64,000 bases of DNA from Candidatus Margulisiibacteriota bacterium (lineage in GTDB: Bacteria > Margulisbacteria > Riflemargulisbacteria > GWF2-39-127): contig QKMY01000023.1 of the NCBI GenBank assembly GCA_003242895.1, positions 1,982-65,981 on the forward strand, read 5' to 3'. Positions 1 through 64,000 of this stretch are shown one piece after another. The position numbers and the translations under genes were made by a program. The notes beneath the pieces were generated by a model, which ran no database searches, was not told where the DNA came from, and worked only from the letters and a program-made list of their open reading frames with translations. How positions within the stretch are numbered: position 1 is the stretch's first letter; each line of letters starts with the position of its first letter.

Positions 1-525
1 ACAAATGTGAGGATTATATCAGCTAGTAATGAAGAGTTAAGCCGGAAAATAGAGAAAAACGAGTTTCGGGAAGATCTTTATCATAGAATAGCAGTGGTTC
101 CGTTAACAATTCCGCCTTTGCGTAAAAGGCAAGACGATATCCGGTTATTAGCATATTATTTTCTTGATAAGTTTAACACTAAATATAACAAAAACTTCTC
201 GGTAATAGAGGATGATGCTTTGTCCGTAATGAACTCATATCTTTGGCCAGGTAACGTGAGAGAGTTGGAGCACTTGATGGAGCGGATTGTATCTCTGGAA
301 GAAGACCGGATTGTTAAGTCGTCAGTCCTCCCTTTAGAAATGTTTGTTAAACGGGTCATACAAGAAGAGGATTCTACCTTTAAAAAACTGGTTTCGGATT
401 TTGAAAGGCATCTCATTGCAGGTGCTTTAAAGAAATGTGATAATAACCAAACTAAAACTGCTCTGATGCTTGGCCTTTCACGTACAACTTTGATCTCAAA
501 AATTGATTTATTAGGTATTAAGTAA
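1..525 (+). CDS. sigma-54-dependent transcriptional regulator (NtrC/Fis family), C-terminal fragment; 5' end lies outside the window
   Basis: Frame 1 is open from nt 1. It carries the AAA+ C-terminal part (ELEHLMERIV) and a Fis-type HTH (KTALMLGLSRTTLISKIDLLGI), typical of sigma54 enhancer-binding proteins. Confidence 0.8.
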   Translation, partial: TNVRIISASNEELSRKIEKNEFREDLYHRIAVVPLTIPPLRKRQDDIRLLAYYFLDKFNTKYNKNFSVIEDDALSVMNSYLWPGNVRELEHLMERIVSLEEDRIVKSSVLPLEMFVKRVIQEEDSTFKKLVSDFERHLIAGALKKCDNNQTKTALMLGLSRTTLISKIDLLGIK

Positions 526-2952
526 TGCCAGGTTTATTATAAAGGCAGTTCCTTTGCCTACTTTAGAATTGACAGTTATTGATCCATTATGGCTGTTTAT
601 AATTTGTGCTACTGTGCATAGGCCAATCCCTGTTCCGTTTTGTTTCGATGTGAAAAACGGTTCGAAAATACGTTCTTGTATTTCAGGAACAATCCCTCTC
701 CCTGAATCCGAAATGGTTATCGTAATTTTTTCTTCATCAGCGTATGATTCTATTTTTATGACCCCATTCGAGCCAATTGATTCAATCGAGTTAAGTATCA
801 AGTTGTTGAAGACGGATATAAAGTCCTCTTTACATAAAAATATCGGATAGGTTCTGGATAGGCCCAGCTCCAGTTTGATATTTTTTATAGTTAATTGATG
901 GTAGAAAATAGTCGCAGCTTCTTCGATTATATCTTCAATGAAACCTTGTTCTTTTTTTCCACTTCCGGGTTTAGAATAAGTCAGTAGAGTTTTTATTTTA
1001 TTATCAATCCGTTCAAGCTGCCTTGGAACAATATCCATGAATTCTTTAAGATAATCCTGATCGTTGATCATTTCAGGTAACACTTTAACGAGAGGGATAA
1101 TAACAGCGAGAGGATTTTTTATTTCGTGTGCAAGGCTTGCGGAGATTTTTCCTACGATTGATAATTTCTCGCTGTGCAAGAGAGATTTTTCTGTCTCGAT
1201 CATTCTTTCATTATTGAAGCAGTTAGCCAGTGCTAGTGAAATATGGCGTGATAATGATGCCAATAATTTTAGCTCACCAGCAGAGTATGCTTTTTTGTTT
1301 GATTTGCTGCCAAAAAAGAGGATGCCGATAAATTCATTTTTATAACAAAGAATAGTAGCAACTTCAGATTTCAGTGAATCTATAATATCTTTAATAAAGG
1401 GTAAATTTTGTAAAATATCTTCATCGTAATTTGTAATGAAATTAAGAGACTTTATTGTTTTGATTTGTTCATGAGAAATATTGTATTTGTTTATTTGGGA
1501 CTGGTCTGTTTCGATATAATTATGGATAGATGAGTTTTTTGTGTTATAAAAAAACACTGATAATTCAGTTATAAGAAAGTATTTTCTAAAAAGTTTATTT
1601 GCATGTTCTATTAGTACTTTTTTGTCGAGACTGGTAGCTATATGGTCAGAATAGTAATCCATGGCAGGTTTTAGTATCGTTTGTTCGGGAAAAAAGAAAT
1701 GGTCGGAGTACCTTTGTAAGATATATCGTAAGGGTTCAAGAAAGATAAATAGTACAAAAATATAAATGGTTGAAAATAAAATAAGGCTTTCTGTGCTCAA
1801 GCTAACTACGAGGGAATCTAAAACAATAATATAGATGCTAGCGAAGCTTAACGATAACGTTGTATATAGCAATGTTTTATTTATGAGCAGGTTAAAATCC
1901 AATATATGATTGTTAATTATCCCATAAGTCAGGGTTCCGTAGAGAATAAGTTGTGAGATCATGATTACGAGGTCATAGTAGCCTTGAAAAGCTTCAGGAA
2001 TTAAAAATAATTGAGGTAAGAGAAAAAGACATATAAAAATTGATAATGACAAAAGAATTCCTATAATAATTTTTTGTATCTTTTTTTTGTAGTATTTTTT
2101 GGTATCGGTTATCCGGGTATGGAACAATCCCCTGACTCCAAACAGAAAACACACGAATGTGTAAATAATGAAGGCTTGATTGAAATTGTCAAACGAGAAT
2201 CCCCATAGATAGGTATACAGCGTATCACTTTGGCAGATTGGCCAGCTCATAAGGACCGGTACAGATAGTAGGGCAGGAGCATACAATATCTTTGAATAAA
2301 TAGAAGGTAAATTTCTTTTATAAGACAAAGTATAACAAAAGTGCAAAAAGGAAGCTGGAAAAAACAAGTACCCTAGTCGATGAAAAGCAAATATATTCCC
2401 GGCTATAGTCTCATAGCCAAGCTGTGCAAGAATATGCTGGATGAACGAGGCAAGATAGAAGCTAAAAGGCCCAAGTATGGATATAAAAAATGGTAATCCA
2501 AGGTAGTGATGCCTGTCTCTGATTATAATGATAACAAAAATAGTAAGGAAAAAGAATGTCGTCATTAATCCGATCAGGGTTATCGCTAACTTGTAGTTCC
2601 TTGATTTCTTGGGTAAAACAATAGCAAATTTGGTTTCTTTTTTATTGAAATATTTGCTTGTAATTAGTTTGTCTGATTTGTCTGTGACAATTATTTGGTA
2701 GGGGGATCGGGGATCTATTGAATAAAACTCTACTTGCCCATTGTAGCTTGTTATTCGTTTTTCTTTGTTATTGTTCTGGACGGCAGTAACACCGTGTCCG
2801 TAATTTACATAAATATTTTTTTCGTAGATATAGCCTTTAACAGTTGCCGGAAGTGATGAATGCATCCAATGATTTGCAAAGAATATTAGTGGTATTGATA
2901 TAAGTAATAGTGAGATTAATACATTAATTATGATTTTTTTTTTAATACTCAT
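511..2952 (-). CDS. sensor histidine kinase with N-terminal 7TM-DISM-like multi-TM sensor, GAF-like region, HisKA and HATPase_c
   Basis: Domain order is signal/TM, a periplasmic segment, about 7 TM helices, then the H-box (SLAHEIKNPLAVI) and G-box (GTGIGLCTVAQIINSHNGSITV). The ORF track extends to a TTG at 3015. The ATG at 2952 (MSIKKK...) is the more plausible start but this is uncertain. Its 3' end overlaps the convergent regulator by 15 nt. Confidence 0.75.
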   Translation of the reverse strand: MSIKKKIIINVLISLLLISIPLIFFANHWMHSSLPATVKGYIYEKNIYVNYGHGVTAVQNNNKEKRITSYNGQVEFYSIDPRSPYQIIVTDKSDKLITSKYFNKKETKFAIVLPKKSRNYKLAITLIGLMTTFFFLTIFVIIIIRDRHHYLGLPFFISILGPFSFYLASFIQHILAQLGYETIAGNIFAFHRLGYLFFPASFLHFCYTLSYKRNLPSIYSKILYAPALLSVPVLMSWPICQSDTLYTYLWGFSFDNFNQAFIIYTFVCFLFGVRGLFHTRITDTKKYYKKKIQKIIIGILLSLSIFICLFLLPQLFLIPEAFQGYYDLVIMISQLILYGTLTYGIINNHILDFNLLINKTLLYTTLSLSFASIYIIVLDSLVVSLSTESLILFSTIYIFVLFIFLEPLRYILQRYSDHFFFPEQTILKPAMDYYSDHIATSLDKKVLIEHANKLFRKYFLITELSVFFYNTKNSSIHNYIETDQSQINKYNISHEQIKTIKSLNFITNYDEDILQNLPFIKDIIDSLKSEVATILCYKNEFIGILFFGSKSNKKAYSAGELKLLASLSRHISLALANCFNNERMIETEKSLLHSEKLSIVGKISASLAHEIKNPLAVIIPLVKVLPEMINDQDYLKEFMDIVPRQLERIDNKIKTLLTYSKPGSGKKEQGFIEDIIEEAATIFYHQLTIKNIKLELGLSRTYPIFLCKEDFISVFNNLILNSIESIGSNGVIKIESYADEEKITITISDSGRGIVPEIQERIFEPFFTSKQNGTGIGLCTVAQIINSHNGSITVNSKVGKGTAFIINLALLNT

Positions 2953-3126
2953 ATCAAAAGATTCTACTTTCTGTGATTTTTTTGTAAATTTGAAATAGTT
3001 TAATTTTTTCTTCAATGCTTTTTATGGATCTAATTTCAGTGCTTTTTTTCATTTTTCTCTTATTTAAGTTTAAAACATTTTCTTTCATTTTTAAAATACT
3101 CCTTGAATTTATTTTTATTTAACAAG

Positions 3127-3144
3127 AAGCATAATTTGTGCCAA
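3127..3144 (-). promoter_or_regulatory. sigma-54 (-24/-12) promoter candidate upstream of the histidine kinase gene
   Basis: The minus strand reads TTGGCACaaattaTGCTT, with GG and GC spaced by 10 nt. This matches the consensus TGGCAC-N5-TTGCW. It lies about 110-175 nt upstream of the kinase start. Confidence 0.5.
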
Positions 3145-3332
3145 CTTTGTGAAAGCTGATATATGGACATAGAATATACCGAAGAAATTATTAATGCATA
3201 AGGACCTATAGTCCCTTGAGTGACGTGGACCACTAATTTAGCATAAAATATATTTCCAGTTTATTTCCAGATTAACGATTGTCGAAATATGGATGTGTGT
3301 AAAAGATTTCGACAGTTCAGGAATTGTCTGGG

Positions 3333-3857
3333 TTAATGTTGGTAGAGATTATTTCCTAGAGAGTCAATAGTTACAAATAAAGGGAGATCTTCAACGACTA
3401 ATTTGTGTATTGCTTCTGGCCCTAGATCGTGAAATGCAATAATAGTGGATTCTTTAATATATGAGGAAATCAGTGCTGCAGTTCCTCCAATACATGTGAA
3501 ATATACTGCTTTGTTTTTTTTGATTGATTCTATCGTTTCATGATTTCTATTTCCTTTGCCTATCATTCCTGCAAGGCCGCGGTCGAGGAGGGCAGGGGTA
3601 TAAGCATCCATCCGGCAGCTGGTTGTTGGGCCCGCTGACCCTATGGTTTGTCCAGGTTTCTTTGGGGTTGGCCCGACATAATAAATTATTTGCCCTTTGA
3701 GCTCAAACGGAAGGCTCTTGTTACTTTCTATGAGTTCAATGAGTTTTTTGTGGGCAGCATCACGTGCGGTGAAAATGGTGCCTGATAGGAATACTTTTTC
3801 GCCGGCACGTAGTTTGTTGAGGATATCTTTCGTGAGTGGAGCGCTTATCTTAGACAT
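3333..3857 (-). CDS. class I fumarate hydratase (Fe-S hydro-lyase), beta subunit
   Basis: Shows the fumarase/tartrate dehydratase beta-type catalytic domain signature (GTIFTARDAAHKK... YYVGPTP... SCRMD). An AAAGGAG RBS sits 8 nt upstream. Confidence 0.85.
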   Translation of the reverse strand: MSKISAPLTKDILNKLRAGEKVFLSGTIFTARDAAHKKLIELIESNKSLPFELKGQIIYYVGPTPKKPGQTIGSAGPTTSCRMDAYTPALLDRGLAGMIGKGNRNHETIESIKKNKAVYFTCIGGTAALISSYIKESTIIAFHDLGPEAIHKLVVEDLPLFVTIDSLGNNLYQH

Positions 3858-4401
3858 GTATTATCTCCTTTTCTGTTACAATAAAGTCCATAGGGATATC
3901 GTGTGAGCCAGACTTGAGTTGGTCGACAATTTGGAATGAATAAGCCAATCCAATTTTTATCCCATGATAGTTATGAAGTATCCTATCGTAGAAGCCTTTC
4001 CCAAATCCTACTCTATGGCCCTGTTTATCGAACGCGATCCCTGGAACGATAGTTATTTGAATATCGTTGATGCTATCTGCGTTGAGGTTCTGAGTGGCTG
4101 GAATTCCGTAAGTATGCGTTACAATGTCTTTTAGTGACGATATTTTGGATGGTACCATTTGAGAGTGATTAGCATCAATAATATACGGAACATATATGAT
4201 TTTCTCTGGTATCCATGATTTAATCAAGGCTATGGTATCTACTTCATTTTTGCAGGATATATAAGTAAAAATTGTTTTTGATGTATTAATTGCTTCAATT
4301 TTGAGTAAATTATTCTGGATCTGTGTACTTAATATGGTTACTTCCTCAGGATAAAGGTTTTTTCTTTTTTCTAATATGCTTTGTCTGATAGCTTGTTTCA
4401 T
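3850..4401 (-). CDS. 5-formyltetrahydrofolate cyclo-ligase
   Basis: About 183 aa and carries the characteristic GFGKGFYDR motif. It overlaps the downstream fumarase beta gene by 8 nt. Confidence 0.8.
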   Translation of the reverse strand: MKQAIRQSILEKRKNLYPEEVTILSTQIQNNLLKIEAINTSKTIFTYISCKNEVDTIALIKSWIPEKIIYVPYIIDANHSQMVPSKISSLKDIVTHTYGIPATQNLNADSINDIQITIVPGIAFDKQGHRVGFGKGFYDRILHNYHGIKIGLAYSFQIVDQLKSGSHDIPMDFIVTEKEIIHV

Positions 4402-4418
4402 ATGTATCAGTCTTTGTC

Positions 4419-5261
4419 TTATAGAATTATTTCTTTATGCCTTGAGCTATGGCACTGAATATTTATAGCGACCGGTAAGGATGCTATGTGGCAAGGATAA
4501 GAATTAATTTTGACGCTAAGTGCAGTTGTCGTGCCTCCAAAACCGGCTGGACCAATGTTGAGTTTGTTGATTTCTTGTAGGAGCTCTATCTCTTTTTTAG
4601 CATAGAAATCATCATCATTTATGTCATCGATTTGTCGTAGAAGGGCTTTTTTTGCTAATAATGCGCAGTATTCAAATGTGCCGCCAATACCAATTCCAAC
4701 GATAATTGGAGGGCATGGATTCGCTTCAGCTTCAGTGACCGTAGCTATTACGAATCTTTTGATTCCTTCCCAGCCATCGGAGGGTTTTAGCATTGCTAAC
4801 TTGCTCATATTTTCTGCTCCGCCGCCTTTGGGACAGAACGATATTTTTAGCGAATCTCCGGGAACGATTGAAGTATGTATGATTGCTGGCGTATTATTCT
4901 CAGTATTTTTCCGTCGAAGAGGATCTTTGACAATCGATTTTCTTAAGTAGCCTTCTTGATATCCTTTGCTTACTCCGGTATTAATCGCAGAGTAGAGATC
5001 CCCGCCGCTAATGTGGACTTCCTGTCCCAGTTCAATAAAGAAAACAGCAAATCCAGTGTCTTGGCATAAGGGAATCTGATTCGTTGCTGCTATCCTTGTA
5101 TTCTGGATAATAAGATCAAGTATCTCTTGGCCTAAACAAGAGCTTTCAGTAGTTTTGCTCAGTTCAAGAGCTTTCTGTACATCCGTTGGTAAATATAAAC
5201 AGGCATTAATACAGAGATCTCTTATTGCTTTTATTATTTGATTACAATTTATTATTTTCAT
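4419..5261 (-). CDS. class I fumarate hydratase (Fe-S hydro-lyase), alpha subunit
   Basis: Has the CQDTG Fe-S ligand motif and the length of the alpha/catalytic-N subunit of two-subunit fumarases. Confidence 0.85.
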   Translation of the reverse strand: MKIINCNQIIKAIRDLCINACLYLPTDVQKALELSKTTESSCLGQEILDLIIQNTRIAATNQIPLCQDTGFAVFFIELGQEVHISGGDLYSAINTGVSKGYQEGYLRKSIVKDPLRRKNTENNTPAIIHTSIVPGDSLKISFCPKGGGAENMSKLAMLKPSDGWEGIKRFVIATVTEAEANPCPPIIVGIGIGGTFEYCALLAKKALLRQIDDINDDDFYAKKEIELLQEINKLNIGPAGFGGTTTALSVKINSYPCHIASLPVAINIQCHSSRHKEIIL

Positions 5262-6520
5262 TAAAGGTTTTTAATAATTGCTTGTGCATACTCCGATGTT
5301 TTTAATTCTTTTGCACCTTCTGTTTGTCGTGCAAGATCATAGGTTACTGTTTTTGCTTGTATAGTTTTCTCGATTGCTTTGTTTATAGCTTGTGCCGCAA
5401 GATCCCAAGCCATATATTCTAACATCATAACTGCTGAAAGTATCAAAGATCCTGGGTTAGCTTTATCAAGCCCTGCATATTTCGGTGCAGTACCGTGTGT
5501 AGCCTCGAAAACGGCGGTGTAATCTCCAATATTTGCGCCTGGTGCCATTCCCAGTCCGCCAACTTGCGCAGCACACGCGTCACTTAAATAATCTCCGTTA
5601 AGGTTAGGCATGGCTAATACGTCATATTCATCGGTCCTTATAAGAATTTGCTGGAACATGTTATCAGCAATTCTATCGTTAATAATTACTTTGCCTTCAG
5701 GTGCGATACCATTATAGATGCTGGTTACTTCTGCTTCGGTAATAGTGGCGTCCGCAAATTCTTTTTTTGCGAGTTCGTACCCCCATTCTTTAAATGCGCC
5801 TTCAGTGAATTTCATGATATTCCCTTTATGTACGATCGTAACCGTTTTTCGGTTATGTTCGATTGCAAACTTGATTGCCTTCCTTACTAATTGTTCCGTA
5901 GCAGTTTTCGAAATGTTTTTTATTCCTATTCCGGAGTCTGCGTTAATATTAATACCAAATTCTTTATCGAGGAATCTGATTATTTTTTTTGCTTCTTTTG
6001 AGTCTTTTTCCCATTCTAGCCCTGAATAGACATCCTCGGTATTTTCTCTGAAAATGACAACGTCCATTTTTTCAGGGTGCTTGACAGGTGCCGGAACCCC
6101 CGTGAAGTAACGGACCGGGCGAACACAGGCATAGAGGTTAAGTTTCTGCCGAATGGCTACGTTAAGGCTTCGCATTCCACCTCCGACTGGAGTTGCAAGA
6201 GGTCCTTTAATCGATATTGCGAATTCTTCAAGCGCATTTAGTGTATCTTTTGGAAGGTAGTTGCCGTCATACAGCTTGTTTGCTTTTTCGCCTGCAAAGA
6301 TTTCGAGCCAAATAATCTTTTTTTCTCCGTTATAAGTTTTTGCTACGGCCGCATCGACTACTGCAATCATTGCCTTAGTTATATCAGGGCCAATACCATC
6401 TCCTGCGATATAAGGAATAATCGGATTGTCTGGTATGGATAGAATTCCATTCTTTGTATTTACTTTTGAGCCTTCCTCCGGAAGCGTGATCTTTTCATAT
6501 GAATAGTTGAACATTGACAT
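5261..6520 (-). CDS. icd: NADP-dependent isocitrate dehydrogenase
   Basis: N-terminus reads ...[14 protein letters not shown] and the IDH signature [27 protein letters not shown] is present. Start taken at the ATG at 6520 (MSMFNY), which has an AAAGGA RBS. The ORF track extends to 6556. Confidence 0.9.
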
Positions 6521-6636
6521 TGTTTGATCCTTTCTAATTCCTGGTCTTGTTGTCATCTCGTAGTTTTAGGTCGAGCGAAATTCAATAGTTTATCCGCTAA
6601 ATTTTTACTTATGATGAAACTGGGAATAATTATTTG

Positions 6637-7140
6637 TTATATTGAAAGCTTAAAGTCTCCATGTTTAGCAATGTGGGAAGCAAGTCCGCCATCATTGAGG
6701 ATTGTTATCATAACGTCAGGTAAGGGAACGAAAGTAATATCGATACCAGTTGTTATGTTCTTAATGATGCCTAGTGAAAGGTCAATTTCCAAAGTGTCCC
6801 CCTGATTAATCAAATCGGTATCACATATTAAAGCTGGAAGTCCGACATTTATCGCATTTCGGAAAAAAATCCTTGCAAATGATTTTGCCAGTACTGCTGA
6901 TACCCCTGACAGTTTAATGATTGTTGGTGCATGTTCCCGGCTGGAACCAAGACCAAAGTTGCTTCCTCCGACTACGATATCGCCCGGGGACATGCTCGAT
7001 GCAAAGTTAGGATCTGCATCTTCTAATACGTGTTTTGCTAATTCCGGCAAATTAGATCGAAGATGAAACAATCGCCCGGGGGCTATGTGGTCCGTACTAA
7101 TATTATCTCCAAATTTCCACGATTTACCTGTTAAAGACAT
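6637..7140 (-). CDS. aconitase-family small subunit (LeuD-like, archaeal-type); probably an aconitase or (homo)aconitase small subunit
   Basis: A 167-aa LeuD-type swivel domain (GDNISTDHIAPGR). Lies in an operon with the large subunit, a citrate-synthase-like gene and icd. Confidence 0.8.
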   Translation of the reverse strand: MSLTGKSWKFGDNISTDHIAPGRLFHLRSNLPELAKHVLEDADPNFASSMSPGDIVVGGSNFGLGSSREHAPTIIKLSGVSAVLAKSFARIFFRNAINVGLPALICDTDLINQGDTLEIDLSLGIIKNITTGIDITFVPLPDVMITILNDGGLASHIAKHGDFKLSI

Positions 7141-7156
7141 TGATTAAAAGTCCTCC

Positions 7157-8410
7157 TTACATAAGATCTCTAGGATCAGAAATTTCACCTTTAATTGCTG
7201 CTGCTGCTGCTGTAGCAGGAGAAGAGAGAAAGATATTCCCTTTTACATTTCCCATTCTTCCTTCGAAGTTCCTGTTCTGTGTCGCGAGACAGTTTTCTCC
7301 GTCACCTAATATTCCTTGATGGACACCAACGCAAGCGCCACAACCCGGAGTGTTGATCGCTGCTCCAGCCTCAATAAATGTTTCAATGAGGCCTTCGCGT
7401 ACGGCGTCAAGAAAAACTTGCTTTGAAGCAGGTGTTACAATGAGTCTGGTTGCTGGGTGCCTTTGTTTGTTTTTAAGTATCTGGGCCGCAATTCTCAGGT
7501 CTTCGAGCCGTCCATTAGTGCAGGTCCCAATAAATACTTGATGGACCTTGATCCCAAGGCTTTCCTTGATTGTTTTTGTGTTATCGACAGTGTGAGGGTG
7601 CGAAATCATTGGCTCCAGTTTTGTCACATCAATTTCGATAACCCTATCGTAGTCTGCATTATTGTCTGGTTCCAGGGAAACCCATTTATCGCCTCTGCCC
7701 ATTTTTTCTAAATAATCTTTAGTTATCTCGTCAGAACTGAATAAACCGCATTTAGCGCCGGCTTCAACAGCCATATTCGCAAGTGTAAGTCTGTCATGCA
7801 TCGGCATTTTATCTATTGTTGGGCCGCAAAATTCGAGAGATTTATATGTTGCACCGTCAGCGCCTATCAACCCGATGAGATGTAACATCAAATCTTTGGC
7901 GTATACTCCTTTGGGGAAATCTCCTGTAACGGCAATTTTAAATGTTTCAGGGACTCTAAGCCATGTTCGGCCAAGTGCTATCCCGATTGCTACATCGGTT
8001 GATCCCATTCCGGTAGCAAAAGCGCCTAAGGCTCCACCGGTGCACGTATGAGAATCGGCTCCTATTATTATATCCCCGGGATTAATGTATTTTTCTGCTG
8101 TGATCTGATGGCATACACCTTCGCCAACATCGCTCAGTATTGCTCCTGTTTTTTTTGCGAATTCACGTAAGGCCATATGATCGTTCGAGAGTTCTTTTCG
8201 TGAACTGGGCGCTGAATGATCGATAAATAGGATTGTTCTCTCGGGATTTGAAGCTTTTTCCAGCCCGATTTTTTGCAGTTGTTTAATTGCTAAAGGGCCT
8301 GTTCCGTCTTGAGTGATACAGATGTCAACCTTTGCAATAACGATTTCACCTGCAGAAACGTCTTTGTCTGCATGTGCGCTAATTATTTTTTCTACTAACG
8401 TTTTCCCCAT
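7157..8410 (-). CDS. aconitase-family large subunit (LeuC/HacA-like, archaeal-type)
   Basis: A 417-aa aconitase catalytic domain with Fe-S Cys ligands (GTCTNGR, PGCGACVG). Confidence 0.8.
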   Translation of the reverse strand: MGKTLVEKIISAHADKDVSAGEIVIAKVDICITQDGTGPLAIKQLQKIGLEKASNPERTILFIDHSAPSSRKELSNDHMALREFAKKTGAILSDVGEGVCHQITAEKYINPGDIIIGADSHTCTGGALGAFATGMGSTDVAIGIALGRTWLRVPETFKIAVTGDFPKGVYAKDLMLHLIGLIGADGATYKSLEFCGPTIDKMPMHDRLTLANMAVEAGAKCGLFSSDEITKDYLEKMGRGDKWVSLEPDNNADYDRVIEIDVTKLEPMISHPHTVDNTKTIKESLGIKVHQVFIGTCTNGRLEDLRIAAQILKNKQRHPATRLIVTPASKQVFLDAVREGLIETFIEAGAAINTPGCGACVGVHQGILGDGENCLATQNRNFEGRMGNVKGNIFLSSPATAAAAAIKGEISDPRDLM

Positions 8411-8424
8411 TGATTGCCTCCAGA

Positions 8425-10239
8425 TTAATCTAATTTTGCAATTTCTTCAAAGCGAATATCCATTCCAATAATACCGCAGATATTGTCTTGTAAATCGACA
8501 ATCGGCGCGGACACTGTTATACACCAGGCGCCAGTTATTCTTGAAGTATAGAATTTTGTCGCATGATGCTGACCGTCCTGTAGCGGAGTCAGGAACCATG
8601 TTCTGTCTGAAAAATTAGTATTCATGTCGATGGATTGATCGTATTTTCCTTTGTCTTCTAACTGAGATATGTTTTTGGTTATTTTCTGTCCATCAGTATT
8701 GACGACGTAAATAAACTGGATAAAATGGTACTTGTTGGCATAATTAAGAAGTATTTTTTCTATAATTGATGCCTTCATGGTTTTTAGTTCGTCTCTATTG
8801 CTGATTTCTTCAAGTATTTCGAATGCAGTTTCTTTTACTTCGTCAATTAATCGATCGAAGTCGGATTCTACTAGCCCAGGAATATGTATTTTGACCTGTT
8901 CAAGCAACTCTTCATTCGAAACGTCAGTGGTCCTTCCATTATCATATTCTTCCAGAATCCAGTCATATATTTTCTTAACTCCCGGGTGTCGCTTATTAAT
9001 CGATTCGACTTTTTTATCTTTAACCACGTAAACGTTAATCCAATGCGCAACACCAGCAACACCTGACTTGTCTGATACAGAAACATCAAGAGTCCTGTTA
9101 AGCAATTTGTCAGTGTCAAAAATACTGTATATTTCTCTGTTTTTAATAACGCCATCTGCATGAATTCCTGCTCTTGTGGTGTTGAAGTCACGGCCTAGGA
9201 ATGGGTAGTTATAAGGGATAGTGTACTCAAGTTCTTTTTCGAAATATTCACCGATTTCGGTGATAACGGTTGTATCAATTTCTTTGTCATTTCCATAAAG
9301 GCTTATATATTCGATAATTGCTGCTTCAAGGGGAGAATTGCCGGTTCTTTCTCCAATTCCAAGCAATGAAGCGTTAACAGCGGCGCATCCGTAGAGCCAC
9401 GCTGTTACAGAATTAGCATGAACTTTGTGAAAATCATTGTGTCCGTGCCATTCAAGATGTTCGGATGGAACCCCCCCGTCATGGACAAGGCTATGAATTA
9501 TCTTGGCAACACTTCGTGGGAGCGCAGCATTAGGATATGGTACCCCGTAACCCATTGTATCGCAGGCCCTTATTTTTATAGGAATGCCGGATTCTTCCTG
9601 CAGCTCCATTAACTTCTGCACAAAGGGGATTACGAATCCATAGATATCTGCCCTGGTAATGTCTTCCAGGTGGCAGCGAGGTATAATTCCTTCTTCTAAA
9701 GACGTTCTCACGATGTCTAAATAAGAGTCCATCGCTTCTTTTCTTGTTTTGCCGAGTTTCAGAAAAATATGATAGTCAGAGACTGAAGTGAGTATCCCTG
9801 TTTCCTTTATTCCCATTTCTTTGACAAGTTTAAAGTCACTTTTAACTGCTCTGATCCAACTCGAGATAATTGGATATTTATAATCAAGTTCCATACATTT
9901 TTCTACAGCTTCGCGATCTTTTTTGCTATAAAGGAAGAATTCGGTCATTCTAATGAGTCCATGAGGCCCGCTAAGTCTATGCAGATATTTATAGAGCTGT
10001 ACTATTTGCTCAACGGTATAGGGTGGACGGCTTTGCTGTCCATCACGGAAGGTCGTGTCTGTTATCCAGACATCTTTTGGCGGCGATGGGAGTATTATCG
10101 AACTGTCAAAGTCGATTTTACATACCTCATCAAAGGGAAAAGTATCTCTATACAATTGAGGTTCTTTGACGTCTTGAAGGTCAAATTTAATTCTTTGCTT
10201 GCTTGCAAATAAACCACTGGAATCTTTAACGATAGTCAC
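8425..10239 (-). CDS. LeuA/NifV/Re-citrate-synthase family acyl-CoA:2-oxoacid condensing enzyme with a C-terminal Cache/PAS-like small-molecule-binding domain
   Basis: The DRE-TIM HMGL-like catalytic core (DTTFRDGQQS ... HGHNDF) is followed by about 150 aa matching the Cache pattern (YVVNTDGQKI..SDRTWF...YTSRITGAWCITVSAPIVD..NICGIIGMDIRFEEI). Operon context with aconitase and icd suggests a citrate (Re-type) synthase role. Confidence 0.7.
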   Translation of the reverse strand: MTIVKDSSGLFASKQRIKFDLQDVKEPQLYRDTFPFDEVCKIDFDSSIILPSPPKDVWITDTTFRDGQQSRPPYTVEQIVQLYKYLHRLSGPHGLIRMTEFFLYSKKDREAVEKCMELDYKYPIISSWIRAVKSDFKLVKEMGIKETGILTSVSDYHIFLKLGKTRKEAMDSYLDIVRTSLEEGIIPRCHLEDITRADIYGFVIPFVQKLMELQEESGIPIKIRACDTMGYGVPYPNAALPRSVAKIIHSLVHDGGVPSEHLEWHGHNDFHKVHANSVTAWLYGCAAVNASLLGIGERTGNSPLEAAIIEYISLYGNDKEIDTTVITEIGEYFEKELEYTIPYNYPFLGRDFNTTRAGIHADGVIKNREIYSIFDTDKLLNRTLDVSVSDKSGVAGVAHWINVYVVKDKKVESINKRHPGVKKIYDWILEEYDNGRTTDVSNEELLEQVKIHIPGLVESDFDRLIDEVKETAFEILEEISNRDELKTMKASIIEKILLNYANKYHFIQFIYVVNTDGQKITKNISQLEDKGKYDQSIDMNTNFSDRTWFLTPLQDGQHHATKFYTSRITGAWCITVSAPIVDLQDNICGIIGMDIRFEEIAKLD

Positions 10240-10358
10240 TTTGGCACCTCATTGTTTTTCTTGCGTTTTTGAGTCAATAATTTGTTGAGTCATTATATCA
10301 TAGTAAAGCTCATAACCACAATATATCCTGGACAAATTCTATTTCGATTGGTTATAGC

Positions 10359-10387
10359 CTCAGTCCTGCTCCAAAAGCGGGACTGAG
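10359..10387. terminator. GC-rich hairpin between the GH57 gene and the TCA operon (weak terminator candidate)
   Basis: An 8-bp stem (CTCAGTCC...GGACTGAG) with a 13-nt loop. A T-run follows only on the plus side (10402-10407). Confidence 0.25.
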
Positions 10388-10416
10388 ATAGATAATAAAG
10401 ATTTTTTGTGGCTTAA

Positions 10417-13008
10417 CTACGGCCAATATTCCGGACTGTTGAATAAATGCTCAAGGAATGGACTAATTTGTTTTTTGTAGTTTTCTACCTCGAAGTTTAG
10501 CAATTCCGCAATAGAGAGCATATCATTTATTTCTTCAATCTCACGTGTGTTCTTTTCCGGGTTTATTACTTTGCTTGTTTTTTTCTCAACATTAAGCAAT
10601 AACTCGAACATTATATTCTGCGCAGTCATAGATTCTAGGTTGATATCAAACTCTTTTGCTATTTTAAACAACATCCTGATGTCTTTTGTTGTTTCGAATG
10701 AATATTTTTTCTGCAGTGAAATCATTAAATTAGTTAGCGATTTTACAAGCATCCGGCATATTTTGGAATTATTTATCGTTAGTTTATAACGTTTGGCTAA
10801 TCTCCATAGTTCAAAGGCATCTTCATATGCGGAAAAATTGAAGTTCTCCCGGTTTTTCTCAAGTTCGGACAGGAGCATCATCTCAATTGAAAGCTCAGCA
10901 GTGAATTTTAGCTGGACAGGAAGATTAATTCCAAGAGAGACCGCCGATCCAATAAGATCAATATTGTGATGGTAAATGTTAATGAAGGATTCATTGATTG
11001 CATCGGTCCTCTGTTCCAGAATACTTTGTATGAGTTCCTGGCTCTCTTCCATGTAAATGTCTTTTAGTGTGTAATACCTGTCTTCGCACATCTGTTCTAT
11101 TTCATAAGGAGTGGCGTTTCCTTTTTGATTGATAATTTTTAAGGCATTGGTCTTGCATTTATTAAAATCTTCGTGGTTGCTTATTTTCTTTATGTAGCTT
11201 CGAAAGTTATTGAAATCAAGCTGTACGGTATAAGAAAAATATTTCGCTGTTTCCCGGGTTAACTTGTCGGTTGTTTCAATATAAAGAAAAATAAGATTGT
11301 AATTTTCTGCTTCAATTATCTCTTCGTCTGGGTGAAAGCTTTTATCCAGAACTTTGATTGAATGCAGGCATATTTCATCTTTGGGGAATTTCTGTAAGAT
11401 GAGGTAGTTAATCCCGAACTGATTTACTATCATTTGAGGCGATATAATGTGAGGTTTTATCCAATTAACATATATGTTTTCACCATTATTGCCATTTCCC
11501 AGGTTCGATTCTGCTTCTTTTAGTTTTGAAAGAAATAATTTTTCAAGATCAATATCTGTAAATTCTTGATAGATTTGTATTGCTCTTGCTGCATACTTGA
11601 TTACCTGTACTGTCTCGATGCCGGAGATATCGGCAAAAAACCATGCGCAGCTTGTATACATGAGTAGTGCATTTCTTTGCCCTTCGAGCAGTTTAAGGAT
11701 TTTGCTTTCTTCTTTTTCTGTTAGGTCTTTTAGCTTGCTGCGATTGAGAAAACTATCTATTGATGAAGTGCTTCTATTCAGGATAACGTTAATATAGTCA
11801 TCTCTGGTATCCCATGGGTTGGTTACTAGCCCTTTACTTTCTTTTTCAAATATCATAATCATATGATCCCGGAGTAAGTCTAGCGACTGGCGAAGCGGAG
11901 CTCTCCATTGCTGGTTCCAGCCTTCTTGAGCTCCAGTGCTGCAGCCGCAATCACGATACCATCTGCCGACGCCGTGTGCACAGCTCCAGGCAGTACCTTC
12001 GCCTCCCCAATTTTTGAGGACTACTTCGTCTGTCGGTGGGTACATAGCAAGGTAGTTTCCATAATTGGTTACAGTGAATTCTGTGTTTTTGATTTCTTTG
12101 AAGAACATGTATGCAAGGCACATGTCTCCAAAGGCTTCATGATGCCCGTATGATTCTCCATCAGTACCTATATTAATTAACTGTGGCGGTTTGCGGTTGT
12201 GATCGATAGCAGTGTGAAGCCTGTTCGAAAACGCTGAAGCGCTTTTTAATATATGCTCAAATGCGACTGCTTGGGATATTGGGCCATCATAAAAGAATAC
12301 ATCGAGATATTTGCCGGAAATGTTTTTATCATTTTTATCCTTAAGATAAATGCGGTAAGGTTTCTTGGGATCTATCGAACTGTTTGATACATCGGCCCAC
12401 TCTGTTTTGCCGAATGATCGTACCTTAAGCGCTTGTGTCGGCGAGAGAACTGTGAACTTAATCCCTTCAGCAATTAAGCACTCAGCAGTTTCTTTGTTTA
12501 TTGCCGTCTCTGCCAGCCATATTCCTTCCGGTATCCTTTTGAACCGATGTGTGAAATCAGCCATTCCCCATTTTATCTGGGTGATTTTATCTTTTTTATT
12601 AGCCAGCGGCATAATAATATGATTATATACTTGGGCGATACCATTCCCATGACCGTTATTATCTTTGATGCTTTTTTTGTCTGCTGCTAAGATCCTATAA
12701 TACGTGTGAGGATCTTTTGCTTCTATCCATTGTATAAGCGTGGGACCTATATCAAAGTTAATATGCTCATAATTATTCATTATTTGAATTATTCTCCCTG
12801 CGTTATTAAGAACGCGGGACACAGAGTTAGGGCGATAGCACTGATCATTGATTTTTTGATTCCAATCATGAAAAGGGCTTGCGCTATCCTGTATTTCTAT
12901 TTGCTCACTCCAGGGATTTTCTCTTGGAGGTTGATAAAAATGTCCATGAATTGTAAGACATATCATCGGTTTGTTTTTTCTTTTTTTTCCTATATTCATA
13001 GTTGCCAA
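10417..13008 (-). CDS. glycoside hydrolase family 57 protein (alpha-glucan-active; GH57 catalytic domain plus a long C-terminal helical region)
   Basis: The N-terminus carries the HGHFYQPPREN motif typical of GH57. Total length is 863 aa. Confidence 0.8.
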   Translation of the reverse strand: MATMNIGKKRKNKPMICLTIHGHFYQPPRENPWSEQIEIQDSASPFHDWNQKINDQCYRPNSVSRVLNNAGRIIQIMNNYEHINFDIGPTLIQWIEAKDPHTYYRILAADKKSIKDNNGHGNGIAQVYNHIIMPLANKKDKITQIKWGMADFTHRFKRIPEGIWLAETAINKETAECLIAEGIKFTVLSPTQALKVRSFGKTEWADVSNSSIDPKKPYRIYLKDKNDKNISGKYLDVFFYDGPISQAVAFEHILKSASAFSNRLHTAIDHNRKPPQLINIGTDGESYGHHEAFGDMCLAYMFFKEIKNTEFTVTNYGNYLAMYPPTDEVVLKNWGGEGTAWSCAHGVGRWYRDCGCSTGAQEGWNQQWRAPLRQSLDLLRDHMIMIFEKESKGLVTNPWDTRDDYINVILNRSTSSIDSFLNRSKLKDLTEKEESKILKLLEGQRNALLMYTSCAWFFADISGIETVQVIKYAARAIQIYQEFTDIDLEKLFLSKLKEAESNLGNGNNGENIYVNWIKPHIISPQMIVNQFGINYLILQKFPKDEICLHSIKVLDKSFHPDEEIIEAENYNLIFLYIETTDKLTRETAKYFSYTVQLDFNNFRSYIKKISNHEDFNKCKTNALKIINQKGNATPYEIEQMCEDRYYTLKDIYMEESQELIQSILEQRTDAINESFINIYHHNIDLIGSAVSLGINLPVQLKFTAELSIEMMLLSELEKNRENFNFSAYEDAFELWRLAKRYKLTINNSKICRMLVKSLTNLMISLQKKYSFETTKDIRMLFKIAKEFDINLESMTAQNIMFELLLNVEKKTSKVINPEKNTREIEEINDMLSIAELLNFEVENYKKQISPFLEHLFNSPEYWP

Positions 13009-13154
13009 GGGTTCTCCTCCGTACCTAAAAATGCAAATTAAATAATTTTTAATATTTTACTACAAATTACTCTTGCTAGTTAATTTCTAGCCGGTATATA
13101 TTCTCTTTCACATTATACTCTATGCGGCATCGAATATGAATCGATATCCACAGC

Positions 13155-13679
13155 TTATTGCGGGTTCCTGAAAGTAGGTGCTGTTTTGGGAGAAGTGCCT
13201 TTTTTTGCTTCATGATAATATGAATACGTCATAGGCTCACCTTCTCTAATGATTTCACCTTCAACTATATTTCCGAGGAACAACGTGTGTGTTCCGACAT
13301 CTAGAGCATTTGCCACTTCAAGTTCAAGATATGCCAAAGTATTCTCAGTAACAATCGGAACTCCAGTCTTACCAATGAGGTAGTTAATCCCTTCGAATTT
13401 GTTGATTTCACGGCCTGATCTGAATCCGAATTTTCCTATTAGGCTGGTAGGGGTTTCTTTTTCTAAGATAGAAACACTGAAAAGATTACTTTTTGTAATA
13501 AATTCATGCGTGAGGTTCTCTTTGTGAATGCTTATTGCTAACATAGGAGGTTTCGCTGTTACTTGAAAGACGGTATTAGCTGTCTGTCCGTTCAATATCC
13601 CATCTTTAATTGAGCTTACTATATAGACTCCGTAATTAATTTGATAAAGTGCTAACGCATTCATAATTGGTATCCTCAA
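13155..13679 (-). CDS. flavin reductase-like (FMN-binding split-barrel) protein
   Basis: The profile (GVYIVSS..DG..NGQTANTV.QV...PP) resembles the flavin reductase/flavoredoxin family. Confidence 0.6.
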   Translation of the reverse strand: MRIPIMNALALYQINYGVYIVSSIKDGILNGQTANTVFQVTAKPPMLAISIHKENLTHEFITKSNLFSVSILEKETPTSLIGKFGFRSGREINKFEGINYLIGKTGVPIVTENTLAYLELEVANALDVGTHTLFLGNIVEGEIIREGEPMTYSYYHEAKKGTSPKTAPTFRNPQ

Positions 13680-13840
13680 AATATTTAAATTTAGTTCATT
13701 GGGAATACTACTAAAATACTACAAAAATTTATACTTAAAATATTATACACATACTCTGCTCATATTATCAATTTCCAGGGAGGCAGTGGGTGCAAAATTA
13801 GTTATTAACTTATACTCTAATCTATAATATAATCTGGCCT

Positions 13841-14200
13841 ATGATTATATCGAAGAAGGTTGCTATCTATTATTTACCGCCGATTTTGTATATGGGGATA
13901 ATTTTTTATTTATCCAGCCGGCCGGGAAGCAGTCTTCACCTGCCAGAATTTTCCAATATCGACAAGCTTTTGCATTTTGCTGAATATTTGGGGTTGTCCT
14001 TTTTGTGTTATCGGGCTCTCTTCGCTGATAAAAGATGGCAGTTTAAAAAAATATCAGGAGCTGTTATTGCTTTTGTTGCGCTTTTTGCTTTTTTTGATGA
14101 ACTGCATCAGTATTTTGTGCCTGGAAGAGACGCTTCTGCCGCAGATTTTTCGGTCGATGTTCTCGGTGTTCTTGTCATGTCTTGGTTTTATAAAGAATAA
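13841..14200 (+). CDS. VanZ-like family membrane protein
   Basis: A 119-aa multi-TM protein with the DELHQ...D..SV.D motif characteristic of VanZ. Confidence 0.65.
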   Translation: MIISKKVAIYYLPPILYMGIIFYLSSRPGSSLHLPEFSNIDKLLHFAEYLGLSFLCYRALFADKRWQFKKISGAVIAFVALFAFFDELHQYFVPGRDASAADFSVDVLGVLVMSWFYKE

Positions 14201-14391
14201 TCATGATTTTTTTATCTACTAAAAGCCTTTTTGCTATGATAAAATGGAAATAGAACTATTGCAAATAACGATCAAGCTTTTTGTTGTTATTGCGTTGTTC
14301 AAAATTATCTAAATATATTCCTAAAATGGAACCCTTTGTAATGAAGATACCTTGGTAATTCTTATGAATCCTTGTATGGGTTGGTATCTGT

Positions 14392-17025
14392 ATGTCTTTG
14401 TTTGCATCTTTTCTATTGTTGATTTTAGCTGGTGGAGTTATATCATTGAAACATATCAAATTCTTAGTTTTTATAGTTATTGCAGCAATTGTATCGTTTG
14501 TCAGTGTTGGGTTTGCAGATAATTTTACATTTATTGAAGCTTCTAACATAGTTATCGACTACAATGGACAGCATATCGTTTGGGGGACTGAGCCGGTATA
14601 CTGTGAAAGTATCCTCTATGTGCCACTCAGAGACCTCATGCCGGTTCTAGACTTTTCCCTTTTTACTAATCGACGTTCATTATTGACGACGCTACAGCGG
14701 CATAGTGATAATTTTCAGATTATTATTGAAGAGGGAAGCCCGATCATTACTGTAGGTGGAAAACAGGAAAACATTTCCAATGATGTGAGAATTATCAAGA
14801 ACAGGATATACGTTCCTTTTATAAATTTTATTGAAAAAATCGGCTATCGAGCACAAAAGGACAAAAAGCTTTTTACAATAGTGCCGGTTATTAATTCTAT
14901 TTCGGTTGAGAATAATTCTTTCATCATTGAGGGCGTCGCCCCGTTTGAGTATAAAGTAGATTATTATAAACAAAAAAGAAAATTACAAATCAGGTTGAGG
15001 GGTTATATTTCGAACAAAACTGTTTCCCAGGAAAAGCTGGAAGATCGTGGAATTGAGTCCGTTGCTGTGAAACAGGTCGATAAGAGTAATCTTGATACCC
15101 TGTTTGAAGTTACATTTCTCGAAGGAACAAAGTACAACTTATACAAATACGAAGGCCGGAACGTTATAGAACTTGAAGTTATTCCCCATAATTCTGCTGC
15201 GTTGGCTAAAAGAAAAGAAGACATTAAAGCTATATTCGAAAACAAAGAGAAAAATATCGAGAAGAGCATTAATGTTACTGCAAAACCAAAAGAGAACGAG
15301 CCGTTAACTAATAATATTAAGGTTGAGCAAACAAAAGTTATTACTACAACTTCACGCTTTGATAAACCTTCTCATAACTCCATCTGGCTGCCGAATCTTA
15401 AAGATCGAAAGCAACTTGATTTTTCCGTTAGCGGAAAAGATGTGTTGTTGAAGGCACCGTTTACGTATCAAGACAAGTCGCTCATGGTCCCGTTGAAGCT
15501 TGTTTTTGAGAAGGCGGGATATAATGTCCATATTAATGCTGATAAGCACCAGGCAACAATTTACCGGGATGACGGTATTGATTATTTGATTAGTGCCGGA
15601 CAGTTGGAAATACAGAATCGTGGGGTAAATAAAAATGGAGCTTTAATCCTTGATACACCTCCTAAAATTATAAATGGAGATATGTACGTTCCTCTTATCG
15701 CGTTTGCCAGAATTATTGGAATGGGAGTCAGATGGGATTCCAAGCTCGAAAAAGTATTTGTTAACCATCGAATTTATGAAGTTGTCTATGAGGAATCGGC
15801 TGGAACGCGCCAGATAACAATTAAATGTACCGGAGAAATTAGGCTGGATAGTGTTTTTGAGGTAGTTAGTCCAAGCATGTTATTAATTACTATTCCAAAT
15901 ACAAACCTGGATGTGCCTGATCCGATCATTGAAATTAATGATGAAAAAATAAAATCTTATCGATTGGCCCAATTGACCAACAATAATTGCCGGATCGCCA
16001 TTGATACGAAGGGGAAAATTCCTTATGGTGTAGTGGATAACGATAATATCCTGGAAGGCACTATTCGATTTGCGGGAGAACTTACCAGTGTCCTTTTGAA
16101 ATCAAACAAGGATGTTTCAGAAATAGTATTGCAAAGCTCATCGAAGATCACTCCGATAATTCAAAAAATCAATGATCCTTTTCGGTTGGTAATTGATGTT
16201 CCTGATATTGTTCTTAAGACGCCCCAGTTTTATGAAGGAGATGGGAAAATAATAAAAAGAGTGAGGGCATCTCAATATCAATGGAATCCTCTGGTAACAA
16301 GAGTCGTTGTTGAGCTAGAGAAGGATGCGTACTATAATACACAGCGTAACGGCGATGACAAGTTGCTTTCAGTGGTTTTGAGCCTGAAAGATATTAAAGA
16401 ACTTAAAGAAAAAGTAGTTGAAGAATTGAAGGCGATTATACCGAAAAAAGAACCGTCGCTTTCTCCTTTGCTTAAAGATAAGATCATTGTTATTGAAGCC
16501 GGGCATGGAGGCCGTGATCCCGGGTGTATTGGCATTGGCGGTACATTAGAAAAAGAACCTGCGCTTAAAACATCAAAGATTATCCAGGAAGAATTAGCTC
16601 AACGTGGAGCAAAAGTAATGATGGCCAGGGAATCTGATGTTTATATGAGCCTTAATGACAGGGTGTTTTTTGCTAATAAGAATCGTGCGGACGTTTTTAT
16701 TAGTGTTCATTATAATTCGTTTGTTAATGGAACCATTTCCGGTACTGAGACATTTTATTCCAAGCCCATAGACCAGGCGCTGGCTAGTGCTGTTCATAAA
16801 GCGATGGTAGAGAAACTGAAAAGGACAGATAAGGGAACAAGAAAAGCAATGCTCTATGTCCTGAATTATACGACGATGCCGGCTATCTGCATCGAACCGG
16901 TTTTTTTATCTAATAAATGGGATGAGCTATTGGCAAATGATGAGAACTTTCAGAAAAAAGTTGCTCTGGCAGTATGCCAGGGTATCGAAGAGTATTTTAA
17001 AAATGTAAAAGGGGGCAAAAAGTAA
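14392..17025 (+). CDS. N-acetylmuramoyl-L-alanine amidase (AmiC-like) with N-terminal TM, copper-amine-oxidase-N-like stalk repeats and AMIN domains
   Basis: The C-terminal Amidase_3 domain reads IIVIEAGHGGRDPG ... VFISVHYNSF. An AMIN-like segment is present (TRVVVELEKDAYYN). Repeats of type YVPL..F...GY are also present. Confidence 0.8.
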   Translation: MSLFASFLLLILAGGVISLKHIKFLVFIVIAAIVSFVSVGFADNFTFIEASNIVIDYNGQHIVWGTEPVYCESILYVPLRDLMPVLDFSLFTNRRSLLTTLQRHSDNFQIIIEEGSPIITVGGKQENISNDVRIIKNRIYVPFINFIEKIGYRAQKDKKLFTIVPVINSISVENNSFIIEGVAPFEYKVDYYKQKRKLQIRLRGYISNKTVSQEKLEDRGIESVAVKQVDKSNLDTLFEVTFLEGTKYNLYKYEGRNVIELEVIPHNSAALAKRKEDIKAIFENKEKNIEKSINVTAKPKENEPLTNNIKVEQTKVITTTSRFDKPSHNSIWLPNLKDRKQLDFSVSGKDVLLKAPFTYQDKSLMVPLKLVFEKAGYNVHINADKHQATIYRDDGIDYLISAGQLEIQNRGVNKNGALILDTPPKIINGDMYVPLIAFARIIGMGVRWDSKLEKVFVNHRIYEVVYEESAGTRQITIKCTGEIRLDSVFEVVSPSMLLITIPNTNLDVPDPIIEINDEKIKSYRLAQLTNNNCRIAIDTKGKIPYGVVDNDNILEGTIRFAGELTSVLLKSNKDVSEIVLQSSSKITPIIQKINDPFRLVIDVPDIVLKTPQFYEGDGKIIKRVRASQYQWNPLVTRVVVELEKDAYYNTQRNGDDKLLSVVLSLKDIKELKEKVVEELKAIIPKKEPSLSPLLKDKIIVIEAGHGGRDPGCIGIGGTLEKEPALKTSKIIQEELAQRGAKVMMARESDVYMSLNDRVFFANKNRADVFISVHYNSFVNGTISGTETFYSKPIDQALASAVHKAMVEKLKRTDKGTRKAMLYVLNYTTMPAICIEPVFLSNKWDELLANDENFQKKVALAVCQGIEEYFKNVKGGKK

Positions 17026-17832
17026 ATGTATCGTCTAGATCAACGGCCTATTGGGATGTTTGATTCTGGGTTCGGCGGATTGACAGTGCTTGCTCAGGTC
17101 AAAAAACTATTGCCTCAAGAAAATGTTCTTTATTATGGAGACAATCTCCGTGCCCCCTACGGGGGAAGGACCAAAGAAGAGATTATAGGTTTTAACCATG
17201 AAATAGTAGAATTCATGCTTGAAAAGCAGGTCAAAGCGATAATTATGGCCTGTAATACTTCTACCTCTCATGCCCTTCAGCATAATCGGGATCATTTTGA
17301 TGTTCCTTTTGTGAGCCTTATCGAACGTGGAATTGATATGGTATCGGAGATATCTAAAACCAGGAACGTAGCGGTTATGGCAACTGAAGGAACAGTACGG
17401 TCAAAATCGTTTACTGCTTCGATAACTTCTCGGTTTGACAATATTAAGGTTATGGAGATTGCCTGTCCGTTGCTTGTTCCGATTATTGAAAATGGTTCTA
17501 TTCATGATGAAAAAACCAGAGATATAGCCTCGCAATACTTGTCTGAAGCTTTACATCAACAGGCTGATGTAGTAATTTTGGGATGTACTCACTATCCTTT
17601 TCTGGTTCCGGTTTTACAGAAGATAGCACCTGAACATGTTACTTTTATTGACCCGGCAGTAGGTGCTTCTGAATATATTAAAAAATATTTGGAAAAAAAC
17701 GAATTGTTAAATAAATCAAATTGTAATGGCAATTATGAGTATTATACCTCCGGGGATACTATCAAATTCCAGGAATGCGGTAGTAGATTATTAGGATTTT
17801 CATTAGAAAATGTTCAGCATAAATCATTTTAA
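17026..17832 (+). CDS. murI: glutamate racemase
   Basis: The IGMFDSGFGGLTVL N-terminal motif and the Cys-containing MACNT and GCTHYP motifs are present. The start codon immediately follows the amidase stop. Confidence 0.9.
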   Translation: MYRLDQRPIGMFDSGFGGLTVLAQVKKLLPQENVLYYGDNLRAPYGGRTKEEIIGFNHEIVEFMLEKQVKAIIMACNTSTSHALQHNRDHFDVPFVSLIERGIDMVSEISKTRNVAVMATEGTVRSKSFTASITSRFDNIKVMEIACPLLVPIIENGSIHDEKTRDIASQYLSEALHQQADVVILGCTHYPFLVPVLQKIAPEHVTFIDPAVGASEYIKKYLEKNELLNKSNCNGNYEYYTSGDTIKFQECGSRLLGFSLENVQHKSF

Positions 17833-17932
17833 GGTATAGCATAATTAATTATTGTTTTTTACATAGAGTTCGATAATAAGAGAATTAGTAAAAATATTTG
17901 TGACATAGCTTGTTTGTTAAGGAGGATAAAAT

Positions 17933-18289
17933 ATGTTTTCGTTAATGGTGGAAGATACATTTTCCGCAGCTCATCAATTGTACGATTATAAAGGTCCTTG
18001 CGAGAACCTTCATGGTCATACCTGGAAAATTCAATTATTTGTAGAAGGCGATGTTCTTGATAAGGCTGGGATGCTTGTTGACTTCAGAGTGCTCAAAGCT
18101 ATTTTGAAAGAAGAACGAGATATTCTGGACCATTCGTATCTTAACAAAATAGTGGAGTTTTCTCCTACCTCTGAGAACCTTTCTAAATATTTGTTTGAGA
18201 GAATCTCGCTGAAAATGCCTGAAAATGTACATTTAAAAAAAGTGACCATTTGGGAGTCAGCGAGTACGTGGGCTAGTTACAGCCAGTAA
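17933..18289 (+). CDS. queD: 6-carboxy-5,6,7,8-tetrahydropterin synthase
   Basis: A 118-aa PTPS fold with the C..LHGHT Zn/catalytic motif. Confidence 0.85.
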   Translation: MFSLMVEDTFSAAHQLYDYKGPCENLHGHTWKIQLFVEGDVLDKAGMLVDFRVLKAILKEERDILDHSYLNKIVEFSPTSENLSKYLFERISLKMPENVHLKKVTIWESASTWASYSQ

Positions 18290-18300
18290 TTATTTTGAAT

Positions 18301-18326
18301 ACAGACGATGGATTATCTGTTTTTTT
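18301..18326 (+). terminator. weak hairpin plus T7 run between queD and queC (possible attenuator or weak terminator)
   Basis: The sequence ACAGAcgatggattaTCTGTttttttt has only a 5-bp stem. Confidence 0.25.
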
Positions 18327-18350
18327 ACCTTAGTAAGGGGTTATCGATTT

Positions 18351-19001
18351 ATGAAGGCACTTGTATTATTATCAGCGGGGCTAGATTCCCTGGTTAATAT
18401 GGCTCAGGCATTGGATAACGGCTATGAGCTGGAAGCGTTAACCTTTGATTACGGTCAAAAAGCTGCTCAAAAAGAACTAGAACATGCAGCGAACATTTGC
18501 ACGTTTTATTCCATACCACATCGGGTAATTGAACTTCCCTGGCTGGCTGAAGTCACAACAACCTCTTTGGTAGCTTCAAGAAATGAAGTGCCGGTGTTCA
18601 ATGAAGAAAGAATTAATGATACCGATTATATTAATTCCACAGCCAAAGCAGTATGGGTTCCGAATAGAAACGGAACTTTTATAAATATTGCTGCATCGGT
18701 GTCCGAAGCTAAAGGGATAGATGAGATAATCGTTGGATTTAATAAAGAAGAAGCCGCAACGTTTCCTGATAATACGAAAGAGTATCTTGAAAAAGTGAAT
18801 GATGCATTAGCGTACTCTACCTTATCTAAGGTCAAAGTGATTTCTTTTACAACTGATTTCGATAAGATAGCGATTGTAAATCTTGGAAAACGGTTAGCTG
18901 TTCCTTTCAAGTATTGCTGGCCTTGCTATCATAACGGCGCACAACTCTGCGGAAGATGTGAGAGTTGTGTTCGTTATTTCAGGGCACTTTCCGCATATTA
19001 G
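18351..19001 (+). CDS. queC: 7-cyano-7-deazaguanine synthase
   Basis: The N-terminal PP-loop (ALVLLSAGLDS) and the C-terminal Zn-binding motif CWPCYHNGAQLCGRCESC are present. Confidence 0.9.
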   Translation: MKALVLLSAGLDSLVNMAQALDNGYELEALTFDYGQKAAQKELEHAANICTFYSIPHRVIELPWLAEVTTTSLVASRNEVPVFNEERINDTDYINSTAKAVWVPNRNGTFINIAASVSEAKGIDEIIVGFNKEEAATFPDNTKEYLEKVNDALAYSTLSKVKVISFTTDFDKIAIVNLGKRLAVPFKYCWPCYHNGAQLCGRCESCVRYFRALSAY

Positions 19002-20131
19002 CGTATTGAAATATAACCTCCGGGAACGCCCTTTTTCGACAGTACAATCTGCCATAATTGTAAATTACGCGCGCGAAACATGGCCGCGCATGAAGATAAA
19101 TAAAATTTCCACATCCTATAAAAAGTATTGTCATAGTTGTTCCTGATTTTGTCCCAATTGTTTTCAAAATTTGATTGCCAGGCCATGAGCGTTTTATCAT
19201 AATCAGCTCCGAAATTGTGCCAGTCTTCTATGATGAATCGATTTTCTATGTTTTTTATGACATGTATGCTAGATGGTATCATCCCATTTGGGAAAATATA
19301 TTTGTCGATCCAAATGTCGATGCCGCTTCCCAGATTATTTGCGCCTATCGTATGTAACAGAAATAACCCATCATCTTTTAAGCATCGTTCAATAACTTTC
19401 ATATAAGTATTATAATTCTTAAATCCTACATGCTCAAACATCCCTACAGAGACAATTCTATCGTATTTTTCCTGAATATCTCTGTAATCCTGAATTTTTA
19501 TATTAACTGCAGAGCCCTGGCATAATGATCTTCCGAATTCTGACTGTTTTTTGGAGATAGTAACTCCAGTTACTTTTACCTTGTATTTCTCAGCAGCAAA
19601 TTTTGATAAACTTCCCCAACCGCAGCCGACATCAAGTATACTCATTCCCGGCTTTAATTGTAACTTTTTACAAATCAGATCGAATTTGGCTTCCTGTGCC
19701 TGATCGATATTTTTTGCTGATTTCCAATAGCCGCAGCTATAGGCCATATGTTTACCCAGCATGTGCTTAAATAGGTCATTTCCAAGATCGTAATGCCTTG
19801 CTGCGACTTGCTTCGCTCTTGTTTTGTTTTGCTTGTTGAAAAGTTTGAATTTTATAATTTCTAAGAGAACTGTTCTATTTATCTTTATGTTTGGTGATAC
19901 GTTGTGGCTTAAAATGCGATGAAAAAATATATCAAGCTGCTGACAATCCCACCAGCCGTCCATATATGCCTCTCCAAGACCTAATGAATGATCGATTAAT
20001 ATTCGTTGGTAGAGCCTGTCATCATAGACTTTTATATCCCACGGATTGCTTCCATTAATGGTGATTCCTGCCGAAGATAGTATCGTGTTGATAATTGGTT
20101 TGATTTTGTTTTCTGCCATAATTACCCTCAA
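18998..20131 (-). CDS. cfa: cyclopropane-fatty-acyl-phospholipid synthase family SAM-dependent methyltransferase
   Basis: Has the SAM-binding motif LDVGCGWGSL. The 377-aa length and overall profile fit the CFA synthase / mycolic acid methyltransferase family. It converges on and overlaps the queC stop by 4 nt. Confidence 0.8.
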   Translation of the reverse strand: MRVIMAENKIKPIINTILSSAGITINGSNPWDIKVYDDRLYQRILIDHSLGLGEAYMDGWWDCQQLDIFFHRILSHNVSPNIKINRTVLLEIIKFKLFNKQNKTRAKQVAARHYDLGNDLFKHMLGKHMAYSCGYWKSAKNIDQAQEAKFDLICKKLQLKPGMSILDVGCGWGSLSKFAAEKYKVKVTGVTISKKQSEFGRSLCQGSAVNIKIQDYRDIQEKYDRIVSVGMFEHVGFKNYNTYMKVIERCLKDDGLFLLHTIGANNLGSGIDIWIDKYIFPNGMIPSSIHVIKNIENRFIIEDWHNFGADYDKTLMAWQSNFENNWDKIRNNYDNTFYRMWKFYLSSCAAMFRARNLQLWQIVLSKKGVPGGYISIR

Positions 20132-20139
20132 AAAAGGTA

Positions 20140-20604
20140 TCAGAATTTTTTATCTAGCTTAAGGAGCGTAGTTATTAAGAAAATTACCCCTATGAGTAAT
20201 ATTTGTGTGGAAGGAGCGTTCCGTATGAGCATTATGATGCCGGAGCTATTCTCAACCACCTTTAGCGAGAAAAGGATGAGTTGAAAAGTAGCGAAGATGA
20301 TTGCTGCTATTATGCCAATACTGTTATCTGACTTGCTGTAGGTGTCTTTCTCTACTTCTTCTTCTAAGCTATCCGGATTAGTAATCTTCTTGTTGCTGCT
20401 AAAGAAAAAACTAAGGAAGTGAGGATAGAAAAAAATGATAATTCCAATGAATAACAGGTTGTTCGCATAGATCACAAGAACTACTGCCGGAGAGAAGATT
20501 ATCAGCAAAAAAATTATTATCATTACCAGATAAGCGAAGTATAAGTAGATTATCTTCGCGCTAGTGACTATAAAGTTGGATATCAGTTCTATAAAATAAT
20601 TCAT
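20140..20604 (-). CDS. hypothetical integral membrane protein
   Basis: A 154-aa ORF with several hydrophobic helices, operonic with the next gene. No recognisable family. Confidence 0.5.
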   Translation of the reverse strand: MNYFIELISNFIVTSAKIIYLYFAYLVMIIIFLLIIFSPAVVLVIYANNLLFIGIIIFFYPHFLSFFFSSNKKITNPDSLEEEVEKDTYSKSDNSIGIIAAIIFATFQLILFSLKVVENSSGIIMLIRNAPSTQILLIGVIFLITTLLKLDKKF

Positions 20605-20628
20605 TGTAGGTTGCCTACTCTTCCTGAT

Positions 20629-21153
20629 TCACTTGAATTCATGCTTTTTAACGTATAAGAATGCTATCCGAGGTATTTCCCAAACCATTATGGAAGTAAT
20701 GATAATCCAAGCCATATCGTAACTATTTATTGAGAAGATAAGGGATTTCAAGAAAAATTGGATGGTCACTTTTGAGAGTCCAGGTATCATTGGCAAGTAT
20801 GAAGCTATATCGGCTCCGTACTCTTTTATAATCAGATTTTTAATATGATAAAAAAATACAATGTATTTACTGGCAAGAAATCCTGGGATAATAGATGAAA
20901 TCGCGATTATTTGAAGTATGAATAATTTGTTTTTATTTGATAAAATGATAACTGACAAGCTGCCTAGCATGCCTACGAATAGAATCATGAACCTGATTTC
21001 ATGTTTCGTCAAAACACTGAGCAGTCCCCACAGTATTCCACCGCAAACTGCCATGGTCATACTTCCGACAAAAGCTGTAATAAGTGAAATTATTGACGGA
21101 CCTTCTATGGTTATTCCTGATTCTAATGTATTAATACTTTCCATGTTTTCCAC
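20629..21153 (-). CDS. hypothetical integral membrane protein
   Basis: A 174-aa multi-TM protein with no recognisable family. Confidence 0.5.
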   Translation of the reverse strand: MENMESINTLESGITIEGPSIISLITAFVGSMTMAVCGGILWGLLSVLTKHEIRFMILFVGMLGSLSVIILSNKNKLFILQIIAISSIIPGFLASKYIVFFYHIKNLIIKEYGADIASYLPMIPGLSKVTIQFFLKSLIFSINSYDMAWIIITSIMVWEIPRIAFLYVKKHEFK

Positions 21154-21463
21154 TCCTCAAAAAATATTGTCACAATCTTAGTCAATTATTATGAGAAGTC
21201 AATTGGCTAAATGCCGCAGTGAATTCTTTGTTTTTAGTCGGTGTTTATTGGAAAGATACTGGAAATTTTTAATCGAATAATGATCAGGTTTAATCGTTAT
21301 TGAATTGTGCCGCGTAATAGAGTGTTGTCATCGAAATCTCTATTTACACCATCTTTTTATTGTGTTAAATAGTGCAATAATTTAAGTGCCTGTTATATTT
21401 CTGGCATAATATTGCCACTTGTAAATTGGTCTGTAACACATGGCAAAATTATGGAGGGTTAGT

Positions 21464-22027
21464 ATGTGTAATGAAATTATTATTTTTGTCGTTTTTATGG
21501 CTATGTTTTTGGGGGTTGCTTATCTTTTCTATTTTAGAAGTAGTAAGAAGCCAGTCACTGGCAAAGCTTACTTCCGTAGAAAAAAATCTTTTCATATTGA
21601 TTTTCCCAGTGGATGGAAAAAAAAGCCAAGTAACAAACCCGAGATTATTGCTGCATCGACGTGTGGTAATGGTGGCTCTATTACTATACTTTCAAAACCC
21701 TTACCTAAGGATATCGAAAACTTTACATTGGGGGATTTCTCCTCAGAACAGTTGGAAATTATAATTAAAGAGGTCTTTTGCTCGATTGAAAATAAATATT
21801 CCGGTGCAGTGCTCCATGACAATGGAATAACCCGGATAAATAATAAAAGCGCTATCTGGTTCCTTTATTCATATTCATATAATAGTGACTTTATAAAAAT
21901 GTTAGAATTAGTGACTTTTTGCAATAGGAAACAGTATACGATGGCTTGTGCGGCACCGGCATTTCTTTTTGCTGCCTACGAGAATTTGTTTTGGAACACG
22001 CTGCGAAGTACAATATTCGAGGAATGA
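21464..22027 (+). CDS. hypothetical protein with N-terminal TM anchor
   Basis: Start taken at the ATG at 21464, preceded by a GGAGGG RBS. The ORF track extends to 21440. Confidence 0.5.
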   Translation: MCNEIIIFVVFMAMFLGVAYLFYFRSSKKPVTGKAYFRRKKSFHIDFPSGWKKKPSNKPEIIAASTCGNGGSITILSKPLPKDIENFTLGDFSSEQLEIIIKEVFCSIENKYSGAVLHDNGITRINNKSAIWFLYSYSYNSDFIKMLELVTFCNRKQYTMACAAPAFLFAAYENLFWNTLRSTIFEE

Positions 22028-22304
22028 TGATGGGTGGACTGAATTGTTGGTATTTTCATAAAAGGGTGGGATATTTTAAAATAGTAATATATATAGTTTA
22101 ATATTATGTAATATAAATATAGATTTTAATAAAATAAATATTTACATGGAATATTTCATTTGGCATTTGACAAATTTCCGGAATAAGTATACATTGCTTG
22201 GTTAATATTCGGAATAAAAACATAATAGAATCTAAAATGTTGTTTTTGTTTATAGATACAGTTAAAAAATGAAATGAAGCATAGTTTTGAAAGGGGTGGT
22301 TCGA

Positions 22305-23198
22305 ATGAAAAAACATACATCAGTACTGGTTATTTATTTGTTGTTGTTTGTTTGTGGCTTTTTGGCTCCAGCAAGCTATAATCGTAGTTTTATCATTAAG
22401 GAACCTAAAGTTGTAATCAAAAAAGTTGTACCTGGACGAAGTGCTCTTTCAGAAAAAAAAGTTGAGATTATCCCGGCGGACGACATTAGTTATTATGATA
22501 GCCAGTACTCTCAGTTATCTTTTGGAAACGAAAGCAACGTTATTAAGTTATTGCTGGCAGATGGAGATATGGAATCCCAACTATCGGATGTCATTAATAT
22601 GGACGACTATCTTCGGAAGAATTGTATTAAAGGGAGCAATGATCTAAAAACGTTGAATGCCGGTTTTAGCAGTTATGATCAGACAATGGAGAATATGATC
22701 TTTCGTATTATCAAGAATTCTGATAATAATTTGGAAGATGTTGTGGCAAAAAAATATGCCCGGTTGTTTGTGCGATATTCTCGCCAATACCAGGTTCATC
22801 CTCTTCTAGCTGTGGCTGTGGGGTGGCGTGAAAGCGGGTTCAAGCCAAAGGCAGCTTCTTATGCTGGAGCCGTTGGCATCATGCAGATAATGCCAATTAC
22901 AGCGAGAGAACTTGGAATTGTTAACCGCCAAGATCCTGAGCAAAGCATAAAAGGTGGGGTAAAATACTTACACCGGCAACTTAAGAGTTATAAAGACCTT
23001 CGAATGGCATTAGCGGCTTATAATGCCGGACCTGCAGTTATAAGAAGGAATGCTAATAATGAGCGTCTTATTTCCCCTTATTATCGTCGGACAAATAAAT
23101 ATATACCTCATATTGAAGGTTTTTTAAGAAAACAATTAGTCTATATAGGCATCGACCCAAAAGTGGTTGATGATATTCATTTCTGGTTGTTAACTTAA
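22305..23198 (+). CDS. lytic transglycosylase domain (SLT) protein, secreted
   Basis: Has a signal peptide (MKKHTSVLVIYLLLF) and the SLT motif ESGFKPKAAS..GAVGIMQIMP. An AGGGGTGG RBS precedes the ATG at 22305. Confidence 0.8.
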   Translation: MKKHTSVLVIYLLLFVCGFLAPASYNRSFIIKEPKVVIKKVVPGRSALSEKKVEIIPADDISYYDSQYSQLSFGNESNVIKLLLADGDMESQLSDVINMDDYLRKNCIKGSNDLKTLNAGFSSYDQTMENMIFRIIKNSDNNLEDVVAKKYARLFVRYSRQYQVHPLLAVAVGWRESGFKPKAASYAGAVGIMQIMPITARELGIVNRQDPEQSIKGGVKYLHRQLKSYKDLRMALAAYNAGPAVIRRNANNERLISPYYRRTNKYIPHIEGFLRKQLVYIGIDPKVVDDIHFWLLT

Positions 23199-23519
23199 GC
23201 ATAAGAACCTTCGGTGGAGGGATTCCATTAGGCATATATGGCTGTTACCGGTCTCTTTTGTGCTTATTTATATAATTCTATAAATCTCGAGTTCCTTTCT
23301 GTCAAAAAAAGTGTATAATAGTATGCGGTTTGTTTATTTATAACCTAAAGTCAACACTTCTGACTTATTCTATAACTTATTTCTTAAAGATTTAAAGAGA
23401 AATACTGCGAAATAGAAGGCAGTAAGCTTGAGTCGTGATTTACATATCACGTAATGGTCTTTTTCGAGTTTTTATCGAAAGGGAATGTTTTTAATTTATG
23501 GAAGGTAAAGAGATTCACT

Positions 23520-25349
23520 ATGGAACAAAGTAAAATAAGAAATGTAGCAATTATAGCCCACGTAGATCATGGAAAGACTACGTTGGTCGATCAACTTTTT
23601 AAACAAAGCGGGATGTTTCGTGAGAATCAAGTAGTCGAAGAACGGCTGATGGATTCAATGGACCTGGAAAAAGAGCGGGGAATCACGATAACCTCGAAGA
23701 ATGGTTCTTTTCGATATAAAGATCATTTTATTAATATTATTGATACTCCCGGGCATGCTGATTTCGGCGGTCAGGTAGAGCGAGTCCTTAAAATGGCTGA
23801 TGGAGCGCTACTTCTGGTTGATGCGGCTGAAGGTCCTATGCCCCAAACTTACTTTGTACTCAAAAAAGCCTTGATGTTTCATTTGCCGATAATAGTGGTT
23901 ATCAATAAAATTGATAAGACTGATGCCAGATGCGAATGGGTATTGGATAGTGTTTTTGATCTTTTTGTCAAGCTGGGTGCTCCGGACGACATTCTTGATT
24001 TTCCGGTTGTTTACGCTTCAGCTCGTGACGGCTATGCTTCTCATGATTATGCCGAAGATGCAGATTCTATGGAGCCGTTATTCGATAAAATTGTCAGTTG
24101 CCTTCCTGCACCTAAAGGAGATCCTGACGGACCACTGCAAATGTTAGTGAATTCGCTGAGTTATTCGCCGTTCCTTGGCCGTTTGGCTATTGGGAAAATA
24201 ACTTCCGGCCAACTGAATATTAACAAAGATGTTGTTGTTGCGAAAAACGGTGAGATTCTTTTCCCAGCCCGAATAACGAAAGTGTATCGTTTTGAAGGGA
24301 CAGAAAAAAGTGAAACTGCTATCGCCAGTGTCGGTGAAATAGTTGCTGTGGCAGGAATGGAATCAATAACCGTGGGACAAACTTTGACTGATCCTGATAA
24401 TCCGATATGTCTTACAAGTATCGAGATTGATCCGCCAACAATTTCTATGAACTTTATTCCTAATGATTCTCCTTTTGCCGGGAAAGAAGGGAAATTTGTT
24501 ACCTCAAGACATATTCGGGAAAGATTATTTCGAGAGACTCTTTCTGATGTCGCCTTAGTTGTTGAAGAAATAAGTGATACAACTGGGTATTCGGTATCTG
24601 GCAGAGGAGAATTGCATTTATCAATCCTTATCGAAAAAATGAGAAGAGAAGGGTATGAGTTTCAGGTAACAAGGCCTCAAGTTATATTCAGAGAAGAAAA
24701 TGGAACGAAACAGGAGCCATACGAAGAATTAACTATTGATGTTGACGAAAATTTTATGGGTAACGTAATCGAGAACCTTGGTGGAAGAAAAGGGCTTATG
24801 CTGGAAATGCACCAGGAGAATGGTATGGCTCGAATGAAATATAAGATTCCTACCCGAGGGTTGCTTGGGTTCCGTTCGGAATTTATGAACGAAACTAAGG
24901 GTATGGGTGTAATGAACTATATTTTTATGAAATATGATGACTTTGCCGGAGAGATTAAAAATAGAAAGCGGGGCGTTCTGGTTGTGAAAGAAGAATGCGC
25001 CACCGTCGCCTATGCTTTATTTAATCTTCAAGAAAGAAGCAAACTATTTCTGGGACCTGGCGAGAAAGTCTATCAAGGTCAGATTGTTGGAGAAAACGCC
25101 CGTGAAGGAGATATGGTTGTTAATCCGGGCAAAGGCAAAAAGTTGTCAAACGTGAGAGCCGCAGGGTCTGATGATGCTGTAGTGCTTACTCCTCATACTC
25201 TGATGAGCCTGGAAAAGTGCATTGCGTTTATTAACGATGACGAACTTGTTGAAATAACTCCAAAATCTATCAGGTTGAGAAAGATAAAGCTTAACGAAGC
25301 AGATCGGAAACGTTCGAAGAGCGAAGAGCGTGGTAATGAGACAGCCTGA
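23520..25349 (+). CDS. typA: translational GTPase TypA/BipA
   Basis: The N-terminus MEQSKIRNVAIIAHVDHGKTTLVD and the G-motifs DTPGHADF and NKID are present. About 610 aa from the internal ATG at 23520. Confidence 0.9.
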   Translation: MEQSKIRNVAIIAHVDHGKTTLVDQLFKQSGMFRENQVVEERLMDSMDLEKERGITITSKNGSFRYKDHFINIIDTPGHADFGGQVERVLKMADGALLLVDAAEGPMPQTYFVLKKALMFHLPIIVVINKIDKTDARCEWVLDSVFDLFVKLGAPDDILDFPVVYASARDGYASHDYAEDADSMEPLFDKIVSCLPAPKGDPDGPLQMLVNSLSYSPFLGRLAIGKITSGQLNINKDVVVAKNGEILFPARITKVYRFEGTEKSETAIASVGEIVAVAGMESITVGQTLTDPDNPICLTSIEIDPPTISMNFIPNDSPFAGKEGKFVTSRHIRERLFRETLSDVALVVEEISDTTGYSVSGRGELHLSILIEKMRREGYEFQVTRPQVIFREENGTKQEPYEELTIDVDENFMGNVIENLGGRKGLMLEMHQENGMARMKYKIPTRGLLGFRSEFMNETKGMGVMNYIFMKYDDFAGEIKNRKRGVLVVKEECATVAYALFNLQERSKLFLGPGEKVYQGQIVGENAREGDMVVNPGKGKKLSNVRAAGSDDAVVLTPHTLMSLEKCIAFINDDELVEITPKSIRLRKIKLNEADRKRSKSEERGNETA

Positions 25350-25423
25350 TAAGGTTGTGGTTTCCTTTGTTTGTATGATATTATTCTAGCAGTAACTAAT
25401 TCATAGCAAGGAGATGTAAAATA

Positions 25424-25681
25424 ATGTCTGATAATAAAAACGATGGATCGAAAGTTAAATCCTGGCTTGCTTTTGCCTATGTAGCACTTTTTGTGATTGC
25501 AGTTGTTGCTGGCGTTGGAATTCTGTCACAACGGTATGATATTGTTGTGAGTAACAATCCGATGTATGCATATAAAATCGACAAGATGACTGGGCATTCC
25601 TGGTTTATCTATCGAAACAGAGAGCTAAAGATGTTGCATGACCAGGCTGATACCGGTACTCCTGATCAACAAGTTCAATAA
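25424..25681 (+). CDS. small membrane protein, hypothetical
   Basis: An 85-aa ORF with one TM helix and an AAGGAG RBS. Confidence 0.45.
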   Translation: MSDNKNDGSKVKSWLAFAYVALFVIAVVAGVGILSQRYDIVVSNNPMYAYKIDKMTGHSWFIYRNRELKMLHDQADTGTPDQQVQ

Positions 25682-25707
25682 GTCACATAAAAATTTTTTT
25701 ACTATTA

Positions 25708-25743
25708 AATGAATATTCCCGCTATGTAGCGGGAATATTCATT
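25708..25743. terminator. perfect 15-bp-stem hairpin between convergent genes (bidirectional terminator candidate)
   Basis: AATGAATATTCCCGC-tatgta-GCGGGAATATTCATT. An A/T-rich flank lies upstream. Confidence 0.5.
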
Positions 25744-25769
25744 TGTAAGCATACTAGTTTTTCCTCGGT

Positions 25770-26798
25770 TTATTTGACAAGGTGCTCTAGCTTTTTTTGC
25801 TGTTCAATTGTCCCGATGAAGAGAAGTACTGATCCGGTTGTCAAAATAGTGCTGTCAGGTGGATTGTATCGGTAATTGCCATTATCTTCACTCGAAGAAT
25901 AGGCGATGATGTTAAGCCCTGTTTTTTCGTGAATATGTGTTTGAGAAAAAGTTTTTCCCGCAATACTGCTATGTTCCGGGACTACCACCTCTTCAACCCT
26001 GATGGATTCCTCTTTCGTGTAAAGCATCCTGTCGAGGAAAGAAACTACATTTGGACGTAAAATGTGCGAAGCAATCCTCATTCCGCCAATATAGTTAGGG
26101 CTTACGATATAGTTAGCTCCGGCTTTCTGTAACTTTTCATTCATGCTCAGTTCGGTAGCCGTAGAGACTATTTGAATCTCCGGGTTCAACATCCGTGCGG
26201 TAACTGCCAAAAATAGATTGTCTTTATCGTTTGCCAGTGTTGTTACCAGTGAATTTGCATGTTTAATGTTAGCTTCTTCTAAAATTGCATCACTTGTAGC
26301 ATCGCCTATGATAACCAGACATCGTGGAAATTCTTCTCTTAACTGTTTGAATTTATCCTGATCGGAATCTATTACGACGAAGTTTTTTTTGTTGATGTGC
26401 ATTTCTCGAATTACATGGATGCCAGTTTCACCGGCACCGCAGATTACATAGTGATTTTTCATTTTTAGTATTTTCCTTTTTATGGAGTTTATTAATAGGA
26501 GGTTATTTAAGTGGCCTTCTATGAGAAAAGCTGAAACCGCGGAAACGGAATATAAAACTATTCCCATGCCGATTACTAGCAAGATGATTGTGTACCAGAT
26601 AGCGACCGGATTATTCTGCACATTCAATATATCTCCATAACCGACTGTAGAAAGTGTTATCCCGGTCATAAAAAAAATATGGTTCCAGCTTTGATCGGAA
26701 AACAATAATTTATAGCCTGCTGCACCTCCTAGAAAAGAGCTTATAAGTGCAATTATAGGTATTTTTAGATTTTCCCAGATAAGTTTTAAGTTGGACAT
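25770..26798 (-). CDS. two-TM potassium channel with cytoplasmic RCK (TrkA-N/TrkA-C) domains (MthK-like)
   Basis: Has the TVGYGD selectivity filter, a Rossmann motif (VICGAGETG) and a C-terminal TrkA-C-like domain. Confidence 0.8.
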   Translation of the reverse strand: MSNLKLIWENLKIPIIALISSFLGGAAGYKLLFSDQSWNHIFFMTGITLSTVGYGDILNVQNNPVAIWYTIILLVIGMGIVLYSVSAVSAFLIEGHLNNLLLINSIKRKILKMKNHYVICGAGETGIHVIREMHINKKNFVVIDSDQDKFKQLREEFPRCLVIIGDATSDAILEEANIKHANSLVTTLANDKDNLFLAVTARMLNPEIQIVSTATELSMNEKLQKAGANYIVSPNYIGGMRIASHILRPNVVSFLDRMLYTKEESIRVEEVVVPEHSSIAGKTFSQTHIHEKTGLNIIAYSSSEDNGNYRYNPPDSTILTTGSVLLFIGTIEQQKKLEHLVK

Positions 26799-26965
26799 AA
26801 TTTTAATATATCATGAAAAATATGAAATTAGTACGAAAAAAGAGTCAGTAGCAGTGCAATATTTTGTAGTCAATAGTCTTGTTCTCACCCATTGAAAAAA
26901 AAAGCCATAATTATCATAATAGATTAAACAGGTCTGAATTTAATCATTACAGTGTGGATTATTGA

Positions 26966-28786
26966 ATGAAGAGAAAATCTATTAAGGTTATATTGTGCAT
27001 TCTTATTGTATTTGCAATTGTCGTATTAAACCAGTTGCCCTTATTTAAGTTGTTCCACTGGAAACTAACTGATTTGAAGTTTGTCGTGAGAGGCCCGATA
27101 AAGACTCCGACAAATATTGTTATTATCGCTATAGACGATGAGTCCATTGCTTGGTTAGGTACCTGGCCGTGGCCAAGAAATAAATATGCTCAATTAGTTG
27201 ATCAGCTTAAGTTGGCTGGCGCGAAATTGATTTTTTTCGATATTTTATTTGATTCTCCCACGAGCTTTGATCCTGATGATGATGTCAAGTTTGCCCAGTC
27301 GATCAAAAAATCCGGTAATGTCCTCTTGGCTGCGTATTTCAAAAATACTGAAAATAATAGCTTTGTTCGCTATGTTCAGGATCCATTTAATCCTCCGATA
27401 AAACTATTGAAAAATTCTGCACTTGATATCGGAATGGTAGACATTAGTTTTGACAAATCCCAGGTAATAAGAAAAATCCCGATGTTGTTTTCAGGAGATA
27501 TAAAATATCCGAACCTAACATTGCAGGCTGTCCGTTATATTCAAGCAGATAAGCCTCCTATTAAGCATTTATCTTCTTCTATAGTTGTGGGTAAATACGC
27601 AATGCCTATTTCCCAAGACCGGCGGTTCGTTATTAACTATCGCGGTGGGGCTAAATCATTTCCATATATTCCATTCGATAGGGTGATTGATGGCTCGTTT
27701 ATCAAGAAAAATCCCAACTTCCTGAAAGATAAAATCGTTTTAATCGGTGCTACAGCTATTGAATTGCAAGACTATATCGCCACCCCGTTTTCGAATATCG
27801 TCCCGGGAGTGGAAATGTATGCTAATGCCATTCAAACTGTTTTAGATCGTAATTATTTGTACGAAAGTCCTCCATGGTTTGATTTTCTGGTAGTCCTGTC
27901 TTTGTGTATTATCTCGATAAAGTTTTTCTTAAGCTTATCATCCAGAAGAGCCTTTGTGTTTTTCCTTGCCTGTACGATTGTTATTATGGCAGTAGATTTG
28001 GTTGTTTTTTTAAAAATGAATTATATTCTTAAATCGTTTGAATATTTTTCGGCGCTATTGTTTCCCTTTATCGGATTAATTGGTTACAGGTATTACAAAG
28101 AAGAAGAGGAAAAGCGATATGTTAAGAGCGTTTTTTCTCAGTATGTTGATCCCAGCGTTGTTAACAAGCTCCTAGAACATCCGTCTCGTATTATTTTAGG
28201 TGGGGAAAAGAAACAGGTTTCTATTTTTTTTAGTGATATCAGGGCATTTACTACGTTTAGCGAACGGCATTCTCCTGAAGTGGTTGTCGAGTATCTTAAT
28301 GAATACCTTGATGCCATGACCAAAGTGATCTTTGAGCATAAAGGGACGCTGGATAAATATGTTGGCGATGAGATCATGGCAATATACGGTGCACCGCTTG
28401 AGATGCCTGACCACGCAAAAGTTGCAGTAGAAGCTGCGCTAAGCCAGTTGGATATGCTGCAAAAAATTAATGAAAAAAGAGCGAGGGAAGGCCGGGATCA
28501 ATTCGGTATCGGGATGGGAATTCACACCGGGGAAGTGGTTATCGGAAATATTGGCTCTACCATGCATAAGGATTATACGGTTATTGGGGACTCCGTCAAT
28601 CTCGCTGCCAGATTAGAGTCGACAACCAGAAATTATGGGACCAAAGAGAGTCCGGTTAATTTAATTATTTCTGAGGATACCTATAAGTTAGTGAAGGATT
28701 TCTTCATATGTGAATATCTCGATGAAATTATTGTAAAAGGGAAAACGATTCCTGTTAATATCTATTCTGTTGTTGGGAGAAAGTAA
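26966..28786 (+). CDS. CHASE2 sensor domain-containing class III adenylate/guanylate cyclase
   Basis: An N-terminal TM is followed by a periplasmic CHASE2 domain, more TM helices and a cyclase domain (FSDIRAFTTFSE, YVGDEIMAIYGAP). Confidence 0.8.
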   Translation: MKRKSIKVILCILIVFAIVVLNQLPLFKLFHWKLTDLKFVVRGPIKTPTNIVIIAIDDESIAWLGTWPWPRNKYAQLVDQLKLAGAKLIFFDILFDSPTSFDPDDDVKFAQSIKKSGNVLLAAYFKNTENNSFVRYVQDPFNPPIKLLKNSALDIGMVDISFDKSQVIRKIPMLFSGDIKYPNLTLQAVRYIQADKPPIKHLSSSIVVGKYAMPISQDRRFVINYRGGAKSFPYIPFDRVIDGSFIKKNPNFLKDKIVLIGATAIELQDYIATPFSNIVPGVEMYANAIQTVLDRNYLYESPPWFDFLVVLSLCIISIKFFLSLSSRRAFVFFLACTIVIMAVDLVVFLKMNYILKSFEYFSALLFPFIGLIGYRYYKEEEEKRYVKSVFSQYVDPSVVNKLLEHPSRIILGGEKKQVSIFFSDIRAFTTFSERHSPEVVVEYLNEYLDAMTKVIFEHKGTLDKYVGDEIMAIYGAPLEMPDHAKVAVEAALSQLDMLQKINEKRAREGRDQFGIGMGIHTGEVVIGNIGSTMHKDYTVIGDSVNLAARLESTTRNYGTKESPVNLIISEDTYKLVKDFFICEYLDEIIVKGKTIPVNIYSVVGRK

Positions 28787-28876
28787 TTTTTTTAAGGGTA
28801 CGCTCCTGCGCGTATCATGCCAGAATTTTCAGATAAGTATTTGCAATTTAAAATTCATAGCTGCTATAATGAAATA

Positions 28877-31714
28877 ATGAAAAAAATATATATATTGTTG
28901 ATAATGGTGATTCTTTCTGCGGGTGATGTATTTGCCGGAACCTATGACCTGTCTGTTTCTATTATTCCCAGGGCAACGTATTTTATCGATTCAATTTATG
29001 ATGCGGTCCAGGCAAAACAGCAATTAGATGAGATGGCGTCTATTCGTATAGTTAATAATTCTGAAGCAGACAAAAGTTTTAAAATCAGGATTCAAGTATT
29101 TACGAGTTCATTAGGTTCCGAACCTATATTAGATGCAACTTCAGTTCCTCAATCATTTCCAATTCAAATAGCTGCGGGCGGGTCCAGAATAATTAAGAAT
29201 ACAGATCTGGAAATGAACAACAGTAGCCAATTTACGCATAAGATCACAAATAAAGATATGAAAGATCGAGTAAATAGTCGTTATGGAAAAAATATTCTCA
29301 CCGAATATGATGGGATGATGCCTCCGGAAACATTTGTTTATAAAATCTATCTTTTTGATTCTAATTCTCAGGATGATGCCGCCCTTGCACTTGCTTCAAC
29401 GGAAGAATCCATATATCAGCCCCATGAAAAGGGGAATATTGATATTATAACTCCGGGCGAAGGCTCTATAGTAAGTATCGATAATCCATATCCTACGTTT
29501 GTGTGGCAACGGTTAAATGTACGGTCTGGGGTTGACGTAAAATATAATATTAAGATCTGGAAAGTTAAACCGGATGAGAACCCGAATATAGCTCTTAGCG
29601 GTCGGCCAATACTGGATGATACGGTAGAGAATTCCAATAAATATGATTATCCGGGTACGGCTGAACGATTAGAACCTGATACGACTTATGTGTGGCGAAT
29701 ACACGCAACGGATGGTCTTGGGTATACGATAGGCAAAGTGGGAAATAGTGTTGATAGCACCTTTAAAATGTCACCGATCGAGCCGGCACGGCTTTCTGAG
29801 CCAACTTCTGAGATTAGCAGTGTTCCATTTCAGATGAAATGGTCGGAAGTAGCTGGTGCCGCTCATTATGATGTATATATTGATAAAGATGTAAGTTTCG
29901 GTTCTTCGAAGATTTTTAAAGGAGTCAAGGTGACTGAGCTTGCTCAGGAAGATGCCACGTATTATCTTCCTGGTACAAAGTATTATTGGTATGTTCAGGC
30001 CTATGATGACTCCGGCAAAAAATGGGGGAAAAAAAGTGAGACTGGAAGCTTTTTATTTAACCAGGAAATAATGTTGAAGACTCCTGTTGCCGTGACGATT
30101 TTAAACGTGCCCCCGGAATTCTCCTGGTCGGAATTATCTGGCGCAAGCAGCTATCTATTGGAAATTGATAAGACAGAGTTATTTCAAAAACCTGATGCTT
30201 TTAAATGTGAAGGGACAACATTTACTCCGGATAATTATATTTTTGACCCTGAAGCTACCTATTTCTGGCGCGTTAAAGCAATTGGCAGCAATGGGAAACA
30301 AATTGGTTCCGTTTCACAAAGATCGTTTTTCAAAATGCCTGACTTACCGGTCCCCTCTTTAATTTCGCCGATGGATACAAATGTCCTGAGCGATTTGCCT
30401 GAGTTTAGTTTCCGATCTGTTAACTGGGCGGACAACTATATAGTCCAGATCAGCTCCGATATAGCTAATTGGACAAATGCCATAGCAATTAACACTATTC
30501 GAGCCGCCGTTCAATACCCTGAGAACCAGCCTGCTTTGAAACCAGGCAAGACCTATTACTGGCGGGTAATACCGATAGATGAAAAAGGAAAAAGTTATAG
30601 TAAATTCAGTGAAATAGGTAGCTTTAGAGGGAAAGAGATCCCCAAAATAAGTTTAATTTCACCGGTTAACGCTGAACTGGAGTCACCTATTGTGAGTTTT
30701 ATCTGGAATGGGATTGAAGGTGCTTCAAAATATAAGCTCTTAATCAGTGAAGATGCCGGGCTAAGCAGTGCAAAGAGGTTTGAGGTAAACGGTACGAGTT
30801 ATACTCTTGAACAGAAAGAAGCTTTAAAACAGGGCACCAGCTATTATTGGGCAGTAGCAGCATCGGATGTTAACGGATTGCCTTACGGAGATACCAGTAA
30901 TCCGGCGATTTTTAAATTAGTTTCCCATGACAATAATAGTTTTTCTGGGGTTGAGATGCTTTCTCCTATTAATGAGACATTGTCTGGCGTATCTGTTACT
31001 TTTAAGTGGCTGAGTATTCCCTCAGTTAATGAATATGTAATTGCAATTGGCAAAAGTGAAGACTTGTCCGACGCAACAAAATATAAAGTCAACGATAACA
31101 GTATAACTAATGAAGCATTGAAACTTGAATTAGCCATGGATACCCAGTATTACTGGCAAGTTCAGGGAACCGGGAAGGCTGGAGTTATTGGAGGGCCAAG
31201 TAAAATCGGTAAGTTCAGAGTGCCGATGGTTAAGCTGGAGCTTTTGTCACCACTAAATTTGGCTTTAGATAATAATGATATTAGTTTTTCATGGAAAGAG
31301 TATCCAGGAGCCCGGAAATACCTATTGCAGTATAGCAACGATGAAAAATTCTCGACGTTTAAGGAAGAACAATGCGAGTCAAACAAAGCTACGATCAAAG
31401 GGCTTGAATATAATAAAGAATATTTTTGGAGGGTTCAGCCCTTAGATCTAAAGGGTGAACCTAATGGAGCCATGAGCGTGTCGGGTAAGTTTAGTATTAA
31501 AGATAACAATGAGCTTGAGGCGGCTACCCCGGAAGATATTGAAGAATTAATCCTGTTTTTAAAGGGATATGTGAAGGAAATTAGTGTTGCGGAACTGATA
31601 ACCGGCTTTAAGCTAAAGAAAGCAACTCTCGATGGTACGTCAGAAATAAGTAAAAAATCAGTAAAAGATATCATTAAAGGCATTTTGAAGATTAAGTCAA
31701 TAAAGGTTAAATAA
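28877..31714 (+). CDS. secreted protein with about 9 tandem fibronectin-III-like repeats
   Basis: Has a signal peptide (MKKIYILLIMVILSAGDVFA). Roughly 90-aa repeats each end in a T(Y/F)YW(R/Q/A)V...D..G motif. The ORF track starts 60 nt earlier. Confidence 0.7.
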   Translation: MKKIYILLIMVILSAGDVFAGTYDLSVSIIPRATYFIDSIYDAVQAKQQLDEMASIRIVNNSEADKSFKIRIQVFTSSLGSEPILDATSVPQSFPIQIAAGGSRIIKNTDLEMNNSSQFTHKITNKDMKDRVNSRYGKNILTEYDGMMPPETFVYKIYLFDSNSQDDAALALASTEESIYQPHEKGNIDIITPGEGSIVSIDNPYPTFVWQRLNVRSGVDVKYNIKIWKVKPDENPNIALSGRPILDDTVENSNKYDYPGTAERLEPDTTYVWRIHATDGLGYTIGKVGNSVDSTFKMSPIEPARLSEPTSEISSVPFQMKWSEVAGAAHYDVYIDKDVSFGSSKIFKGVKVTELAQEDATYYLPGTKYYWYVQAYDDSGKKWGKKSETGSFLFNQEIMLKTPVAVTILNVPPEFSWSELSGASSYLLEIDKTELFQKPDAFKCEGTTFTPDNYIFDPEATYFWRVKAIGSNGKQIGSVSQRSFFKMPDLPVPSLISPMDTNVLSDLPEFSFRSVNWADNYIVQISSDIANWTNAIAINTIRAAVQYPENQPALKPGKTYYWRVIPIDEKGKSYSKFSEIGSFRGKEIPKISLISPVNAELESPIVSFIWNGIEGASKYKLLISEDAGLSSAKRFEVNGTSYTLEQKEALKQGTSYYWAVAASDVNGLPYGDTSNPAIFKLVSHDNNSFSGVEMLSPINETLSGVSVTFKWLSIPSVNEYVIAIGKSEDLSDATKYKVNDNSITNEALKLELAMDTQYYWQVQGTGKAGVIGGPSKIGKFRVPMVKLELLSPLNLALDNNDISFSWKEYPGARKYLLQYSNDEKFSTFKEEQCESNKATIKGLEYNKEYFWRVQPLDLKGEPNGAMSVSGKFSIKDNNELEAATPEDIEELILFLKGYVKEISVAELITGFKLKKATLDGTSEISKKSVKDIIKGILKIKSIKVK

Positions 31715-32688
31715 TGAAATTTAAGACTATAGCATCGTTACTATTATTTCTGTTCTTACTCTGCAATGTTGTTTTTGCTGATAGTAAACCGGTTGCGACC
31801 TTAACTGTTTTTTTCGGTGAGGTCCTCTATAAGAATGCTTCCGGGAGTAATTGGGCACTCGTTAAACGAGGAATGTTTTTCTACCCTGGTGACCGGATCG
31901 CGACGAAACTGGATGGGAAAGCTGAGATATATTTCACTGACGGATCAATACTTCGGGTTGCTAATGAGTCTGAAATGGAATTCACTATCCAGGACAATAA
32001 AAAGAAGCGTTCGGTATTTCTTGTTTTTGGAAAAGTTTGGAACAAGGTAACAAAAGGTACTAACTTCGAAATAGAGTCAATACACGGCGTAGCCTCTGTT
32101 AAAGGTACGGAATTCGATGTGGCAGTGAAAGACGAAATGGATGTATGGGTTGCGGATGGCGCGGTTGAGATCTCTAATGATAAAGGCAAGGTATTGAGTG
32201 AGCGTAATACCTATACGAGAATTAAAAAAGATAGTGAGCCCAAAAAAGAATCAATAAATCAGGATCAGCTGCCTAAACGAGATGACATGCAATCCAAGTT
32301 ATCGCTCATGCTTAATTTTGTCGGTGACAAAGTTGAGGATAAGCCGTTTATTATTAAAGCTGCTGTTAAAGACAATAAAACTGAAAAATTATATAAGGGT
32401 GAGGTTGTCGAAGTCAGGTTTGTGTCCAATGATAAAAGAATGAAATTTAGTAGCGACAATAAAGAGTGGAATGATGAAGTAATTGTGAAAATAACTGATG
32501 GTCAGGGCGAACTAAAAGTCAAAGGTCAGTCAGGACAATCCGAATTTATGGTGATTGGTAAGAACCTTCCGGGAATATCGGTCGAAGTGACTATCAAGCC
32601 TGAAATAAAAGCCAAAAAGATTTCTTTAAGTTATATAGATAGCGATAATAAAGAAAAGAATTTAGATCTTGAGTTTGAGAGAAAGTAG
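31714..32688 (+). CDS. FecR domain-containing secreted protein
   Basis: Has a signal peptide and a FecR-type beta-sandwich profile (GD.I.T..G.AEI.F.DGS..R...ESE.EF). Its start overlaps the upstream stop by 1 nt. Confidence 0.65.
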   Translation: MKFKTIASLLLFLFLLCNVVFADSKPVATLTVFFGEVLYKNASGSNWALVKRGMFFYPGDRIATKLDGKAEIYFTDGSILRVANESEMEFTIQDNKKKRSVFLVFGKVWNKVTKGTNFEIESIHGVASVKGTEFDVAVKDEMDVWVADGAVEISNDKGKVLSERNTYTRIKKDSEPKKESINQDQLPKRDDMQSKLSLMLNFVGDKVEDKPFIIKAAVKDNKTEKLYKGEVVEVRFVSNDKRMKFSSDNKEWNDEVIVKITDGQGELKVKGQSGQSEFMVIGKNLPGISVEVTIKPEIKAKKISLSYIDSDNKEKNLDLEFERK

Positions 32689-32691
32689 ATT

Positions 32692-35082
32692 ATGAAAAGA
32701 ATCCATGTGCTTTTCTTTTTTGTGTTTTTCTATTTGATCATTATTAATTTGTCTTATGCTGATGGTATTATTCATACCAGAATTGATAAAATAATTGCAG
32801 ATCAACCGGCACAATTTACCGTAGAGCTTGAAGGGATAACCTCAAACGTAGAGGTTGTAATTTATTATAAAATCGGTAAGGAAAATCTTTATAATGAAGC
32901 AAGTATGCTTTCTATCGGGAATAACGTTTATACGACAACGTTAACACCGGTTTTCGCAAAAGATGATGTTTTTTCCTATTATATAGCTGTTAAAATGGAT
33001 AATAAATTGATGCTGTCATTGCCGGAAGTGAATCCGAAAGAATATCCTTTTATTGTGAATGTTACCAGCGACGAATTCACTCCCAAAGTGCGTTTTTTGA
33101 CCCCGGCAAATAACGAGGTCGTAAGGAACGGATTCCCTTGCGTTCTTCTCACGTTTGATGACGAATTGTCCCAATTGGACATGAAAACCTTTAAAATGAC
33201 TATTAATGGGGAGGATGTTACTGATTATGTGTCATTAAGTCAGACATTTGCTAATTATGTTCCTAAGAAAGAACTCAAAGAAGATGTTTATTCTATAAAA
33301 GTTACTATTAAAGATGTCAGGGGGAAAGTTCATTCGATTAATTCCTCTTTTACTTTTAGACGAAAAGACCAGGACTTCCTGACATATAATGGGTCACTTT
33401 CCCTTGATAACTATTTTTATAATACAGATAAATATGCCGAAAAAGTTATTCGCGAACCGTTTGAATCTGAGGCAGTCGCCGATATTAACCTTAAATCGTG
33501 GATATTGAACTCAAATATTAATGTTAAACGCGATAGCAAAGAGTCTTCGGATAACCAGCCGTTAAACAGGGTATCATTCGGTATCTGGGATGATAAAAAA
33601 AATATCGATATCAAATGCGGAGATACTAATCCGGTGATGTCGAATATGGCTCTTAATGGTATGTTAGTACAGGGAAATGATATCGATCTCGATGTCTTTG
33701 GAGTTGTCGGTTTAAATAAGTTGGTAAAAATAAAGTATATTTCAGGTATAACCAGAAAGGCCATCGATACTTCTTCAACTGCCAATATGGATAATGTGTC
33801 TTATGAACAAGATATAAGCGCGTATAAAATATCTACGAACCTTTTTGGGTTCGAGAATAATGTCAGCTATATGCATATTAAAGACAACGAAAACAGCTTG
33901 CCTTTGTATTCTAGCTTACCGTCGAGCGACAGGCTACTAAAGCCACGAGAGAACCATGTTGTGTCGGTTGAGAATAACATGAGGTTGTTTGATCTGACTG
34001 ATATTAAGTTAGAAACAGCTGCATCTGTTTATTACAGTGATTCTACTGCCGGATCTATCAACGTTTCTGACCTTAATCTTCCAATAAAAGAAGAAACAAT
34101 CAAACAGTATGAAAAAACAATCCCGATAAAATCAAGTATGACTGTCGGAGCTGCAACAAATCTTGAGGTCAGAACCCCGGTCCTGTTCCGGGAATTAACC
34201 TTTAAAGGTGGAACGAAATGGGCGCATCCCAGTTTTACCAGTCTAGGGAGCAGTTCTGTTAAAAAGGATAATTTTGAGTATTCCGGTGAGCTTGGTGTTA
34301 GATTGCTTAAAAATCTTTTTTCTTTGCGAGGAGGCATTAAGAAGCAGAATGATAATGTTATGCAGTCTGCCAGCGAAAATACCACCTATACGTTAGGCTA
34401 TAATGTCGATTCAACCCTGGTTATTCCAAATGTGGCTATTCTGTATCTCGGATTCAATAATTCTGATAAAGAGAATAAAACAAATGACAATGAGGTTGTT
34501 ACCGGTGATCGACGGGTATCCAATAAGCTGTTGACTGTTATGATGGGAATTGGCGGGATAACTTTTGATATTGCTTCGGTTGCTAATAAAATCAATATTA
34601 ACTATAACTATAACAAATATACGGATGACGCGATTACTGTTAATAGTTTTGATGCGACAGCCTTCGGCATTAATTACCAGACAGAGATTTTACCCTTTAA
34701 ACTAAAAGTTGATTTTAGCAGATCAGATAAACTGGCGAAAAGCACGACACCCAATACCACGACTTACACGACATTAGGCGGGAAGGCTTTTTATGACGTT
34801 ATACCAAAGATCTTCACTTCTTATGCCGGATTGAAGCTTTCTAAAGGGTATAATAACGGTAATGACATTGCCAAACGTATAGATAACACAAATATGACTC
34901 TTACTGTTGGGGGTTCCTACAAATTCGATCAGCAGGCATGGATTTTCTACGATTCGTTGTTAACTGTGAACTGGGATCTTATTACTCTAACTGATGCGAA
35001 ATCTAAGTCGGAAGATGTTGATTACAGAGACAAAAATTTTTCGGAATCAATTTTAACGCTGAAAGTATCGACCGTATTCTAG
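32692..35082 (+). CDS. large secreted protein, probable outer-membrane beta-barrel (C-terminal Phe)
   Basis: Has a signal peptide. The sequence is rich in alternating amphipathic strands and ends ...LKVSTVF (terminal aromatic). Confidence 0.55.
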   Translation: MKRIHVLFFFVFFYLIIINLSYADGIIHTRIDKIIADQPAQFTVELEGITSNVEVVIYYKIGKENLYNEASMLSIGNNVYTTTLTPVFAKDDVFSYYIAVKMDNKLMLSLPEVNPKEYPFIVNVTSDEFTPKVRFLTPANNEVVRNGFPCVLLTFDDELSQLDMKTFKMTINGEDVTDYVSLSQTFANYVPKKELKEDVYSIKVTIKDVRGKVHSINSSFTFRRKDQDFLTYNGSLSLDNYFYNTDKYAEKVIREPFESEAVADINLKSWILNSNINVKRDSKESSDNQPLNRVSFGIWDDKKNIDIKCGDTNPVMSNMALNGMLVQGNDIDLDVFGVVGLNKLVKIKYISGITRKAIDTSSTANMDNVSYEQDISAYKISTNLFGFENNVSYMHIKDNENSLPLYSSLPSSDRLLKPRENHVVSVENNMRLFDLTDIKLETAASVYYSDSTAGSINVSDLNLPIKEETIKQYEKTIPIKSSMTVGAATNLEVRTPVLFRELTFKGGTKWAHPSFTSLGSSSVKKDNFEYSGELGVRLLKNLFSLRGGIKKQNDNVMQSASENTTYTLGYNVDSTLVIPNVAILYLGFNNSDKENKTNDNEVVTGDRRVSNKLLTVMMGIGGITFDIASVANKININYNYNKYTDDAITVNSFDATAFGINYQTEILPFKLKVDFSRSDKLAKSTTPNTTTYTTLGGKAFYDVIPKIFTSYAGLKLSKGYNNGNDIAKRIDNTNMTLTVGGSYKFDQQAWIFYDSLLTVNWDLITLTDAKSKSEDVDYRDKNFSESILTLKVSTVF

Positions 35083-35128
35083 CTTTTTCATTTTGTGTCT
35101 GTTCTTTTTTACCGATAATGTAACTACT

Positions 35129-35689
35129 ATGATAAATAACCTGACGTTTGAACAACAAAAAGTACAATACTCGTTTTCTCGTGGAGAAGCTACTTCCGGC
35201 AATAAATTCTCGTCTTATTCAAAGGAAACCCTTTACGCTGAAAGTACTCTTCTGACAATTAATGATGATAAGGTTGAAATAGTACATAGAACGTTAGAAA
35301 TTGAAATCAATAAATCTTTTAAAACGAGCCTTCCTGAGCTATCTGATAGGTTGAACTCATCTAAAATCCCAGGATATATCAACTCATCGCTTGTCCCCGA
35401 CTATTGGAATGCTGAGAATACCTCGTCCAGGATAGCAGATTTGGCAACTTCTTTAGCTGGGATGTGGAAAACTCAAAATCCGGATAAAGATCAGAATGAA
35501 TTCCAGGAATTTCTAAATAAATTGAAAAGTTCGATTGAAGAAGGGTTTTCACAAGCTCTGCACATTCTTAGTAATACTATTAGCTCTCCAGTCCGGGATT
35601 TGATCAATGACACCTACGCTTTGACTATGGACAAGGTTGACAAGTCATTTGCTGATTTGATTCAGGACTACGATAAAAAAGTCGCTTAA
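35129..35689 (+). CDS. hypothetical protein
   Basis: A 186-aa ORF from the ATG at 35129. It is the last gene of the secreted-protein operon and has no recognisable family. Confidence 0.45.
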   Translation: MINNLTFEQQKVQYSFSRGEATSGNKFSSYSKETLYAESTLLTINDDKVEIVHRTLEIEINKSFKTSLPELSDRLNSSKIPGYINSSLVPDYWNAENTSSRIADLATSLAGMWKTQNPDKDQNEFQEFLNKLKSSIEEGFSQALHILSNTISSPVRDLINDTYALTMDKVDKSFADLIQDYDKKVA

Positions 35690-35782
35690 ATATTCTTAGC
35701 CGCTCCCTAAATATTTTAACTTGTTAAGGCTCTGATTCTTTTCACGGTTTTAGTTTAAAGAGATATCTGGAAAATTTCCCCT

Positions 35783-36040
35783 TTACTCTTCTTTCCCATT
35801 ATGTCTTTCTACCGCGATTGTGCATTCTCCAATCAGTGCGGCCGCAGCTCCGATAGCCGCTAACATTGGAGCTATAACAGCGCCAATAACGCCAATCGTC
35901 AGGGGCAACGACATGATAATATTTCCTTCTTTACCTTTGACTATGATTTTTCTCACATTTCCTTCTTGAATGAGCATTTTGATCTTTTGGACTAATTGTT
36001 CACTTTTAACTCTAAACTCTTCTTTATAGGTCCCTGTCAT
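35783..36040 (-). CDS. DUF4342 family small protein
   Basis: An 85-aa protein with EGNVR.I.VK...G......PLT.GV.GAV.AP.LAA.GA.AAL...CTI.VER. An AAAAGGAG RBS sits 8 nt upstream. Confidence 0.65.
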   Translation of the reverse strand: MTGTYKEEFRVKSEQLVQKIKMLIQEGNVRKIIVKGKEGNIIMSLPLTIGVIGAVIAPMLAAIGAAAALIGECTIAVERHNGKEE

Positions 36041-36404
36041 AATGAACGCTCCTTTTTAGAATGTATTTTAACCTGTCAGCTATAATAACGTTAAATCTGA
36101 GATATGTTAAGGATATAAAAATACGGCAGCCGTTTGGCTTTTGGTTATTAATAGAATGCATTGATGATGCTCGTGGTTTAGCTTCTTTTTTTCGCATATT
36201 TTTTAATATTATAGCGCTTCTATCCGTAGCGTAGAATTCCTTTTTCCTAGTTGACGCAGGGCCCAGCTTTCCCTTTGAGCCTCTGACGTGCTTCCTGGCG
36301 CATTCTTCTTTTGCATTGCTTTCCAATAGTATTTTATAAAATTCTAAGTATATGATAAACTTAGAAAATCATTGTTATTCAATATAAAAGTTAGGAAATC
36401 CCAA

Positions 36405-37868
36405 ATGATAGGTTTCGTGCTTCTTCTTGTTTTTGCATTGCTTGCGTTTTTAATGTACTTAGGCAAAATACCCGCCTTACTTGCGCTTCCGGTACTTGCT
36501 TTTTTGCTTACTTTTATTGCGGGAGTGCCATTTTATTTTAATCAGTATCCGGCAGAAATGAGCTTTATTCTAAAATTTGGAAAATCGATATTAGACTCAC
36601 AGCATCTTGTCTCATCAACGGTTATTTCTGATGGGATTCCACGGTTACATGTCGCTATTTTAACTGTCATGATAGGCGGAATTTTTGGGTATTTTTTAAA
36701 AGCCGCTGGGATAAGCGAATCATTAGTTCGCAAAGTAGCTGAATTGGCTGGAGATAAGCCTTTTGTCATAGCTCTTGTCCTTACGCTCGTGGTGAGTTTT
36801 TTGTTTACTACATTGGGTGGCTTGGGTGCGATTATTCTTGTTGCGAATATTTATCTGCCCGTCCTGTTATCAATAGGGATACCTCCGTTGCTTATCGGCA
36901 GTCTGTTCCTAATGTCCATTTCTTTTGGCGGGATATTCAATATGGTGAACTGGGCGCTTTATGTTGACATCCTGGGACTGTCCCAACAACAAATTATGAT
37001 ATATGCGCTCCCGTTGGGTGTTGTTTTTTTAGTTGTTATGATACTTTTTATGATTATAGAGTTCAAAAAAGCGCGGATCCCGGTTCCGACTGCTGCTGTT
37101 GTCAAAATATTTGCAATTTTAGCAACTATTTGTGCCGTATTCGTATGGTTTAAAGCTACTAATCCGATCAGCCCTGAAATGTTCCTTATGCTTAAGTGGG
37201 CTTATAAGGCTCTATTACTTCTTTTATTCATTATTCCTGCATTTAGCAGAAAGTTTTCATGGATAGCTATGCTTGCTCCTTTCGTGCCGATCAGCCTTGT
37301 GCTTTTTCTTGGTTGGAACATTAATCCGGCGTTTCTGCTCGGTATCATATTTTTATTTATTACCACCATGAACATCCGTAAATCTGATAGTTTTTCCTCT
37401 CGTTCGAAGCTCTTGATCCAGTCCTCCATCGAAGGAATACAGGGCGTAGCACCTGCGGTAGCTATTATGATAGGGATTGGTATGGTCTTGATAGCTGTAG
37501 TTCAGCCTCCGGTAAGCCAGAGTTTGTCGCCGTTGTTAAATGCGGTGTTGCCTACGAGTCCAGCCGGATATGTGATTATTTTCACCATCCTTGCTCCTTT
37601 AGCATTGTATCGGGGACCGCTTAATCTCTGGGGGATGGGAAGCGGGCTCATGCAACTTATTAAAGTGAGTGGGCTTAGCAGTATGTCAATTATGGCAGCG
37701 TTCATGTCAACCGGTCAGATTCAGGGGGTCTGTGATCCTACAAATACTCACAATGTCTGGGTCGCTAATCAACTGAAAATAGAGCTCAATGCGCTCTTGC
37801 GGAAAACATTACCTTATATGTGGGTAATAGCTTTATGCGGTTTGCTTTTAGGGGTTTATGTTAAATAA
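36405..37868 (+). CDS. multi-pass membrane permease/transporter (family uncertain)
   Basis: About 487 aa with at least 10 predicted TM helices. It is the first gene of a translationally coupled operon. The ORF track extends to a TTG at 36372. Confidence 0.6.
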   Translation: MIGFVLLLVFALLAFLMYLGKIPALLALPVLAFLLTFIAGVPFYFNQYPAEMSFILKFGKSILDSQHLVSSTVISDGIPRLHVAILTVMIGGIFGYFLKAAGISESLVRKVAELAGDKPFVIALVLTLVVSFLFTTLGGLGAIILVANIYLPVLLSIGIPPLLIGSLFLMSISFGGIFNMVNWALYVDILGLSQQQIMIYALPLGVVFLVVMILFMIIEFKKARIPVPTAAVVKIFAILATICAVFVWFKATNPISPEMFLMLKWAYKALLLLLFIIPAFSRKFSWIAMLAPFVPISLVLFLGWNINPAFLLGIIFLFITTMNIRKSDSFSSRSKLLIQSSIEGIQGVAPAVAIMIGIGMVLIAVVQPPVSQSLSPLLNAVLPTSPAGYVIIFTILAPLALYRGPLNLWGMGSGLMQLIKVSGLSSMSIMAAFMSTGQIQGVCDPTNTHNVWVANQLKIELNALLRKTLPYMWVIALCGLLLGVYVK

Positions 37869-40017
37869 AGTTAGAATAGGAATCGATGTCGGGGGGACTT
37901 TTACTCATGCAGCGGCTCTCACTGCGGATCGGTTCGCTCTCATTGCTCAATCGAAAGTTCCGACAACTCACGATGCCAAGGAAGGCGTGGCGCTTGGCAT
38001 AATTCATGCACTTCGGGAACTCATGGAATTGGGCAACATTAATCCGGACCAGATTTCTTGCATTGCCCATTCGACGACACAAGCTACTAATGCCTTATTG
38101 GAGGGCGATGTTAGTCCAGTTGGAATTATAGCTGTAGGCTGCGGCATTGAGGGTAAAATGGTAAGGGCTGAGACTATCCTTCAGCCAATTGAACTTGCGC
38201 CGGGACGTTTTTTGACCAGCTATCACAAATATATAGAGCTTGAAAAGGGCGCTCAAGTTGATCCTTTGACATTAGCAACAGCTATCGAAGAATTGAAACA
38301 AAACGGTGTAGCAGCAATTGTGGCAGTTACTGCTTTTAGTGTTGATAATCCGGTAATTGAAAACGAGATTGCAGAAATAGCACGGGAACACGGGTTGCCG
38401 GCTACTGCGACGCATGAAATTTCTTCCCTTTATGGGCTTACAGCCCGAACCCGTACTGCGGCTATTAATGCAGCGATTATGCCAAAAATGATCTATACCG
38501 CAGATATGACCAAACTCGCAGCGCTCTCCATGAACATCCATGCGCCATTAGTTGTGATGCGTTCTGATGGTGGTGCTATGAATATTGAAGAAATGAAGAA
38601 GCGGCCGATTCTGACGCTTCTTTCCGGACCAGCCGCGGGTGTTGCCGCTGCGTTGATGGCAGCCAAGATCGCGGATGGCATATTTCTGGAAGTCGGAGGT
38701 ACTTCTACTGACATTTCCTGTATTATTAATGGTCATCCGTCAATCAAAATGGCACGCATCGGAGATCACAAAATTTATCTTAATACTATAGACATTCGAA
38801 CAATTGGTGTCGCCGGTGGATCGTTAGCAGCGATAAAGGATAGCAAAATTGTTGGTGTTGGGCCCAGAAGTGCTCATATTGCAGGATTAAAGTACAGCGC
38901 TTTTGCCGGGCACGATAAAACTTTTGATACATCCGTCCCGAAGCTTATTTCCTTGAAATCCGATAGTTGTCAGTACCTTGCACTGGAGCATCCTGAGGAT
39001 AGGTCTCAGTGGACAGTGACAACCACGTGTGCGGCGAATCAGCTTGATCTGGTCCCAAAAGGTGATTATGCCGAAGGGAATAAAGAACTCGTAAATTCTG
39101 CCTTTAAAAAATTTTCTGATTTCCTGGGAACGGAGTCTCCCAATGCGCTTGCATCAGAAATTATGGAAATAGGGGCTGCTCCGATTATTGATACCGTAAC
39201 AGAAATTATCAGAGAGAAAAAACTTGAGATTTCACGATTAGCTCTGGTTGGTGGCGGTGGCGGTGCGAGTGTATGGATTAATTATATCGGGGGGAAAATA
39301 GGCTGCCAGTCGACGCTTGTTGAGAATGCACCTGTAATTTCTGCGATAGGTGCTGCGATGGCCCTACTACAGGAAACTGTCGAACGGACAATTATTGATC
39401 CGTGTCCGCAGGATTTCATAGATATTAGAGAAAAGGCTGAGACTTCGTTGATTCGTGGTGGCGCTAACCCGGAATCAATTGAGGTTAGGGTCGAGGTTGA
39501 TTCCCAGCGGGGCGTTTTGCGTGCTACGGCTGTTGGTTCTTTGCATATGGTCGTGCAAGAAGAGACGCTATCAGAAACCGAGCTGCTGTTGCGCGCGGAA
39601 AAGATCCTTAATGTATCGAAAGAAGATGTCGCATTAGTTGCGATGACTTCCAACTTTATTGTTTTTCAAGGTAAAATAATCAAGAAGCAATTTTGGGGCC
39701 TGATTAAGAAGCATCAGGAGCCTTGGACGGTTTTAGATCTGAGAGGACGAGTCAGAATGGGGGCTGCCCATGGTAAGATTCTCATCCTCAAATCGGGTCA
39801 ATTGGCGGCAAAACTCAGCGAGAGTGTCAATGAATATTCGATCTATGGGGATGGCGGACAGATACTTCCTTCGGTTTTTTTAGTAACGAATAGCCGGACT
39901 GTCGACCTTTCAGGTCTTGTAAGCGTTGAACAAATGATTTCTATTTGCCAGGAGGAACAGAAGCGATTAAGTGATGATGATAATGTTGTTCTTGCCATAA
40001 ATATAGATAATAGATAA
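37858..40017 (+). CDS. hydantoinase/oxoprolinase (HyuA) family protein
   Basis: The N-terminal IGIDVGGTFTH is the ASKHA-type Hydant_A_N signature. Length is 719 aa. It overlaps the upstream gene by 11 nt. Confidence 0.65.
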   Translation: MLNKVRIGIDVGGTFTHAAALTADRFALIAQSKVPTTHDAKEGVALGIIHALRELMELGNINPDQISCIAHSTTQATNALLEGDVSPVGIIAVGCGIEGKMVRAETILQPIELAPGRFLTSYHKYIELEKGAQVDPLTLATAIEELKQNGVAAIVAVTAFSVDNPVIENEIAEIAREHGLPATATHEISSLYGLTARTRTAAINAAIMPKMIYTADMTKLAALSMNIHAPLVVMRSDGGAMNIEEMKKRPILTLLSGPAAGVAAALMAAKIADGIFLEVGGTSTDISCIINGHPSIKMARIGDHKIYLNTIDIRTIGVAGGSLAAIKDSKIVGVGPRSAHIAGLKYSAFAGHDKTFDTSVPKLISLKSDSCQYLALEHPEDRSQWTVTTTCAANQLDLVPKGDYAEGNKELVNSAFKKFSDFLGTESPNALASEIMEIGAAPIIDTVTEIIREKKLEISRLALVGGGGGASVWINYIGGKIGCQSTLVENAPVISAIGAAMALLQETVERTIIDPCPQDFIDIREKAETSLIRGGANPESIEVRVEVDSQRGVLRATAVGSLHMVVQEETLSETELLLRAEKILNVSKEDVALVAMTSNFIVFQGKIIKKQFWGLIKKHQEPWTVLDLRGRVRMGAAHGKILILKSGQLAAKLSESVNEYSIYGDGGQILPSVFLVTNSRTVDLSGLVSVEQMISICQEEQKRLSDDDNVVLAINIDNR

Positions 40018-40117
40018 GTTCATCTTTTTTGAATATTTTTTGATGAAGAAACAAGAAGTAATTTGAAAAGAACTATTTAAGTTTTATTAATTAATAATAC
40101 AAACATAGGAGAAATTG

Positions 40118-40792
40118 ATGGGTAGGTTAACCGAAGTGTTGAAACAAAAAGGTTTTGTTATCGTTGTCAGTTTGCCAAGAAATGATAAAGACCTGGCAAA
40201 AGCGGCGTTTGAGTGTGGTGCAGATGCAATTAAGGTCCATATTAATGTCGAGCATAAGGCAAGCGGTACACGCTTCGGGAGTTGGTCGGAAGAAAAAGAG
40301 ACTATCCTCGATATAATTGCTTCCGTTGACTGTCCAGTCGGCTTGATGCCGGGAGCGACGATAACTCCTACTTACTATGAATTACAGGAAGCTTCAGATT
40401 GCGGTGTCGATTTTATTGATATATATGACTATGACATGCCGTTGTGGATGCTGTCCTTACAGAAGATAGGCAAAATGATTGCTGTCGGCAGCAATTATAC
40501 CTTGAATGATGTGAGATCACTAGAAGAAATCGGTGCTGATTTTATCGAAGCGTCAATCGTACCGTCGACATCGTACCGCCAACCGTTAACAGTAAAAGAT
40601 CTCGAAATATATTACACGATGACCCAGTCAACTTCGAAGCCAATTCTTGTGCCCAGCCAGAAAAAACTTGAACCGGCAGATGTCCCTTTGTTTAAAGAAA
40701 TAGGCATAAAAGGGTTGATACTGGGTACAATTTCTCTGGGAGATTCACCGCAGAGCTTCAGGGAAAGGCTTCCGCTATTTATTAATGGCTAA
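40118..40792 (+). CDS. TIM-barrel protein, possibly NanE-like (ManNAc-6-P epimerase-like) fold
   Basis: A 224-aa protein with weak resemblance to NanE (GFVIVVSLP...GADAIKVHI). An AGGAGAA RBS is present. The family assignment is tentative. Confidence 0.4.
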   Translation: MGRLTEVLKQKGFVIVVSLPRNDKDLAKAAFECGADAIKVHINVEHKASGTRFGSWSEEKETILDIIASVDCPVGLMPGATITPTYYELQEASDCGVDFIDIYDYDMPLWMLSLQKIGKMIAVGSNYTLNDVRSLEEIGADFIEASIVPSTSYRQPLTVKDLEIYYTMTQSTSKPILVPSQKKLEPADVPLFKEIGIKGLILGTISLGDSPQSFRERLPLFING

Positions 40793-42158
40793 GGTACTTG
40801 GGTTCATACCTCTCGACGATCGACCGGTTTCCCTGCAACAGTCAGTGATGCTTGCACAGATGGCTGGATATGAGGTGATGTTGCCGCCAATTCAGCTTCT
40901 TGGCCATAGAATGATAAGCGGTAATCCTGATGCAATTCTAAAGTGGTTCTTCGAAAATGTTTCCTCTGTAGATGGTTGGGTGATTTCTTTGGATATGTTG
41001 GCGTACGGGGGACTGGTAGCTTCTCGAGAGATAACTGAGGATCTGGCGTTAATACTTTTAAGATTACAGCGCTTAGCTTTGATTAAAATAGCCTATCCGA
41101 CCATTCCATTATACGCTTTTCAGTCTATCCGCAGACTTTCTACCACAGTTAAATCTTCTGATGATCTTGAAAAATGGGAAATTAGTCATAGAACCGGAGT
41201 CCTCAGTGACCTGCGTACGAGGAATCATAAGGTTAACCTGTATAGTCTGGAACAGTTATCGAAAAAAATATTTGATTTTGTTTTGCTATTGCAGGAAGAT
41301 GCTAATCTTGACGGTCCTCATCAGGAAGAACACAAAATATTGCAAGAATATATTAAGGAAAAAGGAATTTCTCAAAATACGTGCATAACAACTGGAACCG
41401 ATGAAGGATCTGCTGTCCTTATGTCTCGGTTAATGTGCGATTTAAGTAAAATAAAACCAAAGGTGTATGTTCTTTTTTCTTCTGAAAATGGCTCTCGCCG
41501 AGTTGCATTGTACGAAGACAGATGTATATGTGATACTGTGCGCGGGCAGATCAGAGCTATTGGTTGTGATACTTGTCTTGACCTGGAATCGGCCGATTTT
41601 GTTCTCGCTGTTTGGTGTCCGGATCATCCGGGGATCGACCTTATGTTCTCGAAGCCTTTTATGCCCAATGAACAGGATATCTCTGTATTTTTAGATAAAA
41701 TAAACATTTTAATTGAAGAGAAATACCCTCTTGTTATTGCTGATCTCGCATACTCTAATGGCTCTGATAAGGATTTTTGCGACAAATTATCAACACATAT
41801 CGAGATCTCCGGTTTGGCAGGCTATGCGGCTTGGAATACTGCAGCAAATAGTGTCGGGCATGCTCTGGCTCAGGGAGTACTTTCATTGAATAATAAAAGA
41901 TTTCTTGCTTTGAGGTTTTTGGAAGATTGGGGGTATCAGTCTGAGATTAGACCGGTGCTCAATGAGGTTCTTAAGACCAATGGCTATGATATTTGGAATT
42001 TAACTCCTGAACAGGTTAATTCAGCTGAGGATTTTTTGAACAAGGCAATGCGGGAATGGCAGCGAAAAAAGTTAGGTAATCAATTTGGAGCGGAATTATC
42101 AAACATTCGGTTTAACCTTCCTTGGCAACGAACATTTGAAGTGGAAGTTACGATATGA
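40785..42158 (+). CDS. hypothetical protein, resembles the DUF4127 family
   Basis: A 457-aa protein whose N-terminus LGFIPLDDRP recalls DUF4127 N-termini (from memory, unverified). It overlaps the upstream gene by 8 nt. Confidence 0.45.
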   Translation: MAKVLGFIPLDDRPVSLQQSVMLAQMAGYEVMLPPIQLLGHRMISGNPDAILKWFFENVSSVDGWVISLDMLAYGGLVASREITEDLALILLRLQRLALIKIAYPTIPLYAFQSIRRLSTTVKSSDDLEKWEISHRTGVLSDLRTRNHKVNLYSLEQLSKKIFDFVLLLQEDANLDGPHQEEHKILQEYIKEKGISQNTCITTGTDEGSAVLMSRLMCDLSKIKPKVYVLFSSENGSRRVALYEDRCICDTVRGQIRAIGCDTCLDLESADFVLAVWCPDHPGIDLMFSKPFMPNEQDISVFLDKINILIEEKYPLVIADLAYSNGSDKDFCDKLSTHIEISGLAGYAAWNTAANSVGHALAQGVLSLNNKRFLALRFLEDWGYQSEIRPVLNEVLKTNGYDIWNLTPEQVNSAEDFLNKAMREWQRKKLGNQFGAELSNIRFNLPWQRTFEVEVTI

Positions 42159-43510
42159 TCAATGATTATGAATGTGATGTATTAGTTTGTGGCGCTGGTT
42201 CCGCTGGTTGTTGCGCCGCGATTGCTGCTGCCAGAAATGGCGTCTCGACAATAGTTGTAGAAGAATCAGACATAATTGGCGGGACTATCGTGCAGAGCTT
42301 GGTATATCCGTTAATGACTTTTCATGCGGCACCAAATCTTCAAGTTATCAAGGGAATTCCCGAAGAAATAGTTGGAACGGCTGTACGTGAAGGTAGTCAG
42401 GGTCATATTCCTGATCCGCTAGGATGTGCGCCGACAATTACAATGATTGAACCGGAACAATTCAGTTCTTGTGTCTACCAAAAAATGATGCAGGCCGGGG
42501 TTATCATTATTAATAATACGAAAGTTGTCAATATAATTCGCGATGAGCAAGCAATTATTGGAGTTATCGCCCATACTGATGATAATCAAATAGTATCTAT
42601 TAACGCTAAAGTGGTTATTGACGCTACAGGAGATGCCGATATTGCATGCCTGGCTGGGGTTCCATACGTATATGGCCGTATTTCTGACAATAAGACACAG
42701 CCTATGACGCTGATCTTTACGATGAGAAACGTTAATAATAATGTTGTGCGACAATATATCAAAGATAATCCTACTGAATTTGTTTTGAGTCATGAAGCCA
42801 GGAACAATATTGTGGAAGTTCCGTATTTAGCCGTGTCAGGTTTTTTTCGACTGGTCCGGGAAGCACAGCAAAAAGAGGGACTGGTTTCTTTCCGAGACCG
42901 TGTTTTGTATTTCGAAACAGCACAAAAAGGTGAAGTTTCTGTAAACATGACACGTATATTTGATATGGACGGATCGAATGAAAATGAGGTTGAAAAGGCG
43001 AGGGGAACTGCTTTATTGCAAGTTCAAGAATGTTACAGGCTATTCAAACACTATATTCCAGGTTTCGAAGATGCATATATTCATACTATTGCTCCTAAAA
43101 TCGGAGTTAGGGAAACGAGGCATATAGTTGGAAAATATACCTTGTCAGCACAAGATGTGTTGTCTGGCAGGAAATTCGATGATGGTGTAGCTTGCGGTGC
43201 CTTCCCGATTGACATCCACTCTCCCGACGGTTCAGCTATAAACATGCAAAAGATGCCTCAGGGCACATATTATACAATTCCCTATCGGTGTTTAATTCCT
43301 GAAAATATTGAATCATTAATTGTCGCTGGGAGGTCTATTTCAGCAACTCATGAAGCCAGTGCTTCCGCACGGTTGGCTCCTACATGTATGGCGCTAGGGG
43401 AAGCTGCCGGAACTGCTGCTGCTGTTTCTGTAAGGAAAAATACCAGGATTTCTCTATTGGACTCAAGCGAAATACGACAAGAACTTATTGGTCAGGGAGT
43501 CTTCTTGTAA
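42155..43510 (+). CDS. FAD-dependent oxidoreductase (glycan-associated PF12831-like family)
   Basis: Has the N-terminal dinucleotide-binding motif CDVLVCGAGSAGCCAAIAAARNG. The start overlaps the upstream stop (ATGA). Confidence 0.7.
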   Translation: MINDYECDVLVCGAGSAGCCAAIAAARNGVSTIVVEESDIIGGTIVQSLVYPLMTFHAAPNLQVIKGIPEEIVGTAVREGSQGHIPDPLGCAPTITMIEPEQFSSCVYQKMMQAGVIIINNTKVVNIIRDEQAIIGVIAHTDDNQIVSINAKVVIDATGDADIACLAGVPYVYGRISDNKTQPMTLIFTMRNVNNNVVRQYIKDNPTEFVLSHEARNNIVEVPYLAVSGFFRLVREAQQKEGLVSFRDRVLYFETAQKGEVSVNMTRIFDMDGSNENEVEKARGTALLQVQECYRLFKHYIPGFEDAYIHTIAPKIGVRETRHIVGKYTLSAQDVLSGRKFDDGVACGAFPIDIHSPDGSAINMQKMPQGTYYTIPYRCLIPENIESLIVAGRSISATHEASASARLAPTCMALGEAAGTAAAVSVRKNTRISLLDSSEIRQELIGQGVFL

Positions 43511-43551
43511 TTTCTTCGAGTCCGTTATCGTATTTCGTTCGATATATTACT

Positions 43552-44202
43552 ATGAGAGTATTTAACCTTAAAATTATCGCAGCACCTATAGAGAGCATCC
43601 GCGTTAAGTTTAATGATAGTGTTCAAGCTATTTCCCCTGATTCTTTTGAGGAAATATTCGGTATAAAATACACAAATAATCTGCATATTGATCCGGATAT
43701 AATTGATATTCACAACGTTGAATTTGCGAATATGAGTGTGACTGATAGGTTGGCTCTAATTTTAAACTATCTTAGAAATAGAAAGTATTATTATTTTATT
43801 GATAAGGGAATTACTGCAAATGTATATATTTCCTATATAAATGAAAGAATTGGATACGGATTATTTGCAGACGAGGATATCAAAAAAAATTCCTGGATCG
43901 GAGAGTATTCAGGTCGACTGCATTTGGCAAATGGAAAGAGAGAAGAGTCTGAATATGGGTGGCTCTATCCAACAATGAAAAACAATATCTTTACAATTGA
44001 AGCATCGAAGTATGGCAACTATACCCGATATGTTAACCATTCTTTTAAGCCGAATGTTGTCGCCAGAAGCATCTATTTTAAGGACTATTGGCACTTTGGC
44101 TACGTAGCAATTAAAGCTATTTCTAAAAATGAACAGCTATTAGTCAATTATGGAGATTTTTACTGGGAACGCCGGCTCGACACTCCGGAGATGACTTCTT
44201 AG
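43552..44202 (+). CDS. SET domain protein (putative protein-lysine methyltransferase)
   Basis: SET signatures are present: RYVNHSFKPNV (the NHSC motif region) and LLVNYGDFYW (the ELxxDY region). About 216 aa from the ATG at 43552. Confidence 0.65.
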   Translation: MRVFNLKIIAAPIESIRVKFNDSVQAISPDSFEEIFGIKYTNNLHIDPDIIDIHNVEFANMSVTDRLALILNYLRNRKYYYFIDKGITANVYISYINERIGYGLFADEDIKKNSWIGEYSGRLHLANGKREESEYGWLYPTMKNNIFTIEASKYGNYTRYVNHSFKPNVVARSIYFKDYWHFGYVAIKAISKNEQLLVNYGDFYWERRLDTPEMTS

Positions 44203-44308
44203 TATAGCTATTTTTGTAATTATTTTGCCGAATTATGATGCAAATAGTTACTCTTTAGAAATATTTACAAAAATATTTTCATAAACTGATGTATTTGTAA
44301 TCAGATAC

Positions 44309-44785
44309 TTACGCCGCAGCTAGTCCATGTTCTTCTGCTTTTTCTTTTTTTTCAACAAATTTTTTGCCGATTAAATAAATTTTTTGGTTACTTAATATAT
44401 TGAGCGCGATCTCGAAGAGCCTGTTTTCTTCAACTTGCATATGTCTCTCAATAATATTTTTTAATACCAGGAGTTTTGCTTTCCAACTATCGCTATCGAC
44501 AGGTTTAATATCAAGCTCATTTAACAATATATCCGCGATATGGTGTTCTTCAAGGGATTTAAGTACTTCAAAATATGACATGTGATTGTCTATAAAGGCA
44601 GAATAGAACTCTTTTTCTTCTAATCGCATGTGTAGCAGCAACTGCCTTTGAAGTTTGGAGAACGCCTCTTGCCTGGCTTTCCAGGCTAGCTCGTTCAGGC
44701 CTGTTAGGTTTGCTAGTGTTCTTCTGATTTCTTGATGATCTTTTCGAAGAAGCTCGAAGATGTTAGCTTTGTCTTTTTCTATCAT
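44309..44785 (-). CDS. hemerythrin HHE cation-binding domain protein
   Basis: Repeated H/E ligand motifs are present (LLRKDHQEIRR, HMRLEEKEFY, EEHHIADIL, HMQVEENRLF). Start taken at the ATG at 44785, which has an AAAGGAG RBS. Confidence 0.7.
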   Translation of the reverse strand: MIEKDKANIFELLRKDHQEIRRTLANLTGLNELAWKARQEAFSKLQRQLLLHMRLEEKEFYSAFIDNHMSYFEVLKSLEEHHIADILLNELDIKPVDSDSWKAKLLVLKNIIERHMQVEENRLFEIALNILSNQKIYLIGKKFVEKKEKAEEHGLAAA

Positions 44786-44946
44786 TGGTTTTTCTCCTTT
44801 TTGGTAGTTTTTGGATTGATATTGTCTAGAACTATTCTTGAGAATTCTATTCCCAAAAAATATCTCGTCAAGCATAGATTAATATCTTATCTGCAAAGCT
44901 ACTGCAATTATAGGGTAATAACTAGCTGATTATAATAGAAATATTG

Positions 44947-44975
44947 TTAACATTATTAGTTTTTATTGGTATACT
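44947..44975 (+). promoter_or_regulatory. sigma70-like promoter (TTAACA-17nt-TATACT)
   Basis: The hexamer spacing is optimal. It lies about 35 nt upstream of a small ORF with a GGAGG RBS. Confidence 0.4.
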
Positions 44976-45011
44976 AGTAGTAACCAAAACTTTATAGAGG
45001 AGGGTCCGCAC

Positions 45012-45116
45012 GTGGCTAAATCAATGGATACCAAAAAAGAAGATAAGAAGAAACCTGCTAAAACCGTTAAAGAAAAAAAACAGGCAAAGCTAGAGAAAAA
45101 GAAATCGAAATCGTAA
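45012..45116 (+). CDS. small lysine-rich basic peptide (about 34 aa), hypothetical
   Basis: A GGAGG RBS lies 10 nt before a GTG (MAKSMDTKKEDKKKPAKTVKEKKQAKLEKKKSKS). It is followed by a strong terminator and was not in the ORF track (<60 aa). Confidence 0.35.
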   Translation: MAKSMDTKKEDKKKPAKTVKEKKQAKLEKKKSKS

Positions 45117-45150
45117 TAGAATTAGATCTGGGAAATAATTATAAAAAAAA

Positions 45151-45182
45151 GTAGGAGAATGATTTATTCTCCTACTTTTTTT
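45151..45182. terminator. rho-independent bidirectional terminator
   Basis: The hairpin GTAGGAGAA-tgattta-TTCTCCTAC is flanked by an A8 run upstream and a T7 run downstream. Confidence 0.7.
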
Positions 45183-45194
45183 AGAGCCACATTT

Positions 45195-45581
45195 CTAAGC
45201 GATAGAGCTGGTTTTTGTTAAAGCGTGTGTGTCAACTTTAGAAGTGTTGTCATTAAAAACGGCTTGAGACTGCTGAATAAGGGACATTCCTTGGGCAGCC
45301 GCAGCATCATTCCCTACGGATTTTTCAAGGGTTTTCATGAAGTCCTCAAGGGTCATGCCACTTTTTTCTGCTTTGTCGAGGGCTGCTAATAAATTATCTA
45401 ATTTCTGGGCTAACTGTGGGTTTACTTTTCTGATTTCTTCAATTATAGATCCAATGGCAGCTTTTGCTTCGCTTATGCTGGAGAAGTTTTTAAGAAAGTC
45501 TTTTATATCATTTAGCGAATCGAGTTTTATTTGTCCGGCTTGTTGGTTGTCCAGCCCTTTTAGTCCTTCTATTTTTGTCAT
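45195..45581 (-). CDS. hypothetical helical protein (last gene of the motAB operon)
   Basis: A 128-aa protein with a GGAGG RBS and no recognisable family. Confidence 0.5.
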   Translation of the reverse strand: MTKIEGLKGLDNQQAGQIKLDSLNDIKDFLKNFSSISEAKAAIGSIIEEIRKVNPQLAQKLDNLLAALDKAEKSGMTLEDFMKTLEKSVGNDAAAAQGMSLIQQSQAVFNDNTSKVDTHALTKTSSIA

Positions 45582-45722
45582 CGATATCCTCCTTTGTCAT
45601 TGCCAGTAACAATTGTTACGTGCTTTCGTTATGCGTAATCAAACTTCTAATAGTAATATCGTGGATCTGTGCTTATTTCTTGTATTGAAATTTGTTGGTA
45701 TATTCTATAGTTAACCAGGTAA

Positions 45723-46511
45723 TTAATGTCCAGGTTTTGAAGTATGCGAAGTTTCTGCTTTTGTTGCTTGGTTATTGGTCTTGCCGCTGGTTTCTTCTGA
45801 TTTTTTTTCATCAAAGAATATAACATTGATTTCGATTCTGCGATTCTTAGCTCGATTAATGTTTGTATCATTTCCCGCCAGTGGTTTGTATTCTCCATAC
45901 CCGGTTCCAGAAAGCCTGTCCGGGGGGATGTTCTCCACTTTCTGCAGATATTTAATTATACTGTAGGCTCGTGAAAATGAGAGTTCCCAATTTGAGTCAT
46001 ATTCTTTATTATGAATAGGAACATTGTCGGTATGTCCTTCGACAAAAATAGGGTTCGGGATTGGCTTAAGTATTGAAGCGACTTCTTTTAAGATTTTTTT
46101 AGCCTGAGGGTTTAACTCAGCTTTGCCGGTTTTGAAAATAACCGGATCAGTAAAAACAATTCGTATTTTTTTCTCTTCTATTATGATATGGACGTAATTT
46201 TTTAGTTGTTGCTCGATTATTACTTTTTCAACTTTTTTAGCAATTTCGGCTTTTTTGGAATCTACTTGCGGCATACTAGGTGTTTGTGCTTTTTTTAGTT
46301 CATCTTTGAGCACTTTTGCGGCTTTTTTATCTACTCTTTCAAGAAAGCCTGTGCGAATCTCTTGTAACACAACCGACATATTCGTCTCTTCTTTGCTATT
46401 TGTAGCAAATATAAATAGTACTAGAAAAAATGCAAATAAGTTGGTCATCAAGTCAGCGTAAGAGGTAATCCAGCCTTCTTCAGCCTCTTCATGATGTTTT
46501 TTTCTCCCCAT
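45723..46511 (-). CDS. motB: flagellar motor stator protein MotB (OmpA-like peptidoglycan-binding)
   Basis: The N-terminal motif W..SYADLMT.LFAFF.VLF and the C-terminal OmpA-like domain are present. Confidence 0.8.
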   Translation of the reverse strand: MGRKKHHEEAEEGWITSYADLMTNLFAFFLVLFIFATNSKEETNMSVVLQEIRTGFLERVDKKAAKVLKDELKKAQTPSMPQVDSKKAEIAKKVEKVIIEQQLKNYVHIIIEEKKIRIVFTDPVIFKTGKAELNPQAKKILKEVASILKPIPNPIFVEGHTDNVPIHNKEYDSNWELSFSRAYSIIKYLQKVENIPPDRLSGTGYGEYKPLAGNDTNINRAKNRRIEINVIFFDEKKSEETSGKTNNQATKAETSHTSKPGH

Positions 46512-46513
46512 GG

Positions 46514-47326
46514 TTATTTCTTGCCTTTGTATTTATTGAGTTTTTGCTTGTCGCTTAAAAAACCTAGAAGGTATTTTTCTACTTTAATAGGTAGTTCTTT
46601 CTTTTGAATGAAAATTATTCCTTCGGCTATCATGGTTTTTGTTAACATTTCGTCATCATTCATGATTCTTAGCTTTATAGCAACTGGAGTAAATATTAAA
46701 CCGTTAGCTGCCGCACCGTATAGTGAAGCAATTAATCCCAAAGCCATCGCAGGACCAATCGCGCTGGGGTCATTCATGTTCCTAAGTACCATAACAATAC
46801 CGATAATTGTACCTAGAATACCAAGCATCGGAGCTATTGCCCCCATGTTTTTTACAATTGAAATAAATTTCAGGTGGCGGCTATCCATTTGATCCATATC
46901 ATTGGTTAATGCCGATCGTATGAATTCTGTATCCATGTTATCCACGATCATGTTTAATCCATGGATCATGAATGGATCTTTCAGTTTGTTAACTTCTTCG
47001 GCTAGAGCAATTTTCCCACCTGATTGGTTTATTTTGGCTATATTTACTAATGACGTAATAATAGCCTCCGGTTTTTGTGTTTTTGGTGGAATGACCAGAA
47101 AGCTAAAGACGCGTGCCAGGCTTTTTAATGTTTTAATGTCACTGCCAAGTATAGTAGCTACCAAACAGCCGCCAAATACGACTAGAAATGCTTTTATGTC
47201 TGCGTAGCTGTGTGGATCATGAAATATTTCCGGGGTACCAAAATATATAACGCCCATAAAACATAGTATTGCTAAGAACAATGATATATTCAAAGAATTA
47301 ACCTCCGTCTGAGTAGTTGATAGCAA
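46514..47326 (-). CDS. motA: MotA/TolQ/ExbB-family proton channel, probable flagellar stator MotA
   Basis: A 270-aa protein with 4 TM helices and the MotA C-terminal pattern (GAIAPMLGILGTIIGIV). It lies directly upstream of motB. Confidence 0.75.
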   Translation of the reverse strand: MLSTTQTEVNSLNISLFLAILCFMGVIYFGTPEIFHDPHSYADIKAFLVVFGGCLVATILGSDIKTLKSLARVFSFLVIPPKTQKPEAIITSLVNIAKINQSGGKIALAEEVNKLKDPFMIHGLNMIVDNMDTEFIRSALTNDMDQMDSRHLKFISIVKNMGAIAPMLGILGTIIGIVMVLRNMNDPSAIGPAMALGLIASLYGAAANGLIFTPVAIKLRIMNDDEMLTKTMIAEGIIFIQKKELPIKVEKYLLGFLSDKQKLNKYKGKK

Positions 47327-47525
47327 TATTGCTAACTAAAATTTCTGAAAAGTATAAAAAGCTTTCGCTGCTTGTAATTGCCAATAATCAGTGAGCAGCG
47401 ATCGGCTGTTTATTTACTTCTATCAGTGGTCATGTTTTTGTTATCTTAAAAGTTGATTTATGAAGTATCTATATTTGAGCTTATAATTTTTTTTTTATGA
47501 AGTCAAGTTATTGTTGGTGTATGTA

Positions 47526-47751
47526 CAGGGCAATCGCATACTAAATAAAGAAACTTTTCAATAATGACGTCATCCCAGCATGTATTAGCTGGGATCCATT
47601 CTGTAAAACTAATCAAAATGAAGAATAAATAATTGATATCCTATTTCAGGATAATAATCCTGATTGGAATGACCTTTATTATAGGTTATAGTTTATAGAT
47701 CCCTGATGAGGGCATTCAGAAATGACGGAATTTTAGTATGCGATAGCCCTG
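47526..47751. repeat. 20-bp inverted repeat pair (19/20 match) enclosing a 186-bp hairpin-rich noncoding segment
   Basis: CAGGGCAATCGCATACTAAA (47526-47545) pairs with TTTAGTATGCGATAGCCCTG (47732-47751). The interior carries several local palindromes (TGACGTCA, CCCAGC..GCTGGG, ATCCT..AGGAT). Confidence 0.5.
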
Positions 47752-47916
47752 TTGAAAGATATTCTTGACGTATAATATTTTTGAGATATTATCTTAGCAG
47801 CTAGCTAGGAGGGGTCCGCTTCTCGTACTTATTGTGACCTTGTTCCAATGTATGAGGAGTGGGCTTCTCATAACGATAAATAATATATAGTGCTCATTTT
47901 GAAATAATTGAATACA

Positions 47917-48951
47917 CTATATCTCGTTTGACATGATTTGTTTGAGAATGTCCATTTCATCAAGCGCTTTTCCAGTTCCATAGGCAACGCAAGATAAAGG
48001 GTCTTCGGCAATCACGACATCAATGTCTGTTTCTTTTGCAATGAACTTATCAAGGCCGTGAAGTAATGCGCCTCCACCTGCGAGAACTATTCCTTTTTCC
48101 ATAATATCAGATGATAGTTCAGGAGGGGTCTTTTCGAGAACTGTGCGGACAGCGTTAACTATGGTATTGATTGGCTCGGAGATTGCTTCTCTTACTTCGG
48201 TTGAAGTAATATTAAATGTTTTTGGAAGTCCGGTAACGAGATCTCTTCCTCGTATTTCCATGGTTTTTTCTTTTTCGAACGGGAACGCTGATCCAAGTTC
48301 CATTTTTATTTCTTCAGCTGTTCTTTCTCCGATAAGTAGTCTGTAATTATCACGGCAGTGGGTGATAATCGCTTCATCAAGCTCGTCACCTGCAACTCGG
48401 ACGGATTTGGATATGACGATGCCGCCTAATGAGATAACGGCAACCTCTGTTGTGCCTCCGCCGATGTCTACGATCATATTTCCTTCTGGTTCGGATACCG
48501 GGAGTCCTGCTCCAATTGCTGCTGCCATAGGCTCTTCAATAAGATAAGCCTCTCGCGCACCAGCATGAACGGCAGCATCTAGTACTGCTCTTTTCTCGAC
48601 ACCAGTGATGCCGGAAGGTACTCCGATGACTACTCGTGGACTAATTAATGATGAACGGTTGTGGACTTTCTGGATAAAATAACGGATCATTGTTTCGGTA
48701 ACTTCGAAGTTTGCTATAACGCCGTCTCTCATTGGTCTTACAGCAGTGATATTGCCTGGAGTTCTTCCTATCATTCTTTTGGCTTCGTTTCCAACTGCTA
48801 GTGTCATATTGGTTCTTTGATCAATCGCAACTACAGAAGGTTCTCTCAGGACAATTCCTTCACCTTTAATATATATAAGAGTGTTTGCGGTTCCAAGATC
48901 TATGCCTAAGTCGTGTGAAAATCTACCAAAAAACTTGCCAAATAATTTCAT
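47917..48951 (-). CDS. mreB: rod shape-determining protein MreB
   Basis: The N-terminus reads [27 protein letters not shown], with actin-fold phosphate motifs. Start taken at the internal ATG. The ORF track extends to 49029. Confidence 0.9.
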
Positions 48952-49060
48952 GAATAGAATAAACTCCTTTGGGTCCAGAATGAATAAATGAGTGAAATTT
49001 AAAAAAGAATAACAGAAATCATCGTACAACGAAAGCCTTCAAAAATCAATATAGTAATTT

Positions 49061-49813
49061 TTACTGTTGTATTTCTATTTTCGCTTCGATGGGGTGTGGC
49101 TGTTTGTTTCTTAGGAGTGTAACGATGTATTCGCAAGGGCCGGAGATCATATACAGAAGTCCAATTATTAGGAGAGAGAATTTGTAGTATGAAATTATTG
49201 TAAACCCAAGGAAGACTATTGTTATGAGTACGCTGAATGGTTTTCGATTCTTCAGGTCAAGCTCTTTGAGTCCGTGATATTTGAAGTTGCTTACCATGAG
49301 TATTGATAAAAGGTACACTATTGCAGCGATGAGCGCCGGATTGTTGATTAGTGGACTAAGAAAGGATGAATATTCGGAGTGGCTAAAGACTATATAAGAT
49401 AAAATTACTCCAGCCGCCGCAGGGGTTGGCAGTCCAACAAAGCATTTAATACTGGAATTTTTTGTGATTACATTAAACCTGGCAAGGCGCATTGCACAAC
49501 ATGCAACAAAAAGGAATGCTGCCATCCAACCAATTTTCCCGAATGGTTTTAGCATTGATAAATAGATTAATAGTGAAGGAGCTATGCCAAATGATAAAAT
49601 ATCGGAAAGTGAGTCAAGTTCTATGCCAAAATGTGATGTCGTATGTGTTAGCCGGGCTATTTTGCCATCAAGTACATCAAATATACCTGCTGCGATTATA
49701 ATTAAAGCAGCTGTTAGGAAATGCCCGTTAATTGAAGCTATGATTGAATAGAATCCACAGAACATGCCGCTAATTGTTAGTAAATTAGGCAGGATATAAA
49801 TTCCTCGCTTCAT
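49061..49813 (-). CDS. pssA: CDP-diacylglycerol--serine O-phosphatidyltransferase
   Basis: Has the CDP-alcohol phosphatidyltransferase motif DVLDGKIAR...G.ELDSLSD. Confidence 0.8.
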   Translation of the reverse strand: MKRGIYILPNLLTISGMFCGFYSIIASINGHFLTAALIIIAAGIFDVLDGKIARLTHTTSHFGIELDSLSDILSFGIAPSLLIYLSMLKPFGKIGWMAAFLFVACCAMRLARFNVITKNSSIKCFVGLPTPAAAGVILSYIVFSHSEYSSFLSPLINNPALIAAIVYLLSILMVSNFKYHGLKELDLKNRKPFSVLITIVFLGFTIISYYKFSLLIIGLLYMISGPCEYIVTLLRNKQPHPIEAKIEIQQ

Positions 49814-50451
49814 CTGAGCTCTCCTATTATTGTGCTCCCACCTTTAACTTTTTCCCCAACATTAACATTTATTTTGCATTGAGAAGGTAATAATAAGTCG
49901 ACGCGGGACCCGAATTTGATGAGTCCGAAGCGGTCGCCTTTTTTTATCATATCACCGTTTTGCGGCCAGCAGACGATTCGGCGCGCTATGAGTCCTGCGA
50001 TTTGTTTTACAATGATTTTTTTGTTGTCATTTGTGATTGTTAAGGATGTTTGTTCGTTTACTTCCGAGGCTTTCTCTGCAAAAGCCACAAGGAATTTTCC
50101 GGGATTGTATTTTTTGTCCGAAATCATTCCTGTAATCGGCGCACGGTTGATATGTACATTAAAAACGGAAAGAAAGATACTTATCTGGTTGTATGTTTCG
50201 TTTCCAACGATGACAGGCTTAATTGCTACAACTTTGCCATCGGCCGGAGATACGATAAGATTTTCTTCGGTTGGTACCGTTCTTTCCGGATCTCTAAAGA
50301 AATATATTATGAAAAGGGACAGGAATAGGAAGAAATACGTAAGTAAGCTATTTTGAAGCGCATATGAGAAATAATAGAATACCAAGGATATTGCTATAAA
50401 TGGATAGCCTTCTTTTGCAATAGGTAATAATTTGGGTTTATTGTGGGTCAT
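49810..50451 (-). CDS. psd: phosphatidylserine decarboxylase proenzyme (short, archaeal-type)
   Basis: The 214-aa length and overall profile fit short-type PSD. Candidate proenzyme cleavage motif is FGSRV, where canonical is (L/F)GST; this position was not verified by alignment. It overlaps pssA by 4 nt. Start taken at the ATG at 50451. Confidence 0.7.
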   Translation of the reverse strand: MTHNKPKLLPIAKEGYPFIAISLVFYYFSYALQNSLLTYFFLFLSLFIIYFFRDPERTVPTEENLIVSPADGKVVAIKPVIVGNETYNQISIFLSVFNVHINRAPITGMISDKKYNPGKFLVAFAEKASEVNEQTSLTITNDNKKIIVKQIAGLIARRIVCWPQNGDMIKKGDRFGLIKFGSRVDLLLPSQCKINVNVGEKVKGGSTIIGELR

Positions 50452-50740
50452 AGGATTCTTTTCAAAAAAATAGTAAAGTTTGATAGATATTATATTAAAA
50501 TTCAACAGCCTTTGTAAAGGACATATATTTTCTTGTTCGAAAGGTATATCGTCGTTATCCTGAATTAGTCTCAACAATCTTCTCTGTTATGATGTTAATT
50601 CTGCTGAGAAAATTTTAGTTGCGGTTTCTTTGAATTGTAATTAAAGTATATCAAAAAAATTAAGATCAGTAGTGCTGTTTTTGGAGGGGATCAAATATTT
50701 GAACGGTATTTTTAATGTTGTTATAGGAAAATATTGTGTC

Positions 50741-50753
50741 ACCCTGTCAGGGT
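50741..50753. promoter_or_regulatory. 13-bp perfect palindrome ACCCTGTCAGGGT in a divergent promoter region (candidate operator)
   Basis: Lies between the psd/pssA/mreB side and the pectate-lyase-like gene. A 1-nt loop rules out an RNA hairpin, so this is dyad symmetry typical of a dimeric repressor site. Confidence 0.3.
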
Positions 50754-50919
50754 TGACTTGTTGCGGTATAGTTGTTATTCTGTAGCCCGTTAAAATGCTC
50801 TGCGTTTGCTCTTGTGGTTATTTCCAATAAAACATCTTCATTGTCGTAAAAAATCCAAAATATTGTAAGTATATAGTATGAGATGCAAATAGAGTAATAT
50901 AATAATAAGGAGAATTATT

Positions 50920-52392
50920 GTGAAAAACAGAATCAAAATAGCAATAAGTACATTATTCTTAATTGCGAGTGTGTTCCTCTCTGTAGGGTATAGTTCTTTA
51001 TTTATTTCTGAGGAAAGACCATTTCCTTTGCCCGGTCCGACGATTCCAGCGATTCCAGCTTTTCCTGGTGCTGAAGGGTTTGGGGCAAAAACGCGAGGCG
51101 CTTATGCGTTGCCAAATCAACGTCCGGTGGTTTTGAAAGTGACTAATTTGAATGATAGCGGGAATGGTAGTTTAAGGTGGGCATTAGAATATGATGGTCC
51201 CAGAGTTGTTGTTTTTAACACCGGGGGGACTATAAAGCTTAATCAGGAGATTTCTGTTGAGCATCCTTACCTGACTATTGCCGGACAAACTGCTCCGGGT
51301 GGGGGTATCTGCATTAAGGGTGCGCCGATAAGGATAAAGAGTCATAACATTATCGTAAGAGGGCTTCGGGTGCGGAATGGAAATTTACGTACCAGTACAG
51401 ATTTCCAGAATGGAGATGGCCTTTCTATTGAAGCTTCAGGAGGGTATACCTGTCCGAATGGTGAACCTAATAATATCATTATAGACCATTGTTCGATAAC
51501 TTGGGGGAGTGATGAAAATGGGCAGGTATGGTATGCAGCTCACGATATTACCTGGCAATGGAATATTATTGCCGAGTCTATCTGGTCGCCTGCTTATCCT
51601 GAGATTACAGGCTATGGACTCCTGATAGGAAGTCGGGTCCACAACATTAGTATCCATCATAATTTGTTTGCTCATAATAAGGCGAGGAATCCGGAATGCA
51701 ATGCTGATACTAAAGGTGAAATTGTAAATAATGTAGTCTATAATTGGTCAAATAAAGGAACGGATTTCATCGGCAGTCCAAAAGAGAGCCCTAATTCCGG
51801 TTTCTACGATTTCCAGCCTTCTTATTGGAACCTGGTCGGTAATTATTATAAAAAGAAAGGTACCGAAGGCAACCCCAAACCTCTATTGCTTTTTAATTAT
51901 CCGGGCTGGAACAAAGAGTACTATATTCATGAAAATTCTAAGTTTTATTTAGAAGGTAATGCTAATGTTGCTAATAGCAGTCGGGACTGGGATATCGTCT
52001 CTTTTGAAGGCGGTGGAAACGGCAGCTCATATAAGTCCGAATCTCCGGTTATAGGCTTGTCAGGGATTAAAGCCGGTCCTGCTGACAGTATCTATTCTCC
52101 GGTCCTAAATAATGTTGGGGCAAGGCTCCCCATTGTTGATTCCGTGGATGCTCGCATAATTGCGGATGTGCAGAACGGAACAGGCGAAATCCGTTCAAGC
52201 GTAAGTGACGGAGATTATCCGGTTTTAGAAAGCGGTTCCGCCCCTGTTGATTCAGATGATGACGGGTTGCCGGATAGCTTCGAACTGTCACAAGGTGGTA
52301 GCGTGATCGGAATTGATCCGAATGAGAATGCGCCAAGCGGATATAGCTGGATTGAAGAATACGTTAATTCATTGATCCCGGCAGTCAATTAA
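50920..52392 (+). CDS. secreted pectate lyase family (PL1-like) right-handed beta-helix protein
   Basis: Has a GTG start with an AAGGAG RBS and a signal peptide. PL1 motifs are present: IIIDHCSITWGSDE (the WiDH region) and AHNKARNPECNADTKGEIVNNVVYNW (the R.P..R.G....NN region). A DSDDDGLPDSFE Ca-binding-like motif sits near the C-terminus. Confidence 0.7.
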   Translation: MKNRIKIAISTLFLIASVFLSVGYSSLFISEERPFPLPGPTIPAIPAFPGAEGFGAKTRGAYALPNQRPVVLKVTNLNDSGNGSLRWALEYDGPRVVVFNTGGTIKLNQEISVEHPYLTIAGQTAPGGGICIKGAPIRIKSHNIIVRGLRVRNGNLRTSTDFQNGDGLSIEASGGYTCPNGEPNNIIIDHCSITWGSDENGQVWYAAHDITWQWNIIAESIWSPAYPEITGYGLLIGSRVHNISIHHNLFAHNKARNPECNADTKGEIVNNVVYNWSNKGTDFIGSPKESPNSGFYDFQPSYWNLVGNYYKKKGTEGNPKPLLLFNYPGWNKEYYIHENSKFYLEGNANVANSSRDWDIVSFEGGGNGSSYKSESPVIGLSGIKAGPADSIYSPVLNNVGARLPIVDSVDARIIADVQNGTGEIRSSVSDGDYPVLESGSAPVDSDDDGLPDSFELSQGGSVIGIDPNENAPSGYSWIEEYVNSLIPAVN

Positions 52393-52425
52393 ACTAATAT
52401 GCTGCTGGTTGATGAATATTGTCTG

Positions 52426-52458
52426 CCGGCAGCTGCTTATTGCCGGAAACTATTTTTT
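52426..52458 (+). terminator. rho-independent terminator candidate after the pectate-lyase-like gene
   Basis: The hairpin CCGGCA-gctgcttat-TGCCGG is followed by aaacta and a T6 run. Confidence 0.4.
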
Positions 52459-52600
52459 GTCATTTTCGAACTCTCATGATTAAAACTTAGTGTTAGTGTT
52501 GGAATATTGTCTTGACAAATAATCGATATCGCATTAAAAAGTTACCTGGGAATAATTAATAATATTATTCATAATTCAATAGTAAGTATAGGATTAAAAT

Positions 52601-53653
52601 ATGAAAATTCTAATAACTGGGGCTGCAGGTTTTATCGGCTCTCATTTGGTTCGGAAGTTGGTTACGGAAGGCCACGTTGTTACCGGTCTTGATAATATTA
52701 ATGATTATTATGATGTTCGGCTAAAATACGGGCGATTGACAGAGGTTGGAATTGCTGAAGATAAGACTGAATACAACACGATAGTTCAGAGCGAAAATTA
52801 CGAAAACTATAAATTCATTAAATTAAATCTTGAAGACAAAGATAATCTGTTTAAGCTTTTTGAGAACGAGAAGTTTGATAAGGTATGCAACCTCGCTGCA
52901 CAGGCTGGTGTGAGGTACTCTATTACCAATCCTTATGCATATATTTCCAGTAATATTGTCGGGTTTATTAATATTCTTGAAGCCTGCCGGCATAATAATA
53001 TCAAGCATTTGGCGTATGCCAGCAGTTCTTCTGTTTACGGGCTCAATGAAGAAATGCCTTTTTCGACAAAGCATAATGTCGATCATCCGATCAGCCTTTA
53101 TGCGGCCAGCAAGAAAAGCAACGAGCTTATGGCACATACCTATAGTTACTTATATGGTCTTCCGACGACCGGATTGAGGTTCTTTACGGTATATGGCCCG
53201 TGGGGCCGTCCTGATATGGCGCTGTTCTTATTTGTTAAAGCTATTCTTGAGGAACGACCTATTGATATTTACAACAATGGAAAGATGATTAGGGATTTCA
53301 CTTATGTTGACGATATTGTAGAAGGTGTGACGAGAGTTATTAATACTCCTCCGGTAAAGAACGACAACTGGTCAGGCAGAGACGGAGATCCTTCCGCTAG
53401 TAAGGCGCCTTACAAAGTTTATAATATCGGGAATTCCGCTCCTGTTAATTTGATGGATTTTATTGAAGCTATTGAAAAAGAAGTCGGTAAACCCGCCAGG
53501 AAAAATTTTTTACCTATGCAGGATGGGGATGTTCCGGCTACCTGGGCTGATGTGTCTGACCTGATGAGCGATCTGAATTACAAACCTGATACTCCGGTAA
53601 GCAAAGGTATACAAGAGTTCGTGATCTGGTACAGGCAATTCTATAGGGTCTAG
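52601..53653 (+). CDS. UDP-glucuronate 4-epimerase (NAD-dependent epimerase/dehydratase family)
   Basis: Near-colinear with characterised UDP-GlcA 4-epimerases (Gla/Cap1J type): GAAGFIGSH, DNINDYYDVRLKYGRL, YASSSSVYG, YAASKKSNELMAHTYS..YGLPTTGLRFFTVYGPWGRPDMA. Confidence 0.85.
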   Translation: MKILITGAAGFIGSHLVRKLVTEGHVVTGLDNINDYYDVRLKYGRLTEVGIAEDKTEYNTIVQSENYENYKFIKLNLEDKDNLFKLFENEKFDKVCNLAAQAGVRYSITNPYAYISSNIVGFINILEACRHNNIKHLAYASSSSVYGLNEEMPFSTKHNVDHPISLYAASKKSNELMAHTYSYLYGLPTTGLRFFTVYGPWGRPDMALFLFVKAILEERPIDIYNNGKMIRDFTYVDDIVEGVTRVINTPPVKNDNWSGRDGDPSASKAPYKVYNIGNSAPVNLMDFIEAIEKEVGKPARKNFLPMQDGDVPATWADVSDLMSDLNYKPDTPVSKGIQEFVIWYRQFYRV

Positions 53654-53756
53654 TGTTCAGGTTGTAGCGCATTAAGGGGCTTTTATAGTCTCACCGTTGT
53701 CAGTGAGTCCGGATAATACTTTTCAAATTTCCACTGAGAATGGCTTGGCTTCTTCT

Positions 53757-54329
53757 TTATTGCTGGGTTTTCCCTATCAAAGACAGGAATTCCTGCCTGG
53801 TAGCGGGATGATCGCGAAAACTCCCCAGAAGTGATGACGTGACAAGCATTGAGTTCTGTTTTTGTACGCCTCTCATCATCATGCAAAGGTGCCGGGCTTC
53901 AATCATGACTCCCACTCCAGCCGCACCGATTGCATCCTTAATGGCATTTGAAATTTGTTCAGTTAAATGTTCCTGGATTTGTAATCTCCGTGAGTAGGTA
54001 TCTACTATGCGGGCAAGTTTACTTGCACCAATTACTTTTCCATTAGGAAGATAACCAATATGGCAGCGCCCATAGAAGGGTAAGAGATGGTGTTCGCAAA
54101 GGCTATAGAGCTCTATATCTTTTATGATAATCATACTATCTACTTCTTGAGTAAAAATTGCATTATTGATTAATTTTTTCATATCTACAGAATATCCCGA
54201 GGTAAGGAATTTTAAGGACTTGGCTAGCCTATTGGGCGTTCTCACTATCCCTTCACGGTTGGTATCTTCACCAAGTTCAGTTAATAATTCCTTTACCAGC
54301 ATTTCAATTCGTTCATTATTCCTAGGCAT
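53757..54329 (-). CDS. folE: GTP cyclohydrolase I
   Basis: The CEHHLLPF and [14 protein letters not shown] motifs are present. Length is 190 aa. Confidence 0.9.
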
Positions 54330-54840
54330 GTGAAATCTCTTTTCTCACTTGTTCTGTATATTCTTTTAGAGGTTCCATATTTGCTTGTGATAATTTCCCG
54401 GCTACTTTATCTATTGGGACGTTCCATCCGGGCAAGACCAAATCCGGAGATAATTCCATTAAGGGAATTGCTAAGAACGACCGACATACGATCATTGGAT
54501 CCGGAAGTGTCATTTTATCGGTTACTAGGACAAGACTGTCATATATGATTAAGTCAAGATCAATGGTACGGGAGGCATATTTATCAGCACTTCTTTCTCT
54601 TCCCAGACTTTTTTCGATGGGTTTGAGCACGGAATTTTTTAATTGCAGCGGAGGTTTTTCCGTATTTATTTCTATTACGCAATTATAGTAGGCGGGCTGG
54701 TTTTTATGACCTTCGGGTTCTGTCCGATAGACGGTAGAGATTTTTACTACATGTTCCTTGGCTGAGAGCATCCCGATTGCACTTTTAACATTTTTACCCG
54801 GACTGATATTTGAACCGATACTTACGAATGCCCTTGTCAT
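54322..54840 (-). CDS. folK: 2-amino-4-hydroxy-6-hydroxymethyldihydropteridine diphosphokinase (HPPK)
   Basis: The N-terminus reads AFVSIGSNI, with an HPPK-like profile. It overlaps both neighbours. Confidence 0.8.
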
Positions 54841-55199
54841 TGTTCTGCCTTTTGCTTTCGTACAATTTCTACGCCGGCACTTCGGGCAAAACGTAGCGCC
54901 ATTGGCTTCTCAACCAGTACGTTGACTTCTGCCACTATAGGGTTTGCCAAGCAAATTCCGGCGATAGATTCTGCAAGAGCCTCGATTAAATAGCAGCTCG
55001 AATTTTCTATGTTGTTCAGGATTGCTTTCTTGAGTGTGCGATAATCGAGGGTGTCTTCGAAGCGGTCACTTTTCCCTGCTTTCTGAAGGTCTAGAGACAG
55101 TTTTATGTTGATTACGACATCTTGTTTTTCCCGGCGTTCTTTGTCGTTCACGCCAATGATACAGCGCGTACGAAGATCATTAATCAATATTTTATCCAT
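54837..55199 (-). CDS. folB: dihydroneopterin aldolase
   Basis: A 120-aa protein with the profile L.TRCIIGVND.ER.EKQDVVINI. Confidence 0.8.
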   Translation of the reverse strand: MDKILINDLRTRCIIGVNDKERREKQDVVINIKLSLDLQKAGKSDRFEDTLDYRTLKKAILNNIENSSCYLIEALAESIAGICLANPIVAEVNVLVEKPMALRFARSAGVEIVRKQKAEQ

Positions 55200-55926
55200 T
55201 GAGGTGTTTTCCTCCGTCTACGCTGATTATCTGTCCAGTTAAGTAAGTACTCTTGAGAAGATAGATAACCGCCTGCGCTATATCAGAAGGATTGCCGTGT
55301 TTTTTTAAAGGGACGGTTTCTGCTAATTTTTCAAGAAAATGTTCATCTTTGCCTGCTGGCGGGAGAATAAGCCCGGGGGCAATTCCATTGACGGAAACCT
55401 TCGGAGCAAAACTGACGGCAGTCATTTTGGTTAGGAGTAAGAGCATGTTTTTACTTAAAATATAAGCGGTATGGTCCCAATCATAACTGTAGATTTTTGT
55501 ATCAAGCAAATTAATTATTTTACCTTTGCCCATTATGCGGACGAACTCCCGGCTGAGATTAAAAGGGGACCAGGCGTTGACTTGCATTTGCTGAACTATA
55601 TTTTCGAAAGTCATATCCATAAGAGTGTTTCGGGAAAAAATCGAAGCGTTATTAATAAGGAAATCGAATGGCCCTGCCATATCTGCTGTCCTCCGGATTA
55701 GGGTTTCGGTTTCCTGCAAATTCGCGAAATCTGCTTTTATTAGCCACCATTTTACTTTGCGCTCTGTCAAACGGTCACTCAGTTCTTTCGTCTCTTCGAT
55801 TTCTTTCGGATAATGAATGACTATGTTAACTCTTTCGTCAGCCAGTGCTAGAGCTATCGACCGGCCAATGCGTTTCCCGGCGCCTGTGATCAAGGCAGTT
55901 TTACCTGATAATATTTCTTGGCTCAA
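55192..55926 (-). CDS. SDR-family oxidoreductase, possibly pteridine/dihydromonapterin reductase (FolM/PTR1-like)
   Basis: The TGAGKRIGRSIALALA motif resembles PTR1/FolM N-termini. The gene is embedded in the pterin operon. Confidence 0.6.
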   Translation of the reverse strand: MSQEILSGKTALITGAGKRIGRSIALALADERVNIVIHYPKEIEETKELSDRLTERKVKWWLIKADFANLQETETLIRRTADMAGPFDFLINNASIFSRNTLMDMTFENIVQQMQVNAWSPFNLSREFVRIMGKGKIINLLDTKIYSYDWDHTAYILSKNMLLLLTKMTAVSFAPKVSVNGIAPGLILPPAGKDEHFLEKLAETVPLKKHGNPSDIAQAVIYLLKSTYLTGQIISVDGGKHLNG

Positions 55927-55928
55927 AG

Positions 55929-56249
55929 TTAATTCCTCAAATCGATTTTTGCCGCTAAAATGAAATCGTTTTGTGAAAGCCCTCCAACTTTATGTGTGGA
56001 TAATGACAGGGTTACTTTGCTGTAAAAAATGCAAATATCAGGATGATGGTCCTGAGCTTGAGCAAGTTCGGCTATTTTGTTTACAAAATCAATTGCTTCA
56101 TTAAAATCCTTAAAAGCAAATTCCCTGATTAGTTGCTTTTCTTTAAGAGACCAGTTCGGGACTTCTTTCAAGAGTCTATTGGCTTCGTTCATGGAAAGAG
56201 CTGGATCTCCCTGTTTATATGGTTTACAATTTTGCTCTGCAAGCTTCAT
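55929..56249 (-). CDS. pterin-4a-carbinolamine dehydratase
   Basis: A 106-aa protein with the PCD signature E..L.REF.F.DF..A..F......A....HHPD. Confidence 0.8.
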   Translation of the reverse strand: MKLAEQNCKPYKQGDPALSMNEANRLLKEVPNWSLKEKQLIREFAFKDFNEAIDFVNKIAELAQAQDHHPDICIFYSKVTLSLSTHKVGGLSQNDFILAAKIDLRN

Positions 56250-56259
56250 ATTTTTCTCC

Positions 56260-57483
56260 TTACGCTGCTAAGGGTGATTTCCGAATGGCACCCTTCAATT
56301 CTTCAGCCGTTATTTTTCCCCCCTGGCTTAATAGTGATCGAGCCTCATCGACTTTTTTCCATACATTACACAGCATAATGCCTTTTAACTCACCCTTATT
56401 TAAGTAATAAATGACTCCGGTATCATTTTCCTTTGTCCAATCGGCGAACGTTTCAAACTCTGCATTCGTATCACCTACCGCTTCATACCCAAATTCAAAA
56501 AGGTCTGAGAAAAAATAGGGTATATAGGTAAATGGTTCTCCTGCACCTGTCATATTCCGGCCTGCGTATTTTCCTTGATGAATTGAATTATCCCAATGTT
56601 CCAGGCGCATTTGTTTTTTTAGCGCCTGATATGGAAATAGTGCGTTATCTCCCGCTGCATATATATCAGGATTCGAAGTCTGCAGATATTCGTTTACAAC
56701 AATACCATTATTAAAATCCAGATTTGCCGAAGTTGCCAGGTTTTTTTCCGGTGCAATACCAATGCCTGCTATTACCATATCCGATTCGATAAGTTTTTCG
56801 CTATCGGTGTATGTAATGAATTTGTCACCTTGTTTCGCAATCCTAACTGGTTTTTCCCTGTTAAATATGTTAATTTCCCGTTTTAAATAGTGCTCTTGTA
56901 TAGCTTGCCCCAGAGATGGAGGAAAAACTCTGCTGCACAGATAATTATCGGGAAAAATCATTGTCACTGCGACCTTGTTTATACTCAATGCCGCTGCAAT
57001 TTCTGAGCCGATAAATCCGCCGCCTATTACCACTGCCGATTTGCCTTGCTGAGCTTCCTGTCTAGTTCGTAAATAATCATCTAGATACCGGTAGTAGCAG
57101 ATCCCATCAAGATCACCTCCAGGAATCGGAAGGTGACGGGGACTTCCTCCGGTAGCAAGAAGCAGGGTTTCGTAAGCATATTCTTTCCCTTCACTATCTG
57201 TGAGCGTTTTTTGATTTGTATTAATTGAAATAACGTGTTTCCCCAGAGCCAGTATAACGCCATTCTGGTCGTAAAAATTACGGTCATGCACGAAGATGTC
57301 TTCTACTTTTTTCTTTCCAAACCAGAGTTTTTTGGTAAGTGGAGGGCGATCGTAAGGTAAATGTTTTTCAGAACCTATGACCAGGATAGCACCTTTTTTG
57401 TCATACTCTCGAATCCCTTCAACAGCAGAAGCTCCTGCAAGCCCTGCGCCTACTATGATATATAAGAATTTCGTTTTTGCCAT
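56260..57483 (-). CDS. FAD/NAD(P)-dependent pyridine nucleotide-disulfide oxidoreductase family protein (AIF/rubredoxin-reductase-like)
   Basis: Has two dinucleotide-binding motifs (IIVGAGLAGASA and VVIGGGFIGSEIAA). Start taken at the ATG at 57483 (MAKTKF). It is the first gene of the pterin operon. Confidence 0.7.
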   Translation of the reverse strand: MAKTKFLYIIVGAGLAGASAVEGIREYDKKGAILVIGSEKHLPYDRPPLTKKLWFGKKKVEDIFVHDRNFYDQNGVILALGKHVISINTNQKTLTDSEGKEYAYETLLLATGGSPRHLPIPGGDLDGICYYRYLDDYLRTRQEAQQGKSAVVIGGGFIGSEIAAALSINKVAVTMIFPDNYLCSRVFPPSLGQAIQEHYLKREINIFNREKPVRIAKQGDKFITYTDSEKLIESDMVIAGIGIAPEKNLATSANLDFNNGIVVNEYLQTSNPDIYAAGDNALFPYQALKKQMRLEHWDNSIHQGKYAGRNMTGAGEPFTYIPYFFSDLFEFGYEAVGDTNAEFETFADWTKENDTGVIYYLNKGELKGIMLCNVWKKVDEARSLLSQGGKITAEELKGAIRKSPLAA

Positions 57484-57823
57484 AACTAACCTCCCTATAC
57501 ATGCAAGTAGCAATTCTGGGTGTGTCTTTTACAACTCTTGTTTGTCAAAGTCAATTGCAAAAGCAGGGTGTAATTTAGCCTCATCCAGCGGAAAGCATTA
57601 TCTGGTACTGATATATGTCACCCCCGCTGCCTTCTCCATCGACGACCTGAGAAGGCTTACAAATATAGCTGCTTATGGGTATCGGTGGTAAATGGGAGAG
57701 ACTGGCGAGACGGAAAATAGATATGGAAGTATTTTCTTTCATCGAGCCGAGCATATATTTTTGATGAAAATAGAGGGAATATTCGTTCAACGGTCGTAGC
57801 GCAGGACGCGTTTAGGCTTAAAA

Positions 57824-58951
57824 CTACTTAAAAGATATAACATCTTGGTATTTGATTCCACTTCTTCGTTTGCGTCCATTATGTGGAACTATTTTTATCA
57901 TGCTATTTTCTAGTTCATTAAGTATTATTTTGATCTCTTTTTCAGTAAAATCTGTTTCGTCAATTATCTTGGAGAGTACTTGTTCGTAAGTATAAGTAGA
58001 ATTTGAAAATATTTCTGTAAATATTCTAATCAACAAATCTTTGTCTATCGATTCGGGGCTGGGAGAAAACAAGCCCATTTGCGTACCATTGTTTCCGGTA
58101 TATTCGGTTTTCCCGTTATTAAACCTACCAAAACTGTCTTTCATTCTCGAACATCCTAGCCAATGATTTGACAGGTGGAATAGATAGTATATTGTTTTGT
58201 CTTGATCAGGATACTTCATTTTATATGGATAAACATACTTGCAAAAGTGCTTGCATTGTTGCCTGAATAAATTAATCATCTGTATTTCTTTTTCATTTTG
58301 GCCACAAAGGTCTCTCCATTCAGTAGTCCCAAAATATTCATCAAAGTGTTTTAAAATTTTTTCATCAGGATGTTCAGTCCATCTATGAATTGAGCTGTAC
58401 ATAAAGTTCAGTAATATCTCAGTTTTGTTGTTTGACATTATCCTTTTGATTGTGCTCATTTTTATATCTTTAAACCCAAACGGATCAATAAGAAAAAATG
58501 TTGGTGCAATATTTTTGCAAGTATCGAGAAATTCATTTATTTCTTTGTCGAAACTACCATTTACTAATAAGAGTTCTCCATAGGTATTAATCCCTTTATA
58601 ATTTATTATTTTTTTAATATTGTTTAAGTTATCATTATCTTGGTCAATTATCATTACATTAACATTGCCAATTCTATTTTCTGCCTGTAGACTATTGATT
58701 GTTTCTAGGGTACGTATTGGTGATCCAAATTGATTCGATAAATACGTACCATTTTTATCTAAACTTGAGTGATAAGCTCCAATACCTCCAAATCCATCAA
58801 TGTAGTTGAGCTTATTACTGAATGTACCAAGTATTTGTAACCAAAGAGGTAGATAATAGCTGAAAACTTTGTGCTTCATTTCTGTTTGGTCTTGATACTC
58901 CCAGGTTTTGAATGGTACATTGTTCCATGATTGAAGTTTTGGACTTCCCAT
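57824..58951 (-). CDS. three-Cys-motif partner protein (TcmP-like); N-terminal region with methyltransferase-like motifs
   Basis: A 375-aa protein. Motifs IDGFGGIGAY and LIDPFGFKD (SAM-MTase motif I/IV-like) are present. It is divergently paired with a Gp37/Gp68-type radical-SAM-like gene, and its coding region is conspicuously AT-rich. Confidence 0.6.
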   Translation of the reverse strand: MGSPKLQSWNNVPFKTWEYQDQTEMKHKVFSYYLPLWLQILGTFSNKLNYIDGFGGIGAYHSSLDKNGTYLSNQFGSPIRTLETINSLQAENRIGNVNVMIIDQDNDNLNNIKKIINYKGINTYGELLLVNGSFDKEINEFLDTCKNIAPTFFLIDPFGFKDIKMSTIKRIMSNNKTEILLNFMYSSIHRWTEHPDEKILKHFDEYFGTTEWRDLCGQNEKEIQMINLFRQQCKHFCKYVYPYKMKYPDQDKTIYYLFHLSNHWLGCSRMKDSFGRFNNGKTEYTGNNGTQMGLFSPSPESIDKDLLIRIFTEIFSNSTYTYEQVLSKIIDETDFTEKEIKIILNELENSMIKIVPHNGRKRRSGIKYQDVISFK

Positions 58952-59079
58952 AATTATCCTTTTGATGTAAAAATAACAATAATTGGATTATATCATAATG
59001 TAATGATTATATGTGAATAGTTTTATATAAATTATTTAGCGATAAAATGTTAGTAGCAAGAGAATAAATGAGGAATAAT

Positions 59080-59910
59080 ATGAGTATTTTAGTAAAAGAG
59101 AAAAATGACACAAATTGTAGAGCAAAGGCAGTTTTTGGTACTGCTGAATGGGCTGCGTATACTGAAAACTTTATTGATGGATGCAAGCATAATTGCAAGT
59201 ACTGTTATAGTAAAGAAATGGCAATAAGATTTCAGCGCAAAACTGCTGATTCCTGGTCTGAGGAAATTGTGAGAAGACGCCAAGTTAACAAAAAGTTTAA
59301 AAAAATGACAGGCACAATAATGTTTCCCTCTTCACATGATATTCATCCTGAAAACTTAACTAGTTCAATGATATTTTTGGAAAACATGTTATATGCTGGT
59401 AATCGTGTATTGATTGTAACTAAACCTCATTTGAGGTGCATAAAGGCTATTTCTGATAAACTATCTTTTTATAAAAATAAAATTCTATTTAGGTTTACAA
59501 TCGGATCTGCTAATAATGAAGTTTTATCATTTTGGGAGCCTGGTGCACCTCTTTATCAAGAGCGTCTAGCATCTCTTCAGTATGCATATAATAACGGATT
59601 CAAAACTAGTTTGTCTTGTGAGCCGATGCTTGATGATAATATTAACCAAGTAATAATTGATACATCGAATTATATTACAGATCATATTTGGATAGGTAAA
59701 GTAAATTTCCTTTTAAGAAGAATAAAAATGAATGGATGTGACGATACTGAAACAATTCGAAGAGCTACAGAATTGTTAAATATTCAGGCTGATAATAATA
59801 TTGTGGATTTGTATAATAATCTAAAGGATAATCCTATTATTAAATGGAAAGAAAGCATAAAGAATGTAGTAGGGATAGAAGTGCCTACTGAAAAGGGTTT
59901 AGATATCTAA
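59080..59910 (+). CDS. Gp37/Gp68 (DUF5131) family radical-SAM-like three-Cys-motif protein
   Basis: The N-terminal TAEWAAYTENFIDGCKHNCKYCYS region matches the family N-terminus and contains a CxxxCxxC cluster. Start taken at the ATG at 59080, which has a GAGGA RBS. The ORF track starts at 59068. Confidence 0.65.
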   Translation: MSILVKEKNDTNCRAKAVFGTAEWAAYTENFIDGCKHNCKYCYSKEMAIRFQRKTADSWSEEIVRRRQVNKKFKKMTGTIMFPSSHDIHPENLTSSMIFLENMLYAGNRVLIVTKPHLRCIKAISDKLSFYKNKILFRFTIGSANNEVLSFWEPGAPLYQERLASLQYAYNNGFKTSLSCEPMLDDNINQVIIDTSNYITDHIWIGKVNFLLRRIKMNGCDDTETIRRATELLNIQADNNIVDLYNNLKDNPIIKWKESIKNVVGIEVPTEKGLDI

Positions 59911-60180
59911 TTCAATTATTTCCCTCGTCATTCCGTGAATATGCTGTGTCACAATTAATCGTATTTATTTGATTTTACTTGTTATTATAACGCCTTAATT
60001 TTGCCCCACCTTCGAAAACAGGAATCTAGCTCTGCATTAAACTAATAAGTATTTCTGAAAGATTTCCCTATGGATACAGGTATGACATAGAATTAGTATT
60101 CGATTGCCATGGCCCGAAAACCTTCCTCCTGTTGACTGAAAAATAGATTTATTATAAAACCGCCTTAAGGGGGGATTATT

Positions 60181-60501
60181 ATGAACAAAATCTATGCTTT
60201 GATTTCAGGTGGATTATTAGTATTTCTTTTGCTTATCAGTCCTGTAAACGCTGTTTCTAAAAATGACGGTAACTGGTCTTTTCAGTTCACTTCCGGGAAT
60301 GCTACGGTCACTGTAAATGTTATAAAAAAGGAAATTAAAAAAGACACCATTTCCTGGCAGGTGTTACTTGATCAGGGTTCCGGGCCTCAGCAGTATGCTG
60401 TCGGGACTTCAAATGCAAAAGGAACCAATGGCACCTGGCGAGTTCTTAGTCCTCAACCGGTACCGGAAAAACTGAAGAAATCAAAACCTGCAAAAAAATA
60501 G
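60181..60501 (+). CDS. small secreted hypothetical protein
   Basis: Has a signal peptide (MNKIYALISGGLLVFLLLISPVNA) and a GGGGGG RBS. Confidence 0.5.
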   Translation: MNKIYALISGGLLVFLLLISPVNAVSKNDGNWSFQFTSGNATVTVNVIKKEIKKDTISWQVLLDQGSGPQQYAVGTSNAKGTNGTWRVLSPQPVPEKLKKSKPAKK

Positions 60502-60523
60502 TTAAGCGGGTATGCGTTTCACC

Positions 60524-60557
60524 GGAGCGGCTGGACTAATCCTATCCGCTCTTTTTT
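60524..60557 (+). terminator. rho-independent terminator after the small secreted gene (overlaps the 3' end of the convergent ATPase gene)
   Basis: The hairpin GAGCGG-15nt-CCGCTC is followed by a T6 run. Confidence 0.45.
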
Positions 60558-63181
60558 CTCGAAATCCACTTGGCAATCTCCATTACAACTATGATCGACA
60601 GGGCAGCGGAAATTGTTTGTACCCATGAGAGAAGTGTTAACGGTGCCGTACCGAAAATATAGTGGAAGAAAGGTACATTTATAACAATTATCTGTGCAAT
60701 AATCGCAATGGTAAGGCTGATAAACAGGAACGGATTTGATAATGGAGGTACCTTGAATATAGATTTCTTAAAGGAACGGGAATTCCAGACGTGGAAGAAT
60801 TGGAGGAACACTGCGGTGTTGAGTGCTGCGGACCTTGCATATCTTAGCCCGGTTCCATTGTTCAGCTCATACCGGTAAATCAGGACCATCGCAAAAGCAG
60901 ATACGATTCCGACCAAAACAATTCCTGAGAGCATTTCACGGTTAATGATATTTTCCCTGGGGTTCCTGGGAGGCCTGTTTGCGATATCTTCTTCTCCTGG
61001 TTCATAGGCAAGCGCTATATCTTGCAATCCATTGGTTACCAGGTTGACCCACAATACCTGTGTTGCAATAAAGGGTAACGGCAAGTCGAGGATAAGGCAT
61101 AGAATAATTGCCAGCGGAATCCCAGCGGCAGTAGCTAATAAGAAAAAAATTACTTTCCTGATATTGTCGTAAATGACTCTTCCGACTTTGACTGCTTCAA
61201 ATATTGACGCAAAATTGTCATCTTTCAATACCATGTCTGCTGCTTCTTTGGCAACATCGGTGCCGGCTTTCCCCATGGCAACGCCTATATTGGCTTTTTT
61301 TAAGGCAGGAGCATCATTAATTCCGTCTCCGGTTACGGCAACAATATTGTTTTTACGTTGCAGCGCATCGACAATGCTAAGCTTGTGTTGAGGAGAAACC
61401 CGAGCATAAACCATGACCTTATTTACGTTCTCTGCTAAGAACGTAACTCCTTTGAGATCTAGTTCTTGTCCTGTAAGCACAATGCCACCCTTTTCAAGAA
61501 TCCCTGTTCGTTCTGCAATTGCAGTAGCAGTGATCTTGTGATCTCCTGTTATCATCACAACCTTTATGCCTGCTATGTGGGCATTTTTGATAGCTTCTAT
61601 AGCTCGGGGTCTTGGCGGGTCTATAATTCCCTGTAATCCAACAAAGCTCAGATTGCGGGTTGCTTCTTGTTCCAGGTCAAATTGCCCTGTATCCAGGCGG
61701 TTTAGTTCTTTTATCCCGAAACCGAGGACCCGCAGCCCTTCTTCTGCCATGCTATGGTATTGTTGCGTGATAATGTGGTTATTCTGCTCGTTGGAAAAAG
61801 CCAGGATCTTTTCTGGTGCGCCTTTAACAAATAATATGTATTTGTTTTCCTGTTTATATAGTGTAGCCATATATTGCCGTTGTGAGCTGAAGGCTATCTC
61901 GTCAACCAGTTGATACCGGCTGTCCGGATCATCCTGGACTATCCCATATTTTATAGCGGAAACAATAAGTGCACCTTCGGTAGGATCTCCATCGATTTTC
62001 CATGTGTTATCTTCCTCATACACTTCGGATGAATTACACAGCAGGCCTGTTAGCAGCAACTCTTCAAGGTCTTTATCCTGCTTAATCGGGCTATCATTAA
62101 AAAAGATCTTTCCCTGCGGATTATAGCCTGTTCCTGATAAAGAGAATTCTTTTCCATTAGCGTACGCTTTGGTTACGGTCATCATGTTTTCAGTAAGAGT
62201 GCCGGTTTTGTCAGAACATATATAGTTGCAGCTGCCTAGGGTTTCTACCGCGATAAGTTTCCTGATAATAGCATTCTTTTCTGCCATGCGTTTTAATCCG
62301 ACTGACATGGTAACCGTTATTACTACCGGAAGTCCTTCCGGGATGATAGCAACAGCCATACTAATCGAAAACAGGATCATATTGTCAACAGGGATGCCTT
62401 CGAACAGCCCTAGAATAAAAACAATTGCCGAGACCGTTACCGATAGTATTCCAACTTTTTTGCTGAAATCTGCCAGCTTTTTTTGTAAGGGGGTTAGTTC
62501 TTTTATTGTACTTTTAACTGATTTTGATATTTTGCCAAGCTCAGTCCGATCACCTGTATTGACAACAACTCCTTTTCCTCTTCCCTTCAAAATCACGGTA
62601 CCCATAAACCCCATGTTGAGCTGATCCGGCAGGGATATGTTTATTCCTGTCATCTCCTGTACCTGTTTTGTTACAGCAGCGGATTCTCCTGTAAACATTG
62701 ATTCGTCGATCTCGATTTCTTTTACTTCGATAAGTCTTATGTCTGCCGGTACTTTATTTCCAGCAGCTATAATAACGATGTCTCCTGGCACCAGATCCTC
62801 AGAACTTATTCTTTGTTCTTGGTTTTCTCTGATAACCGATGCTTTTTGTTCGACGAGTTTCTTTATTGCCTGCATGGCTTTTTCCGCTTTGTATTCTTGA
62901 AATAGTCCCAGCAGGGCGTTAACCGAAATGACCGTGATTATTACGGCAGTATCTATATAATGTTTAATCGAGAGAGTGAATAGTGCTGCAACAAGCAAAA
63001 TATATATCAAAGGGTCCTTGAATTGCTTGAGAAAAATTAGCCATACCTGTTCGGTTTTTTCTTCTTGAATTGAGTTCGGGCCATATTTTTTTTGTCTCTC
63101 ATTGGCTTCTTCACCTGAGAGGCCGTGAAAGTGTGTTTGAAGAGCTTCTAAAACTTCATTTATATTCTTTTGGTAATACAT
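60542..63181 (-). CDS. calcium-translocating P-type ATPase (type IIA, SERCA/PMCA-like)
   Basis: An 879-aa protein with the P-type ATPase motifs CSDKTGTLT, TGDGINDAPALKKANIGVAMG and KGAPE. Confidence 0.9.
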   Translation of the reverse strand: MYYQKNINEVLEALQTHFHGLSGEEANERQKKYGPNSIQEEKTEQVWLIFLKQFKDPLIYILLVAALFTLSIKHYIDTAVIITVISVNALLGLFQEYKAEKAMQAIKKLVEQKASVIRENQEQRISSEDLVPGDIVIIAAGNKVPADIRLIEVKEIEIDESMFTGESAAVTKQVQEMTGINISLPDQLNMGFMGTVILKGRGKGVVVNTGDRTELGKISKSVKSTIKELTPLQKKLADFSKKVGILSVTVSAIVFILGLFEGIPVDNMILFSISMAVAIIPEGLPVVITVTMSVGLKRMAEKNAIIRKLIAVETLGSCNYICSDKTGTLTENMMTVTKAYANGKEFSLSGTGYNPQGKIFFNDSPIKQDKDLEELLLTGLLCNSSEVYEEDNTWKIDGDPTEGALIVSAIKYGIVQDDPDSRYQLVDEIAFSSQRQYMATLYKQENKYILFVKGAPEKILAFSNEQNNHIITQQYHSMAEEGLRVLGFGIKELNRLDTGQFDLEQEATRNLSFVGLQGIIDPPRPRAIEAIKNAHIAGIKVVMITGDHKITATAIAERTGILEKGGIVLTGQELDLKGVTFLAENVNKVMVYARVSPQHKLSIVDALQRKNNIVAVTGDGINDAPALKKANIGVAMGKAGTDVAKEAADMVLKDDNFASIFEAVKVGRVIYDNIRKVIFFLLATAAGIPLAIILCLILDLPLPFIATQVLWVNLVTNGLQDIALAYEPGEEDIANRPPRNPRENIINREMLSGIVLVGIVSAFAMVLIYRYELNNGTGLRYARSAALNTAVFLQFFHVWNSRSFKKSIFKVPPLSNPFLFISLTIAIIAQIIVINVPFFHYIFGTAPLTLLSWVQTISAALSIIVVMEIAKWISRKKSG

Positions 63182-63428
63182 GGTGTTCTCCTGTTCGGAG
63201 GTTTTAATACGCTATAGAAAAATTGTAAATAGAATTTATAGGCAGAAAGTTAAGAATGTAACTTCATAACTATTTATTTTACACAGGGATAGCTATTAGA
63301 ATCGATACTAATGGTAGCCTGGAAGATAGACCCGGATCATAGGCTAATGTTAAGATGAAATATAGCTGCTCAGTTAGCAACGGGTATTAACAATTGCGAA
63401 CGGGCAATAACATTAGGAGGATAAATGT

Positions 63429-64000
63429 GTGAATAAAAAAAACAGAACAAAAACTTTTTCGTTTGTACTGTTACTGCTGCTGATTTTTGGCCTAATGGGG
63501 TTTGACTTAATAACCAGATCTGATGCAGTTGAGGCAGCAACCCCGAACCAGGTTTTGAGATTTGTGCAATTGACAGACGTGCACATTGATCTTCGTGATA
63601 AACCATCTGGGAAAAGGCTGCTTTCACAATCAAGAGGTTTATTGGCTAATGCGGTGGCTACGATTAACAGTATGAATGTTGATTTTGCAGTCTTCTCCGG
63701 CGATTCCATTAACTCGCCCAGGGAGAAATCCCTTACTTCTTTTGCTCAGATAGCCAGCCAATTGAATTGTCCCTGGTATGTTGCTCTGGGGAATCATGAC
63801 ATCGCCGTATACGGCAGTCTTACGAAAGGTAAGTTTTTTGAGCTGCTGAATCAGGTTAACAGGTTTCAGAAGAACACTTCTCCCTATTATAGTTTTGTAC
63901 CCAAAAAAGGCTATCTAATAGTTGTGATGGATGGTGTGATTGATTCCAGAGCTACTGCTCATGGCAATTTTGACCGTCAACAATTAAACTGGCTGGAAGA
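63429..64000 (+). CDS. metallophosphoesterase (calcineurin-like), N-terminal fragment running off the window
   Basis: A GTG start lies 8 nt after a GGAGG RBS, followed by a signal/TM segment. Calcineurin-like motifs are present: LTDVHID, FSGDSIN, GNHD. Confidence 0.6.
   Translation, partial: MNKKNRTKTFSFVLLLLLIFGLMGFDLITRSDAVEAATPNQVLRFVQLTDVHIDLRDKPSGKRLLSQSRGLLANAVATINSMNVDFAVFSGDSINSPREKSLTSFAQIASQLNCPWYVALGNHDIAVYGSLTKGKFFELLNQVNRFQKNTSPYYSFVPKKGYLIVVMDGVIDSRATAHGNFDRQQLNWLE

Follow-up and report, generated by a model that had tools for sequence, protein, structure and literature searches.

A single Cache module at the C-terminus of a Re-citrate-synthase-family enzyme from Candidatus Margulisbacteria: a candidate cytoplasmic sensor of amino acids

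A condensing enzyme of the Re-citrate synthase family carries, at its C-terminus, a single cytoplasmic Cache/PDC module in which most of the residues used by amino-acid receptors to bind their ligand are kept. The gene (8425..10239, minus strand) is an open reading frame with a GTG start that encodes 604 amino acids plus the stop, and it heads an operon in the window, that is, the whole 64,000-nucleotide stretch of DNA analysed. An identical protein was found in groundwater metagenomes, within a Ca. Margulisbacteria cluster. On the basis of residue conservation and of analogy with related enzymes, we lean towards the tail acting as an allosteric sensor on Re-citrate synthase, with an amino acid, for instance glutamate, as its probable ligand.

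The preliminary description of this DNA had recognised the pattern of Cache/PDC sensor domains in the interval 8425-8850, which corresponds to residues ~464-604 and the stop codon. The strings that it quoted (YVVNTDGQ, SDRTWF, ITVSAPIVD and GIIGMDI) are all present in the translation of 8425..10239, and the assignment itself is borne out by profile and fold comparisons. Residues 501-601 (8437..8739, minus) match PF22673 (MCP-like_PDC_1) with an E of 3e-14 and 53.8 bits (gathering cutoff 27). The dCache_1 model is matched by residues 458-600 along its first half only (19-155 of 240 positions), with 37.5 bits, below the cutoff of 45. The tail, of about 150 amino acids (residues ~456-604), is a single PDC/Cache module that corresponds to the membrane-distal one of dCache_1, and the double-module architecture of the latter is absent. 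All of the 28 diverse tails compared match the Cache models PF22673 and PF02743.

Fold prediction points in the same direction. The tail opens with long N-terminal helices of the Cache kind (residues ~456-503; 8731..8874, minus), placed by the AlphaFold2 models at 460-480 and 490-503; a long N-terminal helix has been described as a Cache hallmark (PMC4822843). In the model of residues 440-604 (pLDDT 87.1, pTM 0.79), the predicted helices spanning 460-503 are followed by predicted strands at 507-514, 572-581 and 587-596. In a Foldseek search of the PDB with the tail model, the top 50 matches were all PDC/Cache sensors with a probability of 1.00, including KinD (the best), WalK, Tlp3, DctB, CitA and the cytoplasmic YkuI, at query-normalised TM-scores of 0.45-0.64. 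The match of the tail to Cache is far beyond chance.

A confident alignment of the C-terminal region with the LeuA-dimer domain, which would have argued for a different fold, was also looked for. LeuA_dimer (PF08502) gave no match at E <= 1 in the 604-aa protein, and no LeuA regulatory domain appeared among the top 50 Foldseek matches of the tail. LeuA_dimer or another known regulatory domain was rejected as the identity of the tail, having no support from Pfam, NCBIfam or fold. YkuI_C (PF10388) reaches 18.4 bits for this tail against a cutoff of 26, with weak matches in 7 of the 28 tails. It had also been suggested that the Cache domain replaces a LeuA-type regulatory domain. This holds for its position, but not for a replacement as such, as the nearest relatives are tail-less enzymes of 445-480 aa without any regulatory domain; judged by sequence comparison, a short enzyme was extended by the tail, and no domain was exchanged for another.

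No transmembrane segment is present in the protein (its highest 19-residue Kyte–Doolittle mean is 1.35), and the module is therefore cytoplasmic. Its setting departs from the usual context of Cache domains, as it lies C-terminal to an enzyme, without an output domain, and not between transmembrane helices. That context is common but not compulsory: an extracellular location has been predicted for 78% of Cache domains, YkuI_C and Diacid_rec being the two principally intracellular families (PMC4822843).

The AA_motif of the dCache_1AA amino-acid sensors comprises Y121, R126, W128, Y144 and D173 in PctA (Gumerov et al. 2022, PMC8915833). In that receptor, the R126A change lowers affinity 61-fold, and D173, which contacts the amino group, abolishes binding when changed to A or N (PMC8915833); R126 also sets sensors of amino acids apart from those of amines (bioRxiv 10.1101/2023.04.06.535858). 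HMM alignment to PctA, with the codons verified, locates a putative ligand-pocket motif at 8458..8604 (minus), made up of R546 (8602-8604; R126 in PctA), W548 (8596-8598; W128), F549 (8593-8595; Y129), Y564 (8548-8550; Y144), S566 (8542-8544; D146) and D594 (8458-8460; D173). R546, W548, Y564 and D594 align to AA_motif positions in both PctA and Tlp3, and the W-to-Y spacing of 16 residues equals that of PctA. These four of the five motif positions are kept among 266 unique tails, with R546 in 261 (98%), W548 in 266 (100%), Y564 in 247 (93%) and D594 in 266 (100%), while the fifth, PctA Y121, is occupied by T, D or E. F549 and S566 are likewise present in 266 of 266. Since the invariant S566 stands where PctA has D146 (D169 in Tlp3), the ligand specificity may differ.

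The rest of the tail is far less constrained, with a mean identity of ~44%, compared to ~63% in the core. Its helices and surface are variable, and the invariant residues are those that line the pocket in homologous sensors. Searching PDB sequences with the tail profile gave Tlp3 (E 2e-10), KinD (5e-10, second) and PctA (3e-8), and most of the leading matches are receptors for amino acids (Tlp3, PctA, PctC, PctB, Mlp24 and Mlp37), KinD being a pyruvate sensor. The tail shares with dCache_1AA sensors such as PctA, Tlp3 and Mlp24/37 the equivalents of R126, W128, Y144 and D173 at the same spacing, and the structural aromatic Y129 is kept as Phe. However, these sensors are double-module receptors with transmembrane helices and a signalling output, whereas the tail is single, cytoplasmic and placed on an enzyme, a setting unlike that of every validated dCache_1AA domain. 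The conservation of the ligand-pocket residues makes allosteric control both more specific and more plausible as a role for the tail.

The nature of the ligand admits a second reading, in which the tail would sense a carboxylic acid that lacks an amino group (pyruvate, citrate, 2-oxoglutarate, succinate or oxaloacetate) and exert feed-forward or product control. As the ligand of KinD is pyruvate, a plain carboxylate is conceivable here; KinD is the best Foldseek match, and R546 corresponds in alignment to its Arg131, the site of a deposited R131A mutation. The fold matches further include DctB (succinate/malonate) and CitA (citrate), and both the loss of Y121 and the Ser in place of PctA D146 are compatible with such a ligand. 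We nevertheless regard this reading as rather doubtful: D594, the counterpart of the PctA residue that contacts the amino group, is invariant and Y564 is conserved in 93% of the tails, KinD has neither the Trp nor this Asp in the profile alignment, and the leading sequence-profile matches, KinD excepted, are receptors for amino acids.

A third reading would dispense with the ligand, the tail being a structural or oligomerisation module kept for enzyme stability, such as a stabiliser of a dimer or tetramer that acts through the long Cache helix. PAS and Cache domains are often dimerisation modules (PMC8694187), and tail-less enzymes are functional. The C-terminal domains of isopropylmalate synthase (IPMS), of which LeuA_dimer is the regulatory module, contribute to the dimer (PMC9860122). 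We consider a purely structural role improbable, as the confinement of invariance to pocket-lining positions, amid variable helices and surface, is hard to explain by a scaffold alone. The sensory reading of the tail, with an amino acid as the probable ligand, is the one followed below.

Two Re-citrate synthases serve as references for the core of the protein: that of Syntrophus aciditrophicus, reportedly characterised by Kim et al. in 2013 (J Bacteriol 195:1689), and that of Clostridium kluyveri, said to have been characterised by Li et al. in 2007 (J Bacteriol 189:4299). Identity to S. aciditrophicus SYN_02536 is at least 53% over 588 aa, in full length, the sequence having been read by machine (PMC12016533 supplement). 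Identity to C. kluyveri CKL_0973 is 52% over 450 aa, with the alignment ending at about residue 463 of the 604-aa protein. The DRE-TIM/HMGL-like catalytic barrel occupies residues 58-330 (9250..10068, minus; Pfam HMGL-like PF00682, E 6.5e-29), and its motifs ITDTTFRDGQQ (R65, D66) and EWHGHND (H265, H267) are invariant in 32 aligned sequences. Foldseek matches include the catalytic domains of homocitrate synthase (HCS), IPMS and citramalate synthase (CMS). The barrel is followed by an accessory subdomain that resembles HCS_D2 (residues 355-402; 9034..9177, minus; a weak PF22617 match, E 0.0015, below cutoff), in a region of low AlphaFold2 confidence (residues 352-386). A helical C-terminal part of the core comes next (residues 403-455; 8875..9033, minus), and tail-less Re-citrate synthases stop at about this point.

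The assignment of the core to the Re-citrate synthase family, already proposed in the preliminary description, is supported by its similarity to both characterised enzymes and by its operon with aconitase and isocitrate dehydrogenase genes. It is very improbable that the enzyme is instead a homocitrate, citramalate or isopropylmalate synthase, with neighbours serving a homoaconitase/homoisocitrate pathway: its best NCBIfam matches are of the NifV/LeuA type, the dehydratase subunits match HacA/HacB-family models and JGI names the family mostly 'isopropylmalate/homocitrate/citramalate synthase', but the 604-aa protein scores far under the curated cutoffs of the NCBIfam models for NifV, LeuA and CimA (e.g. 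140.8 vs 462.9 bits), identity to the two proven Re-citrate synthases is 52-53% and in one case full length, the dehydrogenase lies above the equivalog cutoff for NADP-IDH, and some tail-bearing members bear the JGI label 'citrate (Re)-synthase'.

The operon, likewise anticipated, is evident from the profile matches and the gene spacing. All of its genes lie on the minus strand. The Re-citrate synthase gene is followed after 14 nt by the gene of the aconitase large subunit of LeuC/HacA type (7157..8410; NF001614, 587 bits vs a cutoff of 385; Pfam Aconitase, E 3.5e-104), after a further 16 nt by that of the small subunit of LeuD/HacB type (6637..7140; TIGR02087, 180.9 bits vs 109), and after 80 nt by that of NADP-dependent isocitrate dehydrogenase, NADP-IDH (5261..6556; TIGR00183 equivalog, 665.8 bits vs 567.3). 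The aconitase is a two-subunit LeuCD/HacAB-type enzyme, a precision to what had been described before. The tail of the operon (3333..5261) encodes a class I fumarase alpha subunit (4419-5261; Pfam Fumerase), 5-formyl-THF cyclo-ligase (3850-4401; Pfam 5-FTHF_cyc-lig) and a fumarase beta subunit (3333-3857; Pfam Fumerase_C), with an NF004885 match of 422.5 bits. The same gene order recurs at four loci (L004, L024, L025 and L031) and partly at others.

The operon promoter probably lies in the 177-nt intergenic region upstream of the gene (10240..10416, minus). A scan of this region gave one weak sigma-70-like match (10347..10320; 9/12 positions), and as the match total did not exceed the shuffled expectation, it provides no promoter evidence. 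Promoter and terminator scans taken together were not above shuffled expectation either, and Rfam and tRNA scans of the 64-kb window returned no match.

A survey of the fusion, which had been recommended, shows that it is widespread, occurring in hundreds of protein clusters from many anaerobic phyla and also in the characterised enzyme of S. aciditrophicus. Its carriers include the genetically tractable Desulfovibrio (L041, L045 and L050). Far from being rare, the fusion has also been annotated already, through Pfam and NCBI 'cache domain' labels. Public records also hold misannotations of the family, namely 'histone-lysine N-methyltransferase', 'EAL-associated domain-containing protein' (NCBI) and 'triose-phosphate isomerase'. 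Tail-less homologues of the C. kluyveri type, whose loci match up to residues 450-460, are found in Kuenenia, Lachnospiraceae and Bacteroidota. The tail is dispensable for catalysis, because these orthologues have equally similar cores and that of C. kluyveri is active. Cores resembling Re-citrate synthase were also seen in fusions with a receiver or an ACT domain.

The pairwise identities of core and tail vary together (r = 0.76; Mantel 0/999 permutations), and this correlation favours one old fusion. In a neighbour-joining tree of the core, tail-less clades lie inside a grade of tail-bearing sequences, with short internal branches and without support values, a pattern compatible both with one gain followed by several losses and with several gains. 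Stand-alone tail proteins of the 'Rosetta stone' kind proved to be artefacts: one (L085) is explained by a scaffold gap of 100 N within an otherwise normal fusion gene, and a short tail match (L086) comes from a 5'-truncated gene copy followed by the isocitrate dehydrogenase gene. A word-indexed homologue search with the tail only returned 10 fragments, all from the same family.

The closest known counterpart is SYN_02536, whose Re-citrate synthase activity has been shown biochemically (PMC12016533). It has the same two-part architecture, with SDREWF, FYIS and GVDIR in its tail, and differs in belonging to Syntrophales, rather than to a Ca. Margulisbacteria MAG, and in having ~25 extra C-terminal residues. 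The searchable literature, whose coverage leaves out the original characterisation paper, contains no description of the SYN_02536 tail as a Cache domain, and no paper in it pairs 'Re-citrate synthase' with 'Cache'. CKL_0973 agrees in core, reaction and role in the synthesis of glutamate, but lacks the Cache tail. B. subtilis YkuI (PDB 2bas/2w27; fold match E 1.3e-5) offers a parallel in layout, as a helix links its cytoplasmic EAL domain to a Cache-like YkuI_C domain at the C-terminus, although its partner is a c-di-GMP signalling domain and not an enzyme of central metabolism.

A parallel in logic is provided by LeuA/IPMS, CimA and Sulfolobus HCS, which share with the present enzyme the DRE-TIM barrel, accessory helices and, in the reading proposed here, a C-terminal domain that regulates in response to a small molecule (LeuA_dimer in both LeuA and CimA, with Leu or Ile as ligand). 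End-product control of the first enzyme of an amino-acid branch would be common to all of them, whereas the regulatory fold is unrelated. Sulfolobus homocitrate synthase has a C-terminal RAM domain, PDB 6ktq being the RAM-deleted form.

In the mechanism that we propose, a cytoplasmic Re-citrate synthase would convert acetyl-CoA and oxaloacetate into citrate, as the first enzyme of the oxidative branch that leads through isocitrate to 2-oxoglutarate and serves anaerobes as the route to glutamate. The Cache/PDC module, joined to the C-terminus through a long helix and comparable to the ligand-binding, membrane-distal half of dCache_1, would bind a small cytoplasmic metabolite and tune the catalytic barrel allosterically. 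R546 and W548 would hold the carboxylate and Y564 and D594 the amino group; because of these contacts, the ligand would most probably be an alpha-amino acid such as glutamate. Control would likely be transmitted through a dimeric, domain-swapped arrangement, as in isopropylmalate, citramalate and homocitrate synthases; the full-length AlphaFold2 model (pTM 0.58) is too uncertain for contacts between tail and barrel to be read from it. The result would be end-product feedback, analogous to that of leucine on IPMS, isoleucine on CMS and lysine on HCS.

More specifically, and only tentatively, the tail may be descended from the universal dCache_1 amino-acid sensor and act in the cytoplasm, where glutamate, or a close relative, would bind to it and feedback-inhibit Re-citrate synthase. 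No description of the regulation of Re-citrate synthase was found in the searchable literature.

Sulfate reducers, syntrophs, Nitrospirota, Margulisbacteria and many uncultured anaerobes enter the synthesis of 2-oxoglutarate and glutamate through Re-citrate synthase. While the fusion itself has already been labelled, the function of its tail appears to be unstudied, and the retention of most residues that contact amino acids in receptors points to a probable role as a feedback switch in glutamate synthesis. The S. aciditrophicus enzyme, already available in expressed form, has the module, and that of C. kluyveri is its natural tail-less counterpart. The identification also corrects a widespread misannotation of the family in public records. 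If the proposed role is true, this would be the first Cache domain to serve as a built-in allosteric module of a central-metabolism enzyme, and not as a signalling input, and it would explain how carbon is gated into the oxidative TCA branch across many anaerobic phyla. Cache domains, and specifically their amino-acid motif, would then extend from receptors to the direct allosteric control of cytoplasmic enzymes.

The reading frame at positions 8425..10239 (minus strand, GTG start) encodes a protein of 604 amino acids, and the interval 8425-8850 corresponds to residues ~464-604 plus the stop codon. All the peptide strings quoted in the preliminary description were found in its translation, with the codons re-verified; the NCBI model of this protein is 16 residues shorter (588 aa). 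In Pfam-A, an HMGL-like (DRE-TIM barrel) domain covers residues 58-330 (E 6.5e-29), HCS_D2 matches weakly behind the barrel at residues 355-402, and MCP-like_PDC_1 (PF22673) covers residues 501-601 at 53.8 bits (gathering cutoff 27). The dCache_1 model matched the tail under its cutoff (37.5 bits) over model positions 19-155 of 240, its first half, and LeuA_dimer gave no match in the protein even at E <= 1. A Kyte-Doolittle scan with 19-residue windows peaked at a mean of 1.35 and thus gave neither a transmembrane segment nor a signal-like stretch; the protein is therefore cytoplasmic.

Structural statements on the tail derive exclusively from predicted models. The AlphaFold2 model of residues 440-604 (42-sequence alignment; pLDDT 87.1, pTM 0.79) begins with long helices at the N-terminus and continues with a helix-flanked sheet. 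The best 50 Foldseek matches of this model in the PDB were all PDC/Cache sensor domains (50/50, probability 1.00), including the pyruvate-binding sensor KinD (E 2e-8), WalK/YycG, Tlp3, DctB, Mlp24, CitA and the cytoplasmic YkuI, and the LeuA regulatory domain was absent among them. From sequence alone, a profile of 28 diverse tails matched Tlp3 (E 2e-10), KinD (5e-10) and PctA (3e-8), as well as PctC, PctB, Mlp24 and Mlp37, and Pfam Cache models were matched by 28/28 of these tails. A LeuA-dimer identity is therefore ruled out, and the Cache-type tail first proposed on inspection of the sequence is upheld. The tail forms one module, the counterpart of the membrane-distal module of dCache_1. 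In the full-length AlphaFold2 model (pLDDT 73, pTM 0.58), interdomain contacts are not resolved.

The residues of the putative ligand pocket were mapped through HMM alignments to the amino-acid receptors PctA and Tlp3 (PctA chain index + 8 gives the published numbering). In the amino-acid motif of Gumerov et al., Y121, R126 and W128 touch the ligand carboxyl, while Y144 and D173 touch the amino group; the R126A change reduces PctA affinity 61-fold, and D173A or D173N abolishes binding (PMC8915833). Y129 is a structural aromatic residue, and R126 distinguishes amino-acid sensors from amine sensors (bioRxiv 10.1101/2023.04.06.535858). Among 266 unique tails, W548, F549, S566 and D594 (PctA W128, Y129, D146 and D173) are kept in 266/266, R546 (R126) in 261 and Y564 (Y144) in 247, and the W548-to-Y564 spacing of 16 residues is identical to that of PctA. 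By contrast, the position of Y121 is variable (T, D or E). Thus, four of the five motif positions, covering both halves of the motif, are strongly constrained in an otherwise drifting domain, which points to a putative ligand bearing both carboxylate and amino groups. The strongest rival reading is a carboxylate without an amino group: R546 aligns with KinD Arg131, the residue changed in the deposited R131A mutant. However, KinD lacks the Trp and Asp found in the tail.

The fusion is widespread. The HMGL + Cache architecture was found in 120/120 best matches of the window protein and in 119/120 of those of a Syntrophus homologue, and groundwater metagenomes contain the identical protein. A total of 474 relatives were confirmed among one-genome-per-species contigs; the tail is present in 57 and absent in 21 of the 78 best parsable loci, a ratio biased toward query-like loci by the ranking on query similarity. 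Tails occur in Nitrospirota, Desulfobacterales, Syntrophales, Syntrophorhabdus, Thermodesulfobacteria, Desulfovibrio/Bilophila/Mailhella, Omnitrophota, Lentisphaerae, Spirochaetales, Elusimicrobia, Armatimonadota and Termititenax. Tail-less relatives belong to Kuenenia/Brocadiaceae and other Planctomycetota, Auribacterota, Endomicrobiales, Lachnospiraceae, Epulonipiscium, Muribaculum and Bacteroides. Tail-less and tail-bearing cores are equally close to the window core (58-64% and 55-66%), and in a neighbour-joining tree without support values the tail-less clades are nested among tail-bearing ones. At 50% clustering, the tail-bearing group reduces to roughly two full-length representatives. 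Within tail-bearing proteins, the identity of the core correlates with that of the tail (r = 0.76; Mantel 0/999 permutations; mean identity 63% in the core and 44% in the tail), which fits one old fusion that co-evolved with the enzyme. Together, these comparisons indicate that the tail is accessory to catalysis, ancient and retained in many lineages. A purely structural role is a weaker rival, as it is the pocket positions that are constrained within this drifting domain. Two apparently stand-alone Cache-tail proteins proved to be artefacts or truncations: locus L085:3233-4001 contains a 100-N scaffold gap inside an otherwise normal fusion gene, and locus L086:1-3303 holds core residues ~340-454 and the tail; IDH follows immediately, and small reverse ORFs occupy the expected place of the barrel.

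Regarding the enzyme, matches to the NifV, LeuA and CimA NCBIfam models are all far under cutoffs, and PDB sequence and fold searches relate the core to the catalytic domains of homocitrate, isopropylmalate and citramalate synthases. The comparison with the two characterised Re-citrate synthases is decisive; their sequences were machine-read from the PMC12016533 supplement with some letters dropped, so the identities of 52% over 450 aa (C. kluyveri CKL_0973) and 53% over 588 aa (S. aciditrophicus SYN_02536) are lower bounds. CKL_0973 shares the core but ends at window residue ~463, whereas the SYN_02536 alignment spans the entire tail. Some tail-bearing members are already labelled 'citrate (Re)-synthase' in JGI. 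As the preliminary description held, the gene lies in an operon with aconitase and icd: a two-subunit aconitase of the LeuCD/HacAB type (6637-8410, minus) follows directly downstream with gaps of 14 and 16 nt, and then, on the same strand, NADP-isocitrate dehydrogenase (665.8 bits against an equivalog cutoff of 567.3), class I fumarase alpha (4419-5261), 5-formyl-THF cyclo-ligase (3850-4401) and fumarase beta (3333-3857). Unrelated genomes show the same synthase-aconitase-IDH order (loci L004, L024, L025 and L031). On this evidence, the enzyme is filed as a Re-citrate synthase, in line with the earlier reading, its stereochemistry being predicted. A different substrate specificity is the weakest rival, given these identities and the dehydrogenase score. 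The aconitase passes only subfamily-level NCBIfam cutoffs, so the context is what suggests its substrate range, citrate or homocitrate.

Several features of the surroundings were also recorded. The operon aconitase is neither AcnA nor AcnB, and the cyclo-ligase gene sits between the two fumarase subunit genes and shares 8 nt with the beta gene. Upstream, a glycoside hydrolase with GH57 and DUF3536 domains (863 aa, 10417-13008, minus) adjoins the synthase, and all metagenomic copies of the locus show this neighbour as well. Just downstream of the operon lies a histidine kinase (511-3015, minus) with a weak GAF match, no obvious partner and no Pfam match in its first ~550 residues. Farther away are a CHASE2-adenylate/guanylate cyclase (26966-28786, plus) and three large plus-strand ORFs without Pfam matches at E <= 1e-5: 32692-35082 (796 aa), 36372-37868 (498 aa) and 50920-52392 (490 aa).

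A Cache module with a conserved putative pocket is thus attached to a cytoplasmic Re-citrate synthase. This module would bind a cytoplasmic metabolite and allosterically modulate the catalytic barrel; small-molecule allostery of some kind through the tail is likely. The leading type of ligand would be an alpha-amino acid, a tentative assignment, with glutamate as the logical candidate since the operon product, 2-oxoglutarate, is its precursor; glutamate in particular is less likely than not. The analogy for such regulation is with sister enzymes that have C-terminal regulatory domains: those of IPMS adjoin the partner subunit's catalytic domain (PMC9860122), and Sulfolobus HCS has a RAM domain (PDB 6ktq). 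Other database proteins with Re-CS-like cores carry an N-terminal response-regulator receiver domain (P0132), a weak C-terminal ACT match (P0164, P0199) or a C-terminal ATP-grasp/L-amino-acid-ligase region (P0152), so the scaffold seems to recruit add-on regulators or partners repeatedly.

Cache domains are mostly extracellular (78%) and linked to signalling outputs, with only YkuI_C and Diacid_rec classed as intracellular families (PMC4822843), whereas this tail is cytoplasmic and sits on a metabolic enzyme. Public names in the family, which includes the database cluster of the window protein (P0401 = OGH98735.1 and others), are misleading: 'histone-lysine N-methyltransferase' (also given to Candidatus Margulisbacteria MAG entries at NCBI in the 90% cluster of the window protein), 'EAL-associated domain-containing protein', 'triose-phosphate isomerase' and 'cache domain-containing protein'. 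The terms 'Re-citrate synthase' and 'Cache' occur together in no paper of the searchable literature. The fusion as such was already on record, since Pfam and NCBI annotate it and a characterised enzyme contains it. The novelty lies in reading the tail as a third type of regulatory module at the C-terminus of DRE-TIM condensing enzymes, and in the near-complete amino-acid-sensor motif that this putative regulatory module bears.

Follow-up and report, generated by a model that had tools for sequence, protein, structure and literature searches.

Canonical Neu5Ac/ManNAc gene clusters comprise NanT or SatABC, NanA, NanK, NanE and an RpiR-type NanR, and sugar acids are served by the permease-kinase pair GntP-GntK. 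In the CarA/CarBC, DgpA/DgpBC, LgdA/LgdB and NanOx/YjhC systems, an oxidoreductase and a TIM-barrel lyase cleave sugars by way of transient oxidation. Characterised members of the HyuA family activate lactams, hydantoins or ketones in an ATP-dependent manner, the opening of lactam or hydantoin rings requiring a metal-containing B subunit (PMC8453981). Like the nan clusters, the locus described here encodes a transporter, an ASKHA-fold ATPase and a NanE-fold phosphate-binding barrel, with an RpiR regulator in relatives of the locus, and genuine NanE and ROK kinase genes are present in sister loci that share its DUF4127 gene. Unlike them, it has no NanA aldolase, carries a HyuA-type ATPase instead of a ROK protein, and encodes a DUF4127 protein and a flavoprotein for which the nan clusters have no counterpart. 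The initial annotation had found no characterised pathway that fits this gene set, and neither profile nor literature searches now supply one: no known pathway emerges from the protein families, every NCBIfam equivalog score falls below its cut-off, the literature searched contained no mention of DUF4127, PF13552 or IPR025394, or of PF02638, nothing relevant on PF12831, and nothing on hydantoinase, flavoprotein and ManNAc in combination. The locus is one of uncharacterised metabolism and not a new kind of system. Our preferred reading, to which we give an even chance, is that of a composite, two-module catabolic unit whose substrate is an anionic N-acetylhexosamine-like compound of the manno type, processed via a phosphosugar.

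The locus lies in a 64,000-nucleotide stretch of Margulisbacteria DNA, hereafter the window, and consists of five consecutive genes on the + strand. In order, these encode a probable secondary carrier of the ion-transporter superfamily (the permease; 487 residues from the ATG at 36405, ending at 37868, with TTG at 36372 as a second possible start), a stand-alone ASKHA ATPase of the HyuA-type hydantoinase/oxoprolinase family (719 residues; 37858-40017), a (beta/alpha)8 barrel of the ribulose-phosphate-binding type that is a distant relative of NanE (224 residues; 40118-40792, the open reading frame being listed from 40115/40118), a DUF4127 protein (457 residues; 40785-42158) and an FAD-dependent oxidoreductase of a short PF12831 subfamily (451 residues; 42155-43510). 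The family assignments of the initial annotation proved right for all five products, by Pfam for the second, fourth and fifth genes and by other evidence for the permease and the NanE-related barrel. The open reading frame listing likewise bears out its five same-strand genes and their overlaps of 11 nt (37858-37868), 8 nt (40785-40792) and 4 nt (42155-42158, ATGA). Its description of a single translationally coupled unit is upheld by these overlaps only in part, since the ATPase and barrel genes do not overlap and two modules are joined there at an A+T-rich spacer of 100 nt (40018-40117). An RBS-like AGGAAA is located 6 nt upstream of the permease ATG, and a ribosome-binding site, AGGAGA, 5 nt upstream of the barrel ATG at 40118. 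Consensus scans revealed no terminator-like or promoter-like site in the spacer, site counts over the cluster being close to those in shuffled sequences. In the translations of the three enzymes encoded downstream of the spacer, inspection by eye showed the conserved domain to begin at the N-terminus and no hydrophobic leader to be visible; the DUF4127 protein and the flavoprotein are predicted to be cytoplasmic.

Among the window ORFs scanned, no regulator, glycosidase or nagA/nagB-like gene was found near the cluster. The flanking genes that were tested, encoding a 796-aa OMP-like protein, a DUF5610 protein, a SET protein and ORF products of 85 and 188 aa, have no relatives in related loci and are placed outside the unit. 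Further neighbours in the window, known by annotation only, encode a CHASE2 cyclase, an fn3/Ig protein and a FecR-like protein.

The gene set is not unique to this genome: another Margulisbacteria MAG has the same five genes, as do at least three Elusimicrobia, one unclassified MAG, Clostridium (Clostridium tertium) and Lentibacillus. Across phyla the gene order is shuffled and the linkage kept, which argues for functional coupling. Four relatives that belong to other lineages (L001, L003, L090 and L092) have an identical 11-nt overlap between the permease and ATPase genes; together with the retention of the five-gene set across phyla, this takes the arrangement beyond chance. Comparison of these loci shows that the unit is made up of two co-inherited modules, one formed by the permease and the ATPase and the other by the barrel, the DUF4127 protein and the flavoprotein. 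A 604-aa gene on the opposite strand sits at the module boundary in L090, some 3 kb separate the two halves in L007, and Melainabacteria-like genomes have the permease-ATPase pair by itself. The pair is itself split in L094, both of its genes still residing within an RpiR-headed cluster.

A rival reading is that the two halves are independent and merely adjacent, the pair importing and activating a common organic acid and the trio acting on a different compound, internal or separately imported. In keeping with this, a permease-ATPase(-DUF309) set stands without any DUF4127 gene within 8 kb on each side in L087-L089, whose ATPases, 44-45% identical to that of the window, raise the prospect that the ATPase substrate is a common metabolite unrelated to the second module; the boundary is marked by the 100-nt spacer and, in L090, by the inserted gene; and many loci carrying the trio use ABC importers instead. 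Against it, the pair is found no more than 10 kb from DUF4127 in about 12 of the DUF4127 loci inspected (the window, nine of the 83 counted, and L090-L092), which represent at least six lineages, and in at least four orders, being placed before the barrel, after the flavoprotein, between the barrel and the flavoprotein, or after DUF4127. Because the linkage survives this rearrangement, a shared function of the modules is favored, and we consider their independence improbable.

The invariant core enzyme common to the related loci is the DUF4127 protein, which matches PF13552 over its full length (E 7e-119; 398 bits, cut-off 27). The family was confirmed in at least 455 genome loci, ranges over Bacillaceae, Clostridia, Chloroflexi, Armatimonadota, Actinobacteria, Acidobacteria and Bacteroidota, and is always located in carbohydrate-uptake loci. 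Sequence and profile searches of the PDB with this protein came back empty, and its AF2 model (pLDDT 95.9) has no real match among solved structures, the weak matches (TM ~0.2 to 0.3) being mostly to TIM-barrel enzymes. The 25 invariant residues of the family include five Arg, seven Asp/Glu, three Trp and one Tyr, and neither His, Cys nor Lys. We propose that DUF4127 performs the bond-cleaving step of the pathway.

The barrel has no match in Pfam or NCBIfam, its score against the Pfam NanE model (PF04131) reaching 11.4 bits, below the gathering cut-off of 27. Its AF2 model (pLDDT 97.4) was nonetheless placed by Foldseek among phosphate-binding folds, with TrpA, TrpC, ThiE, RPE and NanE 1y0e as matches (E 1e-7 to 1e-9; 1.5e-7 for the S. 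aureus NanE 1y0e), and HHalign aligned its family to true NanE over 200 columns (92% probability, E 6e-7). It thus shares the ribulose-phosphate-binding (beta/alpha)8 fold of NanE, and the glycines of its C-terminal phosphate-binding loop (G196, G203 and G208) are invariant or nearly so in two alignments. True NanE has an invariant GLYK lysine after strand 3, which we take to be its catalytic Lys; this residue is missing in the barrel family, where the aligned position reads VGIVPG, and the reaction of the barrel may therefore differ from 2-epimerization. In its place, strand 2 of the barrel family carries an invariant K39 together with H41, N43 and H46. With 331 representatives at E<=1e-10 among 1.84e9, this is a rare family, and the partners in its fusions, a 220-aa domain of unknown function or a ClpX zinc finger, are uninformative. 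The barrel is a candidate phosphosugar epimerase or isomerase.

The distribution of the barrel among 83 DUF4127 loci speaks for the two-module reading. No locus has both the new barrel, present in 27, and true NanE, present in 23 (Fisher one-sided p 1.7e-5); ROK proteins accompany NanE in 17 of the 20 loci that have them (p 4e-10) and never the new barrel (p 1e-4). Barrel-type and NanE-type loci are interleaved in the DUF4127 tree. Other neighbors of DUF4127 include sugar SBP/ABC systems (25-27 loci), GH38 (12 loci), GHL10, GDPD, an esterase, members of the N-acylglucosamine 2-epimerase family and a BadF/G-type kinase, as well as RpiR, LacI, GntR and ROK-HTH regulators. The RpiR regulators found in the Clostridium versions of the cluster have a SIS domain, and RpiR proteins of this kind are typically phosphosugar sensors. 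The window contains no homologues of the secreted 'unk452' family of related loci or of several further accessory families found there (the Armatimonadota c17, c36 and c57; c33/c102/c103; c65/c66; PhyH c15, c20, c28). A 431-aa neighbor in Kallotenue was considered as a candidate kinase and rejected, having no similarity to the ATPase; by eye, it displays a signal-peptide-like N-terminus and motifs resembling those of 'unk452' proteins.

Residues 8-444 of the flavoprotein align with positions 1-416 of the PF12831 profile (E 7e-111), and its translation contains an N-terminal FAD motif of the GxGxxG type, VCGAGSAG, to which its similarity to characterised enzymes, including its matches in the PDB, is confined. 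Its short subfamily (37-55% identity) was found in ten loci with the new barrel and on one short contig of 4 kb (L029). The NanE loci lack it and have another flavoprotein subfamily; as the amino-sugar link comes mostly from those NanE loci, it is drawn from clusters whose flavoprotein differs. Beside DUF4127, FAD-type and Gfo/Idh/MocA-type oxidoreductases alternate. This is reminiscent of CarA/CarBC and similar systems: the DUF4127 carbohydrate loci, too, place a flavin- or NAD-dependent (Gfo/Idh/MocA) oxidoreductase next to a conserved enzyme of non-redox type, and xylose-isomerase-type barrels do figure among the weak structural neighbors of DUF4127. In contrast to those systems, DUF4127 does not belong to the xylose-isomerase-like proteins of PF01261 (TM < 0.3) and the flavoprotein belongs to PF12831, not to the GMC family.

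Another rival reading makes the locus a variant Neu5Ac operon, with the permease in place of NanT, the ATPase in place of NanK, the barrel in place of NanE, and DUF4127 as a non-homologous substitute for the NanA aldolase. A carboxylated sugar would suit an anion-type permease, the five invariant Arg of DUF4127 would suit carboxylate binding, and sister loci with a nan-like SBP/ABC-ROK-NanE-RpiR set have no recognizable aldolase: no sialate aldolase (DHDPS/NanA-like) was detected in the cluster of the window, nor among ten candidate ORFs (278-336 aa) from NanE-type loci, which rules out a hidden NanA among the ORFs scanned. DUF4127, however, has no invariant Lys or His, and the lack of an invariant Lys argues against Schiff-base chemistry. 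Moreover, Neu5Ac cleavage leaves no role for the flavoprotein; GH38, GDPD, GHL10 and phosphomutase-like neighbors are at odds with sialic acid; no sialidase was seen among the annotated neighbors; and host sialoglycans are an unlikely resource for groundwater or sediment Margulisbacteria and Elusimicrobia, whose habitat is deduced from database names only. We consider a variant Neu5Ac operon very unlikely.

Returning to the two-module reading, the permease gave no match in Pfam or NCBIfam and none in sequence or profile searches of the PDB, and its family numbers more than 1,500 relatives. Three of ten orthologues yielded weak matches, two to CitMHS (best E 8e-4) and one to DcuC; relatives are labelled 'citrate transporter' or 'gluconate symporter-like' in database sources, and two of them bear a precomputed PF02447 GntP annotation. 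Since these nearest families carry carboxylates, the permease is probably an importer of an organic anion.

The ATPase combines the Hydant_A_N and Hydantoinase_A domains (PF05378, E 2e-28; PF01968, E 1e-54), as do HyuA/HyuB, OplA/B, CapA/B and the acetone/acetophenone carboxylases, and it shares their ASKHA motifs. In 13 orthologues, RxGIDVGGTFT, EVGGTSxDIS and GPRSAHIA are invariant; compared with the reference phosphate-1, phosphate-2 and adenosine motifs of CapA (DxGGT, DxGGT and GxxPGP; PMC8453981), DVGGTFT and EVGGTS agree and GPRSAH is only partly conserved. Unlike those systems, it has a permease as its conserved partner and no B (metal/hydrolase) subunit, Hydantoinase_B (PF02538) being absent from the window cluster and from some 15 related loci with precomputed Pfam annotation. 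Also unlike them, no similarity to solved members can be detected in its C-terminal half, and it falls far below the cut-offs of all NCBIfam equivalog models. We propose that it is a kinase for the imported compound or activates it by other ATP-dependent means. A probable anion carrier gene that adjoins or overlaps an ASKHA-fold ATPase gene, the two moving between genomes as a unit, recalls GntP-GntK, from which the pair differs in that its carrier belongs to no Pfam family at threshold and that, to our knowledge, no plain kinase has been described in the hydantoinase family. The ATPase as a plain swap for the ROK kinase was rejected: L051 and L077 have it alongside a BadF/G-type kinase and NanE, so that it is not simply the hexosamine kinase.

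The initial annotation had offered an amino sugar or a cyclic amide as a possible substrate, and the NanE, ROK, RpiR and GH38 contexts speak for the former. Degradation of a cyclic amide, whether a lactam (for instance a sugar lactam) or something akin to a hydantoin, with ATP-driven ring opening as in 5-oxoprolinase or caprolactamase and the other enzymes processing the product, would fit the ATP-dependent action of characterised HyuA-family members and the best NCBIfam score of the ATPase, which is to caprolactamase subunit alpha, although its 87.5 bits are far short of the cut-off of 1000, but it is very unlikely, given that ring opening needs the B subunit (PMC8453981) whereas no Hydantoinase_B partner is present in any locus examined, that similarity to the closest solved relatives (N-methylhydantoinase, 5-oxoprolinase and acetophenone carboxylase) covers residues 6-341 of 719 only, and that the contextual genes are all of the carbohydrate type.

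In the composite unit that we favor, the permease would bring an organic anion into the cell and the ATPase would use ATP to phosphorylate it or to activate it in some other way, the two working like GntP and GntK. DUF4127, an alpha/beta protein with many Asp, Glu, Arg and Trp residues, would then carry out the central bond cleavage or rearrangement, enabled or completed by an oxidation that the flavoprotein may catalyze, and the barrel would convert the resulting phosphosugar to a form entering central amino-sugar metabolism, in the role held by the ROK kinase and NanE in sister loci. The most likely substrate would be an N-acetylhexosamine derivative of the manno type that bears a charge through carboxylation or phosphorylation and is scavenged from glycans or from polymers of the cell wall. 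Loci that combine the barrel with an ABC importer and no recognizable kinase (L057, L063, L071, L076, L005 and L016) suggest that the phosphosugar scheme is incomplete or that the kinase is encoded elsewhere in the genome.

A bolder version of this scheme, which we put forward tentatively as the less probable course, is that DUF4127, the PF12831 flavoprotein and the NanE-derived barrel constitute an unrecognized, aldolase-independent and redox-assisted route for the release of N-acetylhexosamine phosphate from charged glycan fragments, for instance ManNAc-carrying units of cell-wall polymers, and that the HyuA-type protein is the first simple small-molecule kinase of the hydantoinase family, coupled to a secondary transporter. 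If so, DUF4127 would be the founding member of a new family of enzymes whose fold lacks any close relative of solved structure. Among the five proteins, three (DUF4127, the NanE-like barrel and the permease) come from families of which no member has been characterised, and the ATPase is a hydantoinase-family protein that does without the partner subunit needed by every member studied. With cultured hosts such as Clostridium tertium DSM 2485, Neobacillus niacini NBRC 15566 and Cytobacillus oceanisediminis, the scheme is directly testable. Once identified, the DUF4127 reaction would allow operons to be annotated by the hundred and could bring to light a new means by which bacteria harvest amino sugars from glycans or from the cell walls of other bacteria, and for Margulisbacteria and Elusimicrobia, lineages known mainly from MAGs, the locus adds one defined nutrient-acquisition trait.

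In this Candidatus Margulisiibacteriota MAG, five consecutive plus-strand ORFs span 36405-43510 and encode a 487-aa membrane protein (36405-37868; ATG at 36405, an alternative upstream TTG at 36372 being possible), a 719-aa hydantoinase-A-like ATPase (37858-40017), a 224-aa barrel protein (40118-40792), a 457-aa DUF4127 protein (40785-42158) and a 451-aa PF12831 flavoprotein (42155-43510). The barrel and DUF4127 proteins are 100% identical to locus tags DKM50_03385 and DKM50_03390, respectively. The ORF coordinates reproduced exactly the overlaps of 11, 8 and 4 nt reported in the initial annotation, and its family calls for genes 2, 4 and 5 were confirmed by Pfam (E 1e-54, 7e-119 and 7e-111). 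For genes 1 and 3, neither Pfam nor NCBIfam gave a match, even at E=10, and none of the five proteins reached the NCBIfam equivalog level, in agreement with the earlier failure to place the set in a characterised pathway. Genes 2 and 3 are separated by an A+T-rich spacer of 100 nt, and an AGGAGA site lies 5 nt upstream of the gene 3 ATG (40118). Consensus promoter and terminator scans of the cluster gave site counts near those of shuffled sequence.

The same five genes were found in the same order in Elusimicrobia (loci L001, L003 and L092; 41-61% identity per protein), an unclassified MAG (L007), a metagenomic contig (L091) and a second Margulisbacteria MAG (L090), with an identical 11-nt permease/ATPase overlap in L001, L003, L090 and L092. 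All five families also occur, rearranged, in Clostridium tertium DSM 2485 (L024) and a related contig (L094), each with an RpiR regulator at its head, and in Lentibacillus halodurans (L054), adjoining a ROK-type regulator; in a Clostridium sp. contig (L035), four of the five are present up to the point where the contig stops. These loci disprove that the synteny is unique to this genome. The permease and ATPase genes also stand as a unit of their own: in three Melainabacteria-like genomes (L087, 8001-12030; L088, 8001-11998; L089, 8001-11958) they form a triplet with a DUF309 gene, with no DUF4127, barrel or flavoprotein gene within the 8 kb fetched on either side. The triplet ATPases show 44-45% identity and keep the ATP motifs among ~120 invariant positions; on the flanks of the triplets are genes for Ser/Thr kinases and GGDEF proteins. 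The pair is set apart from the remaining three genes by an opposite-strand gene in L090 and by ~3 kb in L007, and the module boundary in the window is the 100-nt spacer. The single functional unit first proposed thus stands as a conserved, linked five-gene set, but is built of two modules. That these are independent and merely adjacent is improbable: some twelve loci, from at least six lineages and in at least four gene orders, have the pair no more than 10 kb from DUF4127, and this proximity through differing gene orders argues that the modules work together.

The barrel was predicted to adopt a (beta/alpha)8 fold (pLDDT 97), with the ribulose-phosphate-binding TrpA, TrpC, ThiE, NanE (1y0e) and RPE as solved structural neighbours. 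A profile of 20 orthologues aligned with one of 20 genuine NanE sequences over 200 columns (92% probability, E 6e-7), which together with the fold match bears out the NanE-like TIM barrel call. The family retains the glycine-rich, phosphate-binding strand 7/8 region of the superfamily. Since it keeps the fold with its own invariant residues (K39, G75, G79, G96, E144, P179 and Q181, with H41, N43, H46 and S146 nearly so) and with the invariant strand-3 Lys of NanE replaced, the barrel is a NanE relative distinct from NanE proper. The family is rare (331 representatives at E<=1e-10 among 1.84 billion), and all named members are annotated 'hypothetical'. Some members (P0424, P0435, P0433) carry an extra N-terminal domain of ~220 aa without Pfam match, and others (P0371, P0440) a C4 zinc finger of the ClpX type.

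At least 455 DUF4127 loci came out of a scan that took one genome per species; 80 of them were fetched, and their neighbours were counted by clustering and by Pfam annotation of representatives. Beside DUF4127 were PF12831 flavoproteins (34 loci), sugar ABC permeases (27), sugar solute-binding proteins (25), the barrel (23 by clustering, 27 with tblastn matches added), genuine NanE (23), ROK kinases (20), Gfo/Idh/MocA oxidoreductases (20) and GH38 (12). GHL10, GDPD, esterase, N-acylglucosamine 2-epimerase-family proteins, a BadF/G-type kinase and RpiR, LacI and GntR regulators also recurred. The most marked pattern is exclusion. Barrel and NanE co-occurred in none of 83 DUF4127 loci (Fisher p 1.7e-5), ROK associated with NanE (p 4e-10) and ROK was never found with the barrel (p 1e-4), all three p values ignoring phylogenetic non-independence. 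Barrel-type and NanE-type loci are interleaved in the DUF4127 tree. These carbohydrate-uptake loci form a family that shares DUF4127 as its constant core and ends in either ROK+NanE or the barrel. By the established functions of their families, ROK and NanE phosphorylate ManNAc and then epimerise the product to GlcNAc-6-P.

A secreted family without Pfam/NCBIfam match ('unk452'; 411-525 aa, signal peptides) accompanies barrel-DUF4127 pairs in 13 loci from Elusimicrobia, Armatimonadota, Clostridium and Actinobacteria (e.g. L001, 4349-5737; L003, 12753-14102, minus strand; L024, 5758-7212; L013, 7157-8515; L005, 11483-12778), and in Kallotenue DUF4127 is followed by a protein of similar appearance. 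The 'unk452' family has no member in the 64-kb window; it may supply the enzyme or binding protein that meets the substrate outside the cell. In Armatimonadota and Zipacnadia (L012, L013, L028, L052, L059), a phosphoglycerate-mutase-like, cofactor-independent metalloenzyme (PF10143/PF01676) precedes barrel-DUF4127, another link to phosphorylated substrates; most of these loci carry an 'unk452'-type protein and none a flavoprotein. A Bacillota MAG locus (L085) has two DUF4127 paralogues (1071-3143 and 9995-11668), each with its own sugar ABC transporter, and barrel and short flavoprotein adjoin just one.

The permease has more than 1,500 relatives, named 'citrate transporter' or 'gluconate symporter-like' in database sources, and weak CitMHS or DcuC matches occurred in 3 of 10 orthologues; from these labels and matches it is classed as a putative secondary carrier of the ion-transporter superfamily. 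Its nearest families are carboxylate carriers, and a permease of this anion type points to a charged compound as the likely cargo. NAGPA-domain proteins (PF09992, phosphodiester glycosidase) lie near the permease in a Saganbacteria genome (L086, 4962-5981) and near the five-gene cluster in L091 (14071-15597, minus strand); with GDPD genes near L003 and Bacillaceae loci, they hint at phosphodiester-linked glycopolymers as the substrate source.

RpiR regulators sense phosphosugars in known cases, and those of related loci, together with the phosphate-binding fold of the barrel, imply a phosphosugar intermediate, for whose synthesis the HyuA-type ATPase is the sole candidate in the window. Phosphorylation of the substrate falls to the A subunit in the hydantoinase family, and hydrolysis or carboxylation to a distinct B subunit that contains metal (PMC8453981). 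Since no B subunit was found in the cluster or the related loci examined, a plain kinase or activator is the economical reading of the ATPase. A lactam or cyclic-amide pathway, one of the two substrate guesses initially offered, is unlikely, since both the missing B subunit and the carbohydrate context count against it; the other, an amino sugar, gained support from the NanE/ROK context of sister loci.

DUF4127 (PF13552, IPR025394) is not mentioned in the literature searched. Its 25 invariant residues among 60 homologues include five Arg, seven Asp/Glu, three Trp and one Tyr, and no His, Cys or Lys, a composition that suits an enzyme binding an anionic sugar and acting on it by acid/base chemistry, and that argues against a Schiff-base aldolase or Ser/His hydrolase mechanism. 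Sialate aldolase was found among none of 10 candidate ORFs scanned in NanE-type loci. That the cluster is a sialic-acid operon in which DUF4127 serves as a novel aldolase is unlikely: DUF4127 has no invariant Lys or His, the flavoprotein is left unexplained and the neighbours are non-sialic. The flavoprotein resembles characterised enzymes in its N-terminal FAD motif only. Its short type (37-55% identity) was found in 10 barrel loci and on one short contig (L029) and never in NanE loci, where the flavoprotein belongs to a longer PF12831 subfamily (20-30% identical). FAD- and NAD-type oxidoreductases alternate beside DUF4127, an arrangement that may recall CarA/CarBC, DgpA/BC, LgdA/B and NanOx, which cleave sugars by transient oxidation.

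Upstream of the cluster, a plus-strand run (26966-35689) encoding CHASE2 adenylate cyclase, fn3/Ig-repeat (965 aa), FecR-like, 796-aa and DUF5610 proteins resembles a surface or signalling unit of its own; the 796-aa protein is outer-membrane-like, with a signal peptide, a C-terminal Phe and no Pfam family. Downstream, a SET-domain gene (43553-44202, plus strand; PF00856, E 1e-20) begins 42 nt past the flavoprotein gene; SET-domain methyltransferases are uncommon in free-living bacteria. The 796-aa, DUF5610 and SET proteins had no relatives in the related DUF4127 loci tested. Among the ORFs scanned in the window, neither regulator nor glycosidase stands alongside the cluster, which is thus a minimal version.

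We give roughly even credence to the cluster being a composite unit that catabolises a charged, manno-type N-acetylhexosamine-like compound, which would be imported, activated at the expense of ATP, acted upon by DUF4127 with the assistance of the flavoprotein, and finally converted as a phosphosugar by the barrel. The proposal is least secure on three points: barrel loci served by ABC importers have no kinase, two loci (L051, L077) have the ATPase alongside another kinase and NanE, and the amino-sugar link is largely borrowed from sister loci. With these refinements the initial interpretation is upheld in its essentials. The locus is genuine and conserved, an uncharacterised uptake-plus-catabolism pathway of a familiar kind, assembled from unstudied enzyme families.
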